Assembly (NCBI GenBank): GCA_004431415.1
Contig: QPMI01000701.1
Span: 3,474 to 67,473, forward strand
Direction of reading: 5' to 3'
Source of the DNA: Cyanophora paradoxa CCMP329
Taxonomy: Eukaryota; Plantae; Glaucophyta
DNA length: 64,000 nt
Shown: in pieces, positions 1 to 64,000 of the stretch
How positions within the stretch are numbered: the stretch's first letter is position 1
How the letters are laid out: each line of letters begins with the position of its first letter
Translations under genes and position numbers: made by a program
Notes under the pieces: generated by a model
Databases searched by the model: none
The model's input: only the letters and a program-made list of their open reading frames with translations
What the model was told of the DNA's origin: nothing

Positions 1-419
1 CGGACGCGATGCCGGCGCGCGCGCGCGCTCCCCGAGAGCGCGGAGAACCTTTAATTCCGGGATTTGATGCATACGCTCGCAGATGAGCTCCGTCGCCGCG
101 CATCCAAGCACGAGGAAGAGGGTGCCAAGGAGGTATTCAAGCACGGTCGTTACAAGGCGGCCGCATGACCGCTTTCTCACGAGCCCTGCGCACGCGCAGC
201 TTTCCAAGGCGCTTGAACACGCGCGGACTGCCGGGGTGCGCGTTCCTCCTCTCATGCGCGTCTTCTCGCCAGATGTAACGCCCTCAGGTGATCGAGCAGG
301 TGGGGGACGATATCGAAGCAATGGAGCTCTCCGGGCACGGCAGGCGGCTCGCAGCGGACGCGCACGAGCGGGCCGAGCGGGAGGAGATCGAGGTGGAGAG
401 AACTCAGGCACTCGAGTGA
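1..419 (+). CDS. 3' end of a spliced hypothetical protein (partial)
   Basis: Exons joined over GT-AG introns read DELRRRASKHEEEGAKEVFKH / LSKALEHARTAG / VIEQVGDDIEAMELSGHGRRLAADAHERAEREEIEVERTQALE*, with TGA at 417-419. Confidence 0.45.
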
Positions 420-559
420 GCGCGCTGCGCACGGGCGCGGCGGCCTCTGTTCTGCCCCCCATACCGTGCTGCTGCCGCCTTCTTCATTATTGTGTAGATA
501 CATAATCGTTTCAGCCTGGTGATCGAGATCGCCCTGCCAAGCCCTGGGGCCGGGTGCGA

Positions 560-1542
560 CTACTTGCACCAGGCGAGGCTGGAGATGGTGGGGGAGCACT
601 CGGCCTCTATCCTCGCCTGCCGCTCCGGCACCTCTTCAAAGTCAAACGCGAGCGCGCCATCGATGCCCCCTGCGCGCGCGCGGCCCCTGGCATGGGCGGC
701 CGCCCCGACGCGCCCCGACGCGGCGGCGAGCCCGCGCACCGTCGAGGATCGGCAGGAGCTGAGTCTCCACGATCTCCTTGTGCTGTGGGGCCGGGGCTTG
801 CTGGGGAGCGCGGGCGCGGGGAGGGCGTGCGGGGCGCGTGGCGGACCCGCGGATGCTCGAGGTACGCGTCGCGGTCCTGCGACAGCGCGGGGCAGCCACC
901 GAGTCAGGCGGGCCAGCGGGCGGCCGCGGGAGTGGGATCCAAGACAGCGGCACTTTGGCGGTGTTGAACTCCATGACGAAGCCGTGCTGGAAGCCGCGGT
1001 TGAGGCCCTCGCTGCTGCTGTACGGCCTGCGCTCCCAGAGCGTCGCTCAGCGCGGCGCGAGGGGCCCAGCGGGGCGAGAACGCCGGGACGGCGGGTGGCC
1101 TCCGGGGTTGTGTGTCGAATGGCGCGCGGCGGCTTAGCATGCAGACGAACCCGTACGAAAACTTCTTGATGTACTGCTGGAGCTCGTCTCTGCGCCGCCG
1201 GGCAGCGGGCGTGAGCCGTGGCAGGTCGGTGCCGGGGACGCGGGGGTCGGTGCACGACATGCAGGAGAGGGTGACGAATAGGTCGTGTATTTGGCGCTCC
1301 GTGACCTGCCGGAATGCTTAGCTGCGTGGCCGGCGGGCTCGGGGCGCGCTTCACACCTCGGGCGCGAAGCGCAGCAGAACGATGTGCTGCGCGGCCAAGC
1401 GCAAACGGGTCAGCACGTCGCCGTTCAGTTCAGCAGTAGGCCAAGCGCGTCGCGGTCAGCACGCCGGCGTGCCATCACCGGCGTCGTGTAGATCTGCCGC
1501 AGCGCGCCCCGCTAGCCTTGGCGCGCCGCGCACCTTGATCAT
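560..1542 (-). CDS. Stress-responsive A/B barrel (Dabb) domain protein, multi-exon
   Basis: Spliced product MIK|HIVLLRFAPE|VTERQIHDLFVTLS..RDELQQYIKKFSYG|PYSSSEGLNRGFQHGFVMEFNTAK|DRDAYLEHP|HKEIVETQLLPILD|GGIDGALAFDFE matches the Dabb consensus (HIVLFKF...GF.HGF.M.F....RDAYL.HP.H...FD). The 3' end is approximate. Confidence 0.8.
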
Positions 1543-1716
1543 CGAGCAGACAGAATCCGCGCGTCAACGAGATGGAAATTCGAGTGATATGCCGCTCGGT
1601 CCGGGCCGGTGCTTCTCGCCGCCGCACTTTTGATTTGTGGTACCCGCTGGTCGACGAACTTCAACCGCCGCAGCTGGCTGGAGGAGTCGAGGTGCAGGGT
1701 CCGGATCCGCTTGGCG

Positions 1717-2635
1717 ATGCTCGCAGGCCGTGCGGCGGTCTTCACATTCCTGGTGCGCTGCCCTCGCGTTTCCGGTGCGTTGAGCTCAGCTAACGCGCGC
1801 GTATCAAAGATCTGCTCGTTTCTGGCCGTAGGCGCTTCGTCGGCGTCCAACAGCTGTCTGAGGAACGTCGCGCGCGGCCGCGGGGAAGTCCTGCTCTCTG
1901 AACCGGCGGAAGGCTCGAACGCCGGGCACGCGCTAGATGGCGAAATCGTCGCGTACGACACGCCCAGCGCTGCCGTCGCCCGCTCCGCTCGGACCTTGTG
2001 CGCAGCTGCAGATGCGCATGCTCATGGTCATTCCGCTCTGACGCCGGTGCAGGAATCCCCGGTGGATGGTGGACCTGAAACAGCTCTACGACATTGAGCT
2101 CGTTGAGATCTGGCTGGTGCGCCCGGGGTGCGAGGACCCGGCGGCGCCTGCGGGGGTGCGCTGCAGCGGCTCGGAGCGCCCTCCCGACGAGCCGCTCCAC
2201 CTCGCGCTCCTCGGCATGGACGGTCCGCCGCGCGGCCCCGGCCCGCGGCCCCGGCGCCCCTGCGGCTGAGGCGGGGCGCCGGCGGCAGGGGAGAAGCAGA
2301 CGGAAGCCTACTGGCGGGGCGGGGCGTACGTGTGGGCGGCGGCGCTGGAGGGGCCGGTGGCGGCGCGCTTCGTGCAGGTGCAGGGGCCGGGCGCGGAGCG
2401 GGCCCTGGCGCTGGCCGAGGTCCGGGCCTTCGCGCGCGTCCCCGGCCCCTGCCCGGCTGAGCCCGGCCCCGTGCGTCCGTCCCCGCCCCTGCAGCGGCCC
2501 GCACGCGCCCGACGCCCCTTGCAGGCCCCTCTCCCCTCTTCGATCTTCCCCGCGTCGGCGCCGCCCGGGCCACGAAGACGGCCCGCATGCACAGACGCCC
2601 CGCTTTCAGCTCCCGCGGGCCGCCGCAAGGCGTGA
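1717..2635 (+). CDS. Secreted F5/8 type C / F-type lectin (galactose-binding-like) domain protein
   Basis: Hydrophobic N-terminus (MLAGRAAVFTFL|ICSFLAVGA), then NVARG...SNAGHALDG...WMVDLKQLYDIELVEIW...ARFVQVQ...LALAEVRAF, typical of the discoidin/FTP fold. Confidence 0.65.
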
Positions 2636-2944
2636 GGACGCCACCTGCCGGCACTCTCCCCTCGGGCCCCGGGCCCGTCGCCAGCCCAGCGCCGGCGTTG
2701 CCGGCGCTCCGGCGCGTGGTCCGCGCGGCGAGCAGCAGCGGCGCCCGTGCTCTGATCACTGCGATCTGCCTGCACTCGAAATTCCTCAAGCATGTACATG
2801 TATCTCGGCGCCTCGGCCGCTTATCCTTACTCAACTCATTGACTAGCGCTACTGATTTAGGTGCCACGCATCGCACAATTCCTGCCTGCATCCATCCCTG
2901 CCTCGGGCCTCGGATCTCCGGGGGCCCGGGCGCGGGGCGGGGCG

Positions 2945-5822
2945 CTAGGAGGGGGCGCCGGGGCCGGGGCCGGGGCCGGGGCGGGGCCGTGGGGCGGTGG
3001 CGGCGATCGGCGAGCTCGCGGAGGCGGCGGGTGCCGCCGCTCGCGCCCTCGGCGCCGCTGCTGCTGCTGGAGCTGTAGGCGTAGCTGTAGTAGGACTGGG
3101 AGGACTCGGTGGGGTCGGCGTGGGGCTCGGCGAGGGCGACGCGGTCCAGGTCGGCCAGGGGGTCTCGGTCCAGGTCGGGGAGGGGCTGGGGGTCTCAGTG
3201 GGGGTCGGGGTGGCCCAGGTGTCGCCCCAGGTCGGGCTCGGGGTGGGCGAGGGCGAGGGCGTCTCCGTCGGCGTCGGCGTCGCCCACGCCTCCGTCCACG
3301 TCGGCGAGGGCGTCGGCGAGGGCGTCTCCGTGACGGCGTACGGCGTCGCCCCGGCCTCGGCCGCCGGCGTCGGCGTCGGGCCGATGATGACGACGACGGG
3401 GTGGCGGAGGGCCGGCCCCGGGGCCCGCGCCGCGGCGAGGAGCGAGGCGACGTCGCCCCAGCGGATGCCCCGCCCCGGCGCGTAGCTCGCCACCGTCCGG
3501 TTCGCCGGGAACGCGTTCACTGCCCCCGCCCCAGTGAGCGTGCCCGGGCGGCGCCGGCAGGGCTCGGGGGCGGGGGCCGGGGGGGCGGACGGCCGGCGGG
3601 GAAGAGCGGGGCCCAGATGAAGTCGGGGTGGTTCTCCTGTTCGGGGGAGGCGCTGAGGGGGAGCGCTGGGGGCGCGAGCGGGGGCCGGGGGTCGGACCTT
3701 GGAATCGCCGAGCCACTCGCCGCCGATGATCTCGCCGCTGGCGGCGTCCACCTGGAGCACCATCTCCAGCCGCATCACCGCCACGAAGTTTTGCTGCCCG
3801 GCCCCCGTCACGCCCCCCGCGGGGGGGCACAGGGGCGGGGCCGGCACCACGAAGCGGACGTAGTCGGAGAGGGGCCGGTCCCACTGAGGCAGCAGGGGCA
3901 CCTCGTAGACGTAGTAGAGGTCGAGGGCGATGCGGTGGAAGGTGTACGCCCCGGCGTCCGCCCCCGCATCCCCCTGGAACGTGTCCACCGTCGTCTGCGC
4001 GCGGGAGGCTCGAGGGAGCGGGCGCTCGAGGGCGGCGGGGCGGGGCGGGGCGGACGGTGCGGGGGGCGTTGACGAGCTGCACGGCCGCGCGCCGGCTCAG
4101 CAGCGTGTGCCGCGTCACGTTGTACCGGAACACCCTGCGCCCCCGCCCCCCACGCCCTCGAGCTCCGGGCGGGCACGGACCGGAGCGGGGCCGGGCGGGG
4201 GCGGCGCGCACGGGAAGTTCCAGACCTGCGCGGGGCGCGCCACGGTGAGCGGGGCGCCGGCGCAGGAGGCGGGCGGGGCGGCGGGGCGGACTTCGAGGTC
4301 GAAGACGGTGTCCATGACGAGGGCCTTGCGGCGCCTGCGGGGCAGGGGCGGCAGGTGAGGGGTGGGAGGGAGGTGGGCGGGGCGGGGCGCGCAGGCCGAT
4401 GGTGTTGGCGACGGCGATGAAGAAGGTCCCCGCGTTCGTGTCGTTGCACGCCCGAGACGCCGGCCGCCCTGCCCGCCCCGCCCCTCAGCCCCCTCCCACG
4501 CCCCGCCCGCCGCCTGCCCCGCCGGGCGGGCGCGCCTATCGAGTCCACGGGGATGTCCTTCTTCGCGGTGTCGCAGCGACTGCGCGGCGCCGCCCGGTCA
4601 GCGGCCGGCCGGGCCGGGGGAGAGGGGCCGCCCGGCCCGAGCGGCTGGCGCGCGTCGAGAGGAAGCTGAGGTTGGGGTACGCCTGCGCGCGCGAGGGGCG
4701 GTCGGCGGGGCGGGAGGGGCCGGGGGGGCGGGCGGCGGGGCGCGCGATGTCGGCGAAGAAGACGGTCGCGAGGCCCTTGAGGTCGAAGGGCGTGAAATCG
4801 ACCCCGTTCATCACCACGCGCCGCGAGGGCTCCGGGATCTGAGTGATTTGAACTGTTTGTAGTGATCGCAACAAAACTACAAAAGCTGAAGTGCACCAGG
4901 ATCGAGGCCGCCGCCCAGCCATGGCAGATACCCTCCCAGTTGTCGATGCAGACGCCGTCGGCGCAGGTCGCGTTGCGCGTCCCGTTCTCCGTGCACGGGT
5001 CCATGGCGCCCTTCGGGAGCGCGGTTGTGTTGAACGCGCAGCTCGTGCGGATCGAGCGGAGCGCGTTCCAGCCCCACAGCTGCGAGACTCGCTCCGCGAG
5101 CCGCTCCTCGTCGAGGCCGAACGCCCGCGCGTACTGCGCCGCCGTCACGTGCGGGCGGGAGACGTCGCGTGCCGCGCGGCGGGCCTTCTCGACGGCTGAG
5201 AGGCTCTCCGGGCCGTGCACTCTGTCGTTGATGGAGTCCAGGAAGGTCGGCCAGTACGGGCCCGGCCTTCGCGGGGCGCGCGAACGACGCGCGCTCGTCA
5301 GGGCCGCGCCGGGATATCACACGCCGATCGCGTGCCGAGCGCGCCAGCGCGCTCGAGCACGAGCCGCGCACACTATGCAAGCGGCGTGCGAGACGGGCGC
5401 GTGCAGGCGTGCGCACCATGGGCTTACATCGGCGCGGCCGCTCATCGGGAGCTCCACGATCTGGTGGTTCATCGACGCCCGCGTGTACGTGCTGAAGCAA
5501 ATCGCACGCTCAGCGATATCCCGATGTGCTGCGGCGGATCCAAGCAGCAAGCCGAAGTGCGCGAAGAAACCGGCGCGCCACGAGCGCGCCCCGCGAGAAC
5601 GCACTTCAAGAGATCTGGATTATCAGCGATGGGGTCCCATGCCGTTAGCAGCCGCCAGCTTGCTTCGAGCCCGAGTCTGCCTGTACGTACTTCAGCCGCC
5701 GGGAAACAACGACGGGCAGAGGAGCCTTGCGCACGGGGTCCTGGCAGCCGGCCGAGCGCTCCTGCGAAACAACAACACAGGCACGCCAGCGCGAGAAGCG
5801 CCAGCAGCCTCGGCCGTCCCAT
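2945..5822 (-). CDS. Secreted transglutaminase elicitor (GP42/TGase_elicitor family) with Pro/Thr-rich C-terminal tail
   Basis: Signal peptide [21 protein letters not shown]. Motifs [17 protein letters not shown]|YARAFG, catalytic [58 protein letters not shown]|[14 protein letters not shown] repeats at the C-terminus. Confidence 0.85.
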
Positions 5823-5939
5823 CGCTTTTTTTTTCTTTTCGCTGTGTAGACCCGTCGGTACCCTCACCAGACAAACCCCCCTCTGGCCCCGACCCGAACC
5901 AAGCGAACAGGCGTTCGTGGCGTCGCGAGTGATCGTACG

Positions 5940-8824
5940 ATGGGTGACGATTCCGACGACACCGTCTGCGCGCGGTGTCACGCTCGGCCTCAGCGGTGCG
6001 CTCCCCGTGGGGTGCCCGATGCGCTGGCGCACTGACCGTCGGCGTCGCCCGCTCCAGGCTGGCTCTCGAAGAGTGGCTGGAGTGCGATCTCTGCGAGCGC
6101 TCGCTGTGTCCCGGTTCGCCGAGCCGGCCGGGCGCGCCTAGGCTAGCGGCGGCTAATGAAGAACGTCATACTTCGTGCTCGCAGGCTGCCTGAACTCGTC
6201 GAAGACGCACAGCCCGCTGCCCGGCGACAGGTCGGCGCCTCGGCTTCTTGTGAAGCGCCTCAGACCGTGTAGCTGCCCACACTCACGATCGGCCGCCGCG
6301 CGGCGCGCAGGTACTACAAGCTCAAGTGCGGCTTCTGCATGCGCGGCACTGATTCCTTCGACATCACGGCTCGCACTTGGTGCCGGCCGCGCGCCGTCCA
6401 GCCCCGGCGCCCTCGCGCTGACTGCCTTCAGGCTGCGCGCCGGCTCGATCGCGCTGTACTGCATGCTGCAGGGGCGCGTGAAGGTGCAGGCGTACACGCC
6501 CGAGGCCGTCGAGGACTTCGAGGCCCGCGTGCAGGGCCTGCTCAGCACCGCCCAGGCCCGCCCCGGCCCCGCCCCGGCCCCGCGCCCCGCCTCCCCTCAC
6601 CGCCCCCGCGCCGCAGGGCTACATTGGCCTCGACCAGATCCGGTGCGCGCGCGCGACGCTCCGCGGCCGGTGCGGTTGCGGGGGCGGTGAGGGGTGCGGG
6701 GCGCAGGGACTTCATCAACACGCACGCGCGGCGCATCTGGGGCGAACACCTCCCCCTCGGTCCGCCCGTCCCGCCGTCGCGGCGCGCGGCCGGGCGGGCG
6801 GGGGCGCTGAGGGGCGGGGGGGGGGGCAGAGCGGCGGCGGCGGGACGCGCACCTGGAGAGGCTGCTGGGGAACCACCCGGAGGTCTTCGCGAGCGGGCGC
6901 GACGTGCTCCACGTCGACAACTTCTTCGGACTCACCCCCGCCGCCTTCGCCTACGCCGCCCGCCTCACCGACCTCGAGCCCCGCCCCGTCCGCCCCGCCC
7001 CGCCCCACAACGCCCCACGCCCCCTTGCCGACCGCCGTCGCGCAGGCGGGGGAGAAGGGGGCGGGGGGCGTGCGGGGGGCGGGGCGGGTGTCGCGGGGCA
7101 GCAGCGGGGGCGAGGGGAGCGGGAGCGGGAGCGCCAACTCGGAGGGCTCGGAGGAGGGCGAGGGCGGCGCGGCGCGCCCCGGCCGCCGCTCGAGCGTGCG
7201 GCCTGGCCTCCCCCGCGCCTCCGCGGCTGGCGGCCGCGCTGAGGTGGTGGGGGGCGGGGGGCAGCGGGTGTACGAGGTGGAGCGGGTGCTGGGGAAGCGC
7301 TTCGTGGCGGGGAGCGGGGAGGTCGAGTACAAGATCCGCTGGCGCGGCTTCAAGACCGCCACCTGGAACGGTCCGCTCCAGCGACGCTTGCGCACTCGCG
7401 CGAGCTCCCCTGACCCATCCCCCCGCGTCGCTCCCGCCGCCTCAGAGGCGGCCGGGTGCGACGGCTGCCCCGCCCGCATCGAGGAGTACGAGGCCGCCGT
7501 CGCCGCCGGCGAGCCCGGCATCCTCCGTCCGCCCTTTCCCCCCCGCTTCCCCGGCCCCGCGACCTTCCCCCCGAGCCTCGCCGCAGGGCCGTGCCTGTGG
7601 GACGCCGGCGCGAAGCGGCGCCTCTGCTACACGACGGTGCGTGTCGGCGGAGGCGGCGGGGGCCCGTTGCGGCGCGCCGCCTCCGAGTGACGCGGCGGGG
7701 GGCAGCTGGACGGCGAGCCCCTCGCGGAGGAGAAGCGGTCGCGGGGCGGGGCGCGGGCGCGGCGGCCGCGGGGCCCGCTCGGGACGGGGGCGCGGGCCGG
7801 GGCGGGGCGGGGGCGGGGGCGCGGGGCGGGGCGGCGTTCGGGGAGGGCGTTGACGAGGGGGAGGACTTCTCCGACACGGACGGCGAGCAGGCCGCCGCCG
7901 AGGACGACGAGGAGGACGGAGACGACGACGATTTCGTGCCCCGCCGGCCCCGGCCCAGCAGCGCCCCGCCCGCCCCGACCCGGCCCCGGCCCCGGCCCCG
8001 CCGGCCCGGCCTCGCCGGCCGTCCCGGCGACGGCGCAGGCCCCGCCCGCTGCGCCCCGCCCCTGGCCGTCGCCGTCGCCGTCCGCGCGGCGCCGGCGACG
8101 TCCGCCCGGCCCGGCCCCGCCCCAGCCGGCCCCGGCCCGCCCCAGCCGGCCCCGCAGCCGCCGATCCCCGATCCCGCAGCCGCCGGCCGCCGCGCGCCCC
8201 GCCGGAGAGCAGGGGCCGGGGCGGGAGTCGGGAGGCGGGGGCGGGGGCCGGGGGCGGGGCCGGGGCGGGGGGCGGGGCGTCGCCCTCGGGGAGTCGGGGG
8301 CTCGGGAGCCCGCCGGCGGCCTCCCCGCGGGGCGAGGGCGCCGCGCCCTCCTCCCCGCCGCCCTCCTCGAGCTCCTGCACGCCTTCCCCGCCCCGCTCGC
8401 CGTCCCCCGGCCCGAGCAGCTCGCCGCCCACGCCTCCATCCACTGGCGCGAGGCCGCCCACGTGCCCGGCGCCAGCCCCGAGGAGAAGGTGCGCGGGGGC
8501 GAGCGCAGGGGGGCGGGGCCGCTGAGGGGCGGGGCCGGGGCAGGTGGGGGCGCTGCTGCGGGCCCTCCGCGAGGTCCACGAGCGGGCCACCTCGCTGACC
8601 ATCATGGCCCGCCCCGCCCCGCCGCTCCCGCCGGCCCGACCCCCGGCTCACGGGCCCCCGCGCAGGCGCTCGGGAACGCGAAGGTCGCGCAGGGGGCCAT
8701 GCGGGACGCCGAGCGCCTCCTCGACGCCGCCGCCGGCTGCGCGTGCGGCGCCCTCCGCGACGCCGCCGCCGCCGCCGCCCTCCACTGCGCCTCCTCCCCC
8801 CGCAAGCGCAAGCTCCCCTCCTAG
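5940..8824 (+). CDS. Chromatin protein: atypical PHD finger + ASH2L/CSRP2BP-like winged helix + chromodomain
   Basis: Spliced: MGDDSDDTVCARCH..WLECDLCERSLCPGCL..LPGDRYYKLKCGFC..FDITARTW|LRAGSIALYCML..DFINTHARRIW..HPEVFASG. Chromodomain YEVERVLGKRFVAGSGEVEYKIRWRGFKTATW at ~7271-7365. C-terminal PRKRK is NLS-like. Confidence 0.7.
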
Positions 8825-9168
8825 CCGCCCCCAGCCCCCGCCGCTTCATCGGAGGCAGTGCGAGGGCGCGATCGGCTCGATTGTCGAAGCTTGTTGGCAG
8901 TTTCTTTCTTTCCTCTTCAAAAAAGCGAACATCGTGATCACTTGCCAGGGCCCAGAAGAGCTATCTAGCCTAGTAGTGCTAAGAAGAAAGTGGCGAACAT
9001 CTCGTTTTCAGGCGTTCTGATTGAAAGCTACACACTAAACATGGTTGAAAAAGAGGCGGAACCTACTAGACTAGTGAATCTGGAGACTCTCGGAGTCTCG
9101 CGCCCTCCCCACGCCCCCTCCGCCGCTTCAAAGAAATGCATGTAGAGCGACGCCCTCGAGCTCCCCCC

Positions 9169-10916
9169 TCACTTCTTCCCCTTCTTCTTCTTCTTCTTTT
9201 TCGCTCCCGGCGCCGTCGCCGCCCCGGCCCCCGGGCCCTCAGGCTCGCCGGCCGCCGGCAGGGACGCCTGTGGCGCCGAAACCGGCGCCGCCGCCGAGGC
9301 GGGGGCCGCGGTGGCCCCGGCGCGGGGCGCTGCGGATTCGGGTTCGGGGGCCCCGATACGCGGCGCCCCTCGCCGCCGCATGCGCTCCCGTCGGAGGCTA
9401 CGGCGGCGGCGGCCGGCGGCTCCGGGAGGGGGGCGAGGAGGGGCGGGGAGGAGTGCTGGGGGGGCGAGGCGGCCTGGGGCGGGGAGGAGGGGGCGGCGGA
9501 GGGGACGGGGGAGCGGCGGTCGTAGGTGGAGGCGTACCCCCCCGCGGAGGAGGCCTCCCAGCGCTCGCGGGACATCGACTCGACGGCGTCCGTCAGCGTC
9601 CGGATGTGCTCGTTCATCACCGACTGCCCGCCGCGCCCCCCGTGGGCCGGCGCGGGGGCGAGGGGCGGGGGCGAGGGCAGGGGCGCACGAGCTGGGCGAA
9701 GCAGGCGCTGCGCATGCCGTCGATGGCCGCCAGCTGCGCCGCCTCGCCACCCTCCGCGCTCCGCAGCCTGCGCCCCGTGAGCACACGCGCCGCCGGGGCT
9801 CGGGGGTCGCAAGGCGCGCACCGGGCGAGGAGCTCGGCGCGCTCGACGCGGGCGGCGGCGAGGGCCTGCTCGGCCTCCTGCGTCCGAAATACCTGCTTCT
9901 GGGCCTCCACCAGCGCCCCTTTCAGCTCCCGCCGCAGCGCCGCGGCCTCCGACTCCGCCTCGTGCGCGCGGCCCCGGGCCTGCGACTCGGCCAGCCGCGC
10001 CTGCGCCACTGCGCGCCCCGCCCCGCCGCCCTCGAGCCGGGCGGGGCAGGCGGGGCGGGGCGGGGCGGGGGGCGGGCGGACTTCGCTGGGAGGCGAGGGA
10101 GGCCTCCTCCTTGGCGCGCTCGGCCTCGGCGCGGGCCGAGGCGAGCGCCGCCTCCAGCTCCACCACCCGCCCCTGCAGCGCCCGCGCCTCCGCCTGCCCC
10201 CCGTCGCGCCCGCCCAAGCCGCCCCGCCGGGGCTTGGGGGCGGGGGGACCTCGGCCTGCTCGGCGGCGGCGATGGCGCCGTGCACGCGCCGCTCGGCGAC
10301 GAGGGCGGCCTCCTGCAGCCCCCGCTCCTGCCCCCGCCCCGCTCGCCCGGCCCCGCCCCAGCCCCAGCCCGCCCCGCCACGCGCACCCGTTCGGACAGCT
10401 CCGCCGGAGGCTCCGTCCGCGCCTTCACGCCGGGCGCCATGCGCTCCAGCAGCTGTGCCTGCGCGCCCGGCGCGTTGGCGAGCAGCGGCCGGGGGGCGCG
10501 CCCAGCGCTTCCTGGGCGCACCCGCAGCGTCTTAACCTCATTCTTGAGCGAGTCGATCGCTTTCAGGTCGACCTCCGGGGCAGGAAGGGCCACCGGCCGC
10601 GGCCGCTGCGCGGCGTCGGCTCACCGAGCAGCGGGCTAGGGCCCACTCGGCGGGGCGCGGCCTTCGACGGGCTAGCGTTCGATCGAGCATAGGCGCTCAC
10701 CGGGGTGACGAGCGGGCTCGCCGGCCGGTCAATGACAGGATGGGGACTCGAAACGGCCTCGGGATCCGCGGGGGCCGGCTCCAGGGCTGCTCGCGCGCAA
10801 CTCAGTTGGGCGCGAGCATATCGGAGCGAGCGATCGAGCGCGCACGGGGCATCGATATTTCGTCCCTGCACGACGAGCTCCCCGGATCGTTCAGGGGCTG
10901 CTGCACTAGGAAACAT
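9169..10916 (-). CDS. Hypothetical coiled-coil protein with polybasic C-terminus
   Basis: Exons DLKAIDSLKNEVKTLR, LQGRVVELEAALASARAEAERAKEE, AAALRRELKGALVEAQKQ and SVMNEHIRTLTDAVESMSRE; ends AKKKKKKKGKK*. Confidence 0.55.
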
Positions 10917-11047
10917 GAGAACAGGCTGCTAGATGGCAGCCAGCTCATTTTGAGCGCGGCTTGGCCGCTGCGCGCCGTAACGCGCGGTAGCCCCCTTCAC
11001 TTTCTCCCGGGTCCTTTTTTCTGGTTCCCGCTCTTAGCTGGCTTCAA

Positions 11048-13403
11048 ATGGCGTTTGTAGCGGGCGCTCCGGCGTGGCCAGGGGCTTGTAGATCAACCGG
11101 TGAATCAGCTGTCCGCCGTGCGACGCGCCTCCGCTGATGCCCGCGGCAGGCAGCGCGACTGCTTCCTGCAGCATCCTGCCAGTCGAACGTGACGCCCCGA
11201 TGCGCGGCAAGCGGTCAGAGAGCACTCGCAGGGCGCGTTTCGTGGCGGTCGATCATCGCGTCGCGCGGATCTTCTTCGGCCGCTCCCTCGCCGAGGCGAA
11301 GCCGCGTCCCTCGGCTGCCCCCGTCGCGTCACGGCCGGCCGAGATCGCCGGTGAGTCCGGCGCCGGGCCGCGTGCGGTCCCCGTGTCGAGCCCGTTCGAA
11401 GCAGCGTCGGGCGCGGGCCCGTCGTCGGTGGCCTTCTCGGAGCCGACGCTCGGGGGCGTGAAGCTGGTACCGGGCGAGACGGTGCTGCACTTCATCGGCA
11501 TCGGCGGCATCGGCATGAGCGCCATCGCCGAGATCCTCACCCGCTTCGGGCGCGCCTGCCTCCCGCCCGGGCCCCGCGCCCCTCCCCGCGGCGGAGCTGA
11601 CGCGGGGCGGGGCAGGTACAAGGTGCGGGGCAGCGACGCGGCGGAGGGGGCGAACCCGAAGCGGCTGCGGGAGCTGGGGTGCGAGGTGGAGGTGGGGCAG
11701 CGGGCGGAGAACATCACGGGGGACGTCGCCGTCGTCGTCATCTCCTCCGCCATCAAGGACGGGAACCCCGAGGCGAGCCCGCCCGCCCACGCCCCCGCCC
11801 CCGCCCCGGCACGCCTCACGCGGCGGCCCGGCAGCTCGAGGAGGCGCGGCGGCGGGGCCTGCCCGTCGTGCACCGCGCCGACGCCCTCGCCGCCGTCATG
11901 CAGGCCGGCCCCGCCCGCCCCCGGCCCCTCCCCCTCTTCGAAGGCGCTGGGCTGACGGGGGCTGGGGCGCAGGTGTGCGCGGACCCGGCGAGGGGCGGGG
12001 CGGTGGCGGTGGGGGGCACGCACGGGAAGACGACGACGACGTCGCTGATGGCCGCCCTGCTCGAGGCCGCCGGCGCCGAGCCGACCGTCGTCAACGGCGG
12101 CATCATCAACGCCTACAAGTCCAACGCCAAGGCCCGCCCCGCCCCGCCCCGCCCCGCCCCGCGGGCGGCTGGGCGGGGCTGACGCGGGGGCAGGTGGGGC
12201 GGGGGGAGTGGGTGGTGGTGGAGGCGGACGAGTCGGACGGGACGTTCACGCGGCTGCCGGCGTCGGTGTGCGTGGTCACCAACATGGACCCGGAGCACAT
12301 GGAGCACTACCTCTCGTTCGACAACGTGCGGGCCGCCTTCGGGCGCTTCGTGCGGCAGGCCCTCGCCGCCCCCAACGGGCGCGGCCTCGCCCTCCTCTGC
12401 TCCGACCACCCCGAGGTCGCCCGCCTCGCCGACGAGTGCAGCGCCGCCGCCACCGGCCGCGTCCGCCCTCCCCCCGCCCCCCCCCGCCCCGCCCCGGCGG
12501 CGCCTCGGGCGCGGTGCGCTGAGGCGGGGCAGGTGGTGACGTACGGGTTCAAGGATGGGGCGGAGGTGCGGGCGACGAACGTCCGCTTCACCCCCGACGG
12601 CGAGGCCTTCTTCGACGTCACCGCCCCGCGTCCGCCCCGCCCCGCCCCGCCCCGCCCGCCCCCTCCCGCCTCACTCCTCGGGGCGGGGCGGGCGGGGCGC
12701 AGGGGCGCGGATGGCGGGGCTGCGGCTGCGGGCGGTGGGGGAGCACAACGTGCAGAACGCCCTCTCGGCGGTGGCGCTCGCCCTGGAGCTCGGCATCCCC
12801 GAGGCGGCCCTGCGCGCCGCCCTCGCCGGCTTCGAGGGCGTCCAGCGCCGCTTCACCCTCGCCGGCCGCGTCCGCGGCGTCACGATCATCGACGACTACG
12901 GGCACCACCCCGTCGAGATCGCCGCCGTCCTCCGCGCCGCCCGCGCCGCCGTCAGCGCGGGGGCACCGGGGGCGCGGGTGGTTGCAGTGCACCAGCCGCA
13001 CCGCTACACGCGCCTCTCGGACCTCTTCCACGAGTTCGCCGCCTGCTTCGCCGACGCCGACGCCCTGCTCCTGAGCCCCGTCTACCCCGCCGGCGAGGCC
13101 CCCATCCCCGTCCGCCCCGCCCGCCTCGCGCCCCGCCCCCTCGGGCGCGCGTTGACGCGGGGCAGGGGGCGACGCACGAGGCGCTGGCGGCGGCGGTGGA
13201 GGCGTCGTGCGCGGGGCCGGGGTCGGGGCGGGGCGGGTGGTGGGGACGATCGGGGCCCGGAGGAGCTGGCGGGGGCGCTGGACGCGTTGGAGCTGCGCGA
13301 GGGCGACCTCGTCGTCTGCCTCGGCGCCGGCTCCATCTCCGCCTGGGCCCGCGCCCTCCCCGCCCAGCTCTCCGCCCTCTGGGACGTGCCCCCCGCCCAG
13401 TGA
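11048..13403 (+). CDS. murC: Plastid-targeted UDP-N-acetylmuramate--L-alanine ligase
   Basis: Transit peptide starting MAFV with an FFG motif. [25 protein letters not shown]-loop, [60 protein letters not shown]. About 10 short introns. Confidence 0.95.
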
Positions 13404-14352
13404 CCCGCCCCGCCAGCGACACCACAGGCCCCGCGCCCCTGCCCCGGCCCCCGCCCGCCCCTCCCGCCTCCCCGGGCCCCGCCCCCGCGTCCCGCCCGAC
13501 CCCTTCCGCGGGCCTCTCTTCATGCCTTGAGACCGCGAGCGCCACCCTCAGTGTCAGGCAAACCCTCCCCAGAACCTTAATCTTTGGATATGGCGATATG
13601 TGTGTCGAACTTCGGAATGAATCTGCTAGCGCCGCCCCGTACGCGTGGCTGGCGTCGAGCTTCTGTGCCACGTTGTGCACCGGTACCCGGTGACCGTCAC
13701 GGCGTGGCGGGGGACTCGGCGTCCGGTCTCAAGCCGCTGATCATGGGCTCGCCGAGTCGAGGCTACGAAGCCTCGCCAGGCCCTGAGGCTCGGGCCGGCG
13801 CCTCGGACCGGGCCGACTCAGTGAGTGGCCATTGGGCGTCTGAGGTCTACCGTAGTACGGCCCGTGGCGGCCCAGCGTCGCTCGAGCGCTAGCAGCCCGG
13901 CAGCCTGGCACTGCGGCAGACTGGCATTTGATCATGATCATGCCATCGACTCAGCGATCATCATGGCATGTCATCATGGCATGTCATGATGATGATCACT
14001 GCAGCTGACTCGTGAGTCGTAATCATGAGAATTCGAAGCCTTCGGGTTTCATGTTCAGGGCTTCGAATTCAAACTTCCAAAGTTCAAGCCTTGAAGGCTC
14101 CGAGGCTCAGCGGCTTGAAGCTCGGAAGGCTTCTCCGAGCTTGAGGTTCCCGTCAATTCGGACTCTCAGAGTCTCGGCGTCAGCGAGGGGACTGGTTCCG
14201 AGTTCGAGGTAAATTCGACGCCGCGACATGCATTATGTATAATTACTAAAGTTACATTAACTAGTGGATTGGATATCGGGGTACAGCGATGGCGATGATG
14301 CGGGCAGACAATCGGGCCGATGTGCACAAGGGGGAGAGGAGGAGGGGAGGGG

Positions 14353-14353
<1 letters not shown>

Positions 14354-14386
<33 letters not shown>
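14354..14386. repeat. Poly-G homopolymer (~33 nt)
   Basis: Run of G visible directly; it lies in the 3' region of the LCIB-like gene. Confidence 0.85.
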
Positions 14387-14438
14387 CGGGTGCGGCGGGG
14401 CGGGGGCGGCGGGGGCCGGGGCGCGGGGCGCGACGAGG

Positions 14439-15943
14439 TCAGAGGTCGTGGCGGGCGCCGGCGACGACGGCGTAGGCGAGCATGGGGTACACGAGGTCGA
14501 CGCTGTGCGGCCCGTGCACCTCCACCCCCGTCAGCACCGCGTAGTCGCACGCCCCCCGCCCCCCGCCGTCGACGCCGCGATCAGGTGCTCCAGCAGCTCG
14601 CCCTGGGCCTCGGCGGCGGCGCGGGTGATCTCGTCGAGGGCGGGGCGGGGGCGCCGGGGGGCGGGGCCCGAGGCGCTCGAAGACGAGCTGGGCGAGCAGC
14701 GACTCCTCGACGTCCTCGAGGTCCAGCGCCGGCCGCTCCTGGCCCCGCCCCGCCCCGCCTCGGTGCCCCGCCCCGACGCCCACGCGCCGCGGGCGCGCAC
14801 GTTCATGAGGCCCTGCGCGTAGCGGGCCTGGATGGCGCAGAGGGCGCCGCAGGCGTGCGAGGGGCGGCAGCGGCCGGCGCGGGTGCAGGCGCCCACGGTG
14901 CCGTCCTCGCCCACCGCGACGTGCAGGAACGCGAAGAAGACGTACCGCTCCCGCCCGTCCCCCGCCTGCGCCCCGCCCCCGCCCCTCAGCCACCGTCGGG
15001 GGGCGAGTGGAGGGCGGGGGGCGGGGGGGCGGGCCAGCGGGGAGTGCCCCTCGGCGGCGGCGAAGGCGGTGATGCCGCCGGAGAGCAGCCCGCCGATGCC
15101 CGCGAGGCCCGACAGGTCGAACTGCAAACGCCCACGCCTCACCCCCCGCGCCCCAGGGAGGCCCGCCCCCGGGGGCCGCGGCGGGGAGGGCGCACGGCGC
15201 CGGCCCCGCCGGGGGTTGTCCACGCCTCCTCGATCTTGCGGAAGAGGGGCTGGCAGAGCTCGTCGCGGCACAGGCAGATCACGGGTATGGACGTCTGCGA
15301 GGCCCGTCGGGCGAGGCGCCGGCGCAGGGCGGGGCGCGGCGTGCAGGGCGCGGGGCGGGCGGACCTGCCTGCAGAATCCGAAGGGGGCGAGCCGACGGAC
15401 CGAGTTGCGCACAAACTCGTCGCGGGTCACGCAGCCGGGGTACAGCTCCCTCACGCGCTCCTCAAACGCCCTGCTTGCACCCCGGCTCGCTCCCAGGGGG
15501 CGGGGGGCGGGGGGCGGGGGGGCAGGGGGCGGGGAGTGGGCGGCGCGCGCGCACGGGATCGTGAGCAACTGGGGGCGAACGACAGAGAGCAGATGCTGGA
15601 TGGGATTCGAACTGAAGGCTCTCTTGACGGCGCGCACCGCCGCCTCCCGCGCCTGCCCCGGCAGCTGCTCGCGCCGCTCCGGCGGAATAGCCACGCAGGC
15701 GCACGATAACTCGATCAGCGGCGCCTGGGGTCGAAGCACGGCTTCCTGGGTCCCAGCGAAGAAAGCTCTCCGTCCGCCTCGGTGCTCTAGCGAGTTCGAT
15801 GCCCTGTCCGGGGAGTGGCGGCCCGGTCGCATGTGCTGCGTACGCGTACACGCTGCGCTAGTCGTGTCTGATGCACGCTGCGCTAGCGCTGAAGAGCTCC
15901 ATTGCGGCGCGCTGCAGCTACAGCTCGCTGAAAAGGCTTCCAT
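14439..15943 (-). CDS. LCIB: LCIB/LCIC-family (theta-type carbonic anhydrase) protein, paralogue 1, predicted stromal
   Basis: Transit-like N-terminus (MEAFSAS..RRAFFAG). LYPG..F, ICLCRDE, FDLSGLAG, AAEGHSP, RYVFFAFLHVAVGEDG, SHACGAL, DYAVLTGVEVHGP; Cys/His/Cys metal ligands are intact. Confidence 0.9.
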
Positions 15944-16811
15944 CGCCCACTCGGGCTGACGATGCGGACGCTGGCGGCGCGCACGGACGCTGGCGGCGCG
16001 CACGAGTACTTGGACGAATTCCGGAATACTGGGACTATTCTTGCGACGTTCTGCCGTCGTATGCGTCCCTCGTCTCTTGGACGCGCTCCTCGTCCAGGTT
16101 AGTGTGCATGTGCTGTACCCGCTTCTCCTCCCCCCCCCTACTCGGTCTGCAGCTCTGCCGGTACCCCGGAACCTTGCAAAAATTGTGACGTCGATCGCGA
16201 GTGGCTCCGATCGCGCACGATCGCGATCGCGCGAACAATCAGCACATGCCTGACTTCTATAAAAGAAGGAATTTACAGACAATAATTATAAATTCAATTA
16301 ATATTCAACGGAGATTGCGCGCACATGTATTTGCATCTGGGTACAGTCAACCCTCATCTATTATACTTACTGAAATAATATATTTATTCTGCATGTCAAA
16401 TTAACAATTTGTGTGTCCAATTTTGGTGAAAAGTACCTGGTTTTATGAACAGAGCTTGTTCACGCGCCCACGGGTGGGAGAGACAGCTTGTGTCTTACCT
16501 AGCTTGCGCGTTCATCTCTTTCGCGCGCGCGCGCGGACACTAATGGATCGGAGAAGGCGCGCGCGCAAGCATGCATGCGCTACTCAGCCTACTCTCACCT
16601 GCGTGAACGTTGCTTTGTTGAGGAGCAGCGGCTGTACATGTGTCGGCGGATCAAATGCAGATATCGATCTAGAGGCCAAGGCCACCGGTACCGCAGCTTC
16701 CTCATCATGAAGGAATCAATGTCCGAGTCAGATACTATGATAGCGATCGCCGCGTCGCACGTGTCGCTTTGATATCGATACGCGCATGCGTACGTCGCAT
16801 GCTAGCCAGCT

Positions 16812-16918
16812 GCAGATCTGCAGTGTTTAGAGGAGAGCAGCACAGCAGATCTGCAGTGTTTAGAGGAGAGCAGCACAGCTGACCGCATTCCTTTCCCTCA
16901 ACAACAACAACAACAACA
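16812..16918. repeat. 33-bp tandem duplication followed by a (CAA)7 microsatellite in an intergenic promoter region
   Basis: gcagatctgcagtgtttagaggagagcagcaca occurs twice, followed by caacaacaa... Confidence 0.8.
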
Positions 16919-16998
16919 AACCCGCAGCAGAATTTGTGTCCGATACGCGATCAGCGAGTCGTCGCCCACGCGCCGAAGTCAGCTGCGAGGATTGCGCT

Positions 16999-19878
16999 AT
17001 GGCGGCGATCGCGGGTTGCCCGTACGCCTTCTCTTCGTGGGACCAGGTCCGAACCGCACTCGCTCGCGCCCGCCTGCGCGCTGGGCGCCCCGGCCCGCGC
17101 GCGATGGCCACCGACCGATCTGCGTCGCGTGCACGTGCGCAGGGGCTCTTCGAATTCTTCACGGGGCGCGGCAGCCGCGCGAAGAAGGGGCCGGCGCGGC
17201 CGTGCGTGCGCGCCGGCGTCGTGAGGAGGAAGCGCGCGCGCTCGACGACCTCGCAGCCCTACCCGCCCTCGGCCCTCTGCGCGTGCGCATGCGGCTGCCC
17301 CTCCGACCCTCCTCCCTCCCCGGCCCAGCCGCCGACGCCGCGGAAGGTCGCCGGCAGGGTACCGGTGCGGGGAGGGGGCGGGCGGGCGCGGGGCCCGGGC
17401 GGCGCTGCCGGAGCTGCCCGACGAGCTGCTGGCGGAGATCGTCGGGCGCCTCGCGCTGCGCGACCTCGCCGCCCTCGCCGCCACCTGCCGCCCTCTCCGC
17501 GCGGCCGCCGCCGCCGCCCTGCCCCTCGTCCGCGTCCTCGACCTCTCCGCCTGGGCCCCCGGCCACGAGGTCCGCCCTCCCCCGTCGCGATGGCGAGCCG
17601 GCGCCCCTCCCCTCGCGCGAGGGTACCGGTGCGAGCGCCGGTCTCCCCGGGCAGAAGCTGGCGGGGCTGCTGGGGCGCGCTGCGGGGGCGCGCGAGGTGC
17701 GGGTGGACTGCTGGAACGTGTACCGCGACGCCTGGCTCGCCCGCCTGCCCCGCCCCCTCGAGCGCCTCGAGCTCCGCAACGCCAACTTCCTCAGCCCCGC
17801 CGGCTGCGCCCTCGTCGCCGCCGCCGCCACGCCCCTCCGCGCCCTCGTCGTCACCACCTCCTACCGCCACGACCTCGGGGAGGCCCAGTACCAGGTCTCT
17901 CCTCCAGCTCGAGCTTCGATTCCCTCAGCTGTGCGGGGGAGTGACCACGAGGGGTGCGCGGGGCGGCAGGACCTCGGGCTCGGGGTGGTGCTGCGCGCGG
18001 CGGCCTCGACGCTGGAGGAGCTCTGCCTGGACGTCCCCGACGAGCGCGGGGCGCTCCGCTGGGACCTCGCCCCCCTGCGCCTGCCCCGCCTCCGCCGCCT
18101 GGCGCTGCGCTCGGCGGCCCCCGTGGACCTCCTCCAGCGCCTCCCCGCCACCCTCCGCTCCCTCTCCGTCTCCGCCGCCGCCTCCCCCCTCTGCGTCCTC
18201 GGTGCCCCGCCCCCGCCCCCGCCCCTCCCCGCCCATCTGACCCGGGGGCAGGGGACGGGTACGTGGAGGCGGTGTGCGCGGCGTGCCCGCAGCTGGAGGA
18301 GCTGGAGCTGGGGGGGATGGCGTGGGCGGGGCGGGGGGCGCCGGCGGGGGGCCTCGCGGGGCTCGCGGCGCTCGTCGGGCCGCCCCCGCTCGCCCTCGTC
18401 TCCGACCGCTCCTTCGCCGCCCTCGCCGTCCGCCCCGCACCCCGTCGCGCGTCATCGCAGCTCATCTCACGCGGCGTGGCGGGCAGCGGCTGCGCTCGCT
18501 GCGGGTGCTGCGGCTGGAGCTGGTGGAGGGCGGGTGGCCCTCGTCGGCGTCGGACGCCGGCGTCGCGCTGCTCGCCGCCTCGTCCCGCTCCCTCGTGCGC
18601 CTCGGCCTCTGCGGGATGCGCGGCGTGGGGGACGCGGCCCTGCTCGCCCTCGCCGCCTCGTGCGGGGCGAGCCTCGAGGAGCTGGACCTCTCGCGCACCG
18701 CCGCCTCGGACGCCGGCCTCGCCGCCCTCGCCCGCGCCTGCCCCCGCCTCGCCCGCCTCGCCCTCTCGTGCGGCCCCCACCCCGCCGCCCCCGCCCCCCG
18801 AGCCCCCGTCTTAGCCCGCGCCCGCAGGCAGTGCGAGCGGGTGAGGGACGGGGCGTGGGGCGGGTGGCAGCCCTCGCGGGCCCCGGGTGCGCCCCGGCGC
18901 CCCTCCCCGCGGTCGCCCGCTCAGCCGCGGCGCGCGCAGCTGGAGTCGCTCGAGCTCTTCGGCTGCGGCGGGGTCGGCGACGCGGCCCTCTGCGCCCTCG
19001 CGACGCACTGCACCCGCCTGCGCCTGCTCGACGCCCGCGGCTGCGCCGCCACCGACCTCGGCGTCGCCATGTCCGCCCCCTCCCGCCTCGGCCCCCGCCC
19101 GCTGGCGCCACGGCTCACGGGGCGGGGCGCGCAGGCTGCTCGCCTCGCCGGCGGCGGGCACGCTGGAGGTCCTCCGTCTCGGCAAGGCCTACAGCAGGCA
19201 GGCCCAGGCCAAGGCCGTCTTCCCGCCCCCCGCCCGCTGGCCCCCCGGACCCCGCGAGGAGGGCCCGCGCCCCTTCCCCCCGGCCTTGCCCTCCGTCGTG
19301 GTGGTGCCGGGGGGGACGTACCCCCCGGGGCTGCCCCTCACGGACGCCTCGCTGGCGCTGATGGCGGCCCCGGGCCGCTGCGCGCGCCTGCGCGAGCTCG
19401 TCCTCGTCGACGCCGCCGTCACCGACTGGTTCCTCGAGCGCGCCGCCCGCTCCCTCGGCGCCCTACAGATCCTCCAACTCGTCGTCCGCCCCCGCCCCCG
19501 CCCCCTCCCGCACGCCTCGCCTCACGCCCCCCGCAGAAGTGCGAGCGGGTGACGGGGGCGGCGCTGCGGCTGCTGGCGGCGGGGGCGACGCGGGGGTCGC
19601 TGCGGGAGGTGCACCTGCGGGACAGCGGGGCGCGCGTCGGGCGGCGCGAGGTGGAGGCCCTGCGGGGCATGCGCGCCCTGCGGCAGGCCCTGCTGCCCTG
19701 CCGCGAGACCACCGCCATCCCCGCCCTCCACGCCTCCAACCGCCTCCTCGACGTCTGCTTCTACTCCCTGCCCCCGCCCCTGCCCCTCCTCCCGCCCCTC
19801 CCCCGCGCCCCCTCCGCCTGGCGCCGCCCCGCGGCCGGCCCCTCCTCCCCGCTCCCGCCCCGCCCCTTCTCCGCTTGA
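16999..19878 (+). CDS. F-box/leucine-rich-repeat (RNI-like) protein
   Basis: F-box LPELPDELLAEIVGRLALRDLAALAATCRPLR. Cys-containing LRRs such as LVRLGLCGMRGVGDAALLALAASC, LEELDLSRTAASDAGLAALARACP and LESLELFGCGGVGDAALCALATHC. Confidence 0.85.
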
Positions 19879-20589
19879 GCCGAGCAGGTGCCGCCGCGAG
19901 CGGCCCCACGGGCCGTTGCGCGCTGCCCTACGGCAGCTTCAGAGCCTGGCCCCGCTGTTAACGATGCCGCATATACATGCATATGCCTTTTTCCTTGCAA
20001 TTGTCTGTATTTTTGTGGACCGGACCGCTCTCTAGTTTCAAGTTTCTTATTTCCGAGTTCGGGCCCCGGGGCCGCCTCCGCCGCCGCTGATAACGAGTTC
20101 TTCGAGTTCAGCGATCGGCGTGTATAACTAGTACTATAATTTCATCCTAGTCGCGCGTACGTTTCTGCTGGGTTCCACGGATCGCAAGGCCAGCCATAGC
20201 TAGAGCTAGTAAGCATATATAGGAAGCATTGCACGCTAGACCTGCTTCGTAGATTGTACACGTTGATATCTGCATCACGCTTCTCATATCGCTATCATAG
20301 TATACGTATCCTCATACCGTCGCGTACTGACTCAATACTGAGTTACCGATCGGCGAGAGATGCGATGCGCGATGGCCCAGCGCTAGCCGCGGCCTCGCTG
20401 GCCATGGGGCGGGGAAGGTCGAATGATCGACACGAGCGGCGAGCCCTTCGGAGTGGCGCTGGCCCATCGGATCAGCCTGGCAGCCTGGCAGCCGCTGAGC
20501 GCTTCGGCGCGGGGGGCGGGGGCAGACGGCTCGGGGCGGCGGGGGCCGGCTTGGTGCCTCACGAGCGGTGAGTGGCCGGGAGCAGGAAG

Positions 20590-22955
20590 TCAGGCGGCGG
20601 CCTCGCGGCGGGCGTCGCGGAGGAGGGCGCAGGCGGCGGCGAGGGAGGGGGACGCGGGCTGCACCAGCGCCAGGCCCCGCGCCGCCTCCTCCAGCGGCCC
20701 CACCGCCCCCGCCGCCTCCCCCGCGTTCCACCGCAGCTTCCCCAGCATGAACAGCTGCAGCAGCAGCAGCGGGTGCAGCGCCGGGTACAGCTCTGCCGTG
20801 TCGAGGTCTTAGGGGGTGCAGCGCGGGGTAGGGAGCGGGGGGTGGGGGTAAAGCGCGGGGAGGGGGAGGGGTAAGCGGCTGAAAGACCTCGGTAGGCGTC
20901 GACGGTGCGGGCGCAGTGGTGCGCGGCCGCGCGCCAGTCGCCGGCGTCGATGCAGAGCTGCCGGCGGGGGCGCCTCGGATAGATGCGATGCAACGGTCGC
21001 GCAATCCTAGGGGCGGGGGGCGGGCCTGCATGAGGGCGGCGTGGGAGGACCAGCGGTCGACGTCGCACGGGTCGAGCCCCGCCGCCTCCGCCCCCCGCAC
21101 CGCCGCCTCCAGCCCCGCCCGAGCCGCCCCTCGTGCCCCCCGCCCCGTCAAGGAGCCGCCGCCGCGCAGCGCGCGCGCAGAGCAGCTCAGAGGCGGAGGC
21201 GGCGGGGGTAAAGGATATTCTCCTCCGCGGAGACCCCCGGCCTGGCGAGGGCGTCGGCCCGCTTGCGCGCCGCCTCGACCGCCGCCCGCGCCCTGGCCAC
21301 GGCCTACCCCCGGGCGGGGTTGGCGGGGCCGGGGCGGGGCGGGGCCGGGGGCGGGGCGGGGGCGCCTCGGGGCCTCGGCGGAGCGCTCGGCGGAGACGAG
21401 GCGCCCGTCGGCGGCCCCCGCCTGCGCCCGCCCCGCCCCGCCCCGCCCCCGTCAGCCGCCCCAGGCCGGCGGCGGCGGGGCGCAGAGGCCAGCGCGGCGG
21501 GGCGCACGGGGTCGGCGGCGCAGCGCGGGCAGGCGCAGTCGAAGTGGTAGCGCGCGCGCAGGTCGGCCCGCCGCCGCTCCCGCGGCAGGCCGGCGTCGAC
21601 GTACGAGTGCGTGAGCTGCGGCGGGGGCGCGGATCGGAGGCGGGCGGGGAGTCGGGGGGGGGAGGGGGGGGGGGGGGGAGGGGGGGGGGGCTGGGGACCT
21701 CGGCGCCCGCGGGGAGGTCCCTGAGGGCGCGGACGAGCTGGCGGCGGCCCTCGTAGAGCACCGCGCAGCTCGGCTCGCAGCTGCCCCCGGCCCCCGCCCG
21801 CCCCTCTCAGCGCCCCCCCGCACCGCACCCGCCGCCCGGGGGCGCTCGGAGGGGGCGGGCCTGTGGTTCAGGAGGGCGCCGGCGGGGAAGACAGCGGCGC
21901 CGACGGGGAAGAGCTGGTCGTCCTGCACCGTGAAGTTGTTGCCCCCGAACTGCGCGAGCGCCCCCCGGCGAGGCCGAGGCCCGGCGCCGGCTTTCAGCCG
22001 CCGGCGGGCGGGAGGAGGCGAGGCGGGCCGCACGATGCAGAGGAGCTCGACGGGGTCCACGCCCGGCGCCCCCGCGCCCCGAGCAGCGCCGCCGCCTCCT
22101 CCGCCGCCGCCCCGTGCCTGCCCCGCCCCGCCCCCGCCCCTCTTCAGCGCTTCGACGCGGACGCCGGCCCAGGCCGGCGCGGAGCCGGGGGCGCACCTCG
22201 CGAGCGCCTCGGAGCCCTGTTGCTCCCGATCTGCGCGGAGGGGACGCGCGCCGGCGCTCCGTCAGGGGGACGGCGGCGGCGGAGGCGCGCGCGGGGAGGG
22301 CGGGGGGCGGGCGCGAGGGCGGACGGGAAGGGAGAGCGATGAGGGATTCGAAAGAGTCCCACGCAGAGGCTGCCGGCTGCGCGGCACGCACGCGTCAGCC
22401 GAGGCCCTGCAGCTGAGCTCGCCAAGCCCGCGCTGCCACGCATCCGGCGCGCCGCGCTGGAGGAGGGTGCGGGAAGGGAACACACGCACCGCGCCCGCCA
22501 GCTCGCGTAATCGCCGCCGGATGGTGCGGGCGAGGAGGACGGCCTCGGGCGAGGGCGGCGGTTTCCTCGCCGCGATCGCCGAGCACTCAGGCTTGTGCTC
22601 CGCCCAATGCTTCCGCTGGTCGAATATATCATCCATCAAATACTACACTCCGAGAAATTCGTACCTGACAGTCGCGCGAGCAGTACCACACAAACTTGCA
22701 GGCGCTTATCGGGCGCGCGTACGCATTAGGCGCGCGTGCGGGCGGCTGAAGCGCACGCGCGCGCTCGAACCTGCACTGAAGGTCGCACTCGCCGCGGAGG
22801 CAAGTGCTGCACACTTTAGGCGCCGGCAGATCGGCGTACGGCATTGTCGAGAACACTAGGTCGCCAGCGCGAAGCGCTCGCCGAGCAACCACCGCGCGCC
22901 CTTTGTCGTTGTGCACGACGGACGCGCTGTCCGATAGGGGGCCGGGGGCAGCCAT
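20590..22955 (-). CDS. SET and MYND domain lysine methyltransferase (SMYD family)
   Basis: KGRAVVARRALRAGDLV; MYND finger CSTC..CKFVWYCSRDCQ|RKHWAEHKPEC; LLNH|SCEPSC; RALRDLPAGAE|LTHSY; YHFDCACPRC; helical C-terminus YPALHPLLLLQLFMLGKL. Confidence 0.9.
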
Positions 22956-23090
22956 AAGCTCGCCCGCCTGACGCCCAATGAGCTCAGGCCAGCAGATGCG
23001 GGGGGATACCCTCGCGCAGCTGCAGTCCTCCATACGAGTGCAGCGCGGATCCCGGAGCGGTTGCTGATTCTACAACATTCGTCAGAAGCG

Positions 23091-24531
23091 ATGCGCTGGG
23101 GCGTAGTGCTGGTCCTGGGCGCTGCAGCGGCCGGCCTGGCCGTGTACGCCGCCCGCCGGCCTGGCCGTGTACGCCGCCCGCAAGCCCGTAGCAAGCGCAG
23201 GGCGAAGAAGCAGCCACTTGCGCGCCCGATCGACCGCCTGGTGGCGCTGCAACCGCCGCCGCCGTCTAACATAGACGAGGACGCCGCATCACTCCCGGCG
23301 CCGACGCGTACGGCAGAAGAAAGAAGCGCCCTCACTCAACGGCCGACCGAAGAATTCGACAGCCCGACGAGCGAGGGCGAGGATGGATCCGCGTGGGGTT
23401 CCGACGACGAGCGCATGTACGGCACGCCACAGACCGGGCCGCCGAAGCCCACCGCCCTCGGCCTCCCGGCCGAGCTGTGGTGCGCATCCCCGACCGATCC
23501 CTCGCCCCTGCTGGAGCCGACTCCGGGCCCCCATTGTCCCGCAGGTTCAAGATTCTGGAGGGCCTGGACGCGAGGTCGGCGGTGCGGGTGCGGCTCGTGT
23601 CGAGGCAGCTGAGCGAGCTCTTCGCGCCGCCGGAGGGCTCGCTCTCCGGGCTGGCGCCCCGCGACTGGGCGGCGCTCTTCGGGGCGGTGGAGGCGGTGCC
23701 GGGGCCCGTGTGGGAGGCGAAGGCCGCCGACATGCTGAACGAGATCTACGAGAGCGACGAGAACGACGAGGGCCTCGGGCGCCTCGCCGTCGAGCTGCGC
23801 CAGGCGCCCAGCCGCCAGGCGCGCCCCCGCTTCCTAAACGCCTTCCTGGCGAGCGTGTACGGGCGCTGCAAGCCCTGGTGCGCCCGGCGAGGGCAGCGGC
23901 CGCGCTCCCCGCGGGGCGCCCTCGTGACGGGGGCCGGGGCGCGGGGCGGGCGGGCAGGTTCGCGTTCGCGTGCCTGCAGCACGTGGACCCCGGGCTGCCC
24001 TCGGAGGCGCGCTTCGGGGCCTGGCTCCTCGCCGTCTACCAGGAGCTCCTCGTCCGCCGCCAGCTCGACCTCCGCACCCCCCGCGTCGAGCTCGCCATCG
24101 ACGTCCGCCCCCGCGCCCCCCGCAAGCCGCCCCCCCACAGCCTGCCGCCCGCCCTCTGCCCCGCCCCTGACCGCGGGGCGGGGCGTGGCGGGGCAGCCGC
24201 GGCTCTGGTGGGGGGCGAGCTTCGTCAGCAAGGCGCGGCGGGGCCGGCTGGCGCTGACGGACCCGCTCTGGTGGGACTGGCCGGCCTGCCCCGAGGCCAT
24301 CGTGGAGCAGTCCGTGCGCGCCCTCGAGCTCTGCCGCGACGAGTACGCCGCTGCTTCCCCGCCCCTCCCGGTGCGCCCCCCCGCCCCGCCCCGAGCCCAA
24401 GGCGCCGGCCGACGCCGCGGCAGGTGTGGGTCGTCATCCGGAGCCGCTGCGAGGCGACGCCGCCGGAGGAGTTCGTGGCGCCCCTCGTGCGCGCCCTCAA
24501 GGCCCGCGCCTTCCCCGTCCTCGTCGAGTAG
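23091..24531 (+). CDS. F-box protein with N-terminal transmembrane anchor
   Basis: Hydrophobic anchor MRWGVVLVLGAAAAGLAVYA; F-box LGLPAELW|FKILEGLDARSAVRVRLVSRQL. Confidence 0.65.
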
Positions 24532-24611
24532 ACCGAGCCCTAGCCCCGCCCCGCCTCTCCCCGCGGTGTCCGCTCTCCTCTTCCTCTCCTCCGATTCGGT
24601 GCATGTGAGAT

Positions 24612-26116
24612 TTACACGGCGGCGCGGGCGCTGCCGGCGGTGGTGGGGCGGGAAGCGCGGTGCCCCGCGCTGCCGGCGCTGCCGACGCGGCCGGCGACGT
24701 ACTGGAGGTAGGGCTCGGCGCCCGGCGCCGGGCCCACCGCCCCCGCGCTCGAGATCGACGCCGCGCTCAGCGGCCGCACGATCGGCATCGTCACCTGAAC
24801 CGGCGGCAGCGTCGCGGCGGCCGCCCGCGGCGGCGTCGAGGCCCGCGGCGGGGAGGATGCCCGCGGGGGAGGGCGGCGGCGGCCGGGGCGGGTGCGGGTG
24901 CGGGTGCGGGGGCAGGTGCAGGTGCGGAGGGAGGGGCGGGAGGGCGGCGGGGGCGTGGCAGGGGCTGGGGTAAAGGGCGGGGGCAGGGGGAAGTGGTCGA
25001 AGGGGTCGAGGGAGGCGGAGGGGCGGAGGGCGGGGCGCGGGGGGCGAGAGGTCGGAGGAGGAGGGGCCGCGGGCGAAGCGCAGCTCCTGCGGGGCTGACG
25101 CGGAGCGCGCCAGCTCCTGCGCCTCCCGCGCCGGGCTCCCCGCGCTGGACGCCGCGCCCGAGCCCGGGCCGGGGGCCGGGGGCGGGGCCTCCCAGGTCTT
25201 GAGCGGGGTGAGCTTCCAGCCGGTCATCCCGGCGTGGGCGATGTAGGGGATCTCGCTGTCGGGGAACATCTCGCTCATCGGGGTCGCCAGGGCGGCCCCG
25301 CCCGGCGCGATGCCCCGCCGCCGCGGCTTGTTGCTCTTCACCGTCGGCAGCGCCTTCACGTGCATGTACCCGTGGATGATCCACACGTTCCGCTCCTCGT
25401 CCCGCGGCGTCAGGTTCCGGTTCGAGCGCGGGTCTGCCCACGCGCCCCGGCCCCGCTCAGCTCGGGGCGGCGCGCCGGGGGCGGGGGGAAGGGGCGGGGA
25501 CCGTCGATCCAGCCGCTGCGGAGGGTGCGGCCGTAGGCAGTGCTTCCGACGGAGAGGGGGCGGCCGTCGGGCCCGCGCGCCTGCCGCTCGTGCAGCGAGC
25601 CCTTCGACGTCGACGCCCGCGTCAGCTGCGCGGCCACGTCCACTGCGCCCCGCACGTGAGGCGGCGCCGGCCGAGGCGCCGCGGGCCCGGCGCGCGGGCG
25701 GGGCGGGGCGCACGGGGCATGCTGCTGCCGGCGAGCCGCTTGGGCACCTCGACGCTCGGGACGTGGCGCCGGCGCGAGAGGATGCCGAGATCCCCGTGCG
25801 TCACGCCGAAGTACTTCACCGCGTACGAGGGCTCCCGCTGCGGCGACTGCGCCCGCGCGGGGCTCGCCGCCTGCGTCCCGCCGAACTGACTCCGCGCGCC
25901 CGTCCTGCTGCTCTCGTCCAGCGTGCGCTCGTGCAGGCTGGAGGTGCTCGCCGCATGACCCGTCACGTCGAGGCCCTGCGCCTTGCCCGAGCCCCGCGAT
26001 GCGCCGCGGCCGCGTAAGGGCCCGGAAGCGGTCCCCCAGCTATCGTGCTTCTGCGGCGCTCGGCGATCAGACTCTGGAAACGGCATTCTCTGCTCTACTC
26101 GTGCGCGCTGTCCCAT
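24612..26116 (-). CDS. Hypothetical low-complexity protein, multi-exon
   Basis: Coding-like exons EPSYAVKYFGVTHGDLGILSRR, RNVWIIHGYMHVKALPTVK and SEMFPDSEIPYIAHAGMTGWKLTPLKTW, separated by typical introns; no family recognised. Confidence 0.5.
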
Positions 26117-26446
26117 AGCTCAGCTAACTTGATGTGCAGCGTAAAATAGAATAGGTTGCGAAGCCGGCGGTTGTTTGGTCAAGAGGCAGCAATGGGGCTC
26201 TCTGACAAGCATATGGAGGGCGAGAACTGGTCCTGGCGCGGCATAGATGGAGAGAGCGCCGCCGGGATGCGTGCCGCCCAAACGACCACCAAGCAGCTGC
26301 TGGGTCCGAAGCAGCTATCTGTCTAGAAGATGGAGGATGCGTACAGCCGTAATAGATGCTAGCTACGCCCCAGCAGCGCGCGGACCTTCATTTTGTTGTG
26401 AGACTGTACCCCGCAGGCGAGACTCAAAAGCTCAACACCAGCCAGG

Positions 26447-28280
26447 ATGGCCTCGTTCGTGAGCAGCACAGGTTCGTCACGTCGTAACAACACTTTGGGC
26501 GGTGTTGCACGCCCGTGCCAGAGTTGATTGGTTTGGCGCCAGGCTCGCTTCCGGCTTCTGCTAGCCGGCCGGTCGTTGCCTCGGCTTCTTGCACTCCGGC
26601 TGGACGCACGGCTGTCGGGCTGGCCAAGCGCTCCGCCTTCACTGGTTCCCGCGTACATGCCAGTGGCTCGGCCAGCTTTATCGCCCGCCCCGTTCGCTCG
26701 ACAGTCGCCTCTCCGGCCGTCCGTCGCTCTTTTGATGTGACGGAAAGCTCGCCGCTGGTCCTCGCCTCGGCCGGTGAGTCGAGTGCGCGCGCGCGTAACG
26801 CTGGGCCGCCGCGACTCAACGGTCCCCTCCCTGCGCCGGGCGGGCCGCCGCAGACGGAAAATCGATCGTCATCGCGGGCGGTGGCACTGGCGGGCACGTG
26901 CTGCCGGCGCTGGCCATGGCGGACGCGTTCAAGAAGGCGCTGGGCCCGTCGACGGAGATCCTCTTCGTGGGGACGGAGCGCGGCATCGAGAAGACGCTCG
27001 TGCCGAAGCGGAACTACGAGATCGAGCTCATCCCGGGCGCCCCGATCGTCACCGGCGGCTCCATCTTCACCCGCCTCGCCAAGCTCTTCGCCGGCCTCTT
27101 CGCCCTCGTGCCCGCCCCGCGTCCCGCCCGCCCTCCGCCGAGCCCAGCCGGGGCCGCGCAGATCGCGGGGGTGATCGCGGCGTACAAGCTGCTGAAGAAG
27201 CGGAAGCCGAACCTGGTGCTGGGCGTCGGGGGCTACGCCTCGGCGGCGGCGGTGATCGCGGCGAAGATCCTGGGCATCCGCACGGCCCTGCACGAGTCGA
27301 ACGCGGTGCCGGGCCTCACGAACAAGCTCCTCGGCTCCGCCGTCGACCGCGTCTACGTCGGCTTCGACGCCGCAAAGGGCGCCTTCCCCGCCGCCAAGAC
27401 CGTCGTCACGGGCAACCCCGTGCGGCCCGAGATCGCCGCCACGTGGGAGGTCCGGCGCAAGGCCATGGAGGAGCAGGGCGCCAAGGCGCGGCTCCCGGCG
27501 CACGTGCTGGTGGTGGGGGGCTCGCAGGGGAGCCAGTTCCTGAATGAGCGCGTCCCCGCCCTCGTCGAGAAGGTCAAGCTCGGCATCCGCTACCGCGCCG
27601 CCCGCCGCGGCCACCTCCTCCCCGTCCGCCCCGCCCCCCCGCCCCCGCCACCGCGCCCCGCCGACGGAGCGGGGCGGGCAGGACCCGATCGTGAAGGTGC
27701 TGCACCAGGCCGGCCGGCGCGAGGGCGAGGCCGCCGCCACCGCCGCCGCCTACGCCGCCATCCCCTCCGGGCCCGCCCCGCCCCCGCCCGCCGCTCCCTC
27801 GCGCCCCCCCCGCCGGGCTGAGGGGGCGGGGCAGGGTGGAGGCGGAGGTGCGGGAGTTCGTGGACGACATGGACGCGAAGTACACGTGGGCGGACGTCGT
27901 CGTCTCCCGCTCGGGCGCCTCGACCATCTCCGAGCTCGCCGCCGCCGGCGTCCCCTCCTTCCTCGTCCCCTACCCCGCCGCCGCCGGCGACCACCAGGCC
28001 CTCAACGCCGCCTGGCTCTCCGACAAGGGCGCCGCCTCCTGGATGCGCCAGGGCTCCTGGGACGACGACGAGGCCGCCGAGCGGTGCCCCCCCCGCCCCC
28101 GCGCCGCCCCGCCCCGCCCGGGCTGAGGTGCGGGGCGCGGGGCAGGCTGGTGGAGATGCTGTACGGGAGCGCGGGGACGCGGGAGAAGCTGGTGGCGGTG
28201 GCGGAGGCGGCGCACGCGGTGGCGCACGAGGACGGCGCCGCCGCCGTCGTCCGCGACGCCGCCGCCCTCCTCGCCCCTGA
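26447..28280 (+). CDS. murG: Plastid-targeted undecaprenyl-PP-MurNAc-pentapeptide GlcNAc transferase
   Basis: Transit peptide starting MASFV. IAGGGTGGHVLPALA, GTERGIE, GVGGYAS, HESNAVPGLTNKLL, TGNPVR, VGGSQGS, HQAG, FVDDMDAKYTWADVVVSRSGAST, DHQALNA. The stop is uncertain: TGA at 28278 is one base out of frame (probable homopolymer error); otherwise the frame runs to 28812. Confidence 0.95.
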
Positions 28281-28856
28281 GCCCGCCCCCGCGCCCCCTC
28301 CGACGTCCATCCCCGCCCCCCGCCGCGCGCCCCTGGACCTCGCGCCCGCGCTCTCCCCGGGGCGGTTGCTTTTTGCTCACACGCATAATTGTTTGGCCCG
28401 CTCTTTCGAATTCTTTTGCAAATTCATTTCCTTCAATTTTAGATTCTTTCCATGGAGCCTCGGAGGCCTGCAGCCTGCAGCTGCGGGTGCTGCCTGCATG
28501 CGCAGTGCCAGCAGCAGTGGGCCTGCATGCGCAGTGCCAGCAGCAGTGGGTGCCAGCAGCCGCAGTGCCTGCAGTACCGCGCGCATGAGAGCTAGATCGC
28601 ATGCGGCGCCGGGGGTGAATGCGAACTTTGCGAATTCGAAGCTCCGCAATTTCTTATCCATGGCCGGCCGGGGGTACAGACTCCTGGGGAAGGGAAGGGC
28701 GGCAGCGGCCCATCATCCAGGCTGCAGCAGCAGCCGGACACGGAGAACGACGCAGCTGCAGGGATCATCAGTCGACTGGGCCGCGTCACATTCGATATTG
28801 ACGCATTGTTAGCTAGGACGGCCCGGCGCGTCACATTCGGAAACGGCGTCGCCTGC

Positions 28857-31800
28857 ATGTTCCGAGACGTTTTTGACAGCTTGTACGCGTAATCGATCGA
28901 GCTGGTAGTCAGGCAGCAGCGTACGCGTCGCCGTGCATAAGAATTAGCGTCTCGGCCATGGTGATCTTCGGCGACCACGCTGAGGAGCAATATGGGCATT
29001 GCTTGCCCATGGAAGGGCACATCAAAACCTTCCTCAGTGCGTCCTACGGTCTCCGCCTTATCTTCGGTCAAGCTTGCGAACGAACCGGCCCTTTTAACGA
29101 CTCTTAGTCGCGCTCCCCGCTTCCTCGCGCCAACTGGTCCCCCGCTCTGTCCGTCTGATCGGTTTGTGCAGTCTGGTCGGATCTTGTCATCGCGATCAGC
29201 TACGCGTGGATCCCTGTGATGCTGGCCCTCTTCCTCCGCAAGCGCTGGATCGACTTGTGCGGGCCGCCCCCTCGCCGGCGCCGCGCCGTGCCGAGGCGGC
29301 TCGCGCAGCCACCTGCGGACGCGCAGCATCATCGCGCTCTTCGTGGCCTTCATCATGGCCTGCGGCTCCACGCACCTCGTCTCGGTCTTCATCGTGCGCG
29401 CCCCGCCGCCCCGCCCTGCTGCCAGGGGAAGAAGGGCGACGGGGGCGGGGCGGGGCGGCGGCGGCAGATGACGCACGGGCAGACGGCGGATATAATGCGG
29501 CTCTCGGCGGCGCTCAAGTTCATCACGGCCGTCGTGAGCGCGGCCACGGCGGCCTTGATGTTCTGGGTGCGCCTCGCTCTCCACCCGCCCTCCCGCCCCC
29601 GGCCGGCCCGTGACGCCCCCCGAGGTGATGCCGGCCGTGCTGCACATCCCAATCGAGCTCGAGCGCGAGAAGGTGCGAGCCGCGCCGCCCGCCTCGGGGG
29701 CCCGGCCTCCCGCCGCCTCGAGCGGGGGCGGCAGCTGCACCGGGCGGAGCTGGAGCGGGAGATCACGAGCCGGCGGGCGGCGGAGGGGGCGCTGCAGAAG
29801 CAGGTGAAGCACGCGGCGGTGCTGCGGCACATCACCGACGGCGTCCGCTCCTCCCTCGACGCCTCCCGCATCTTCGACGTCGCCGCCACCGAGGCCCGCC
29901 CCCTCTCCCGCCCCGCCCCCCCTCCCCGCCCCTGCTCTTGACCCGCCGGGCAGATCGGGCGGGCCTTCGGGGCGGACATGTGCGCCATCTGGGTCTGCGG
30001 CGGGGCGGCCGGGGTGGACCCCGAGGCGGGGGGGACCCCCGCCCCCACGCCGCCCTCGTCGGCCGCCGCCCTCGGGGCGGCCCCGGCGCGCGCTCCGGGG
30101 CCACCCCTCCGCTGCGTCGCCGTCTTCAACGGCACCGTCACCCGCCCCGGCACGCCCTCTGACGGCCCCAGCGCCGCCCGCCGCTCCTACACCGCCCGCC
30201 CTTCGTCCCCCGCCCCGCCTCCGTCCCCTCTCTCCTCTCCGCCGGGACCCCGGCCGGCGCCCGGAGCCTCAGCATCTCGGCGGCGGCGAACCGGCTGGCG
30301 GCGGGGCTGCGCGTGGAGGCGGCAGGCCCGCCCGGCGGCATCGGCCTCTCCGAGGGCGGCTTCCGGCGCGTGGGCGCCCTCCGCGGCTACGCGCCCCTGG
30401 CGAGCGGCGAGGAGGAGGCCGGGGCCGGCCCCGCGCCGCTGAACGCGGGGGCGGCGGGGGAGGTGGAGGGGGCGGGGGGTCGACGCGGAGCGGGTCGGGG
30501 TGGGTGGAGGAGAGGGAGGGTGCGGGGGAGGCGGCGGGCCCGCGGCTGCTGCTGCCGGGGGCCCGCGTCGAGGAGTTCCCCTCATCCGCCGCGCCCTCGC
30601 CTCGGACGCCATCCTCCAGGCCCGCCCCCCGCGCCCCCCGCCCCGCCCCGCCCCGCCCACCCCCCGCCCCCGCCCCGCAGGTGCCCGACGTGCGGCAGGA
30701 CCCCGACCACGCCTGCTACGCCTTCTTCGAGGTCCCCGCCCCCGCGCCTCCCTGCCCCCCGGCCCCCCTGGAGCGGGCGGGGCGTGGCGCAGGAGATGCG
30801 GGCGGGGAGCGCGTTCGTGGTGCGGACGAGCTTCGCGGGGGAGGCGAACGGGGTGATCTTCCTGGCGCGCCGCGGGCCCTCGCCGCGCCTCGCCGGCGAC
30901 GAGGCCGAGCTCCTCGCCGCCGTCGCCAAGCAGGTCGGCATCGCCTCGAGCAGGGTGCGCCCCCGCCCCGCCGCCCCCCGCGCCGCCGGCCTCGGCGCGC
31001 CGCCGGGGCCGACGGGGGCGGGGCGCAGCGCGGATGCTGGCGAAGGAGCGGCGGGTGAACGCGGCGCTGGAGCGCGCCCGGGCCGCCGCCGAGGAGGTGC
31101 CGCCCCCCGCCCCCGCCCCTCACTCACTTTCATTGAGATCCTTCAACTCTATGCTCAATTTCTGCAGACAAACAGCGCCAAGTCCCGCTTCATCGGTCCG
31201 CCTGCCCCCCGCCCCGCCGCCCCGGCCCCCTCCCTCCCACCCCGCCGCCCCTCACGCGAGCCGGCGCCCCCGCGGGGAAAAAAAAGCTTCAATGTCGCAC
31301 GAGATCAGGACGCCGCTGAACGCGGTGATCGGGTTCACGTCGGTGCTGCTGCAGTACGGCGAGTCCGGCAGCGCCGCCTACCGCCTCAGCCCCGAGCAGG
31401 CCGACATGCTCGAGACGTCCGCCCCGCCCCGCCCCGCCCTGCCCCGCCCCACGCGCCAGGCCCGCAGGGGGCTGAGTGGGCGGGCGGCAGGATCCGGAGC
31501 TCGGGGGAGACGCTCCTGACGGTCATCAACGGTGCGCACGCCGGCCCCGCCCCTGCTCTCCTCGCTAACTGCGACCGCAGACATCCTGGTCCGCACGCCG
31601 GCGGGGGGGCGGGGCCGGGGCCCTCGTCCCCGCGGGCGTGCTCAGGAGGGGCCTGGGCGGGGCGCAGGACTTCTCGAAGCTGGAGGCGCGGCGGGTGGAG
31701 TTCGAGGAGCGCGCCTTCTCCCTCCCCACCATCATCGAGGAGTGCCTCGAGATCATCGTGCGCACAGCCGCCCGCCCCCTGCGCGATGGCGCCCGCGTAG

Positions 31801-34329
31801 CCTCGCCGCTGCGTTGGGCGGCGGGGCGGGGGCCTCACGGGCGGGGGCCTGGGCAGGCGACGGAGGCGGGGCGGAAGGGCCTCTCGCTGGCGTGGGCGGT
31901 GGAGGAGGAGGTGCCGGCGCTGGTGGTCGGCGACCCCACCCGCCTCAAGCAGATCCTCCTCGTGCGCCCCCGCACCCCCCGGCCCCGCCCCCGCACCCCG
32001 CCCCCGAACTCGCCCCGCCGCGGGCGCAGAACTTGTTGTCGAATGCGGCGAAATTCACGGCCAAGGGGGGGATCACGCTCCGGTGCGAGCTGGCGCCCGA
32101 GCCCCAAGGAGGCGGGGGCGGAGAGGAGCCCGAGGGGCCCCACGTGGCGACGCCCCCGCCCCTGCTCGGCGCGCCCCTCGGCCCCGACGACCTCCAGCTG
32201 CTCTTCGTGCGCCCCGCCGCCCCGCCCCGCCCCGCCCCTCCGAGCCAGCGGGGCAGCACGTCACGGACTCGGGGATCGGGGTTTCGCCGGAGGGGATGGA
32301 GCGCCTCTTCATCCCCTTCTCCCAGGTCGACGCCTCCATCACCCGGTGCCCCCGCCCCGAGGCCGCCCCCGCTGCCGGCCCCCCCCTCCCCCTCCTCCAG
32401 CCTGACGGGCGCGCGGCGGGCAGGCAATTCGGGGGCACGGGCCTGGGCCTAGCGATCAGCCGGAAGCTGTGCGAGGGGATGCGGGGCCGCATCTGGGCGA
32501 CGAGCCGGGCCGGGGAGGGCACGACCTTCTCCTTCTACATCGTCGTGCAGCGCGCCCCGGCGCCCTTGTCCCGCCCGCACCCCTCCTCCCGCCGCGCCTC
32601 CCTCGCCCCCGTGGCGCCGGCGGGGACGAGCCCGAGCTCGAGCCGGGCCCCCTCGGGCGAGCTCTCCGGCGCCTCCAGCCGGGGCACGAGCGAGGGCGGC
32701 GAGGGGGACGAGGAGGCGGCGCGCGGGCGGCGGGTGGCGGTGGCGAGCGCGTGCGCGGTGGAGCGGCGCTTCTTCGAGGTGGAGCTGGGGCGGGCGGGGG
32801 CGGCGTGCTTCGCGGCGGCGAGCCTCGAGGAGGCGCTCGCGGCCGCCGCGGGGCCCGTCGACCTCGTCGTCCTCGACTCCCCGGGGCCCCCGAGGCCGCC
32901 GCCCTCGCCCAGCTCCCCGTCGCCCCCCCGCCCTCATCCTGCAGCCCCCCGGCCTCCCCCGCCCCTCCAAGTCGGCCGCCGGCCCCGCCGCCCTCTCCCG
33001 CCCGCTGCGGCGGGCGGCCCTCTTCCGGGCCATCAAGCGGGCGCTGCTGGCGCCGGAGCCCGGGGCGGGGATGCCGCGGAGCCAGCGCTCGCACTCGGCC
33101 CCCAACGCCCTCGACCCCGCCCTCGCCCTCGCCCGCCCCGGCCCCGGCTCCCTCGAGCACTCCCCGCCCCCTCCCGCCCCCTCCCGCGGCAGCTTCGACC
33201 GCGAGGAGGCCGCCCGCGTGGGGCAGGGCGGGCGGGGAGCCCCTTGGCGGGGGCGGGCGCCTCCGCGGGCCCCTCCTCCCCGCCATCGTCGCCCTCCCGA
33301 CGTCGGCGACGCCGCCGCTGCGGCCGTCCCCCGCCCCGCCCCGCTGCCCCTCCACGACCACTTGCGCCCCCAGCCCGTCCTGCCCGCCCCGCCCCCGCCT
33401 CCCGCGGCGGCGGCGCCGGTCCTGGAGCTGGAGCCTGCGGAGGGGGGGGAGGAGGGAGAGGAGGAGGGGGCGGGGCCGCCGCCGCGCATCCTGGTGGCGG
33501 AGGACAACCTGGTGAACCAGAAGGTGGTGAGCCGCCTCCTCGCGGTCGTGCACGGCCTCCAGACCCTCCCCGGCCTCGTCTGCGTCCCCAACGGTGCGCC
33601 CGCCAGCGAGTGAGGGCCCCGCTCGGGGGGCCCCGCCGGGCGCGCCCCCGCGTGCGGCTCGGTGAGTGGGGTCGGGGCGGGGCCAGGGCTGGAGGCGGTG
33701 CGGGCGGTGAGCGGGGCGGGGCGGGGCGCTTCGACGTAGTCTTCATGGACCTCTCCATGCCGGTCATGTCCGTGCCCGCCGCCCCCCAGCTCGCCCGGGC
33801 CCGCCCCTCTCACCCCCGCCTCCCCCCCCCCCCCCCCCCCCCTTCCCCCCCGCAGGGACGGCCTCGCCGCCTCTGCCCGCATCCGCGCCGAGGTGCCCCC
33901 AGACCAGCAGCCGCACATCATCGCCCTCACGTGCCCCCGCCCCCGCCCTCCCCCCCGCCCCCGCCCGCCTGCCGGCCGGCGCTGAGGCTTGCGCTGGGCA
34001 GGGCGAACGTGAGCGAGGAGGACCGGCGGGCGTGCCTGGCGGCGGGCATGGACGGCTTCCTGCGCAAGCCCCTCCGCCTCGAGGAGCTCCGCGCCGCCCT
34101 CGACGCCTTCCACGCCGCCCGCCGCCCCGCACCCGGCCCACCGCCGCCCGCGCCTTCGCCCCCGCCCGCCCCCGCCGCCCCTGACCCCCTGCCCCGCCGC
34201 CTCCCGTCGGCTACCTCCTCTCCGGGGGCTTCCCAGCCCCTCTGTCCTCCACGCTCCACGCTCACTGCTCTCCCCAGCTTTTCATTTGTTATCCTCACGT
34301 TGTGTCCATCAGCTTCTTATCTATACTAG
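28857..34329 (+). CDS. Ethylene-receptor-like hybrid sensor histidine kinase (ethylene-binding TM domain, GAF, HisKA, HATPase, receiver)
   Basis: TM1 WSDLVIAISYAWIP, TM2 LFVAFIMACGSTHL, TM3 LKFITAVVSAATA. GAF VRSSLDASRIFDVAATE. H-box MSHEIRTPLNAVIG; GDPTRLKQILL|NLLSNAAKFT; DSGIG; FGGTGLGLAIS. Receiver ILVAEDNLVNQKV, FMDLSMPVM|DG, GMDGFLRKP. Confidence 0.9.
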
Positions 34330-34650
34330 ATTATATGCATATATACAGCTATTCAAGTACAGAGTTTTTATCAGGTGAACAGCTAGCCATAGTAGCACAG
34401 TACGTACACGAATTGTTTTCAAAGCGCTCGATCGCGGGTGCGCATACTAGTACTTTTGCACATTCAGCGCTACTTGTCTATGCTTGCAATTGTACATGTG
34501 TCTGCAGCTGGCCTATATAGCGATATCGTTGAGCACGCATGCGGCATATGCATATATATGGCTCCCAGTACTAGTGTGCGCGCTGCTGCGCATCTGAGGC
34601 CCTGAGGCTTGAAGCCTCAAGGCTTGAGCCGATAAAGCCAAACCAAACCA

Positions 34651-35946
34651 ATGGCGGTGGCGCTGCGGGACGGCGAGCGGGCGCTCGACCTCTGGCCCGA
34701 CGGGCCGCCCGTATCGCCCAAGGAATTCCTTCTCCAGCTGCCGCCCGGTCCGCCGCGCCGCTCGCCGCGATGCGGCCGAGCTGAGCCTCGCGGCCTGCAG
34801 GCCCGTACACGGTGATGCGCACCGCCCGATCGCGCCAGGCCATCTCCAGCTTCGAGTTCCACGTCGCTCGGCTCGGTGCGGTGCAGGCAGCGGGCGCTCG
34901 GCGCCGCGGGCTCAAGTTGGAGGCTAACGCGGCCGCCAACGTGGCCTCTCGCGCGCGCGCCAGCGCACTCGGCCGTTCTGCTCGAACTGCTTCCGGGAGC
35001 GCGGGCAGAGGACGAGGCGCGTGTGGGGCGGGCGCTCGAGGGCCGCCTGCGCGCGCACGCGGCGGCGGCGGTGGAGGCCTTTGAGTGGCAGCACGCGCCG
35101 CCCGACGGCGAGGAGTGCATGCTCACCGTCCTGCTCGAGCGCCTTCCACAAGCTGGCGCCAGCGTCGCACCCGCGAGTCCGGAGGAGCAAGTGCGCCGCC
35201 CGCGCCTGCGTCCACGCGGCCCCCCGCTGAGCGCGGTCGGTGCGCCGGGCAGGCTGCGCGGCTGCGGCTGTGGACGCACGCGGCGGCGCTGCACTGCCTC
35301 CCGCCGGAGCGGCCCGTGGTTGTCGAGGTCTTCGGTCCCCCGCGGCGCCTCCCCACCGCCAAGGACTCGCGCTGGATCCGGTCCGACCCCCGCCCCCGCC
35401 CCTGTGGCGCGGGCGCTGAGGGGCGGGGCGGGGGCGGGGGCCAGGGAGCGGGCGGGGCTGGAGGCGAGGCGGGGCGCGGGGGCGGTGGAGGTCGTGCTGA
35501 CGGACGGGGCGGGGGCGCTGCTCGAGGGCCTCGTCTCGAACCTCGTCGTCGTCCGCCGCGACGGCGCCCTCCAGGCCGCCTCCCGCGGCGTCCTCCCGGC
35601 CACGTCGCCGCCGCCGCCCTCCGCGCCGCCGCCGCCGCCCCGCCGCCCCGCCCCTCGACCCCACGCCCCGCGCCTCGCCGAGCGCGCGCAGTGGGCCGAG
35701 GCCTTCCTGTGCAGTGCGCCCGCCCGCCCGCCCGCCCGCCCGTGCGCCCGACGGCGGCACGCGGCGAGCGGGGCGGCAGGCACGGCGCGGGAGGCGGTGC
35801 CGGTGGGGGAGATGCGGGTGCGGGAGGGCCCCGGGGCGGGGGAGAGCGTGCGGCTCGAGGCCCCGGGGCCCGTCACGCGCCGCGTCCAGGCCCTCCTCCG
35901 CGACGCCCTCCGCCGTGACGCCGCGCCCTTCCGCCAGCCCCCCTGA
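34651..35946 (+). CDS. PLP-dependent class IV aminotransferase-like protein (D-amino-acid aminotransferase/ADC-lyase fold)
   Basis: GPYTVMRT..FEFHVARL, RRLPTAKDSRWI|RER, EVVLTDGAGALLEGLVSNL, GVLP, WAEAFLCS. Confidence 0.75.
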
Positions 35947-36035
35947 GCGCAATCCCCACGTGCATTTGCCCACGTGCATTCACTGTGTACAGCCAAAGCG
36001 CAAGCCCGGGGGCGAGCGGGGGCGCGGGCGCGGGG

Positions 36036-37977
36036 CTACAGGACGGAAGCGAGGTGCCAGTCGGCGTCCGCCTCGGCGAGCGCCCCGCCCTCGAAGAGGT
36101 ACAGCGCGTACCCCTCCCCGGCGGCGTGCCCCTCCCCGGCGGCGTGCCCCTCGCCGGCCTCTGCGGCCGCGTCGCCGTCGCCCTCGAAGGTCTGCGGGGC
36201 CTCCGCCTGGTACGCCACGAACTGCGCGGCCCACGCGGCGCGCCCCTCAGCTCGCGAGCAGGGGAAGCAAAGCAGACCGGCCGGGGGACCTGGTCGGCGT
36301 CGAGCAAGTTGGCGGGTTTCGAGAGGACCGTCACCGTTGCGTCGACCTTCACCGCCGCCGGCGTCGCGTTGGCGGCCGCCGGCGTCGCATTGGCGGCCGC
36401 CGGCGTCGCGTTGGCGGCCGCCGGCGTCGCGTTGGCGGCCGCCGGCGTCGCGTTGGCGGCCGCCGGCGTCGCGTTGGCGGCCGCCGGCGTCGCGTTGGCG
36501 GCCGCCGGCGTCGCGTTGGCGGCCGCCGGCGTCGCGTTGGCGGCCGCCGGCGTCGCGTTGGCGGCCGCCGGCGTTGCGGCGGTGGCCGGCGCCGGGGTCG
36601 CGAGAACGATCAAGGGTTTGATGGGCGGCGGGGCCTGTGCCGCTGGCGGGGCCGGTGCGGGGATGACGACAGCCGCGGGCTTCGCCGGGGCGGCCTCCTT
36701 GATGGGGGCGGCGGCCTTGGCGGGTCCCTTCGAAGCGGCCTTGGCGGCTCCCTTTGCGGCCTTTGCGGCGGCCTTGCACGCCTCGGCGTCGTACTTGAGC
36801 TCAGCGGCCGGCACCGGCACGCCTGCGACCGCGAGGGGCCGTCAGGGCGGGGGCCGGGAGGCGGGCGGGACGGGCGGGGCGGGCCCTTGAAGAGGGAGCG
36901 GGGGTCGTGCTTGGCCTCGGCGCGGACGCGGTTCTCGCTGATCGCCTCGCACTTGCCCTTGTAGACGCCCCGCACGAGCTGCTCGTTCTCCTCCGCCGCC
37001 GCCGGGTTCCCCGCCGACTCCACCTGGAAGTCCCCTGCGAGCCGCCCCCCCGGGCGAGCTCAGCGGCGGCGGGGGGCGGGGGCCGGGGGGCGCACCTCTG
37101 AGATTGTGGAGAGCGTGGATGAGCTCGTGGGCGAGGCCGACGAAGGGCTCGTGCGAGTCGGCGGTGCCGGTGTGGCACGTCGGGTCGTACTCGATGGTCG
37201 TCTCCTTCGGCTGCCCCGCCTGCACCCCCTCGTACGCCGTTGTCTTCGCCGCCCCGTGCTTCGGTACGATCACCACTGCCCCCCCGCGCCCCGCGCCCCG
37301 TCACCCCCGCCCCGCCCCCCGCGCCCGGCCGCCCGGGCCGCGCACCCGGCTTGTTCAGCTTCAGAGCGATCCGATCGACCTCCTTGATGAGCTTCTTCCC
37401 CGTCGCTGCGCGCGCGAGAGAGAGAGCGCGCTCCTCAGCCGCGGGGGCGGCCGGGGAGGGCGAAGGCGGGCCGGCGGCGCACGGCCCGTGCTCTTGAGCT
37501 TCATCAGGTCCGAGCAGGTCATCGACTTGAAGCTGCCGGCGCCATCAGGGCCTCGTCGCGGCTCCCAGCGGCCTTCGCCGGGGCTTACACAGTGCACTTT
37601 GCCTTGGAGATGGAGCCGGCCGGGCACTTCAGCAGGATGCCCTTGTTCTTCTGCTGCTCGACCTTGAAGCCGAGCTTCCCTGCGCGCCCCGCCACCATCA
37701 GCCGACGTCAACCGCCGATCTCAATCGCAGGTTGGCGGAGGCCGCGGGCGCGGTGGCGGAGGGTCGGCCGGTTCACTGGTCTTTGCCATCCCCAGCTCCG
37801 CTGGGGCAGCGGGCGACGCGCACCGAGGAAGCCCGGCTTCGGGACTCTGTAGCTGCAGGGCGTCGGCACTGCATCGTTGGCGTCGGCCATCGGCGCGTTC
37901 GGCTCATCCTTCACGGCAAACGCGAGCTCCTTGTCACCCCGCGTCGGCTCCCGGTGGAACCACTTAAGCAGGCCCAT
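36036..37977 (-). CDS. M91-family (NleD/HopH1-like) zinc metalloprotease with an (ATPAAAN)10 stalk
   Basis: Spliced: DLMKLKST|ATGKKLIKEV..TIEYDP..EPFVGLAHELIHALHNLR|G..EENEQLVRG..ISENRVRAEAKHDPRSLF. HExxH plus the downstream EE and SEN.xR.E motifs of M91. The start is approximate. Confidence 0.75.
36352..36575 (-). repeat. 21-bp coding tandem repeat x10 (ATPAAAN)
   Basis: gccggcgtcgcgttggcggcc is repeated 10 times, nearly perfectly. Confidence 0.95.
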
Positions 37978-38448
37978 CACGGCGGGCTGCAAACTCCAGG
38001 CGTCGGTCGCTCCAAGAATCGGAGCTCCGTGCTGGTGAAAGCGGGTGCAGGTACGTTTGTATCAAGTTAGCGCGCCTCTGTAGCTGGAGATCCCCCGGCG
38101 GCGAGAACACTAGCGCGGTAGCGCAGCCGCTCACCTCGCGCGCGTACCCCCCGATCCAGCTGGATCAAATCTTAACCGCCACCGAACCGTTGACGTGCGC
38201 TTAAGCTTCGGGCGCTCAGCGCGGCTGTTATTTGAGCTCGAGTTAGCCGCAAGGTACAAGCTCGAGCCGCCGCGCCGCCGCCCGCGACCCCGGCCCGGAG
38301 GAGAGGATCAGCGGTAGCTAAAGCTCATGATCATGATCAAGCGCTAGTGCCGCGCCCCGGTCCCGGGCTCCGCAAGCTGCCGATCCAGGCGCATGAACTA
38401 ATGCGCGTAAACTAGTACTATGGACTAGTACTATCAGGCTAGTATCAG

Positions 38449-41400
38449 CTATCGCCCCTGAGCGTCCACGGCGTAGAAAATGGGGCTTATCCGGGCCGCC
38501 GCCAGCACCTCGGCCACCGTCGTCACGCGGTTGAAGTCCTTGTCCCAGAGCTGCGGGCGGGAGGCGGTGAGGGGAAGGAGGGGCGGGGGCGGGGCCGGGG
38601 CCGGGGGGCGGGCGGGCCTCGACGAGGTGGACGCCGAAGTGGCGGGAGGCGTCGAGGAGGAGGGCGCCCACGTCGCCCCCGAAGCGCATCCCCCGCGTGC
38701 GCGTCTCCCCCGACTGCGGCAGCCGCCGCACGTTCAGCAGCGACGCCGTCTCCCCCGCCCACCCCGCCGCCCCCTGCAGCTGCCCCTCCTGCGCCTGCGC
38801 CTGCTGCTGCTGCTGCGCCCAGGCGGCGGCGGGGTGCGAGAAGGCGGCCCCCCCGAAGCAGGCGTACATCATCGCCTGCTGCGCCATCGCCGGGTGGCAC
38901 ATGACGGGCGCCATCCCGTACTGCGCCGCCGCCCCGTAGGGCGCCCCGCCGCCGCGCCCGCCCAGCCGCCCGCGCCCCGCATCGCCGCCGCATACTGCGC
39001 CTGCGCCTGCGCCGCCTGCGCCTGCGCCGCGGCCTGGGCCTGGGCCTGCGCTGCGGCCTGGGCCTGGGCCGCGGCGAAGGCCTGGGCCTGAGCCTGGGCG
39101 GAAATGGAGGAGGAGGAGGGGTCGAAGGAGGGCCGAGGAGCGCCCTCGGGGCGGCGGGGCGGGGGGCGGCGAGGCCGACCCCGACGAGGCCCCCCTTGGT
39201 CCTCCCCCTCCTCCACCTCCTCCCCTCCCCGCCGCTGCTCGCCCCTCGCTCTGCCGGCCCCCGGCCCGTCCGCGGCTGCGCGAGCGGAGGGGGCGCGGGG
39301 GCGGGGGCGGACCTGGCAGGAGCGGGAGCGGGGCCGGCGGGGGGGCGGCGGGAGCATGCGGCGGCGGAGACGTTGACGGCGAAGCCGAAGCGGGCGAGGA
39401 AGGCGCGGACGCGCTGGCGCCCCTCGGGGCTCTCCTGCGCGGGGTCCTGCACCCCGACCGCCGCCCGCTCCCCGGGCCCAAAGAGCGCCCGGTAGAAGGG
39501 CTGCTGCTCGTAGTCTGCGCCCCGCGCCCCGCCGCGGTGAGCCCCCGCCCCGCCCCCGACCCGCGAGGCCGGCACCCTCGAGGCGGTAGCACAGGCCGCG
39601 GCGGCTCGCCTCCTCGGGCCCCAGCGCTGCCGCCCCGCTCAGAGAGGCCGGGCGGGGCGCGCGGCCGGCGCACCGGCGATGAAGAGCGCGTCGCGCGTGC
39701 GGCGCGCAGCGAAGAGGCGCACGCCGTGCCGCAGGCCCATGCTCAGCTGCGCGGCGCTCGCGGGGCTGCGGCGCAGGCGGGGGGCGGGGCGGGGGCACGT
39801 TGGAGGTGCCCCAGTTGGTGCGGATGAAGAAGCGGGGGGGCTTGCAGGGGACGCAGTAGACGTGCGGGGGCAGGAGCTCGCACTCCTCGAGGGGCACGTT
39901 CTCCGCCGCCTCCTCGTCCGCCTCGGGCGGCTGCCCCTGCTGCAGCGCCGCCCGCCGCGCCTCGCTGGGGGCGAGCGCGAAGCAGTCGCAGCGGGCGAGG
40001 AGCCAGTCGAGGAGGCGCTTGGCGGCCGCCTGCGTGCCGGGGACGGGGTCGTGGACGCCGACGGCCGCCGCCGGCCCCTGCTCCCCGAAGAGCTCCCGGT
40101 AGAAGCCCTCCCCCGCGTACTCTGCCGCCCCCGCCCCCTCACCGCCCCGCCCTCCCCGCCCCGGCGCGAGGCGGGGCGGGCACCCCAGAGGGGGAAGCAG
40201 AGGCCCGGGCGGGTGGCGGCGGCGGCCCCGAAGAGGGCGATCGCGAGGCGGTCGCGGGCCCGGGAGAGGGCATCCGCCGCGCCCCCCGTCCTCCGCACCC
40301 GCACCCGCACCTGCGGCCCCGGGGCGCGTCAGCGGGGGGAGGGGGCGGGGGGGCGGGGGGGAGCCGGCCTCGACGTCGCCCCAGGTGAAGGCGACCTCGT
40401 AGGAGAGCTCGCCGAGGCCCGAGCAGCGCGACGCCGGCAGCTCCTCCACGTCCGGCGGCAGCCCCGCCCCCGCCCCGCCCCCGCCCCCTCGCCACCCGCA
40501 CCCGCGCAGCCGGCCCCCGCCGCGGCGCCGGCGGCGAGGCAGGGGCGGCGGGAGCGGTGCCCGGGGGGCGGGGGAGGGGAGGGAGGGCGCCGAGGGAGCG
40601 GAGGAAGGCGCGGAGGCGGCGGCGGGCGGGGCGGGTGCCTGGGTGGGGGTCGCGGAGGCCGACGGCGGGGGTGTGTGCGGGGCCGAAGAGGGCGCGGTAG
40701 AAGGGCTCGCGCTCGTACTCGAGCGGCTCGAAGGAGAGGTCGTGCTGCAGCGCGTCCGCGGGGCCGTGCAGCGCCAGCAGCGCCCGGTCCCGCCACTGCA
40801 TGAACGCCTGCGCCTCCGTGCCCCGCCCGAGGGCGGCCCGGAAGGGCGCCCCGCCCCACTCCAGGTCCAGGTGGTCCACCCCCTCCGGCGAGATCGCCCA
40901 CTGCGGGAGCGGCCCCGCCCGCCACTCCTCCGCCCCCTCCCCCTCGCTCCCCTCCCCCGGGGCCCCCGCCGGGGCCGCCCGCGCCTCCTCCCGCTCCTCC
41001 TTGGGGGCCACGGCGGGGGCCTCCTGCGGGAAGCGCTGGGCCTCGGGCGGGGCGGGGCGGGTTGAGAAGGAGGACGGACCTGGAGGGCGCCGACGGCGCG
41101 GAGGTACTCGACGAGGCGCCAGCGGCCGGGCAGCGTGCCGGGCTCGGGGTCGTGCACGCCGACCCGGGGCGGCTCCGCCGAGGCGAAGAGCTCCCGGTAG
41201 AAGCGCTCCCCCGCGTACTCTGCGCCGCCCCTCAGAGGCGGCCCCGCCGCCGCGCACGGGCCGCGCGCTGGCGCGCGCCCTCGAGCGGGTGCTCCAAGCG
41301 CGAGGCCGCCTCCGCCGGGCCGAGGCAGGCGATGATCACCCGGTCCCGCTCCCGCCCCGCCCCCTGCCGCCCCCCGTCGCACCAGCCGGCCCCAGAGCGA

Positions 41401-42338
41401 GCGCCGCCGCGCCGCGCCGCGCACATCGACGCCGCACTGGAGGGGGACGATGAACTGCGGGGCGCGTCGGGCGGGACGGGGCGGGGCGGGGCGGGGCGGA
41501 GGGGGCCGGGGGCGCGCGGGCGCACGTTGGCGCGGCGCCACTTGAGCTGGACGTAGTAGTGGCTCCCCGAGTAGAAGAGGCACCGCGGCAGGAGGTTCCC
41601 CCGCTCGTCCACGCACCGGCTGCGGCCCCCCGCCTGCGCCGCGCCCCCCGCTTGCGCCGCGCCCCCCGTATGCGCCGCGCCCCGGAGCGATCGCCAGCGC
41701 GCCCGGGCACCTCAGAGGCGGCATCCGCCTTCTTCCGCGGGCGCCCCCTTCCCCTTCTGCGCGGCATCCCCTTCCCCTTGGCCTCCTCCTCCTCCTCCTC
41801 CTCCTCCTCCTCGTCCTCCTCCTCCTCGTCCTCCTCGTCCTCGTCCGCCCCGTCCGCCTCCTCCCGCTCCTGCCCCCCCGCTTCCGCCTCCGCTTCCGCC
41901 TCCTCTCTCCGGAGCGCAGCCATTCCGGTCATTTCCTCGCGACGCACAGCTCCGGCCTGGAAGGGTGCATCCGTGAGCGCGCGCTGCGGAAGCGGTCGGC
42001 GCAGAAGCGAAGGTGGCACGGACCGCGTCGTCCGTCTCGTCGGCATCCCCTTTCGACGCCTCGCTTCCCTGCTCGGAATTCAGCGGAACGCCGCCGTTAC
42101 ATCACCGCCCCAACTCACTTTCTTCATCGTCGGTTCGGGCGGCGCGGGCGCAGGCTCCTCCTCATGACCGCGCCGCACCCGCTTTGCCGAGCTGCGAAAC
42201 TCCTCTGCGCGGCTAATAGCGTTGGGGGCCGCCACACAGAGCGGCGGAGCGCTTCTGCGGACCGTCTTTGGAACCGACTTCGTCGTCTTCGTCAGAGGGT
42301 TGATCGGCGCCGGCCGTTGGCACGCTGCTGTCGATCAT
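38449..42338 (-). CDS. Putative DNA-binding protein: AT-hook, four divergent AP2-like repeats, C-terminal KHA/ubiquitin-like module
   Basis: Acidic tract then RRRGRGRPRK. Four ~110-aa repeats with W..(R)DR/DA.....G......L.F/Y.L..Y....FYR.LF....VG..DP. C-terminal GGDVGALLLDASRHFG..LWDKDFNRVTTV. The AP2 and KHA assignments are inference. Confidence 0.6.
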
Positions 42339-42545
42339 GAAGTTGCAGCACTTAGCCGTCGAGCCTCCGGGATCCAGCGCCGAACCAACAGGCTGTGTGC
42401 GGGTGTACCCCGCCCCGCCGATCGAATTCTAAATTCCGGCTTCACCGCCCTTGAACACCGGCGGAAAGCGCTTGGAGCGATTTGCTTGGTGGAACTCCGA
42501 CGAAGCACAACTGAGCGAACCCTCGGTATCATTTGCCGGGCTCAA

Positions 42546-43760
42546 ATGCCGCCGAGGCCGCGAACGTGCGCGGCTTGCTTTTTGTCGCTCTACGACGCAT
42601 GCGGACTGGCGCTCTTCCTCCTCCGGACTGCGACGTTCAAGAAAACTTTGCCCAGGCCAGGTAGACGGCGATGCGCGCCCCGCCGTGTGCTGGCCCGACA
42701 CGCAACCGCAGTTGCGAGCTTTGACGACGCCACGCTCTCTCGAATCCGCGCAAGGCTGGCCGCCAGGCCACCCCGGCGCCTTCACCGGGAGCCCGATTGC
42801 GCCGTGCTTGTGCCCCTCGTGACAGTTGGACGAGAGAAAGAGCCGGCGCTTCTCTTCACGAGACGGCCTGTCAAGCTGCGCTCTCACGCCGGCCAGGTGA
42901 TCCGGGCCCCCGAAAGCCGCGCCGGCGGGGCGCCCCCTCGAAGCGCCTCGAGCTCACACGCAAGCGCGCGCACAGGTCTGCTTCCCCGGTGGCCGGGTGC
43001 GCGAGCGAGGCGGCTCTCGCGCAGGGCTCGCGGGGCGCGCCTGCTGAGCCGGCGGGCGGGGCGGGGCGTGCAGCGAGACGCGGAGGACGGGTCGCTGGAA
43101 GAGTGCGCGCTGCGGGAGCTGGAGGAGGAGGTGGGCGTGCCCCGCGCCCGCGTGCAGCTCCTCGGCGCCTTCCACGCCTGCATGACCCTCGGTGGTCGCC
43201 CCCGCCCCGGCCCCGCCCCGCCCCGCGCCCCTCCCGCCTGGCGCTGACGCGGGGCGGCGGGGCAGGCTCGGGGCACGTGGTGAGCCCCGTGCTGGGCTGG
43301 CTCGGCGCCTTCGAGGACCTCAAGATCGCCCCCTCGCCCGACGAGGTGCACCCCCCGCCCCCCTCACCCTTTACCCCCCCCCCCCCGACCGGGGTACGGT
43401 GGGCAGGTGGACGCGGTCTTCGCGACGCGGCTGTGCGACCTGGCGGACCCCGCCTTCACCCTGCCCCCGACCCTCGCCTCCGCCGACGGGCCCGTCTTCA
43501 GGGCCCCGCCCCGGTGCCTCCGACCCGCCCGCGCCCGCCGTCGCCCTCTCATCCCGCCCGCCCTCCCGCGCGGAGCGCCAGAGCCGGCTCGCCAGAGGGC
43601 GCCGCAACGCCCATCTGGGGAATGGCGCGCCCTGCCCTCCCCCCGCGCCCCGCGCGCGGCGGGGCTGACGTGGGGGCGGCAGACGGCGCGGCTGACCTGG
43701 GAGGTGCTTGACGGCGTCCTCTCCGATCCCGACGACCCCACCGCCCCCCGCACAGATTAG
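42546..43760 (+). CDS. Nudix hydrolase, CoA pyrophosphatase type (NUDT7/NUDT8-like)
   Basis: AVLVPLV..LLFTRRPVKLRSHAGQ|VCFPGGR|RDAEDGSLEECALRELEEEVG (UPF0035 motif + Nudix box), SPDE|VDAVF, IWGM|TA. Confidence 0.88.
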
Positions 43761-44185
43761 CCCGCCCCGAGGGCCCCAGCTCCCCGGCGTCCCTCTCCTC
43801 CCGCCATCGTGCTCGGATCTTGTGTTCGTTTTCGTCACATGAACTGTACTTGATTCGTGGCCCCTCGACTTGTCTGCTGTACACCTCAAGCCGGCGCCAT
43901 GCCCGCCGCCCCTCTCTCGGCCACGAGCCAGCTGGAGCAAACGGGGCGGGAATAATGAAGTACGCATTCGATTCACATAGTCTTACAACAACAGCAGCAT
44001 CATGTCTGCACAGGCTCTCAAAATTGGTCATAAATACGCTTCATAACTAAAACTAGGGCAAGTGTTATGCAGGCACGCCCGGATCCCGTCTACCCAAGCT
44101 GCCGAGGGAGGAGCCTAGAGGCAACATGAAACTGAACTGCACAGGAGAGCGCGGCGGCGCGCGCCGGCCGGCCGCGAGGAGAGGT

Positions 44186-45670
44186 TTACGCGAGGGTCTT
44201 CTTCTCGCCGTTGACGACGGCGTAGGCGCCGGTGGGGAAGATGTAGTCCGAGCCGCCGGGGCCGTGGATCTGGATGCCGGTGAAGACGGCGTAGTCGCAG
44301 TTCTTGCCCTTGGTCGACTTCTCGATGTAGCCCTGGAGGTACTCGGCCTGGGCCTCGGCGGCGGCCTGGGTGATCTCGGGGAGGCTCTTCTCGCCGCCGG
44401 CGCCGAGCTTGTCGAAGACGAGCTGGGCGAGGAGCGACTCCTCGAGGTCGCCGAAGTCAACCTCGGGGCGCTTGTCCATCTTGCCGTTCTTGTACCGGCC
44501 CTGGATCGCCACCAGCGCGCCGCACGCGTTGGACGGCGCAGCCCGGCCCACGCGGTTGCACGCCCCGATCGTCCCGTCCTCGCCGATGGCGATGTGCGGC
44601 GCCGCAATGAACACTGCGCGAGGCGGCTCAGCGACGCCGGCGGCTGCGAGGAGGGGCGCGCCAGGGGCACTGCGCACCGTACTTCTCCTTCTTGTCATCG
44701 CCGGTCTGGGGGGAGTGCGCCTCCGCCGCGCCGAACGCCGTCACACCCGCCGAAAGCATGCCGCCCATGCCCGCCAGGCCGGAGAGGTCGAACTGACCAG
44801 GGCGGAGAGTCAGCGCACAGTGCAGAGAGGCGCGGCGAGGGCACAGCGGGGCAGGCTCACCGCGCCGACGGCACCCTGGGCCCACGCGCCCTCGATCTTG
44901 CGGAAGAGGGGCTGGCAGAGCTCATCGCGGCACAGGCAGATGGCGGGGATGACGTTCTGCAGGGGGTAAGGGCCGGAACGGGGCGGGGCGGGGCGAGCGA
45001 GGGGCAGGGGCACCTTGCCGTTGAAGCCGAGGGGGTTCAGCTTCTTCTGGGTCTCCTTGATGAACGCCTCGCCGGTCACCGCGCCGGGGTAGAGCGCCTC
45101 GAGCTGCTCAGTGAAGGCCTTGGTCGCGGTGGCGGCGCTGCGCGGCGGGGCCGATCAGCGGGGAAGGCCGGCGCCAGGGCGGGGCGGGGCGGGGCGCACG
45201 CGAAGGCGGGCTTGGTCTTGACGGAGAGGAGGGCCTGGAGGGAGACGGCGGCCGCGGCGCCCATGACGGTACGGCGGCTGGTGGTCATCTTCTTCTCCTC
45301 GGCGACGGGCTGCGCGCGCCGGCCATCATTAGCCATCGGTCCAGCAGCGAGGCGACGCGAGGCGAGGCTAGGACCGTCCGCTAGGCTCTAGCAAGGCTAC
45401 GAGAGCAACGTACGCGCTCGCCTACGTGCGCGCGCGGTCGGCGGGGCGGCGAACCTTCTCGGCGGAGGCGGAGACCGAGAAGGAGGTGGAGGGGGCGGCG
45501 CGGGCGGCCTTCTTGGCGACGGCATCGCCGAAGAACGCCTTGTTCTGGACGCGCGCGGCGCAGCCGCAGGCCGGGCCATGGCCGCAGGGGGCCTTCACGC
45601 AGACGGCCGAGGCGGTGCTGACGGCCTGGCTGGCGCCGACGACGGGGGCGACGGTGGCGAACGCGTTCAT
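44186..45670 (-). CDS. LCIB: LCIB/LCIC-family (theta-type carbonic anhydrase) protein, paralogue 2, with bipartite transit + Tat signal
   Basis: MNAF.. transit peptide with KAFFG, then TSRRTVMGAAAAVSLQALLSVKTKPAFA. Catalytic domain ICLCRDE, FDLSGLAG, AEAHSP, PHIAIGEDG, SNACGAL, DYAVFTGIQIHGP. Confidence 0.92.
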
Positions 45671-46241
45671 GGTGCTGGCTGGGAGGGAGGCGGGAGGGCG
45701 GCGAACTTACTACACGACTGTCCGCCGGTTCTTCGCAGCTGCCGGGTCAACCTCGGTCCCCGTTGCGAACTGGCCCGCTGTTATAGGGTTCAAAAAAGTA
45801 ATAGTGGGAGAAATTTTATTAAAGAATGTCATTTCGAGGATGATGGAGCGATAAAGAGCTGCTGGGATAATGATAGTCATGATCACGGGGTGCCTCAAGG
45901 GGGCACCCCTACGGATCCCCTACGGCCACCTGCACCCGATCGAGCGCGCGCGGCCGTACGCGTTCGCGTACGCGTGTACGTGTCACAGTGTCCCTGCGCG
46001 GCCGGCGCGGCAGCCGCGGCTATACGCGCTAGCTATAGCTGTAGCTTGCGGTGCACGTGCGGCCCATATGGCAAGAGTCCCGACTTCATCGATATCCAAG
46101 ATTCCCAGATAGACGTTCTCCAGAGGCCGGAAGCGGTGGGCGGGGTCTCGAGCGAAGTCCTGCTATTCACTGAACCTACACTGTGACAGCTAGTCTAGAT
46201 CTGCCTGGGTCCTGCGTAAGCTAGCGGGCGGCGGCGGGGCC

Positions 46242-48218
46242 TCATGTGTCGAACTCGCCGAGGGGCTCCGAGGCTGCCTCGATGGCGACGGTGCCCTCGA
46301 GCAGGGGCAGGTCCTCCTCCCCCTCGAAGTAGTACTCCGCGTACCCCGCCTCCGCCTCCGCCGCCGCCGCCGCCGCCTCCCCGCCCGCCGGAGTAACCGT
46401 CTCCGTCGGCGTGGTTTCGGTGGCAGGGGGGGTCTGGGCCGGAGGGGTAGTTTCGGGGGTGGTCTGGGTGGTGGGAGGGGTGGTGGTCTCGGGAGTCGTC
46501 GCGGGAGGGGTCTGGGAGGCGGGAGGGGCGTCGGAATCGCCGCTGCCGCTAGCGTCGGCGTCGGCCTCGTCGGTGTCGGCGTCGGGGGCGTTGGGGTCGG
46601 GGGTGAGGGCGCCGGTGGTGGCGTCGAAGGTGGATGTGATGTTCTCGTTGACCGCCTGGGGCACCACCTTGATGCCCTTGCCGTCCACGTTGTTCACGTA
46701 GCTGCGCGCGCGCGCCCAAGTCGGTCAGCGCGGGGCCGGGGAGGCGGGGCGGGGCGGGGCGGGGCGGGGCGGGCGTACTTGATGAGGTTGGTGGCGCAGG
46801 TGCCGGGGTTGGTGACGGTGGGCGTCTCGGCGCTGGCCGTCTTCTCGTCGAACTCGAGGCCCTGCACCTGGTACTCCTCCCACGACTTCTTCAGGTCCAT
46901 CAGGAAGTTGCTCGCCCCCGCGGGGGCTGGCGGGAAGGCGATGACGGTCGGCACGCCCATCGTGCCCGTGTAGCCGATGTCGTGGAAAAAGGCGCCGGCC
47001 TCGGTGCTGCCCTGCTCGTGCACGATGTTGATGTCGATGCGGGCGATGACGACCTTGTCGGCCGCCGTCTTCTGTAGGTCGCACGCCGCCTTGTCCATCT
47101 CGGGGCCGAACATGCGGCAGAACTTGCAGTTCGCCTCGTCGGTCACCACGACGAGCACCGTCTTGTCCTTGCCAATGAGCTCCCGCGCCTCGGCCCACTT
47201 CATGCTCTTCGCGCACTGCTCCCGCTCGATGATCGCCCCCGCCACGATCCCCGTGTCCGCCGACGTCGCGTCCTTCGCCGTCTCGTCCGCCGTCACCGTG
47301 TTGCCCTTCGGCAGCACCACGTTGCCCTCCGCGTCCACCGTCGGCTCCGCCGCCGTCTGCTCGGCCGGCTGCGTCGTCTGCTCGGCCGGCTGCGTCGTCT
47401 GCTCGGCCGGCTGCGTCGTCTGCTCGGCCGGCGGCGTCGTCTGCTCGGCCGGCGGCGTCGTCTGCTCGGCCGGCGGCGTCGTCTGCTCGGCCGGCGGCGT
47501 CTGCTCGTCGGCGAACGCGAGCTCGCCGTCATCGTCGACCATCGCGACGGCCTCGTCCAGCTGGCTCGCCCCCGACGCCGAGAACTTCTGCGCCCAGCGC
47601 ACGTCAGGGGGGCGAGTGGGGCGCCGGGGAAGGGCCCGGGCGCACGCTGCCGAGGCCTGCGACGAAGTTCGTGAACGCGTCCCCCGCGCTGCCGTCAGTA
47701 GTGCCTGTGTAGAAGACGTGCGTGCTCTTCGAGAAGCCGGTCTGGCCCTGCAGGTTCGGCGAGAACGCCACGATGGTCGGAGCCGACTCAATCTTCAGTT
47801 CGTTGATAATCTGCGGGCGTGCAGACGCTCAGCGCGACACGGCGGGTACCGCAGGCGCCCCCGGCAGGGCGCAATCGCACCGCCTGCAGCTCCGCAGCCT
47901 CCGCGTCCGTCCGGTCGGCGGTGATGTCGACAGGCACCTTGTAGAACTTTGTGCTGTCGCTGGCATACGAATTCGCAACACTGTTGTAGACGGGGTCGAA
48001 GCTTTGGCACTGCGCATCGGAGTCTTAGGAGCCGGCTCTTTAGTGGCGCGGCTGTCGAGCAGGACCGAGACGCACGAATCCGCAGTTATCCACGTCGCCA
48101 ATGTTGGCGATAATGGTATCCTGCGTTCCGTCGAAGATCTTCGCCTTCAGATCCGCCCACGAGATTGTCTGGGCCATCCTGCCCTTTGTGTGTGACGAGA
48201 TATAACTGCGACCCCCAT
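46242..48218 (-). CDS. Two-domain thioredoxin/PDI-like protein (CGFC and CKFC active sites) with T/P/E-rich linkers
   Basis: Domain 1 NCGF|CQSFDPVY..KFYKVPVD..IESAPTIVAF; domain 2 NCKFCRMFGPEMDKAA..VVIARIDI..MGVPTVIAFP; acidic tail. Start ATG at 48218 or 48177. Confidence 0.75.
47352..47508 (-). repeat. 21-bp coding tandem repeat x~7 (AEQTTPP/AEQTTQP)
   Basis: cgtcgtctgctcggccgg(c/ct) units visible directly. Confidence 0.9.
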
Positions 48219-48539
48219 CGTGAGCTTGGGCAACAGTGCAACGCGCGAGCGAGCCGCCCTGCTGGGAAAGTCGGCGGCGAACCTCGCTTCACGGAGACCT
48301 CGGAGCCGGAGAAACAGGCGAGGCTGGAGCGGCTTCTCAGATGACTGGCTTAGTCGCCGCTGGTGTGGACTGGCTCCGAAGCTTCTGCGAGGCCTGCTGG
48401 GTCTGCTGGGCGGGTCGAAGGCCGAACAGAATGAGCCTCCTTACACGTTTTTCGGCTCCTAGTATGGGCTCCTGGTACTTGCGTACCTACCTCTGTACCC
48501 CAGCAGGTGAGTGTTAAGCGGAAACACCGCGGAGCTACC

Positions 48540-49025
48540 GGTATAGCTAGCTATAGCGGCACTTAGCGCTAGGCTCCGCTAGCCCGCGGCCGCGGGCCGC
48601 GGACCATATGCGCGTGCATGGCGCGCGCATCATGGCATGAGTGCATGCGCATATGACTCGTGATGAGCAGGGCCTGCATGCGCATGAGCAGCTGCTGCAG
48701 GCGCGGCGGCCGCGGTGGCGTGGCGCGCGCTCGCGCGTACGCGTGCGACATATGCATGCAGCTGCAGCTGCAGCTCGAGCGCACGGCGCCGCGGCCAGCA
48801 GCGCGCTGGCGCAGCTAGCTCTGCAGCGCTAGCCGGCGCCCTAGCGCGCGCTGCCGGCCGCGCCGCGCCAGCCATGCTATGCACGTGCACGTACGTATAC
48901 GCGTACGCGTACGCGTACGTAAATACACGCGCACGCGCACGCGCACGTATGCAAAGCACCTCGAGCTCGAGCTCGAGCTCGAACTCCAGCTCCAGCGCTG
49001 CGAGTACTATATAGCTACTATATAT
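48540..49025. repeat. Low-complexity intergenic tract of self-complementary and alternating purine-pyrimidine hexamers
   Basis: Arrays of (tacgcg)n, (gcacgc)n, (tcgagc)n and (cagctg)n, plus many ATGCAT/GCATGC/GCTAGC sites. Confidence 0.7.
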
Positions 49026-49247
49026 TTGCTCTAAATTTAGCCGGGCACCCCTTCAGCTTGTTGGGCCCCGGCAATGGGCCGGCATGCGCATCATCATGAT
49101 ATCGATCAGCGGCAGGCTGCAGCCCAGCATGCCGGCCGCGGGCTCTAGCTCCTTGATCGAGTCGTCCGCTTCCGGCTAAAGATTCAATGGCTGTGGTCAT
49201 GGGTCGAATGCATGAGAAGATCTCTGAAATGCGAATGCGAACTAGAC

Positions 49248-49398
49248 TCTGCGTGAAGGCCCCCTGCGGCCACGGCCCGGCCTGCAGCTGCGCCGCGCGC
49301 GTCCAGAACAAGGCGTTCTTCGGCGATGCCGTCGCCAAGAAGGCCGCCCGCGCCGCCCCCTCCACCTCCTTCTCGGTCTTCGCCTCCGCCGAGAAGGT

Positions 49399-49402
<4 letters not shown>
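49248..49402 (+). pseudogene. Inverted near-identical copy of the transit-peptide exon of LCIB paralogue 2
   Basis: Matches the reverse complement of ~45445-45603 (CVKAPCGHGPAC..FFGDAVAKK..SAEK|gt) with about 4 substitutions; followed by a (CCG)11 run. Confidence 0.85.
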
Positions 49403-49438
<36 letters not shown>

Positions 49439-49604
49439 GTAAACAAGGACTCGATTCTAGTGGGTCGGAAGCGCCTCGCGGCGGCCGCGGGGTCCACGCC
49501 GCGCCCAGCGCAGCGCCAGTGCAGTTCCAGCTGCGAGCGCAGCTGGCTGATCGCGGCCGCCGATCGCGAGGAAGAGGAGAAGCGGGGGGCCGGGGGCCGG
49601 CGCC

Positions 49605-50533
49605 TCAGGAGCTCGAGGGGAGCTGGAGGAGCTGCGTGTCGGCGGGGTCAAGGGCAAGAGCCAGGAGGCGCGCGAGGGCCCCCGGGCCGGGGCCAGCCAC
49701 GTGGGACCAGCCGCGCCGCAGCCCGCCCCCTGCGCCCCCTGTCGCCCCCGGATGGAGCGCGACGGCGCGGCCGGGGCGCCGGCGGCCTGCAGGCTCCGCA
49801 CCGTGGACGGCGACGAGGGCGGCGTGGCGGCCGTCGCGCAGCCGCAGCAGCGCCGCCCAGCGCTCCCGCAGCGCCTCGCCCACCAGCTCCCCCGCCTCCG
49901 CCGACGCCAGAACCTCCTCCACCTCCTCTGCGCCGTACGCGTCCGAGGTCGCGGCGCGCTCGTGCACGTGCGAGCGTGGCGCGAATTTGTAGCTCGCGCG
50001 CGGCGAGACCAACCTGGCCCAAAGCGATGCGGCGGGCAGGGCGGGATTGCGACGGGAGCCGCTCCGTACCTGGGGGAGCGTTCGGCGAGCTTCGGAGAGC
50101 AAGTACGCGCCAGCTGCAGCCGCAACGTTAACCGCGGCGAAAGAGAGAGATTGCACCGTCTTACGACATCCGCCCACTCCTGATCCTCGAGCAGTTCGGA
50201 GGCGTCAACGACGCAACTAGCCGAGCTACCTACGAGGCGCTCCTCTTCCGCTCGGACAACGTACGCTGTCTTCGCGTTCCGTTCCGCGTTTGCCGTGACT
50301 GGGAAGCGCTTGGCAAGGATCGCATTCCAGGCCGAGGCGGCAGCGGCTCTCAAAGTGCGGCAAGCGGCCTCCGCGGCACACAGGGAGCGAGCGTCGAGAC
50401 GCTCAAGCACTGCGGGTGCGGTCACTCAGGGGAGCCTGAGCATCGAATTCGCAGCAGCAATGAAGCCGGGTGCACCTAGCCGTAGGAGATCATGCGGAAG
50501 GTCGAGGAAGTCCGGCGAAGCGCATTTTATCAT
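49605..50533 (-). CDS. F-box protein
   Basis: F-box MIKCASPDFLDLPHDLLRL|VLERLDARSLCAAEAACRTLR..AW..RFP. Confidence 0.7.
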
Positions 50534-50633
50534 CCTCGTTCCGATGCCCGTGCCCCGATGCGCAGCTGCCGCATCACTCGCTGGGGGTAGAGCTCGCCCG
50601 AAATCATGGACATACCCCTACACAGAGGCGAAA

Positions 50634-52892
50634 ATGTTCAGCTGCATCGTTCCCAGGCCGCCTGCGGCGTCGGCGCCGTTGTCGTTGCCGTCAAGCGCAA
50701 CATGCACGGCGCCGGTGGGCCTCAGAGTTAGACCGGCCCGCAGCGGAAAACATGGGACGCCGCAGCACAGCCTTAGGTTCATAGCTGGTGCTCCTGTAAG
50801 CGCGTCGGCATTGCTCCGCCCGGTCCGCGCCGTGCGTCGCCCGCCATGCGCCGCGGCGCCGCGGCGTGCAGAACCGGGCCCTATAGCCCAGGCACGCATC
50901 GTTTTGGTGCGCGGCGTCCGCGGACGAGCCGAAGGAAGCGTCTAGCTCCAGCGTGCGTGCCAGATCCCACGTCGTGCCAGGTCTCGTGTCGTGTCCAGGC
51001 CGCTCAACCAGGCCCGCACGTGCAGGCGGCGCCGGCGCGGGCCCCGGCGGCGCCCCCGACACGGTACGGGGCGGGGCGCAAGACACGGTACGATCAGGCG
51101 CGGGAGGCGAGCGGGCTCGACTCGGAGACGTTCGACCGCTACGAGGACGAGCTGAAAGACCCCGTGCGCGCGCATGCGCCCGGCCCGGGCCCCCGCCCGC
51201 CGCGCCGCCGGCCCTCGTGAGTGACCCGTCTCCTGCGCAGGTCATCTTCATCGAGGTGAGGCGCAGGCCCCGCGCCGGAGCGCGCCAGGAGCGGCGCGCC
51301 GCTGAGGGCGGGTTCGGGGGCGGCTCGGCAGTGGCTGGTCCCGCGGCCCGTGCGGCTGTTCCTGTACGCCGGCATCGGCGGCAACGCCCTCCTCGGCGCG
51401 GTGCGCGGCGGCCCACCGCGCCCCGTCGCTCGGGGGCGGGGCGCGAGGCGGGGGCTGGGGCGGGGCAGTTCATCCAGGGGACGGGGGTGCTGGCGCGCTC
51501 GTCGCGGGGCGAGGCGCTGGGGGAGGAGCTGCTGGCGAACCTGGGGCTGAACCTCGCGGGGGCGGCCGGCATGGCCGCCGCCTTCCTCCTCGACCGCTGG
51601 CTCGGCGAGCGCCGCCGCGCCCGCCGCGCCCGCATCCGCGAGATCCAGGCCCGCCCCCGCCCGCCCCCGCCCCGCCCGCCCCCCGTCTCACCCGCGCCTC
51701 CGCAGCGGCTACGAGCCGAGCGGGAGGGGGCGGGGCCGGCGGTGCGGGCGGCGCGGGCGGAGAAGGAGCGGGCGGGGGCGGCGGTGGTGGGCCCGGGGGG
51801 CCGGCGGCGGGGCGGCCAAGCGGGACGAGGCGGAGCGGATGCTGCGAAGGCTCTCTCGCATGGGGCCGGCGCGCCCTCCCGCCGTCCCCTGCGCCGCCCG
51901 CCCCTCCCCGGCTGAGGGGCGGGCAGGTGCCGATCGTGGGGAGGCGAAGGCGCGCGTGCTGCGGGAGCTCGTCGCGGCGCTGCCCCCGGCGCCCGCGTCG
52001 TCGAGGCCCGCACGCGCCCCGCCCGCCCCTCCCGCGCCCAACTGCGGCGCCGACTGCCCCGGCGGGGCGCGCGCAGGTGGGCACTTTCCTGGGCTACTCG
52101 GCGATCTCGATGGCGCAGGCGCTGCCCCGGGGGCGGAGGTCGTGACCTACGAGAAGGCGGGCGCCCTCGCGCGCCGCGGCGACGGGGGCGGGCTCTGAGG
52201 GCGGGGCGGGGGTGCAGGACGTGCGCTTCGGGCTGCCGGCGATGCGGTTCGTGCAGCAGGCGGGGATGGGCGGGCGCGTGGACGTCAAGCTCGGCGACGC
52301 CGTCTCCCGCATCCCCAGCGACGCCGCCGCCTGGCGCCGCAGGCCCGCGCCCCCCGCCCGCCCGCCCGCGCCCCGCGCCCCGCGCCCCGCGCCCGCGCCC
52401 GCGCCCCGGGCGCCGGCCTCTGCTGAGGGGGCGGCAGCGAGCGGGGGGCGGTGATCGACCTCCTCTTCCTGGACGGGGCCCCCGGGGCGCGCCCCGGCCC
52501 TCCCCCGGCCCCGCAGCCCTCCAGCTCTCACCCCCGGCAGGAGTACGAGGCGTACCTCGAGGCAGCGCGCCCCTACCTCCGCCCGGCCTCGGTGCGCCCC
52601 GTCCCGCAGGGGCCGGGGCGCGCGGGGGCCGGGGTGACGGGGGGCCCCGGGCGGGGGCCGGGGCCAGGTGGTGGTGGCGGACAACACGGGGATCTTCGGG
52701 GAGCAGCTGGCCGGCTACCTCGCCGCCGTCCGCGACCCGCCCGCTTCGCCTCCGAGGTCCCGCCCCGGCCCCCGCCCCCGCCCGCCCCGCGCCTCCGCCT
52801 GACGGGGCGGGCGGCCGGGGCAGTCGATCGAGGCGCCGCTCGCGAACTACCCCGACACGATCGACGCCATGGAGAAGAGCGTCCTCCTCTAG
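50634..52892 (+). CDS. Probable plastid protein: DUF3493/LPA1-like two-TM region fused to a catechol/CCoA-type O-methyltransferase
   Basis: MFSC.. transit-like start; RPVRLFLYAGIGGNALLG and LANLGLNLAGAAGMAAAFLLD TM pair. Methyltransferase motifs VPIVGEAKARVL, VGTFLGYSAI, VKLGDA, IDLLFLDG, EYEAYL, VVVADN, DAMEKS*. Confidence 0.7.
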
Positions 52893-53378
52893 ATCAAGGA
52901 CCCCTCCCCTTCCGATTGGTACTGTGTACTGTCGACGTCAACTGCCGCTGTGTAGAAGTACGTGTAGCCTAAATTATGGCAAGGCCAAATTGCAACACCT
53001 GGATTGGATCGAATTTCTAGGTCATCTAGATCTAGATCACAAGGGTAGAGCCGTGGCGTCCGTACGGATGGGAGCATGCGCAGCCGGCGCCGTGAAGGCT
53101 GAAGTCGATTTCGGAGCTAGTGCACATGCCACGGTGAAATCTTAATCGGATCTGCAGCCTGTGCAGGCCCGCCAGCGAAGGCTGCGACGCGCGTGGCGGG
53201 CGACGCTTGAGTTTCTCGGACGCGGGAGGGCGCTGGCGGGAACGATGACGTTGCCATCAGGAACAGCAATTCACAAACCGCTCTGACCTTGCGCGTGGAG
53301 CCCGGCTGATGCTCCGCTAGCTTGCTCCCCCGCTTCCCGCCTCCAGCGGCAGCGCGTCAGCAGCCGGCACGTCCAAGG

Positions 53379-55178
53379 ATGGTCCCATTCGATCTCCAGG
53401 CACCGCCCGTCACTTCCGTGGCGCGAAAGCGGACAGCCGGCGATCTCAGCGATCCCAGCGGCAGCGCGGGGCCCGGGACGCCGGCGAGCGAGGACGGCGC
53501 GCTCGGTTCGCTGCTGGAGGGCTTCGCCCTGCAGGTGGACGCGGCGTCGGCGAGCGTCGATGGCGGCGCCCCGCAGCCGCCGCAGACGTACGAGGAGGCG
53601 TGGGCCTACCTCAACAGCGAGGAGCACGGTCCGCGCGCCCGCCCCGACGCCCTCGCGCGGCGCGGCGTGCCCCGCCGACGCCCGCGGCAGCGGCTCTTGG
53701 CCTGCAGATCTCGGACATCCTCGCCGCCCTGCCCAAGTGGGCGTCCGAGGCCCGCGCCCGCTCCCTCGGCGCCCGGCGCCAGCGCGCCGCCGACGCTCGG
53801 GGCGCAGGTGGCGGCGGAGAGCGTGCTGGCGAGGCAGCGGCAGCGGCGCAAGAAGAAGAAGCAGCGCGGGCCGAGGCAGCCGCCCGAGGCCGCAGGCGGC
53901 GGGGGCGGGGGCGGGGCGCAGGAGGGGGCGGGGGCGGGGCGCGGGCCGTCGTTGATCTGGCGCACTTCGAGCCGGTGGGGAGGGGCGAGGCGGCGGGCGC
54001 GGTGCTGCCACTGCGGGGCGGAGGTTGCGCTGGAGGGGGGTCGACGTCGGGGGCGGGGCAGCACCTGGCGCGGGCGCACGGCCTCGAGCTCCCCAGCGCC
54101 GCCCGCCGCCGCGACGACGACGCCGCCCTCCTCGCCGCCGCCGCCCTCCGCCGCGCCTCCGCCCCCGCCCCGCCCGCCCCGGCCCCTCCCGCCCGGCCCA
54201 CGCCCCGCCACCCGCCCTTCGCCGGCTCCTCCCCCGCCCCCCGCGGGTCCCCTGGGCGACCTGGCGACGCTTGCGCTCGGGCCGGCCCGCCGCCCACTTC
54301 TTCCTGCCTCTGCTGCTGTCGCTTTCGCCCCGCCGCCTTCGCCCGCGACCTCGCCGGCCCGCCCCCGCCCGCCGGCCCGCGGGCGGCAGCGGCGCCCTTG
54401 CCCTCGCCCCGTCGGGCCTCCCCTGGGGGCGCCCCTGGGCCGTGCGCTCTGCAGAGCCGCCGCCGCGCCCGCCGTCTGCGCGCCCGGCGCCCCCGTCGCG
54501 GCCGCCACCTCAATCCAATCTCCGGCCACGCCAGCCGGAAGCCCGCCTTCGCCGTGCTCCCCGCCGGCGCCGCGCTCGCCGGCGGGGCGCCCTCGCCCGC
54601 CTCCCGCCCCGGGGGCGCAGGGTTGGCCCCCGCCTCTGCCCCCGGCCCTCACGCTTCCTCCAGCGCCCCCTCCTCCGGGGCAGGCCCACCCGCTGCCCTC
54701 CCCACAGCGCCCGCCCGCGCCCCGCCCCGCGCCCGGCGCATCCGGGCCGGCGGGGCCCGCGGCCGCGGGCGGGCCCTCTGGATGGTCGGTGGCGGGGAGG
54801 GAAGGGGCGGAGGCGGGGGAGCGGCAGCGGCGGGCGGCGCGGTCGTTTGTGTGGGGCTACTTCCGGCGGGAGCGGGCGGGGCCGGGGGGCAGGGAGGTCG
54901 CCCGCTGCACCCTCTGCCCCGACGCCGTCCTCTCCTTCTCCGGTGCCGCCCCCCATCCCCCATCCCCCCATCCCCCCCCCCCCCCCCCCCCGGGAGCCGA
55001 CGTGCAGCCCCGGCAGGGTCGACGTCGAGCCTCTCCTACCACTCCGCCACCAGCACGGCGTCCAAGGCCCCTCGAGCTCCCGCCCCGCCCCGCCCCCGGC
55101 CCCGCCCCCGGCCCCGCCAGCGCCCCCAGCTTCAGCCCCGGCCCCCGTTACCGCCCCCGTCCTCGCCCTGTCATTTAG
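53379..55178 (+). CDS. Protein with two BED zinc fingers (apparent frameshifts)
   Basis: SLIW(A)HFE..ARCCHCGAEV..STS...HLARAH and RSFVWGYFRR..ARCTLCPDAVLSFSG|STSSLSYH; basic NLS RRKKKKQR. Confidence 0.7.
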   Translation: MVPFDLQAPPVTSVARKRTAGDLSDPSGSAGPGTPASEDGALGSLLEGFALQVDAASASVDGGAPQPPQTYEEAWAYLNSEEHGPRARPDALARRGVPRRRPRQRLLACRSRTSSPPCPSGRPRPAPAPSAPGASAPPTLGAQVAAESVLARQRQRRKKKKQRGPRQPPEAAGGGGGGGAQEGAGAGRGPSLIWRTSSRWGGARRRARCCHCGAEVALEGGRRRGRGSTWRGRTASSSPAPPAAATTTPPSSPPPPSAAPPPPPRPPRPLPPGPRPATRPSPAPPPPPAGPLGDLATLALGPARRPLLPASAAVAFAPPPSPATSPARPRPPARGRQRRPCPRPVGPPLGAPLGRALCRAAAAPAVCAPGAPVAAATSIQSPATPAGSPPSPCSPPAPRSPAGRPRPPPAPGAQGWPPPLPPALTLPPAPPPPGQAHPLPSPQRPPAPRPAPGASGPAGPAAAGGPSGWSVAGREGAEAGERQRRAARSFVWGYFRRERAGPGGREVARCTLCPDAVLSFSGAAPHPPSPHPPPPPPPGADVQPRQGRRRASPTTPPPARRPRPLELPPRPAPGPAPGPASAPSFSPGPRYRPRPRPVI

Positions 55179-55936
55179 TCATTGACCATGGCACCGTACG
55201 CTTGGCACCCGTTGACCGGGACCCTGCAGCTGGTGTAAGGAATTCGAACTCAGGAACTGATTTGAAAAACTTTTTTGGGGTTCAACGGTTATGCGCACTG
55301 CGGCATGCGTGATCATGACCGTCGGACAATTCAAGTGGCTTCATGATCAAGGCTTGGGGCCGGGCACCACTGGACGAAGTTGGAGCGCTGGCACTGCCGC
55401 AGTGCGCATGCGGCACTGCAGCAGTACTCGTGCGCCCAAGACTCTCACTGAGTCAGGCTCTCAGAGTCTGCTGCTGAGACCGTCGGACTCTGAGACTCTG
55501 AGTTTTCAAGTTTCACGAGTCCGACCGTAGGACGGTCATGATCACTGAGTCATGCCATGATGGCTTATATATGAGGGCCATCAATGGGCCAAACGCGAAA
55601 AGTCAACTCCGAGAGCTCGAGACTCGGAAGTGACGCTTGGATTGCGGAGGTTCTTATAACCGCCGCAACAGCTGTGGGGGTACCCCTTCCGAGGCTGGCG
55701 ATCGCGGCGATCACGAGCCGATCGCGACCCTGGCGATCGCGATTTTCTCCCGATCGCGACCCTTTTCGATCGCGATTTCGAGATCGGGGGCATTTCTGCG
55801 ATCGCGAGAAAGGAAAAATCGGAAAAGGCCGAAAAGTGCGTTTTTCACGCGTGAAATCGACCCAAAACGAGGGTTCGAATCCCGGGGCCGGATTTGGACT
55901 TGGGTAAAATCTCGAGTCAAAATGGGAGAAAAATGC

Positions 55937-56008
55937 GACTTGGGACTTGGGACTTGGGACTTGGGACTTGGGACTTGGGACTTGGGACTTGGGACTTGGG
56001 ACTTGGGA
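55937..56008 (+). repeat. (GGGACTT)10 tandem array; a shorter copy lies at 58029-58053
   Basis: Perfect heptamer array visible directly. Confidence 0.95.
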
Positions 56009-56065
56009 AGAGTCGGAGTCAGAGTCTGGACTCAAAAGCGGGGAAATTTTCGGAAGGGGAGAAAA

Positions 56066-56484
56066 ATGGCAGACGAGCCCTATTACGATTTCCCCTTTGA
56101 GTTGAATATGGCATTCGAGAGGTTGCGCGAGTTCTGGCGTTGGCACATCACAGGACATGACATCCCCGGAATAAGACCAGTGCCCAACACACAGGGCGTC
56201 CTCGAAATTGTCCGTCAATATCCGCGTCGATTCAATGAATGGATTGAGTTCCACGCGACGAACCGTTTCCAAAGTCTCCCGAGGCCATACGCGAAAATTT
56301 CGTGAGGCTGGTGGGGCCAGGCTACGACAACCCTAACAATCATCGACACGTACCACATGAAGACAGGGCTATTGTTCGACGGGGACGGCGCATGAGACAT
56401 CGCAGGGAGGCACGGGACGAGCGGACAGCCCTTCGCACCGGGGTAGGGCTCATCGAGAGGGAGGGGTACAGCCCCGGGATGTAG
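56066..56484 (+). CDS. Orphan ORF A of the insertion (one apparent frameshift near 56295)
   Basis: MADEPYYDFPFELNMAFERLREFWRWH... continues in another frame as VRLVGPGYDNPNNHRH...EGYSPGM*. Confidence 0.45.
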
Positions 56485-56930
56485 GGTACACCCAACCCCG
56501 AGACTCGACCTTCGGCGGACGCACTCGGGCGATTTCCGTCAGGCCGGCTCAGCGGGGTAGGGGGGCTTCGGTCCAACTTTTTTGCGGTCCAGTTTGCAGC
56601 AAAACAGGGGGGAGAAGGGACGTTTTCCGTGAGATTTCCTTCGGCCCAACATTTTTTTAGGTCCAGTTTGCAGCGAAGGAAGGGGGGAGAAACGTAAGAA
56701 AAGGCCAAATTTGGCTTTTTTCAGGCCAGTTCGCAACGTTTCTGCTGCAAACTAGCCCAGGAAAAAATTCGCCCACAAAACCGCGGTCCGCCGCCATTTT
56801 GGCTCACTCTTACAACGGGTTCGCCGCCTTCTCTCAGCCCAAGCAAACTCTGCCTCTCCGAATTTTCACAAGTCCGCTCTCTCAGTCACCTCACGTTTTG
56901 CCTTTGCTGATCTCTTTTCCCTTTGCGCAG

Positions 56931-57954
56931 ATGTCGCCTGTCTCTGAGATTCCCTCTGAGCTTGCCAAGGACTTTGCCAAGGCTCGCAATCTGCACAAGT
57001 CCGGACTTTGGCCTACCCTGCCATGGAGCGTCGCGCCAAGGCACTGGGGTACAACTACGGCTCCTACCACGGCTTGAACGGCGTCTGCTACCTTGGCCTT
57101 TTCCGCAAGGATGACGTCAAGAATCCCGAGCCCAAGCCCGCGCCGTCATTCGTCCCAACTCCCGAAATGCTCCAGCTTCAAGCCGAGTCTGCCGCCGAGA
57201 CACTCGCCTGGGCCAACCCCCCTCAAGCCTTCACGAATTACCCCCCTCCGTCATCGTCGTCATCTGCCCCCGAGCCTGCCCCTCAGCCCGTCGCCGAGCC
57301 CGCCCCTCAGCCCGCCGATGACGCCAAGTCCGAGGCCTCTGACGCCGAGTCTGACATCAACGACTTCATCGACTTTGACGTGCCGATTCCATACGACTTG
57401 AGTCGTCTTCTGACTCTGAAGGCGACAACGAAACCCGACTCGCAAGCGCCGCATTATCAAGACCAAGTCAATCGTCAAGAAGAAGTTCATGGAGACTACG
57501 TCATTCACCGACAACTCCGAGCGCGTCAAGGACCCCGCAAGGAAAACGCCAAGGACTTGAAGCTCGGCGCTGGCATTGCCCGTTCTCGTGTGACGTCACA
57601 CTACAGCGAGCGCCTGACTCAGCACGTCAAGACCATTGAGAAGCGCGTCCTCTGCAACGAGCTCCGCAAGGAGTTGGGAGCGCAAGCGGCGCACGAGCGC
57701 CTTGTCCAGTACCAGATCAACAAGGCGCGGATCGCCGAGCGCAAGCAGAAGGAGGCAGCCGAGCTCAAGGCGCGCATCGAGGCTCAGCAGCAGCGCGAGG
57801 CAGAGGCGGCAGCGGCCTTGGCGGCGCAGCGCGAGCGCGAGCGGCAGGACTTGGTGCAGGCAGCGCAGGCCTTCCCGCATTCCCTTAAGTCGGCGCCGAG
57901 GGCCTCATTGAGTTGGTTTCCGATGACGATGACTCTGACTTTGAGATGCTGTAA
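56931..57954 (+). CDS. Orphan ORF B of the insertion: Pro-rich linker, coiled coil, acidic SIM-like C-terminus (frameshifts near 57010 and 57885)
   Basis: MSPVSEIPSELAKDF.. / AYPAMERRAKALGYNYGSYHGLNGVCYLGLFRK..coiled coil.. / GLIELVSDDDDSDFEML*. It is preceded by a pyrimidine tract ending in CAG. Confidence 0.55.
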
Positions 57955-58084
57955 ATAGTATTGCGTCATTCCATTGTACATACTTGTAAAAATTGGCCGA
58001 CTATTTCAGTTACGACTTGGCGCGATCCTGGGACTTGGACTTGGGACTTGGGAATTTCTTGATGTGTGCAATTGCAAATGTCGA

Positions 58085-59528
58085 TGCAGAGGAAGCGCCC
58101 AAGACGTGATCGCACAGTTCATAGATCAGGTCAAGGACCTTAGACGCTGGGTGGTAGAGCAGGCCTCGCGACCGAATCGACAGCGCCAACCCTGGCCGGT
58201 GCTAGAGCTGGCCCGGGCAGGGTGGCTAGACACGCATTAACTCTGGCGGGGCCCTTTACGTTCGGAGCCACGACGAGGGCAGGATTATCGACGAGTTCAA
58301 GCGCATCTGGTTCGCCTGGGCTCCAAGCTCAGCATACTCTCGACCCTCCCGGACCACATTCGCATGCAAATCTCGAGTGGTACGCGAAGGCAAGGGACTC
58401 GCAATGGGACGACGTAAATTTGCGCGACTCTCGCGCTTGCGCTCGGCTGTGACGGCGTATGTCACAAACTATGATTATCACGTCAAAAAGCCCCAATTCG
58501 AAGTTGAGCCAATTCCGATGAATCTGGTACCCCTGGGATGGGAAGAGTACCCCGAGTACTCGTGGAACAGGGGCCTCAACCCCCGCGCCAGGCCCTGCAG
58601 CCCCGCCCGCCCCACCGATAAACGGCCCCGCCCCGCGTGACGTCAGACGGGACATACGCGAATGGGAGGAGTGGAAGCAACGACCCGAAGAACTGGCTAC
58701 CCGGGGAGGCGGAGCTGCGCAAGCGCGCGAGGCTGATGCCGGCGACAGGTACCCCGACGCGAGTAGGGGGTACAGGTATAAAATTCTCAGCGAGCCGCGA
58801 GCGAATGTCGTACGGCGATCAGGAAGCATGGTTCAAGCTACACCGCTCTTTCCTGATAAATTCGGCAATGCGCGCTACCCCTCAACCTAATGACACGAGT
58901 CAACCGGCGGACCAGGGAATTCAAAATCGAAGTGTTTTCATCGTCCCCCGAGAGCGGCCGCTCCGCGGACAACGACTCCATGGCATGGTTATACGGCTTC
59001 GTCCAGCCTCGCGTCGGCAATAAGCCAGCCACCGTCGAAATAGAAAGCTACTACAACGATTACGGGCCGCAGGGGGGGTACGGGACGCCCGAGCAGAGGG
59101 ATTCGATGCGGGGGGCGGGCAAAATCCTGATGCGGGCCGCTGTAGACGCACTGCAGCGCTCCGGGCTCATTAGCTCGTCGGACCCGGGCGAGCACGCGGT
59201 GGAGCTCAAAGCCCTCCCAAGCGCAGTGGAGTACTACGAAAGGGAATTGAGTCTGCGCAAGAGAGACCTCGCCTTTCTCACCTACACACCGTCCCTAACA
59301 CCCATGGAGGGTACGGTGCAGAACATCATCGACAACACGTACAACGTGGCCGTTCGCTGGCGCAAAGCGGCGGCGGATCTCGTAAAGGGCAACTACAAGG
59401 ACCTCGCAGACGAAGACAACCCCGTGGGGGAGTACATGGAGCTGGCAAGCGGGAGCATCGTACCCCGCCGGAGGCCCCCATGGCCCCACCCCGACCTCGA
59501 GTGGGGACCGTCGCACTTCGGCCAGTGA
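58085..59528 (+). pseudogene. Frameshifted ORF C of the insertion, ending in a GNAT-acetyltransferase-like domain
   Basis: Consecutive coding-like fragments; the final 212-aa frame has RGAGKILMRAAVD (acetyl-CoA motif A-like) and VELKALPSAVEYYE (motif B-like). Confidence 0.5.
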
Positions 59529-60135
59529 GGGGGTACAGCATTCAGTTAGAGCCTGAGCGTAGTCAGAGGCCGGGAGGCCCCCCGGGGGGTACGTCGGCTG
59601 TTACTCCCCGCGTCGGTTAGTGCTAGCCCCCCTGTTAGTGCAGCGTGTACCTGATCGCAATATAACACCCAAACCTCCGTGACGCGTGACTCATCGAACC
59701 TCCGAGGGTTAACAATGCATTGACAGCGAAGGGGCAAGCTCGAGAGCTCGACCTTTGGCAAGAGCCCACTTATATATATATATATTGATCCTGGGACCCG
59801 GGATCCAGGCTTAATTATAAGGCATAAGAAGCTTATGCTCATGATCACTAAGTCAACGACCGGCTTGAACTCCCGAGGCTCGGAACTTGGCCCCCCGGGG
59901 CCTGCTACTCAGGCCTGCAGGGCCTCGAAGTCTCGCAAGCGGACTCGTGGTATCGACTGCACGACCCGGCGACTTCTCGCCCGACTTCGCGGCCAAGGCC
60001 TGCCCTATAGAGTACAGGGTTTCGCCGCTGCAGGGGACCCTCCATGCAGCCCGGCCGCCCAAGGAAGCGAACGCCGGTTCGGCGTTGGCATGGACGGCTC
60101 CGCGAGCGCCCGGCGACAGCGAGCGAGCGAGGGGA

Positions 60136-63100
60136 CTAGAAGGGCGCCCCCCGAAGCCGCCCCGCGCCCGAAGAACTGGTTGAAGAACTCCGGGGGGAAG
60201 CCGCCGCCGCCGCCCCCGCGCCGCCGCCGAAGCCGCCCATCCGTCGTCCGCCGGCCCGTTGGTCAGCTGCCGCCGGCCTCAGGGAAGAGAGAAGCGGAGC
60301 AAGCGGGACGGGGGATGAAGCGGGTGGGGGGTGGGGGGGGGGGGTGGGGGGGGGGGGGGGGGTACCTCCTCGTAGGCGGCGGTGATCTTCTTGAAGGCCT
60401 CGTCCGCCCCGGCACCGCGCACTTGTCTGCCCCGCCCCACAGCCGCCCCTCAGAGGCGCACGGGCGCGCGGGGCGGGGCGGGGCGGGCGGGGCGCACCGG
60501 GGTGGAACTTGCGGGCCTGCATGTAGTACGCCTTCTTCACCTCGCTCTCCGACGCCGAGCGCTCCAGACCGAGCGTCTGCGCGGCCGCCGTGAGGGGGGG
60601 CGGCGGGGCGGGCGGGGTGCGGGTGCGCGCCTCGTGGGGCCCCCGCGGGCCTTGACGACGCGCTTGATCTCGCGAACGTCGCCCGGTCCTCCGCGCGATC
60701 TTCGACTCGTCGATGTGCGCCAGCGCTGCCGAGCCTCAGCCCGCGCCTGGCCCCGGCGCGGCGCGAGGGCGGCGCGCACGGCAGACGGGCTTGGCGGCGG
60801 GCGGGGGCGCCCCCAGCCTCCCCGAAGCCGCCCCGAAGCCGCCGAAGGGGTCGTCGCCGCTAGCCGTAGCCGCGGCGCTGCTGCTGCTGGCGGCGGGCGC
60901 GCTCTGCTCGGCGCGGCGGCGGCGGGCGGCCTCCTGCTTCGGCGCGGGCGCGGGCGCGGGCCTCGAGGACGGAGACCTCGCGCTCGACGGCCGCCTTGGA
61001 GCACCTCCACGTCCCCGAGGCGCCCTCGAGCCGCAGCAGCACCGCCGCCGCCGTCCGCTGCTGCACCGACACCGCGCAGCCGCAGCCCCCGGCCGCACGC
61101 GGGCATTCGATGAAGGCGGCGAGCTCCGAGTCGTAGAGCTCTGCGGAGAGGCGGAGGGTCTCGTAGACGAGCTTGGCGCGGCGGGCCGCCTCGGCCTCAC
61201 CGCGGGGAGGTGCTCCTCGAAGAACGCCTCCAGCCCGCTCGCCACCCCGCCCTGCACGTTGCTCTGCGCCCCTGCGCGTCGGCCCCGGCGACAGGCGCGC
61301 GGCGGGGCGGGGCGGGGCGGGGGGGGCGGGGGGGCGGGGGGGGCGGACGCGGAAGACGACGGCGGATGTCGGTGCCGTCCTGCTCGCGGGCGACGGAGAC
61401 GTGCGACTGGAACCACGGGCGGCTGCTCTGCCGCTGCGCCTCGCCGGCGAGGGCGGAAGAGGGGCGGATTTGCCCTGCGCGGCGAGGTCCCGCAGCGCCT
61501 CGTCCTGCTCCTCGCTGAGCTCCACGCGCGCCTCCAGCAGCTGCCGTCGAGTTCGGCGCCTCGTCGAAGCCCCACTGCAGCGGTCGCCGCCCGCACCGCC
61601 GCGCCGCCCGCGAGAGGGCGCGCTCGAGGCGGCGGGGCGCGCCGTCGCGGCGCGGGCGGAGACGAGGAGGCGGGCGATGGAGCGCCAGGCGGCCTCCACG
61701 TCGTCGCGGTCCGTGTCCCCTGCACCTCGAGCACCTCGTGGGCCGTCCCCGCGTTCAGGATGCGGTGCACCTCCCCTCCAGCGTCCCCGCTTCAGCCGCC
61801 AGCCGCCGCCTTCACCTCCGCCGCCGCCCGCTCCCCACGAGGGCGCCCCCGCGCGGACGACGAGGTAGTGGGCGATGGAGCGGGGCTCGTCGCGGGCGAA
61901 GGGGCGCGGGGGGCTTCGGCTGCGAGCGCTCCCGCTCGACGCGGATCTGGACACCGGCGTGGCGCGCCGCGACCTCCTCCGCCAGGCCCTCCTGCTCCAC
62001 GTACGCCGCCTGGCCCCAGTCAGAGCGCGCCCAGAAGAGAGGCGGGGGGAGGGACCTCCTTGGCGAAGATGGGAGAGCGCGCCTCGTGGGGGCGCGCGAG
62101 GGCGTCGGCGTGGGCCGCGACGGCGTCGCTGAGGCGCTGGAGGTCGGAGAGGGGCAGGCCCCGGCCCCGCAGCAGCAGCTCCCCGCCCTCCACCACCACC
62201 TCCACGCGCTCCCGCCCCGCCGGCCCCGGCCCCCGGCCCCTGGCCCCGCCGCCCCGCCCCTGCTGCCGCCGCCACCCGCGCCCTCGCTATCGTCGTCGCT
62301 GTCCGACTCCTCCTCCTCGTCGCTCTCCTGCTCGTCGCTCTCGTCGCGCCAGGCGGGGCGGCGGGGGGGGGGCGGGGCCGGCCAGCCGGGGAGGCTCCCG
62401 GCGCGCAGGTCGGCCTGGATGCGCTCGGCGAGGTCGGCGGCGAGGAGCGCGGGGAGCGCCACCCGCCGCTCCTGCAGCGACGCGAAGAGCGCCTCCAGCT
62501 CCCCCCGCGCCCCACCGCCACCGCTCCTCCGTCTCCCGAAGACGCGCACCTCCAGCGGGGCGCCCGAGCGCGGGTCGACGTGCACCGCGTGCGCCTCCTG
62601 ATGCGCTGCACCTCGTCGTCGTGCGGCCCGAAGCCGCCCAGGAACTTGCAGAGGTCGGGCGCGAACTGCGCCGCCGCGATCCTCGCGCTGACCGGCCCCA
62701 GAGGCTCTCCGGCTCCTCCGCAGGGCCGCCGGCGCGCTCGGCGAGCTCGCCGTGAACTCGAACGACAGGCCGGCGAGCTTCTCCGCACGCCGTCTACGGC
62801 CCGTAGGCCTGGCGATCGAGACGAGCCCATCCACGTCCGGCGGGGCCGCCTTCCACGCCGCGGCCGCTTCGGGCACAGCGTGGCCGCTCGTCCCGTTAGA
62901 TCTCCGCGCCGCATTGCGCTTCCGCCTCGCCCGCTTGGCGCGCGCGTTGAGGGCGGCTTCGGGACTTGCTGTCGCCCTCCTCCTCGGTGAGCGCTTCCGG
63001 GGTGCTCAGTTCGAGCTGCGAGGGCGTAGTTGGAGGAATGATGAGAGGCGAGCACGAGGACGCGCACGATGTCTTAATGTCGGGCACCTCCAACTCGTCG

Positions 63101-63211
63101 TGTTTGGGCGGGGGCGCGGCCGATCCGGAGGACGTGGGCGGTGCGGCCTGGCGGCGCTGCGGGCACCGAGGCCTTCGCGGCTTGCCCCGCGTCGAAGAAG
63201 CCCTTCTTCAT
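60136..63211 (-). CDS. Large J-domain (DnaJ) protein, with an additional degenerate J-like segment
   Basis: C-terminal TLGLERSASESEVKKAYYMQARKFHP|DKCAVPGADEAFKKITAAYEE with a G/F-rich tail; internal EVHRILNAGTAHEVLEV..VEAAWRSIARLL. Several apparent frameshifts. Confidence 0.7.
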
Positions 63212-63256
63212 CCGTGAGTTCTACACCTGTACCCCACTCAACCTGCACACAAAAAA

Positions 63257-64000
63257 ATGGAACGCTCCCTCCTCCGCCTCGCCGCGCTCCTTGCAGTCGC
63301 GGCGGCGGCATTCGCGTCCCGGAGCGCTAGCGGTGCGATCGCGCAAAGCGAGCTCGCCGCCGCGAGTAACTGCCGAGTGCGCAGGAGCTGGAATTGGTCG
63401 CGCGCTACAGAGCTCGTGGTCGCCGCTCGACAACCCCGCAACGCTCCAGTGAACAATTGCCCTGTCACCTTGATAGCTCCGCAGCTCCCGACGCGCGCGG
63501 ACCGCGAATCTCGAGTTTGAATTCTGAGCCGCAAATTCGCGCGCCTCTCGGCAAGCGCAGGAGCTACCTCGGCGGGCCGGTGGAGTTCGCCTTCGACAAG
63601 CTGCCTCTCCTCGGCCGCAGCGCGCGACGCCCTGGCCGTGCGCCGCAGCCGCGGCCGTCGGCCGGCGGCTCACGGCGCGCGGTGTCTCGGGGCGCGGGCG
63701 CGCGCCGTAGGGGCCCGTACTGGCCGACGTACCTGGACGCGATCAACTACCGCGTGGACGGCCCGAACACCCCCAACGCCGTCGAGAAGGCGCGCCGCCC
63801 GCCGCCGCGCAAGCCGGGCGGGAGGGCGAGGGCGGGGGCAGTACGCGCGGGCGTTCGGGCTGGACGCGGAGCGGCTGCAGCGGACGGTCTCGCGGACGTG
63901 GGGCCTGGACTCGCTGCGGGGCCGGCGCCCGCCTGCCGCGCCTCCCCGGACTGCCGGGCTCCCCGTCTGCTCCGAGGGCGTCTGCGTCTACACCTGGGAG
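63257..64000 (+). CDS. Second transglutaminase elicitor (GP42-like) paralogue, 5' part only
   Basis: Signal peptide MERSLLRLAALLAVAAAAFA; FDKLPLLG|..YWPTYLDAINYRVDGPNTPNAVEK|[32 protein letters not shown], collinear with the gene at 2945-5822. Confidence 0.85.

What the first reader, a model, noticed from the sequence alone, without database searches (positions are those of the whole stretch)
11550..13403. Splice-site-locked G/C skew oscillation that overrides synonymous codon choice
Seen throughout gene bodies on both strands; murC is the example. Introns begin C-rich (gcccgccccgcccc), pass a CTGAC/CTGAG/CTCAC branch-like motif and end G-rich (ggggcag). Exons do the reverse: exon 12194-12460 starts with G-ending codons (gtg ggg cgg ggg gag tgg gtg gtg gtg gag gcg) and ends with C-ending codons (gtc gcc cgc ctc gcc gac..gcc gcc gcc acc ggc cgc). 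So donors sit in C-rich peaks, acceptors sit in G-rich peaks, and there is no polypyrimidine tract. Long exons keep oscillating. Inference: an unusual splicing code (C/G pairing folds introns into hairpins that juxtapose splice sites) and/or a nucleosome-phased mutational pattern with introns placed in register.
Basis: partly seen in the sequence, partly recalled or inferred. Interest (0 to 1): 0.75.

Follow-up and report, generated by a model that had tools for sequence, protein, structure and literature searches.

The report
Exon-scale G-to-C waves recode algal genes
In this alga, likely Cyanophora paradoxa, most exons start with G-ending codons and finish with C-ending codons, so strongly that even amino acids shift; the wave likely marks nucleosomes sitting on exons rather than RNA hairpins that close introns.

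Summary
The window is likely Cyanophora paradoxa. In 12 exons with RNA-contig support, the G share at fourfold G/C sites falls 0.78, 0.58, 0.40, 0.26, 0.16 by fifths (0 of 10,000 permutations). In 58 modelled exons it falls 0.79 to 0.13. MurC amino-acid changes follow it (p=0.0009). Corrections: 95 of 120 introns start C-rich, but only 67 end G-rich and 49 end C-rich. An intron's two ends pair no better than ends from different introns, while the two flanks of an exon do co-vary. The C peak also sits at stop codons (11 of 12), resets inside 3 of 5 long exons, and is weak near gene starts, where introns still splice. The unit is therefore exon-centred and probably DNA-level, like a much amplified yeast nucleosomal signature. 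No fixed period or long-range phase was found, so this stays inferred. GC-AG introns are common (5 of 13 RNA-supported). Ten literature searches found no description. The scan noted intron-linked exon skew in another eukaryote (e1-7131326, e1-7131333).

The parts
11048..13403 (+). [quoted passage not shown]
   Evidence: RNA joints; spliced frame open for 547 codons up to 13251; Mur ligase Pfam hit; one exon 100% identical to EukProt P0001
11100..11149 (+). Intron 1, GT-AG (GTGAAT donor), without C/G blocks, yet spliced
   Evidence: joint; sequence
11351..11401 (+). Intron 2, GT-AG (GTGAGT donor), without C/G blocks, yet spliced
   Evidence: joint
11550..11615 (+). GC-AG intron, C-rich start, CTGAC branch-like motif, G-rich end
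11616..11772 (+). Exon; fourfold G share 0.90 in first third, 0.18 in last
11773..11834 (+). GC-AG intron, CTCAC branch-like motif, mixed end
11835..11903 (+). 69-nt exon; G share 1.0 to 0.0
11904..11972 (+). GC-AG intron; kept as coding sequence in the public model P0001
11973..12131 (+). Exon; G share 0.83 to 0.11
12132..12193 (+). GC-AG intron starting with CCCCG repeats
   Evidence: record offsets
12194..12460 (+).
   Evidence: both ends RNA-supported
12461..12532 (+). GT-AG intron (GTCCGC donor, CTGAG branch-like motif)
12533..12629 (+). Exon; G share 1.0 to 0.0
12630..12702 (+). GT-AG intron
   Evidence: record offsets
12703..13109 (+). 407-nt exon with an internal G block about 90-180 nt before the donor and no acceptor there (G 2/21, 11/22, 2/14 going towards the donor)
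   Evidence: unbroken RNA piece 12706-13109
13110..13165 (+). GT-AG intron
13166..13510 (+). Last exon (G-rich, then C-rich) and C-rich start of the 3' UTR; the C peak lies at the stop codon with no donor
14439..15832 (-). LCIB-type carbonic anhydrase gene with the same pattern on the other strand; 4 RNA-supported introns (14739-14800, 14966-15034 GC-AG, 15122-15195, 15295-15364)
44186..45670 (-). Paralogous LCIB-type gene with a partly different intron layout; third-position G/C at aligned codons follows each paralog's own introns
   Evidence: one pair, read by eye
19135..19483 (+). 349-nt exon with an internal G block (2/13, 17/26, 0/12)
   Evidence: unbroken RNA piece
27162..27623 (+). 462-nt exon of a GT28 (murG-like) gene with an internal G block (1/21, 12/19, 0/14); modelled only

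Best explanation
Exons in this genome carry a mirror-image wave, G-rich in the first half and C-rich in the second half and for about 40 bases beyond, which is likely the footprint of gene-body nucleosomes that sit on exons with introns as linkers. Shown: the wave's shape, its anchoring at both exon ends (decay about 50 nt), its effect on synonymous and amino-acid choice, and its presence at stop codons and inside some long exons. Inferred: in a genome where third positions are about 95-98% G or C, the only freedom left is G versus C. A bias mirrored about the nucleosome centre (in substitution or repair, or selection for positioning) would push the 5' half of each strand to G and the 3' half to C. 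The nucleosomes would take their places from the intron layout, not from a fixed ruler. Predicted intron-closing hairpins are then a by-product, which may help splicing secondarily.
For: (1) C peak without a donor: skew -0.41 in the 20 nt after stop codons; 11 of 12 stops are C-rich within 40 nt either side (12 of 24 model genes, picked by eye). (2) G block without an acceptor in 3 of 5 informative long exons, two of them unbroken in RNA contigs; interior blocks are non-random (z 14.5 at lags under 30 nt). (3) Covariation is across exons (rho -0.48, n=58; -0.39 for 42 exons of 62 nt or more), not across introns. (4) The skew runs on across splice sites: rho 0.57 at donors, 0.40 at acceptors. 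(5) It is weak near gene starts (p=0.0007; G/C homotrimer density p=3e-8), yet murC introns 1 and 2 splice without it. (6) Exons of 50 nt or less mostly lack their own flip; the upstream intron then ends C-rich (-0.26 vs +0.17, p=0.01). (7) The autocorrelation trough at 100-120 nt is deeper than in shuffled intron-plus-exon units (z -3.7); median intron spacing is 169 nt. (8) Precedent: mirrored base profiles about nucleosome dyads shape codons and amino acids in yeasts (PMC4422121, passages).
Against: No nucleosome map was available. The gradient scales with exon length from under 65 to 230 nt, and fixed-period cosines fit far worse than two anchored decays (log-likelihood -861 at best vs -818). 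There is no positive residual peak at 200 or 400 nt, and donor-to-donor spacings show no clear steps. Internal exons range from 8 to 462 nt. Intron ends are not exact mirrors (-0.34 vs +0.10). The cross-exon covariation weakens to rho -0.32 (p=0.051, n=37) once short and 5'-proximal exons are dropped. Two of 5 long exons show no reset. Predicted folding favours intron-closing over exon-closing pairs (about 12 vs 6.7 bp). The amplitude seems far above the yeast signatures (my recollection of their size), and the yeast third position did not carry the signal specially.
Confidence: 0.45

Rival explanations
1. A protein-read splicing code. C-rich sequence on both sides of donors and G-rich sequence on both sides of acceptors would be enhancers, bound by poly(C)- and G-run-binding proteins, that define exons. 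They would make up for weak donors (G[T/C][C/G]CGC, many GC-AG) and the missing U-rich tract; C-rich ends of last exons would serve 3'-end formation.
For: The best-fitting model is two decays anchored at acceptor and donor. The gradient scales with exon length. Paralogs follow their own intron layout. Donors have C at +4 in 118 of 120 and C at +6 in 111 of 120, unlike the textbook GTRAGT (recalled). The two 5'-proximal murC introns that lack blocks have GTGAAT and GTGAGT donors.
Against: G blocks occur inside long exons with no acceptor. 49 of 120 introns end C-rich, and the next exon is then less G-rich, not more (0.60 vs 0.79), so nothing compensates. A graded bias in all 8 codon families looks compositional rather than motif-like.
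Confidence: 0.27
2. Intron-closing hairpins: C-rich 5' and G-rich 3' ends pair, bring the splice sites together and replace U2AF recognition, as in fish (AC)m-(GT)n introns.
For: Predicted intron-closing pairs are 10.9 vs 5.7 bp and 12.3-12.6 vs 5.0-6.3 bp. G-ending introns fold better than shuffles (z -1.1, n=54). CCCCG/GCCCC repeats lie mostly in first halves and CGGGG/GGGGC in second halves.
Against: No within-intron covariation. 39 of 120 introns are C-rich to the end and fold weakly. Total folding energy and splice-site accessibility barely change (p=0.06-0.58). It does not explain stop-codon C peaks, exon-interior resets, or G3/C3 bias 100 nt from any intron.
Confidence: 0.14
3. A transcription-coupled mutational footprint with no nucleosome role: polymerase pausing or R-loops at acceptors and donors expose opposite strands, and GC-biased fixation turns that into G or C excess.
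For: The skew builds up with distance from the gene start and follows current splice sites. Transcription-phase skews that change amino acids are known in fungi (PMC3315797, abstract and passages).
Against: It needs opposite strand biases 60-100 nt apart, and it does not explain resets inside long exons.
Confidence: 0.12
4. An artefact of gene modelling or of assembly errors in G/C runs.
For: Only 13 introns have RNA support; the model missed 2 of them and placed false ones, for example 12934-12987. RNA contigs show single extra G or C letters at several places.
Against: The RNA-supported exons alone give the same gradient. The model was blind to G versus C at third positions and inside introns. 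The annotation-free segmentation agrees.
Confidence: 0.02

Closest known systems
Nucleosomal signatures of fission and budding yeasts (Quintales et al. 2015, PMC4422121, abstract and passages; Gonzalez et al. 2016, PMC5088595, abstract and opening)
   Same: Mirrored base asymmetry in coding and non-coding DNA at a 150-200-nt scale that shifts codons and amino acids; mutation versus selection is left open there too.
   Different: There it is defined on mapped dyads and is mainly A/T, with weaker C/G asymmetry. Here it is G/C, visible in single exons, tied to splice sites and stop codons, elastic in length, and no dyad map exists.
Structure-bridged introns: fish (AC)m-(GT)n and human (GGG)m-(CCC)n (Lin et al. 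2016, PMC4691745, passages)
   Same: Complementary simple repeats at the two intron ends; predicted intron-closing helices.
   Different: Polarity is opposite to the human class (C first, G last). There the repeats co-occur across introns and not across exons; here the reverse holds. The bias here runs far into coding sequence.
Opposite GC skews at 5' and 3' gene ends in unicellular fungi (McLean and Tirosh 2011, PMC3315797, abstract and passages)
   Same: Positional G/C skew at fourfold sites that extends into UTRs and changes amino-acid use.
   Different: There it is one C-to-G change per gene. Here it is one G-to-C change per exon, gene ends are C-rich and gene starts are nearly neutral.
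Introners inserted in nucleosome linkers (Gozashti et al. 2022, PMC9860276, passages)
   Same: Precedent for algal introns lying in linkers.
   Different: The introns here form no repeat families (best pairwise normalised score at most 0.58, median 0.40, among 120).

Membership tests
Nucleosomal signature (Quintales 2015) | Mirrored profile on the two strands | tested here: met
   G share 0.75 in the first 20 nt of exons, C share 0.83 in the last 20; seen on both strands. Intron ends are less even (-0.34 vs +0.10).
Nucleosomal signature (Quintales 2015) | Present in coding and in transcribed non-coding DNA | tested here: met
   Fourfold sites, introns, start of the 3' UTR.
Nucleosomal signature (Quintales 2015) | Present in non-transcribed intergenic DNA | not tested
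   No formal test; skew maps look weak in promoter regions.
Nucleosomal signature (Quintales 2015) | Position-dependent amino-acid composition | tested here: met
   Gly/Pro 63/18 vs 46/47 (p=0.00015); Val/Leu p=0.005; 5 other pairs, Glu/Asp among them, not significant. MurC substitutions p=0.0009.
Nucleosomal signature (Quintales 2015) | Periodic along the reading frame at the nucleosome repeat | tested here: inconclusive
   Extra trough at 100-140 nt and resets in 3 of 5 long exons, but no long-range phase and a poor fit to fixed periods.
Nucleosomal signature (Quintales 2015) | Profile centred on mapped dyads | not testable with these tools
   No MNase or footprint data; membership is therefore not claimed.
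Structure-bridged introns (Lin 2016) | Complementary repeats at the 5' and 3' intron ends | tested here: met
   On average: CCCCG 167 vs 49, GGGGC 23 vs 121 in first vs second halves.
Structure-bridged introns (Lin 2016) | Repeats co-occur across introns, not across exons | tested here: not met
   Own vs chimeric ends 4717 of 5000; across exons 2 of 5000.
Structure-bridged introns (Lin 2016) | Introns more stable than shuffled controls | tested here: inconclusive
   Mean z -0.44, negative in 68 of 120; driven by G-ending introns.
Structure-bridged introns (Lin 2016) | Splicing independent of U2AF2 | not testable with these tools
   Needs experiments; no genome was held to look for U2AF or snRNAs.
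Gene-scale opposite GC skew (McLean and Tirosh 2011) | C-biased 5' end and G-biased 3' end of genes | tested here: not met
   Gene ends are C-rich; the unit is the exon.
Introner elements | Families of near-identical introns | tested here: not met

The most novel reading that the evidence does not exclude
Cyanophora writes exon positions into DNA as oriented G-then-C blocks that seat a nucleosome on each exon, and splicing reads that chromatin mark to find exons despite weak, often GC, donors and no U-rich tract. The code is held by selection strongly enough to override synonymous codon choice and steer amino-acid substitutions in enzymes gained from bacteria.
Probability: 0.2. Interest if true: 0.88.

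Novelty: new variant of a known kind. Interest (0 to 1): 0.7.

Why it matters
Codon choice here is set by a codon's position in its exon, not by the amino acid or the gene, and the effect reaches protein sequence. That makes the long-debated link between nucleosomes, exons and sequence evolution testable at single-exon resolution, in a culturable alga with genome, RNA-seq and nanopore methylation data. It can bias phylogenies and selection tests for a key Archaeplastida lineage, because intron positions imprint Val/Gly versus Leu/Pro. It also shows that a public gene model misreads GC-AG introns, and it offers a strong signal for re-annotating the genome.

Tried and rejected
No whole genome was held, so all statistics come from one 64-kb window, and U1, U6 and U2AF could not be inspected. 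No run is on record as RNA; X1, X4 and X7 are guessed RNA contigs. Laying 20 kb gave mostly chance joints; only the 4.6-kb lay was clean. Two gene-finder runs were trained in a wrong frame by my coordinate errors and were discarded (also the trial translation). 124 of 244 modelled introns were dropped before counting (weak donor or branch score, not ending in CAG, or over 100 nt); this filter favours GT donors. Fixed-period models were rejected. No long-range phase and no CpG periodicity. Exon starts pair no better with their own ends than with others (2389 of 5000). The idea that the blocks keep splice sites unpaired was not supported. A ghost of a lost intron as the cause of resets was not seen in the one paralog pair. 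A metagenome scan gave 10 hits, all read as chance matches without this gene style; viral contigs gave none. Block lengths from the segmentation are biased long and were not used as a period. My notebook says 4 of 5 long exons reset; the count is 3 of 5.

Full report
Source. Exon 12705-13109 is 100% identical to EukProt protein P0001 (tig00021795_g23524.t1). That id format matches gene ids in the Cyanophora paradoxa genome paper (PMC6704402, passages), which reports 9.2 introns per gene, a mean intron length of 86 bp, Augustus models and a murC gene; the word 'skew' does not occur in its main text. The species is therefore inferred. No whole genome was held.

Splice sites. Contigs of three guessed-RNA runs laid on 11001-15600 give 11 joints, and record offsets give 2 more. 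All 13 read as GT-AG (8) or GC-AG (5). With them murC is open for 547 codons up to 13251; there an RNA contig has one more G than the window. A contig of run X8 covers 10384-11740 unbroken, so those introns are in the DNA. The public model P0001 differs from the RNA-based frame at two GC-AG introns and at the last intron. I built a gene finder blind to G versus C at third positions and inside introns. It found 244 introns in 24 genes, including 11 of the 13 RNA-supported ones. 120 passed a motif-only filter (93 GT, 27 GC; median 66 nt). Their donors are G[T/C][C/G]CGC, with C at +4 in 118 of 120. The branch-like motif is CTGAG, CTGAC, CTCAC or CCGAC, mostly 15-31 nt before the end.

Exon gradient. 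At fourfold sites holding G or C, the G share by fifths of the exon is 0.79, 0.65, 0.47, 0.31, 0.13 in 58 modelled internal exons (45 of 54 scorable exons fall, 4 rise; 0 of 5000 within-exon permutations). In the 12 RNA-supported exons it is 0.78, 0.58, 0.40, 0.26, 0.16 (0 of 10,000; 12 of 12, one flat). All eight fourfold families flip. Amino acids follow in part: Gly/Pro is 63/18 at exon starts and 46/47 at ends (p=0.00015), Val/Leu p=0.005, and five other pairs are not significant. Against 104 of the 120 fetched homologues (those of 440-640 residues), 158 of 396 aligned MurC positions differ from the consensus. They shift to G-richer codons near acceptors (+0.63, n=37) and C-richer near donors (-0.37, n=44; p=0.0009), while the homologues themselves show no relation to this intron layout (rho 0.02). 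In two LCIB-type paralogs, aligned codons follow each gene's own introns (one pair, by eye).

Introns. With motifs masked, 95 of 120 start C-rich (mean -0.34), 67 end G-rich and 49 end C-rich (mean +0.10, bimodal). T is 9% at -20 to -5, so there is no U-rich tract, but a third of introns have a C tract. A segmentation that uses no annotation places 84 of 107 C-to-G and 11 of 111 G-to-C switches in introns.

Shape of the wave. The crossover sits near the exon midpoint in every length class up to 230 nt. Two exponential decays of about 50 nt from acceptor and donor fit best (log-likelihood -818), ahead of relative position (-835) and of the best fixed-period cosine (-861). Skew carries across donors (rho 0.57) and acceptors (rho 0.40). 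It is weak in the first 300-400 nt of genes, where two murC introns splice without it. It peaks in C just after stop codons (-0.41; 11 of 12 stops chosen by eye). Of 6 exons of 280 nt or more with a good donor, 5 are informative: 3 show C, G, C going back from the donor with the G block at least 90 nt from any acceptor, 1 is flat and 1 has no trough; two of the three are unbroken in RNA contigs. Autocorrelation has a trough near 110 nt and weak peaks near 200 and 340. Against re-ordered intron-plus-exon units only the trough is significant (z -3.7); nothing beyond 160 nt is.

Hairpin test. Introns fold slightly better than shuffles (mean z -0.44, 68 of 120 negative; G-ending -1.1, C-ending +0.3). 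In context, predicted intron-closing pairs double (10.9 vs 5.7 bp; higher in 66 of 119), local pairs fall, and total energy and splice-site accessibility do not change clearly. Exon-closing pairs are not enriched. But an intron's own ends pair no better than chimeric ends (4717 of 5000), whereas the intron ends flanking one exon do (2 of 5000; rho -0.48). Lin et al. define structure-bridged introns by the opposite pattern (PMC4691745, passages). The cross-exon signal is partly an effect of short exons; it is -0.39 without them and -0.32 (p=0.051) without 5'-proximal exons as well. I read it as a shared per-exon amplitude, not as pairing.

Mechanism. The unit is an exon-centred G-then-C block that also forms where no splice site exists and is dispensable for splicing near gene starts. 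A nucleosome-linked, dyad-mirrored bias fits this best (0.45), with precedent in yeast nucleosomal signatures (PMC4422121, passages; PMC5088595, abstract) and in linker placement of algal introns (PMC9860276, passages). Its weak point is elasticity: no fixed period was found. A protein-read exon-definition code (0.27) fits the anchoring but not the resets or the C-ending introns. Hairpins (0.14) and a transcription-coupled mutational footprint (0.12) explain less. Mutation versus selection cannot be separated here.

Novelty. Ten full-text searches of the held library found no description of this pattern, or of frequent GC-AG introns, in Cyanophora. Most subscription papers are not in the library, and no supplements were read; they may bear on GC-AG counts and on the nucleosome repeat. 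PMC10639083 (passages) mentions the species only for minor introns. PMC12695648 (passages) sequenced it for 6mA but gives no species result in the passages seen. Gene-scale skews in fungi (PMC3315797, abstract and passages) differ in scale and direction. Unchecked notes of this scan describe intron-linked exon skews in another microbial eukaryote. Verdict: a real, very strong and apparently undescribed variant of positional G/C skew; interest 0.7.

Noticed in passing
window 11550-12193 and 14966-15034: GC-AG introns are common: 5 of 13 RNA-supported, 27 of 120 filtered and 102 of 244 modelled introns. GC donors more often have exonic AG at -2/-1 (14 of 27 vs 19 of 93).
   Followed up: partly
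window 11773-11972, 13110-13251; P0001: The public MurC model differs from the RNA-based frame: it lacks 12 residues before the GC donor at 11773, keeps GC-AG intron 11904-11972 as coding, and reads through the last intron, where an RNA contig has one more G than the window.
   Followed up: yes
window, 120 filtered donors: Donor consensus G[T/C][C/G]CGC with C at +4 (118 of 120) and +6 (111 of 120) suggests altered U1 or U6 pairing; the snRNAs could not be inspected.
   Followed up: no
window 11048-13403 and 26916-28280: Two peptidoglycan genes, murC and a GT28 murG-like gene, lie 14 kb apart. The best MurC hits are bacterial (named ones mostly alphaproteobacterial) plus one eukaryotic transcriptome protein, P0014.
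   Followed up: partly
window 14439-15832 and 44186-45670; 49280-49400: Two LCIB/C-type beta carbonic anhydrase paralogs; the 5' part of the second is repeated in inverted orientation near 49280-49400.
   Followed up: partly
window 29219-34184: A large gene with about 27 introns whose translation reads like a hybrid histidine kinase with a receiver domain (recalled motifs, no database hit sought beyond one negative exon); it has 8-nt and 41-nt modelled micro-exons near 31491-31588.
   Followed up: no
window 55800-59600: A lower-GC (58-60%) stretch that seems intron-poor, with tandem GGGACTT repeats near 55920-56010 and 58030; it looks like a mobile or foreign element and lacks the exon wave.
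   Followed up: no
window 19821-20792: RNA-type contigs span the 3' ends of two convergent genes, consistent with overlapping 3' UTRs.
   Followed up: no
window 36340-36580 and 47350-47500: In-frame tandem repeats inside coding exons, with units of about 21-24 nt.
   Followed up: no

Follow-up and report, generated by a model that had tools for sequence, protein, structure and literature searches.

To our knowledge, a lumenal carbonic anhydrase (CA) is central to every pyrenoid mechanism understood so far, and next to no molecular components of the corresponding glaucophyte mechanism for concentrating carbon have been identified; the long debate over whether the glaucophyte Rubisco body works like a carboxysome or like a pyrenoid has drawn chiefly on ultrastructure and on missing shell genes. 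The Chlamydomonas reinhardtii enzyme CAH3, whose location and function have been shown experimentally, is a zinc CA for which a role in releasing CO2 from lumenal bicarbonate under acidic conditions has been proposed. Its leader is bipartite: a stromal transit peptide precedes a lumen-targeting domain made up of a twin-arginine (RR) motif, a hydrophobic core, and A-K-A as the A-x-A site (PMC10814762). In diatoms, theta-CAs of the LCIB_C_CA family (Phaeodactylum Pt43233; Thalassiosira) are lumenal and required for the carbon-concentrating mechanism. The Chlamydomonas proteins LCIB and LCIC, from the same family, are stromal, relocate to the edge of the pyrenoid when CO2 is low, and carry no lumen signal, and recombinant LCIB has been reported to lack CA activity in vitro.

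Here, we analyzed a theta-CA gene located on a 64,000-nucleotide stretch of the Cyanophora paradoxa genome (hereafter, the window). Its product has a CAH3-like bipartite leader, whereas CAH3 itself is an unrelated, alpha-class enzyme that works in pyrenoid-crossing thylakoid tubules, which are absent in glaucophytes (Price 2019), and the location of the Cyanophora protein, unlike that of CAH3, is read from its sequence. It belongs to the same family as the diatom theta-CAs, but these are found in a secondary red plastid, use a different multi-part leader, and form a separate family clade. With Chlamydomonas LCIB/LCIC it shares both family and fold (TM 0.84-0.87), the Cys-Arg-Asp-Glu motif, and the positions of the His and Cys ligands. 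Our best reading, which we hold with moderate confidence, is that of a Tat-delivered, lumen-facing theta-CA. With its abundance in the plastid and a leader resembling the thylakoid-lumen signals of the alga itself, the protein is the strongest candidate to date for the enzyme that releases CO2 when glaucophytes concentrate carbon. No description of an RR signal on a Cyanophora LCIB/theta-CA was found in the literature searched.

Gene structure and transcript evidence

The gene is encoded on the minus strand, with its ATG at 45670-45668, its TAA at 44188-44186, and six exons totaling 1089 nt (362 codons) separated by five introns, all of them GT..AG. Residue for residue, the encoded 362-aa protein is the same as tig00021795_g23537, a public model from Cyanophora paradoxa (P0001 in the protein library search). 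The features of the locus and its relatives in the window are as follows:

43949..45762, minus strand: extent of the mRNA, covered from end to end by X1 record 1 (1418 nt), which is broken at each of the five introns
5' 45762-45671 and 3' 44185-43949, minus strand: untranslated regions, from transcript contigs
45455..45670, minus strand: exon 1, residues 1-72, transit peptide from MNAF... to ...TSFSVSASAEK
45310..45454, minus strand: intron 1 (GT..AG, 145 nt); joint 45309|45455 found in X1, X5, and X9 and absent from DNA run X15
45200..45309, minus strand: exon 2 (110 nt), residues 73-109, Tat-type signal
45271..45276, minus strand: twin-arginine codons R84 R85, from translation
45220..45270, minus strand: h-region TVMGAAAAVSLQALLSV, 17 uncharged residues
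45138..45199, minus strand: intron 2 (GT..AG, 62 nt), which splits the last Ala codon of A-F-A
45014..45137, minus strand: exon 3, residues 109 (third base)-150, holding the first CA-domain helix and, as predicted, the N-terminus of the mature protein (AATATK)
44861..44956, minus strand: exon 4, residues 151-182, including C159-R-D-E (44932-44921)
44678..44792, minus strand: exon 5, residues 183-221 (first base)
44186..44613, minus strand: exon 6, residues 221-362 and stop, with H227 at 44596-44594 and C251 at 44524-44522
49248..49417, plus strand: copy, at 96.5% identity, of a fragment made up of the 3' part of exon 1 and 21 nt of intron 1
14439..15943, minus strand: sister paralogue P0003, tig00021795_g23525, without an RR signal before the domain; sister in the tree with support 99

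Transcript contigs from three studies (runs X1, X5, and X9) map exactly onto the six exons. Junctions 45455|45309, 45014|44956, and 44678|44613 were seen in all three runs, and 44861|44792 in X1 and X5. Junction 45200|45137, next to a repeat (45168-45203) that was masked in mapping, was deduced from record positions: in X1 record 1, positions 415-418 cover 45203-45200 and adjoin the piece ending at 45137. Transcript contigs from the three studies thus carry both junctions flanking exon 2, confirming that this exon, on which the first-pass annotation had built its case, is part of the mRNA; the coordinates it gave for the gene and for the arginine pair also hold, with codons 45276-45271 translating as RR. 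Exon-2 skipping or an alternative start was considered and rejected, as skipping shifts the frame and every transcript contig includes exons 1 and 2. The 5' UTR contains no ATG, and an in-frame TAG TAA precedes the start codon. The genome and DNA run X15 are collinear. Separately, one X15 contig departs from the gene at 45603 into the flank of the fragment copy at 49248..49417.

Family membership and predicted fold

The protein matched PF18599 (LCIB_C_CA) at 157.7 bits (cut-off 25), with residues 128-353 aligned to profile positions 1-222 of 223, and exon 6 alone matched this profile at E 4e-26. Among solved LCIB/LCIC structures, 5k5w and 5b5x were matched at E 4e-31 and 1e-29. The AF2 model of residues 110-362 (pLDDT 84-98) is predicted to adopt the LCIB fold with its beta-CA-like core: the top Foldseek matches were 6kfs, 5k5w, 5b5y, and 5b5x (target TM 0.83-0.87), with beta-CAs next. 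Residues C159, H227, C251, R160, D161, E162, H208, R241, and E278 are all present, and two alignments, one of 40 and one of 169 homologues, show no variation at these positions, the invariance of the C-[RK]-D-E motif being by construction, as alignment rows were chosen by this pattern. We take C159, H227, and C251 to be the Cys-His-Cys zinc ligands, by homology and from the LCIB structure. Overall, these profile, structure, and residue matches bear out the assignment to the LCIB/theta-CA family made in the first-pass annotation. Since recombinant Chlamydomonas LCIB is inactive in vitro, family membership does not guarantee CA activity.

A transit peptide and a twin-arginine signal on successive exons

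Phe is prevalent in glaucophyte transit peptides (PMC4510345), and the exon-1 product carries one at position 4, like other Cyanophora precursors. From its MNAF start through a hydroxylated/Ala-rich body to its F-x-V-x-A-type end (TSFSVSASA), exon 1 fits the criteria for a glaucophyte muroplast transit peptide, in agreement with the Phe-type peptide first proposed for it. The end FSVSASA parallels those of the Rieske protein (TTFSVSCSA; Köhler 2015 Table S2) and of PsbU (AAFTVVAQA). AF2 pLDDT is below 50 across the transit peptide region.

Exon 2 reads PVAEEKKMTTSRRTVMG, then AAAAVSLQALLSV, then KTKPAF and the split Ala codon, and represents a complete Tat-type signal composed of an n-region (PVAEEKKMTTS), the arginine pair, an h-region, and a c-region (KTKPAFA). 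The arginines are part of T-S-R-R-T-V-M-G (residues 82-89), which follows a polar n-region and places V and M at +2/+3 after RR. The 17-residue core is Ala/Gly-rich, with a best 12-residue hydropathy of 1.82, and is followed by a basic c-region (KTK) with a Pro at -4 of A-x-A. All sequence hallmarks of a Tat thylakoid-transfer signal were thus found where they had been claimed, i.e., RR, a hydrophobic stretch, and A-F-A in exon 2 right before the domain, with one correction: the residue after AFA is Ala, so that the mature protein is predicted to begin with AATATK rather than ATATK.

We searched the six frames of the 64-kb window (128,000 residues) with a strict Tat-like pattern, drawn up once the site was known: RR, a hydrophobic side chain at +2, a run of ≥13 uncharged residues averaging ≥1.3 in hydropathy, and then AxA. 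It occurred once, at the exon-2 site, while a relaxed pattern occurred three times. The profiles TIGR01409 and PF10518 gave no match even at E 10, with either the whole protein or residues 79-140 as query, and two euglenid RR leaders likewise had no match to them. We take both to be short profiles of mainly bacterial signals with an S-R-R-x-F-L-K consensus, and the profile miss is a weak negative because of this length and mainly bacterial basis.

The borders of the leader modules coincide with exon borders, and the signal (residues 73-109) leads straight into the fold: PDB alignments begin at residues 118-124, and the AF2 model is confident from ~110, with a helix at 115-124. A bacterial origin of the signal, considered in view of the internal Met right before TTSRR, was rejected, as bacterial homologues are leaderless and begin at the domain start.

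Two lumen precursors of Cyanophora itself display the same signal design, namely PsbU (AEEKK-G-RR-EFVAAAG...SPAAFA|Y) and a PsbP-like protein (S-RR-QAFAAA...TPAFA|L), where cleavage after AFA is marked by analogy with PsbO, whose measured N-terminus is residue 85, after A-N-A. The likeness to the theta-CA extends over the Phe-type transit peptide (seen for PsbU), AEEKK (PsbU), RR, the Ala/Gly-rich core, and the P/A-A-F-A end. Unlike the theta-CA, however, both carry small photosystem II extrinsic passengers, which are removed by Triton (ratios 0.26 and 0.10). The cytochrome c6 and PsbO precursors have Sec-type signals without RR.

Distribution of the signal among homologues

Among ~75 homologues with N-terminal extensions, RR followed by a hydrophobic core before the domain was found only in this theta-CA and in two euglenid proteins. 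The five other Cyanophora paralogues have no RR signal, and no signal-bearing orthologue was recovered from other glaucophytes, the LCIBs of Gloeochaete and Cyanoptyche being without it. An exhaustive search of 1.84 billion representatives, together with a word-index search, returned no homologue from another glaucophyte that was closer than the Cyanophora paralogues. The RR signal arose within a paralogue clade specific to Cyanophora, and the similar signals of the two euglenid LCIBs are independent of it. The missing signal-bearing orthologue in other glaucophytes and the bacterial Tat profile miss were both counted against a Tat-lumen reading.

The first-pass annotation had also proposed a stromal and lumenal theta-CA pair, with the neighboring paralogue at 14439-15943 as a transit peptide-bearing stromal partner. 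The absence of an RR signal in this neighbor was confirmed. Its Phe-type start (MEAF), however, exists only if translation begins at 15943, and the public P0003 model starts further downstream; its sequence also has a reading-frame problem in the form of two apparent frame shifts, and it is missing from the LCIB-annotated entries of the cyanelle proteome (Köhler 2015). Paralogue P0006, a transit peptide-bearing protein detected in cyanelles, would be the better stromal partner, so that the idea of a pair may stand with a different member.

Cyanelle proteomics and alternative locations

In isolated cyanelles from cells grown at 5% CO2, the theta-CA protein was detected at 39.8 units, about half the level of PsbO (82.6), with Rieske at 17.5 (Köhler 2015). 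Such abundance at 5% CO2 is unlike that expected of a low-CO2-induced component. The theta-CA ratio between Triton-washed and untreated cyanelles was 0.84, where the authors' cut-off is a two-fold difference; the small soluble lumen proteins PsbU (0.26), PsbP-like (0.10), and cytochrome c6 (0) were depleted, and Rieske (1.0) and PsbO (1.03) were retained (Köhler 2015). Small stromal proteins, including thioredoxin, a ferredoxin-like protein, and FTR-alpha, also belong to the depleted class. Set against the depleted small lumen proteins, the 0.84 ratio indicates that the theta-CA is not a small free lumenal protein, and is either oligomeric or membrane-bound, or stromal. In TAILS data, the sole theta-CA N-terminus was internal (residue 227), and none was found after AFA.

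Triton retention argues against a periplasmic location and leaves lumen and stroma unseparated. The muroplast periplasm, which the first-pass annotation had offered as an alternative to the lumen, would recall the periplasmic CAs of cyanobacteria, and several features of cyanelles are compatible with it: their Sec translocase is found in both envelope and thylakoids, cytochrome c6 is sorted to both compartments by one signal, and a dual Tat location has been proposed as speculation (PMC2600650). Nevertheless, washing off the outer membrane and periplasm leaves the theta-CA (0.84; two-fold cut-off), and a different CA, the beta-type 52891_cds:6752, is the one flagged as putative periplasm, with a Triton ratio of 0 in the same data. 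This alternative is weakened accordingly, and we regard it as highly improbable. The same 0.84 ratio would suit an uncleaved signal anchor, in which the RR segment tethers the catalytic domain to the lumenal thylakoid face: membrane- or complex-bound proteins are retained in this way (Rieske 1.0, PsbO 1.03), and the Rieske protein is itself a known Tat-inserted signal anchor. Here, however, the core is short (17 residues), only moderately hydrophobic, and contains Ser and Gln, and it is followed by a good P-A-F-A site with its Pro at -4; the PsbU and PsbP-like signals end in the same AFA, at which they are presumably cleaved if the PsbO analogy applies. An anchor thus seems a poor bet, if less so than the periplasm.

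A stromal protein, possibly located around or in the Rubisco body as is Chlamydomonas LCIB/LCIC, deserves more weight, although we still consider it rather unlikely. The RR stretch would then be a Tat look-alike linker, either non-functional or membrane-grazing, which is easier to conceive in an Ala- and Arg-rich genome (73% GC) and for a segment that TIGR01409 and PF10518 leave unmatched. All characterized Archaeplastida LCIBs are stromal, the theta-CA is abundant at high CO2, and it is retained after Triton like stromal proteins (0.84), in contrast to the small soluble proteins of the lumen. This last point is blunted by the fact that any oligomer too big for the wall would also be expected to be retained, and that small stromal proteins are depleted as well. 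A chance look-alike must furthermore account for a strict motif that is unique in the six frames of the window, for the presence of all four Tat hallmarks in a form matching the PsbU and PsbP-like signals of Cyanophora, for their confinement to a separate exon placed exactly between transit peptide and fold, and for five paralogues without any such signal.

Proposed mechanism and significance

If the theta-CA is Tat-delivered and faces the lumen, the exon-1 transit peptide would bring the precursor through the muroplast envelope. In the stroma, the precursor would probably be cut near SASA|EK, and the enzyme would fold and take up zinc. Exon 2, once exposed as a twin-arginine signal, would then pass the folded enzyme to the thylakoid Tat translocase, and a lumenal signal peptidase would cut after PAFA to yield a mature protein of ~27 kDa, starting 6-7 residues before the first catalytic-domain helix. 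In the acidic lumen, this enzyme would convert bicarbonate to CO2, which would diffuse to the Rubisco body inside the concentric thylakoids, while stromal LCIB paralogues such as P0006 may recapture leaked CO2.

No thylakoids cross the pyrenoid of glaucophytes (Price 2019), which counts against a lumenal CA. A broader scheme that accommodates this geometry is possible but doubtful: a pyrenoid-type mechanism operating without pyrenoid-crossing thylakoids, in which a constitutive theta-CA, at roughly one per two PsbO, would be bound to the lumenal face of the concentric thylakoids and release CO2 inward to the Rubisco body they enclose, and in which newly gained RR signals would have directed LCIB-family enzymes to the lumen on at least three separate occasions (glaucophytes, diatoms, and euglenids). 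Under this scheme, the theta-CA may sit at photosystem II, as proposed for CAH3.

The gene had initially been presented as bearing on whether the glaucophyte central body works as a carboxysome or a pyrenoid. That question had already shifted towards the pyrenoid on other grounds (Price 2019). What the gene offers is a concrete, abundant, and directly testable candidate for the lumenal CA. If the Tat-delivered, lumen-facing reading is true, this would be the first example in a primary plastid of a theta-CA targeted to the lumen, a lumenal-CA mechanism would be workable with thylakoids that merely surround the Rubisco body, and the locus would add a case of a single exon giving a duplicated gene its whole sorting signal.

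Gene structure and domain of P0001

P0001, the 362-residue LCIB/theta-carbonic anhydrase (CA) at 44186–45670, is already public as a gene model (Cyanophora paradoxa tig00021795_g23537.t1) with an LCIB annotation. It matched the entire Pfam LCIB_C_CA profile (157.7 bits) and the experimental structures of LCIB and LCIC from Chlamydomonas (E 4e-31 and 1e-29, respectively). In its AlphaFold model, pLDDT was 84–98 from about residue 110 to the C-terminus and <50 for residues 1–109, and the closest structural matches were LCIB-family crystal structures (target TM 0.83–0.87), followed by beta-carbonic anhydrases. All family-invariant residues were present (C159, R160, D161, E162, H208, H227, R241, C251, E278), with the invariance of the C-[RK]-D-E motif being by construction, as alignment rows were chosen by it. 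We infer that P0001 has CA activity; according to a review, recombinant Chlamydomonas LCIB is without activity in vitro.

The gene runs from an ATG at 45670 to a TAA at 44188–44186, with all five introns bounded by GT..AG and exons totalling 1089 nt (362 codons).

Exons of P0001 in the gene model built here (window coordinates)
45670–45455, minus strand, exon 1
45309–45200, minus strand, exon 2
45137–45014, minus strand, exon 3
44956–44861, minus strand, exon 4
44792–44678, minus strand, exon 5
44613–44186, minus strand, exon 6

Since the 5' UTR (45762–45671) contains no ATG and holds an in-frame TAG TAA, the start codon is unambiguous. Homology searches were run per exon; an exhaustive search with exon 6 returned P0001 (362 residues, 100% identity across exon 6), whose entire sequence equals the exon-by-exon translations. 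We also placed contigs from four public runs (three spliced, one DNA) on 43900–45900 (2001 letters). Spliced contigs from three runs and three studies matched the exon borders exactly, including a single 1418-nt contig covering the gene from 45762 to 43949, while contigs of the DNA run were collinear with the genome. The 45200|45137 junction was hidden by a masked repeat, but contig numbering leaves exactly four letters for 45203–45200, consistent with the model. Exon 2, which the first-pass annotation had read from the genomic sequence, is thus present in mRNA, and is needed to keep the frame because the phases of its neighbours differ (0 at the end of exon 1, 2 at the start of exon 3). In transcript run X5, one low-depth contig (7.5 vs about 500) links 44449 to 44882 with GC..GC ends, and probably reflects either misassembly or a rare splicing error.

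A two-part leader with a twin-arginine-type signal

Exon 1 encodes residues 1–72, starting with MNAF and ending with TSFSVSASAEK. Transit peptides of the cyanelle, the glaucophyte plastid, are characterised by a Phe close to the N-terminus (PMC4510345), and the exon 1 end resembles those of other Cyanophora transit peptides (TTFSVSCSA in the Rieske protein, AAFTVVAQA in PsbU). Exon 2 encodes residues 73–109, comprising in order PVAEEKKMTTS, R84 R85, a core of 17 uncharged residues (T-V-M-G, then Ala-rich), K-T-K, and P-A-F-A, with intron 2 interrupting the final Ala codon. The CA domain has its first helix from residue 115 on, and bacterial homologues (about 240 residues) start exactly at the domain start, without a leader. 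Because these features line up, the exon borders correspond to borders between stromal transit peptide, transfer signal, and passenger. The exon translations and the AlphaFold domain start thus agree with the first-pass description of a transit peptide followed by a twin-arginine (RR) pair, a hydrophobic stretch, and A-F-A directly before the domain; its predicted mature start needs correcting, as A-F-A is followed by AATATK rather than ATATK.

A 171-nt copy at 49248–49417 (plus strand), 96.5% identical to 45603–45434, spans the 3' two-thirds of exon 1 and the adjoining 21 nt of intron 1. It lies 4 kb from the gene on the opposite strand and continues into a (GCC)n tract. Upstream, at 49187, an ATG in frame with the copy opens a GC-rich ORF of 314 codons that resembles nothing recognisable. 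The copy represents a fragment of the transit-peptide exon that was duplicated recently.

Because the genome is Ala- and Arg-rich (73% G+C), we scanned the window in all six frames (128,000 residues) for Tat-like patterns, and found one match to a strict pattern (P0001 exon 2) and three to a relaxed one, counts that are merely indicative since the pattern was composed after the site was seen. Curated Tat profiles did not match P0001, which counts lightly because these profiles are short and rest mainly on bacterial signals. More telling than the scan is the comparison with exported proteins of the alga itself (Köhler et al. 2015 Supplementary Table S2): PsbU carries AEEKK-G-RR-EF, an Ala/Gly core, and SPAAFA before Y, and the PsbP-like protein carries S-RR-QAF, a core, and TPAFA before L, whereas the signals of cytochrome c6 and PsbO are of the Sec type and lack RR. 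On sequence grounds, the P0001 leader belongs with the Cyanophora RR-type signals, including the AFA end.

Origin of the signal among LCIB paralogues

LCIB paralogues in Cyanophora number at least six. A tree built from 80 domains placed P0001 as sister to its neighbour P0003 (14439–15943; support 99), within a clade comprising five proteins from Cyanophora (support 98). As the first-pass annotation had noted for P0003, the RR signal is missing there, and indeed from the other Cyanophora LCIB paralogues identified. Its absence from the rest of the clade indicates that a duplication in the Cyanophora lineage came first and that the signal was then gained as an exon of its own. Of about 75 homologues that carry N-terminal extensions, only two euglenid proteins besides P0001, P0128 (Euglena mutabilis) and its close relative P0096, have RR and a hydrophobic core directly before the domain (S-R-R-D-L/M, core, A-L-A-A-E, behind euglenid-type plastid leaders); since the two cluster with LCIBs of green algae, theirs is a case independent of P0001. 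Among the other Cyanophora paralogues, which lie on other contigs, P0006 combines a MEAF transit peptide start with a repeat-rich, Pro/Tyr/Ser-rich tail, P0007 ends in a CaaX-like (prenylation-type) box (KKSRACVIM), and P0002 and P0008 show no obvious plastid-type leader. From these termini, the family seems to be distributed among several compartments.

In P0003, a conserved-helix segment at 14560–14700 (minus strand; LDEITRAAAEAQ...) is out of frame with the conserved segments on either side, through two compensating shifts within G/C runs, and the public model reads the helix in the wrong frame as a Pro/Arg-rich stretch. These shifts could be assembly errors or real gene damage. An unbroken run of ~33 G (14354–14386, plus strand; poly-C on the gene's strand) lies about 50 nt downstream of the P0003 stop at 14439.

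P0001 in the cyanelle proteome

Köhler et al. 2015 (PMC4510345) isolated cyanelles from cells under 5% CO2 gassing and measured protein amounts in untreated cyanelles and in cyanelles washed with 1% Triton X-100, a step aimed at removing outer membrane and periplasm. P0001 is their entry 53135_cds:10437, stored with its full leader, and measured 32.6, 42.9, and 44.0 in untreated cyanelles (mean 39.8) and 26.1, 19.0, and 21.6 in washed ones.

Comparison proteins (amount; ratio after wash; "putative periplasm" flag; PMC4510345)
PsbO: 82.6; 1.03; no
PsbU: 55.3; 0.26; yes
Cytochrome c6: 18.2; 0; yes
PsbP-like: 4.7; 0.10; yes
Rieske: 17.5; 1.0; no
Beta-type CA: 2.8; 0; yes
Paralogue P0006: 8.4; 1.34; no

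P0001 really is located in the cyanelle, where even at high CO2 no other LCIB comes close to its abundance. Its normalised wash ratio of 0.84, with no "putative periplasm" flag (PMC4510345), speaks against the first-pass alternative of a muroplast-periplasmic enzyme, and makes that location unlikely. Between lumen and stroma, the wash data fit either and do not decide. The Triton-depleted class mixes true lumen proteins (PsbU, cytochrome c6, PsbP-like), cytosolic contaminants, and small stromal proteins such as thioredoxin, a ferredoxin-like protein, and FTR-alpha, while large or complex-bound proteins of all compartments were retained (Supplementary Table S2, PMC4510345), which suggests that the wash mainly removes whatever is small enough to pass the wall, and is less a clean periplasm marker. 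As a 27-kDa enzyme of a family forming dimers and hexamers, P0001 would be expected to be retained in lumen and stroma alike; its behaviour nevertheless differs from that of small free lumen proteins, which counts mildly against the simplest lumen hypothesis. The sole P0001 N-terminus found by TAILS was internal, at residue 227 (PMC4510345).

Proposed sorting and carbon-concentrating role

The best-supported reading is two-step conservative sorting, in which exon 1 would direct Toc/Tic import of the precursor, and exon 2 would then route the folded zinc enzyme through the thylakoid membrane by way of Tat, with cleavage after AFA. PMC2600650 cites indirect evidence that cyanelle thylakoids possess a Tat translocase. 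A bipartite leader of this kind, with a twin-arginine motif, occurs on the unrelated alpha-CA CAH3 of Chlamydomonas, and diatom theta-CAs are lumenal. In the literature searched, which covered few subscription journals and did not extend to the main reviews on glaucophytes, we found no mention of the P0001 RR signal or of a lumenal CA in glaucophytes.

The first-pass annotation saw in a pair of stromal and lumenal (or muroplast-periplasmic) theta-CAs a bearing on whether the glaucophyte central body works as a carboxysome or a pyrenoid. The glaucophyte pyrenoid is naked, with no thylakoids crossing it, and the carboxysome idea had been weakened earlier on ultrastructural grounds (Price 2019); pyrenoids only enveloped by thylakoids are an arrangement accepted elsewhere. 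A lumenal P0001 would therefore not settle the question alone, but would supply the enzyme that the pyrenoid model has lacked.
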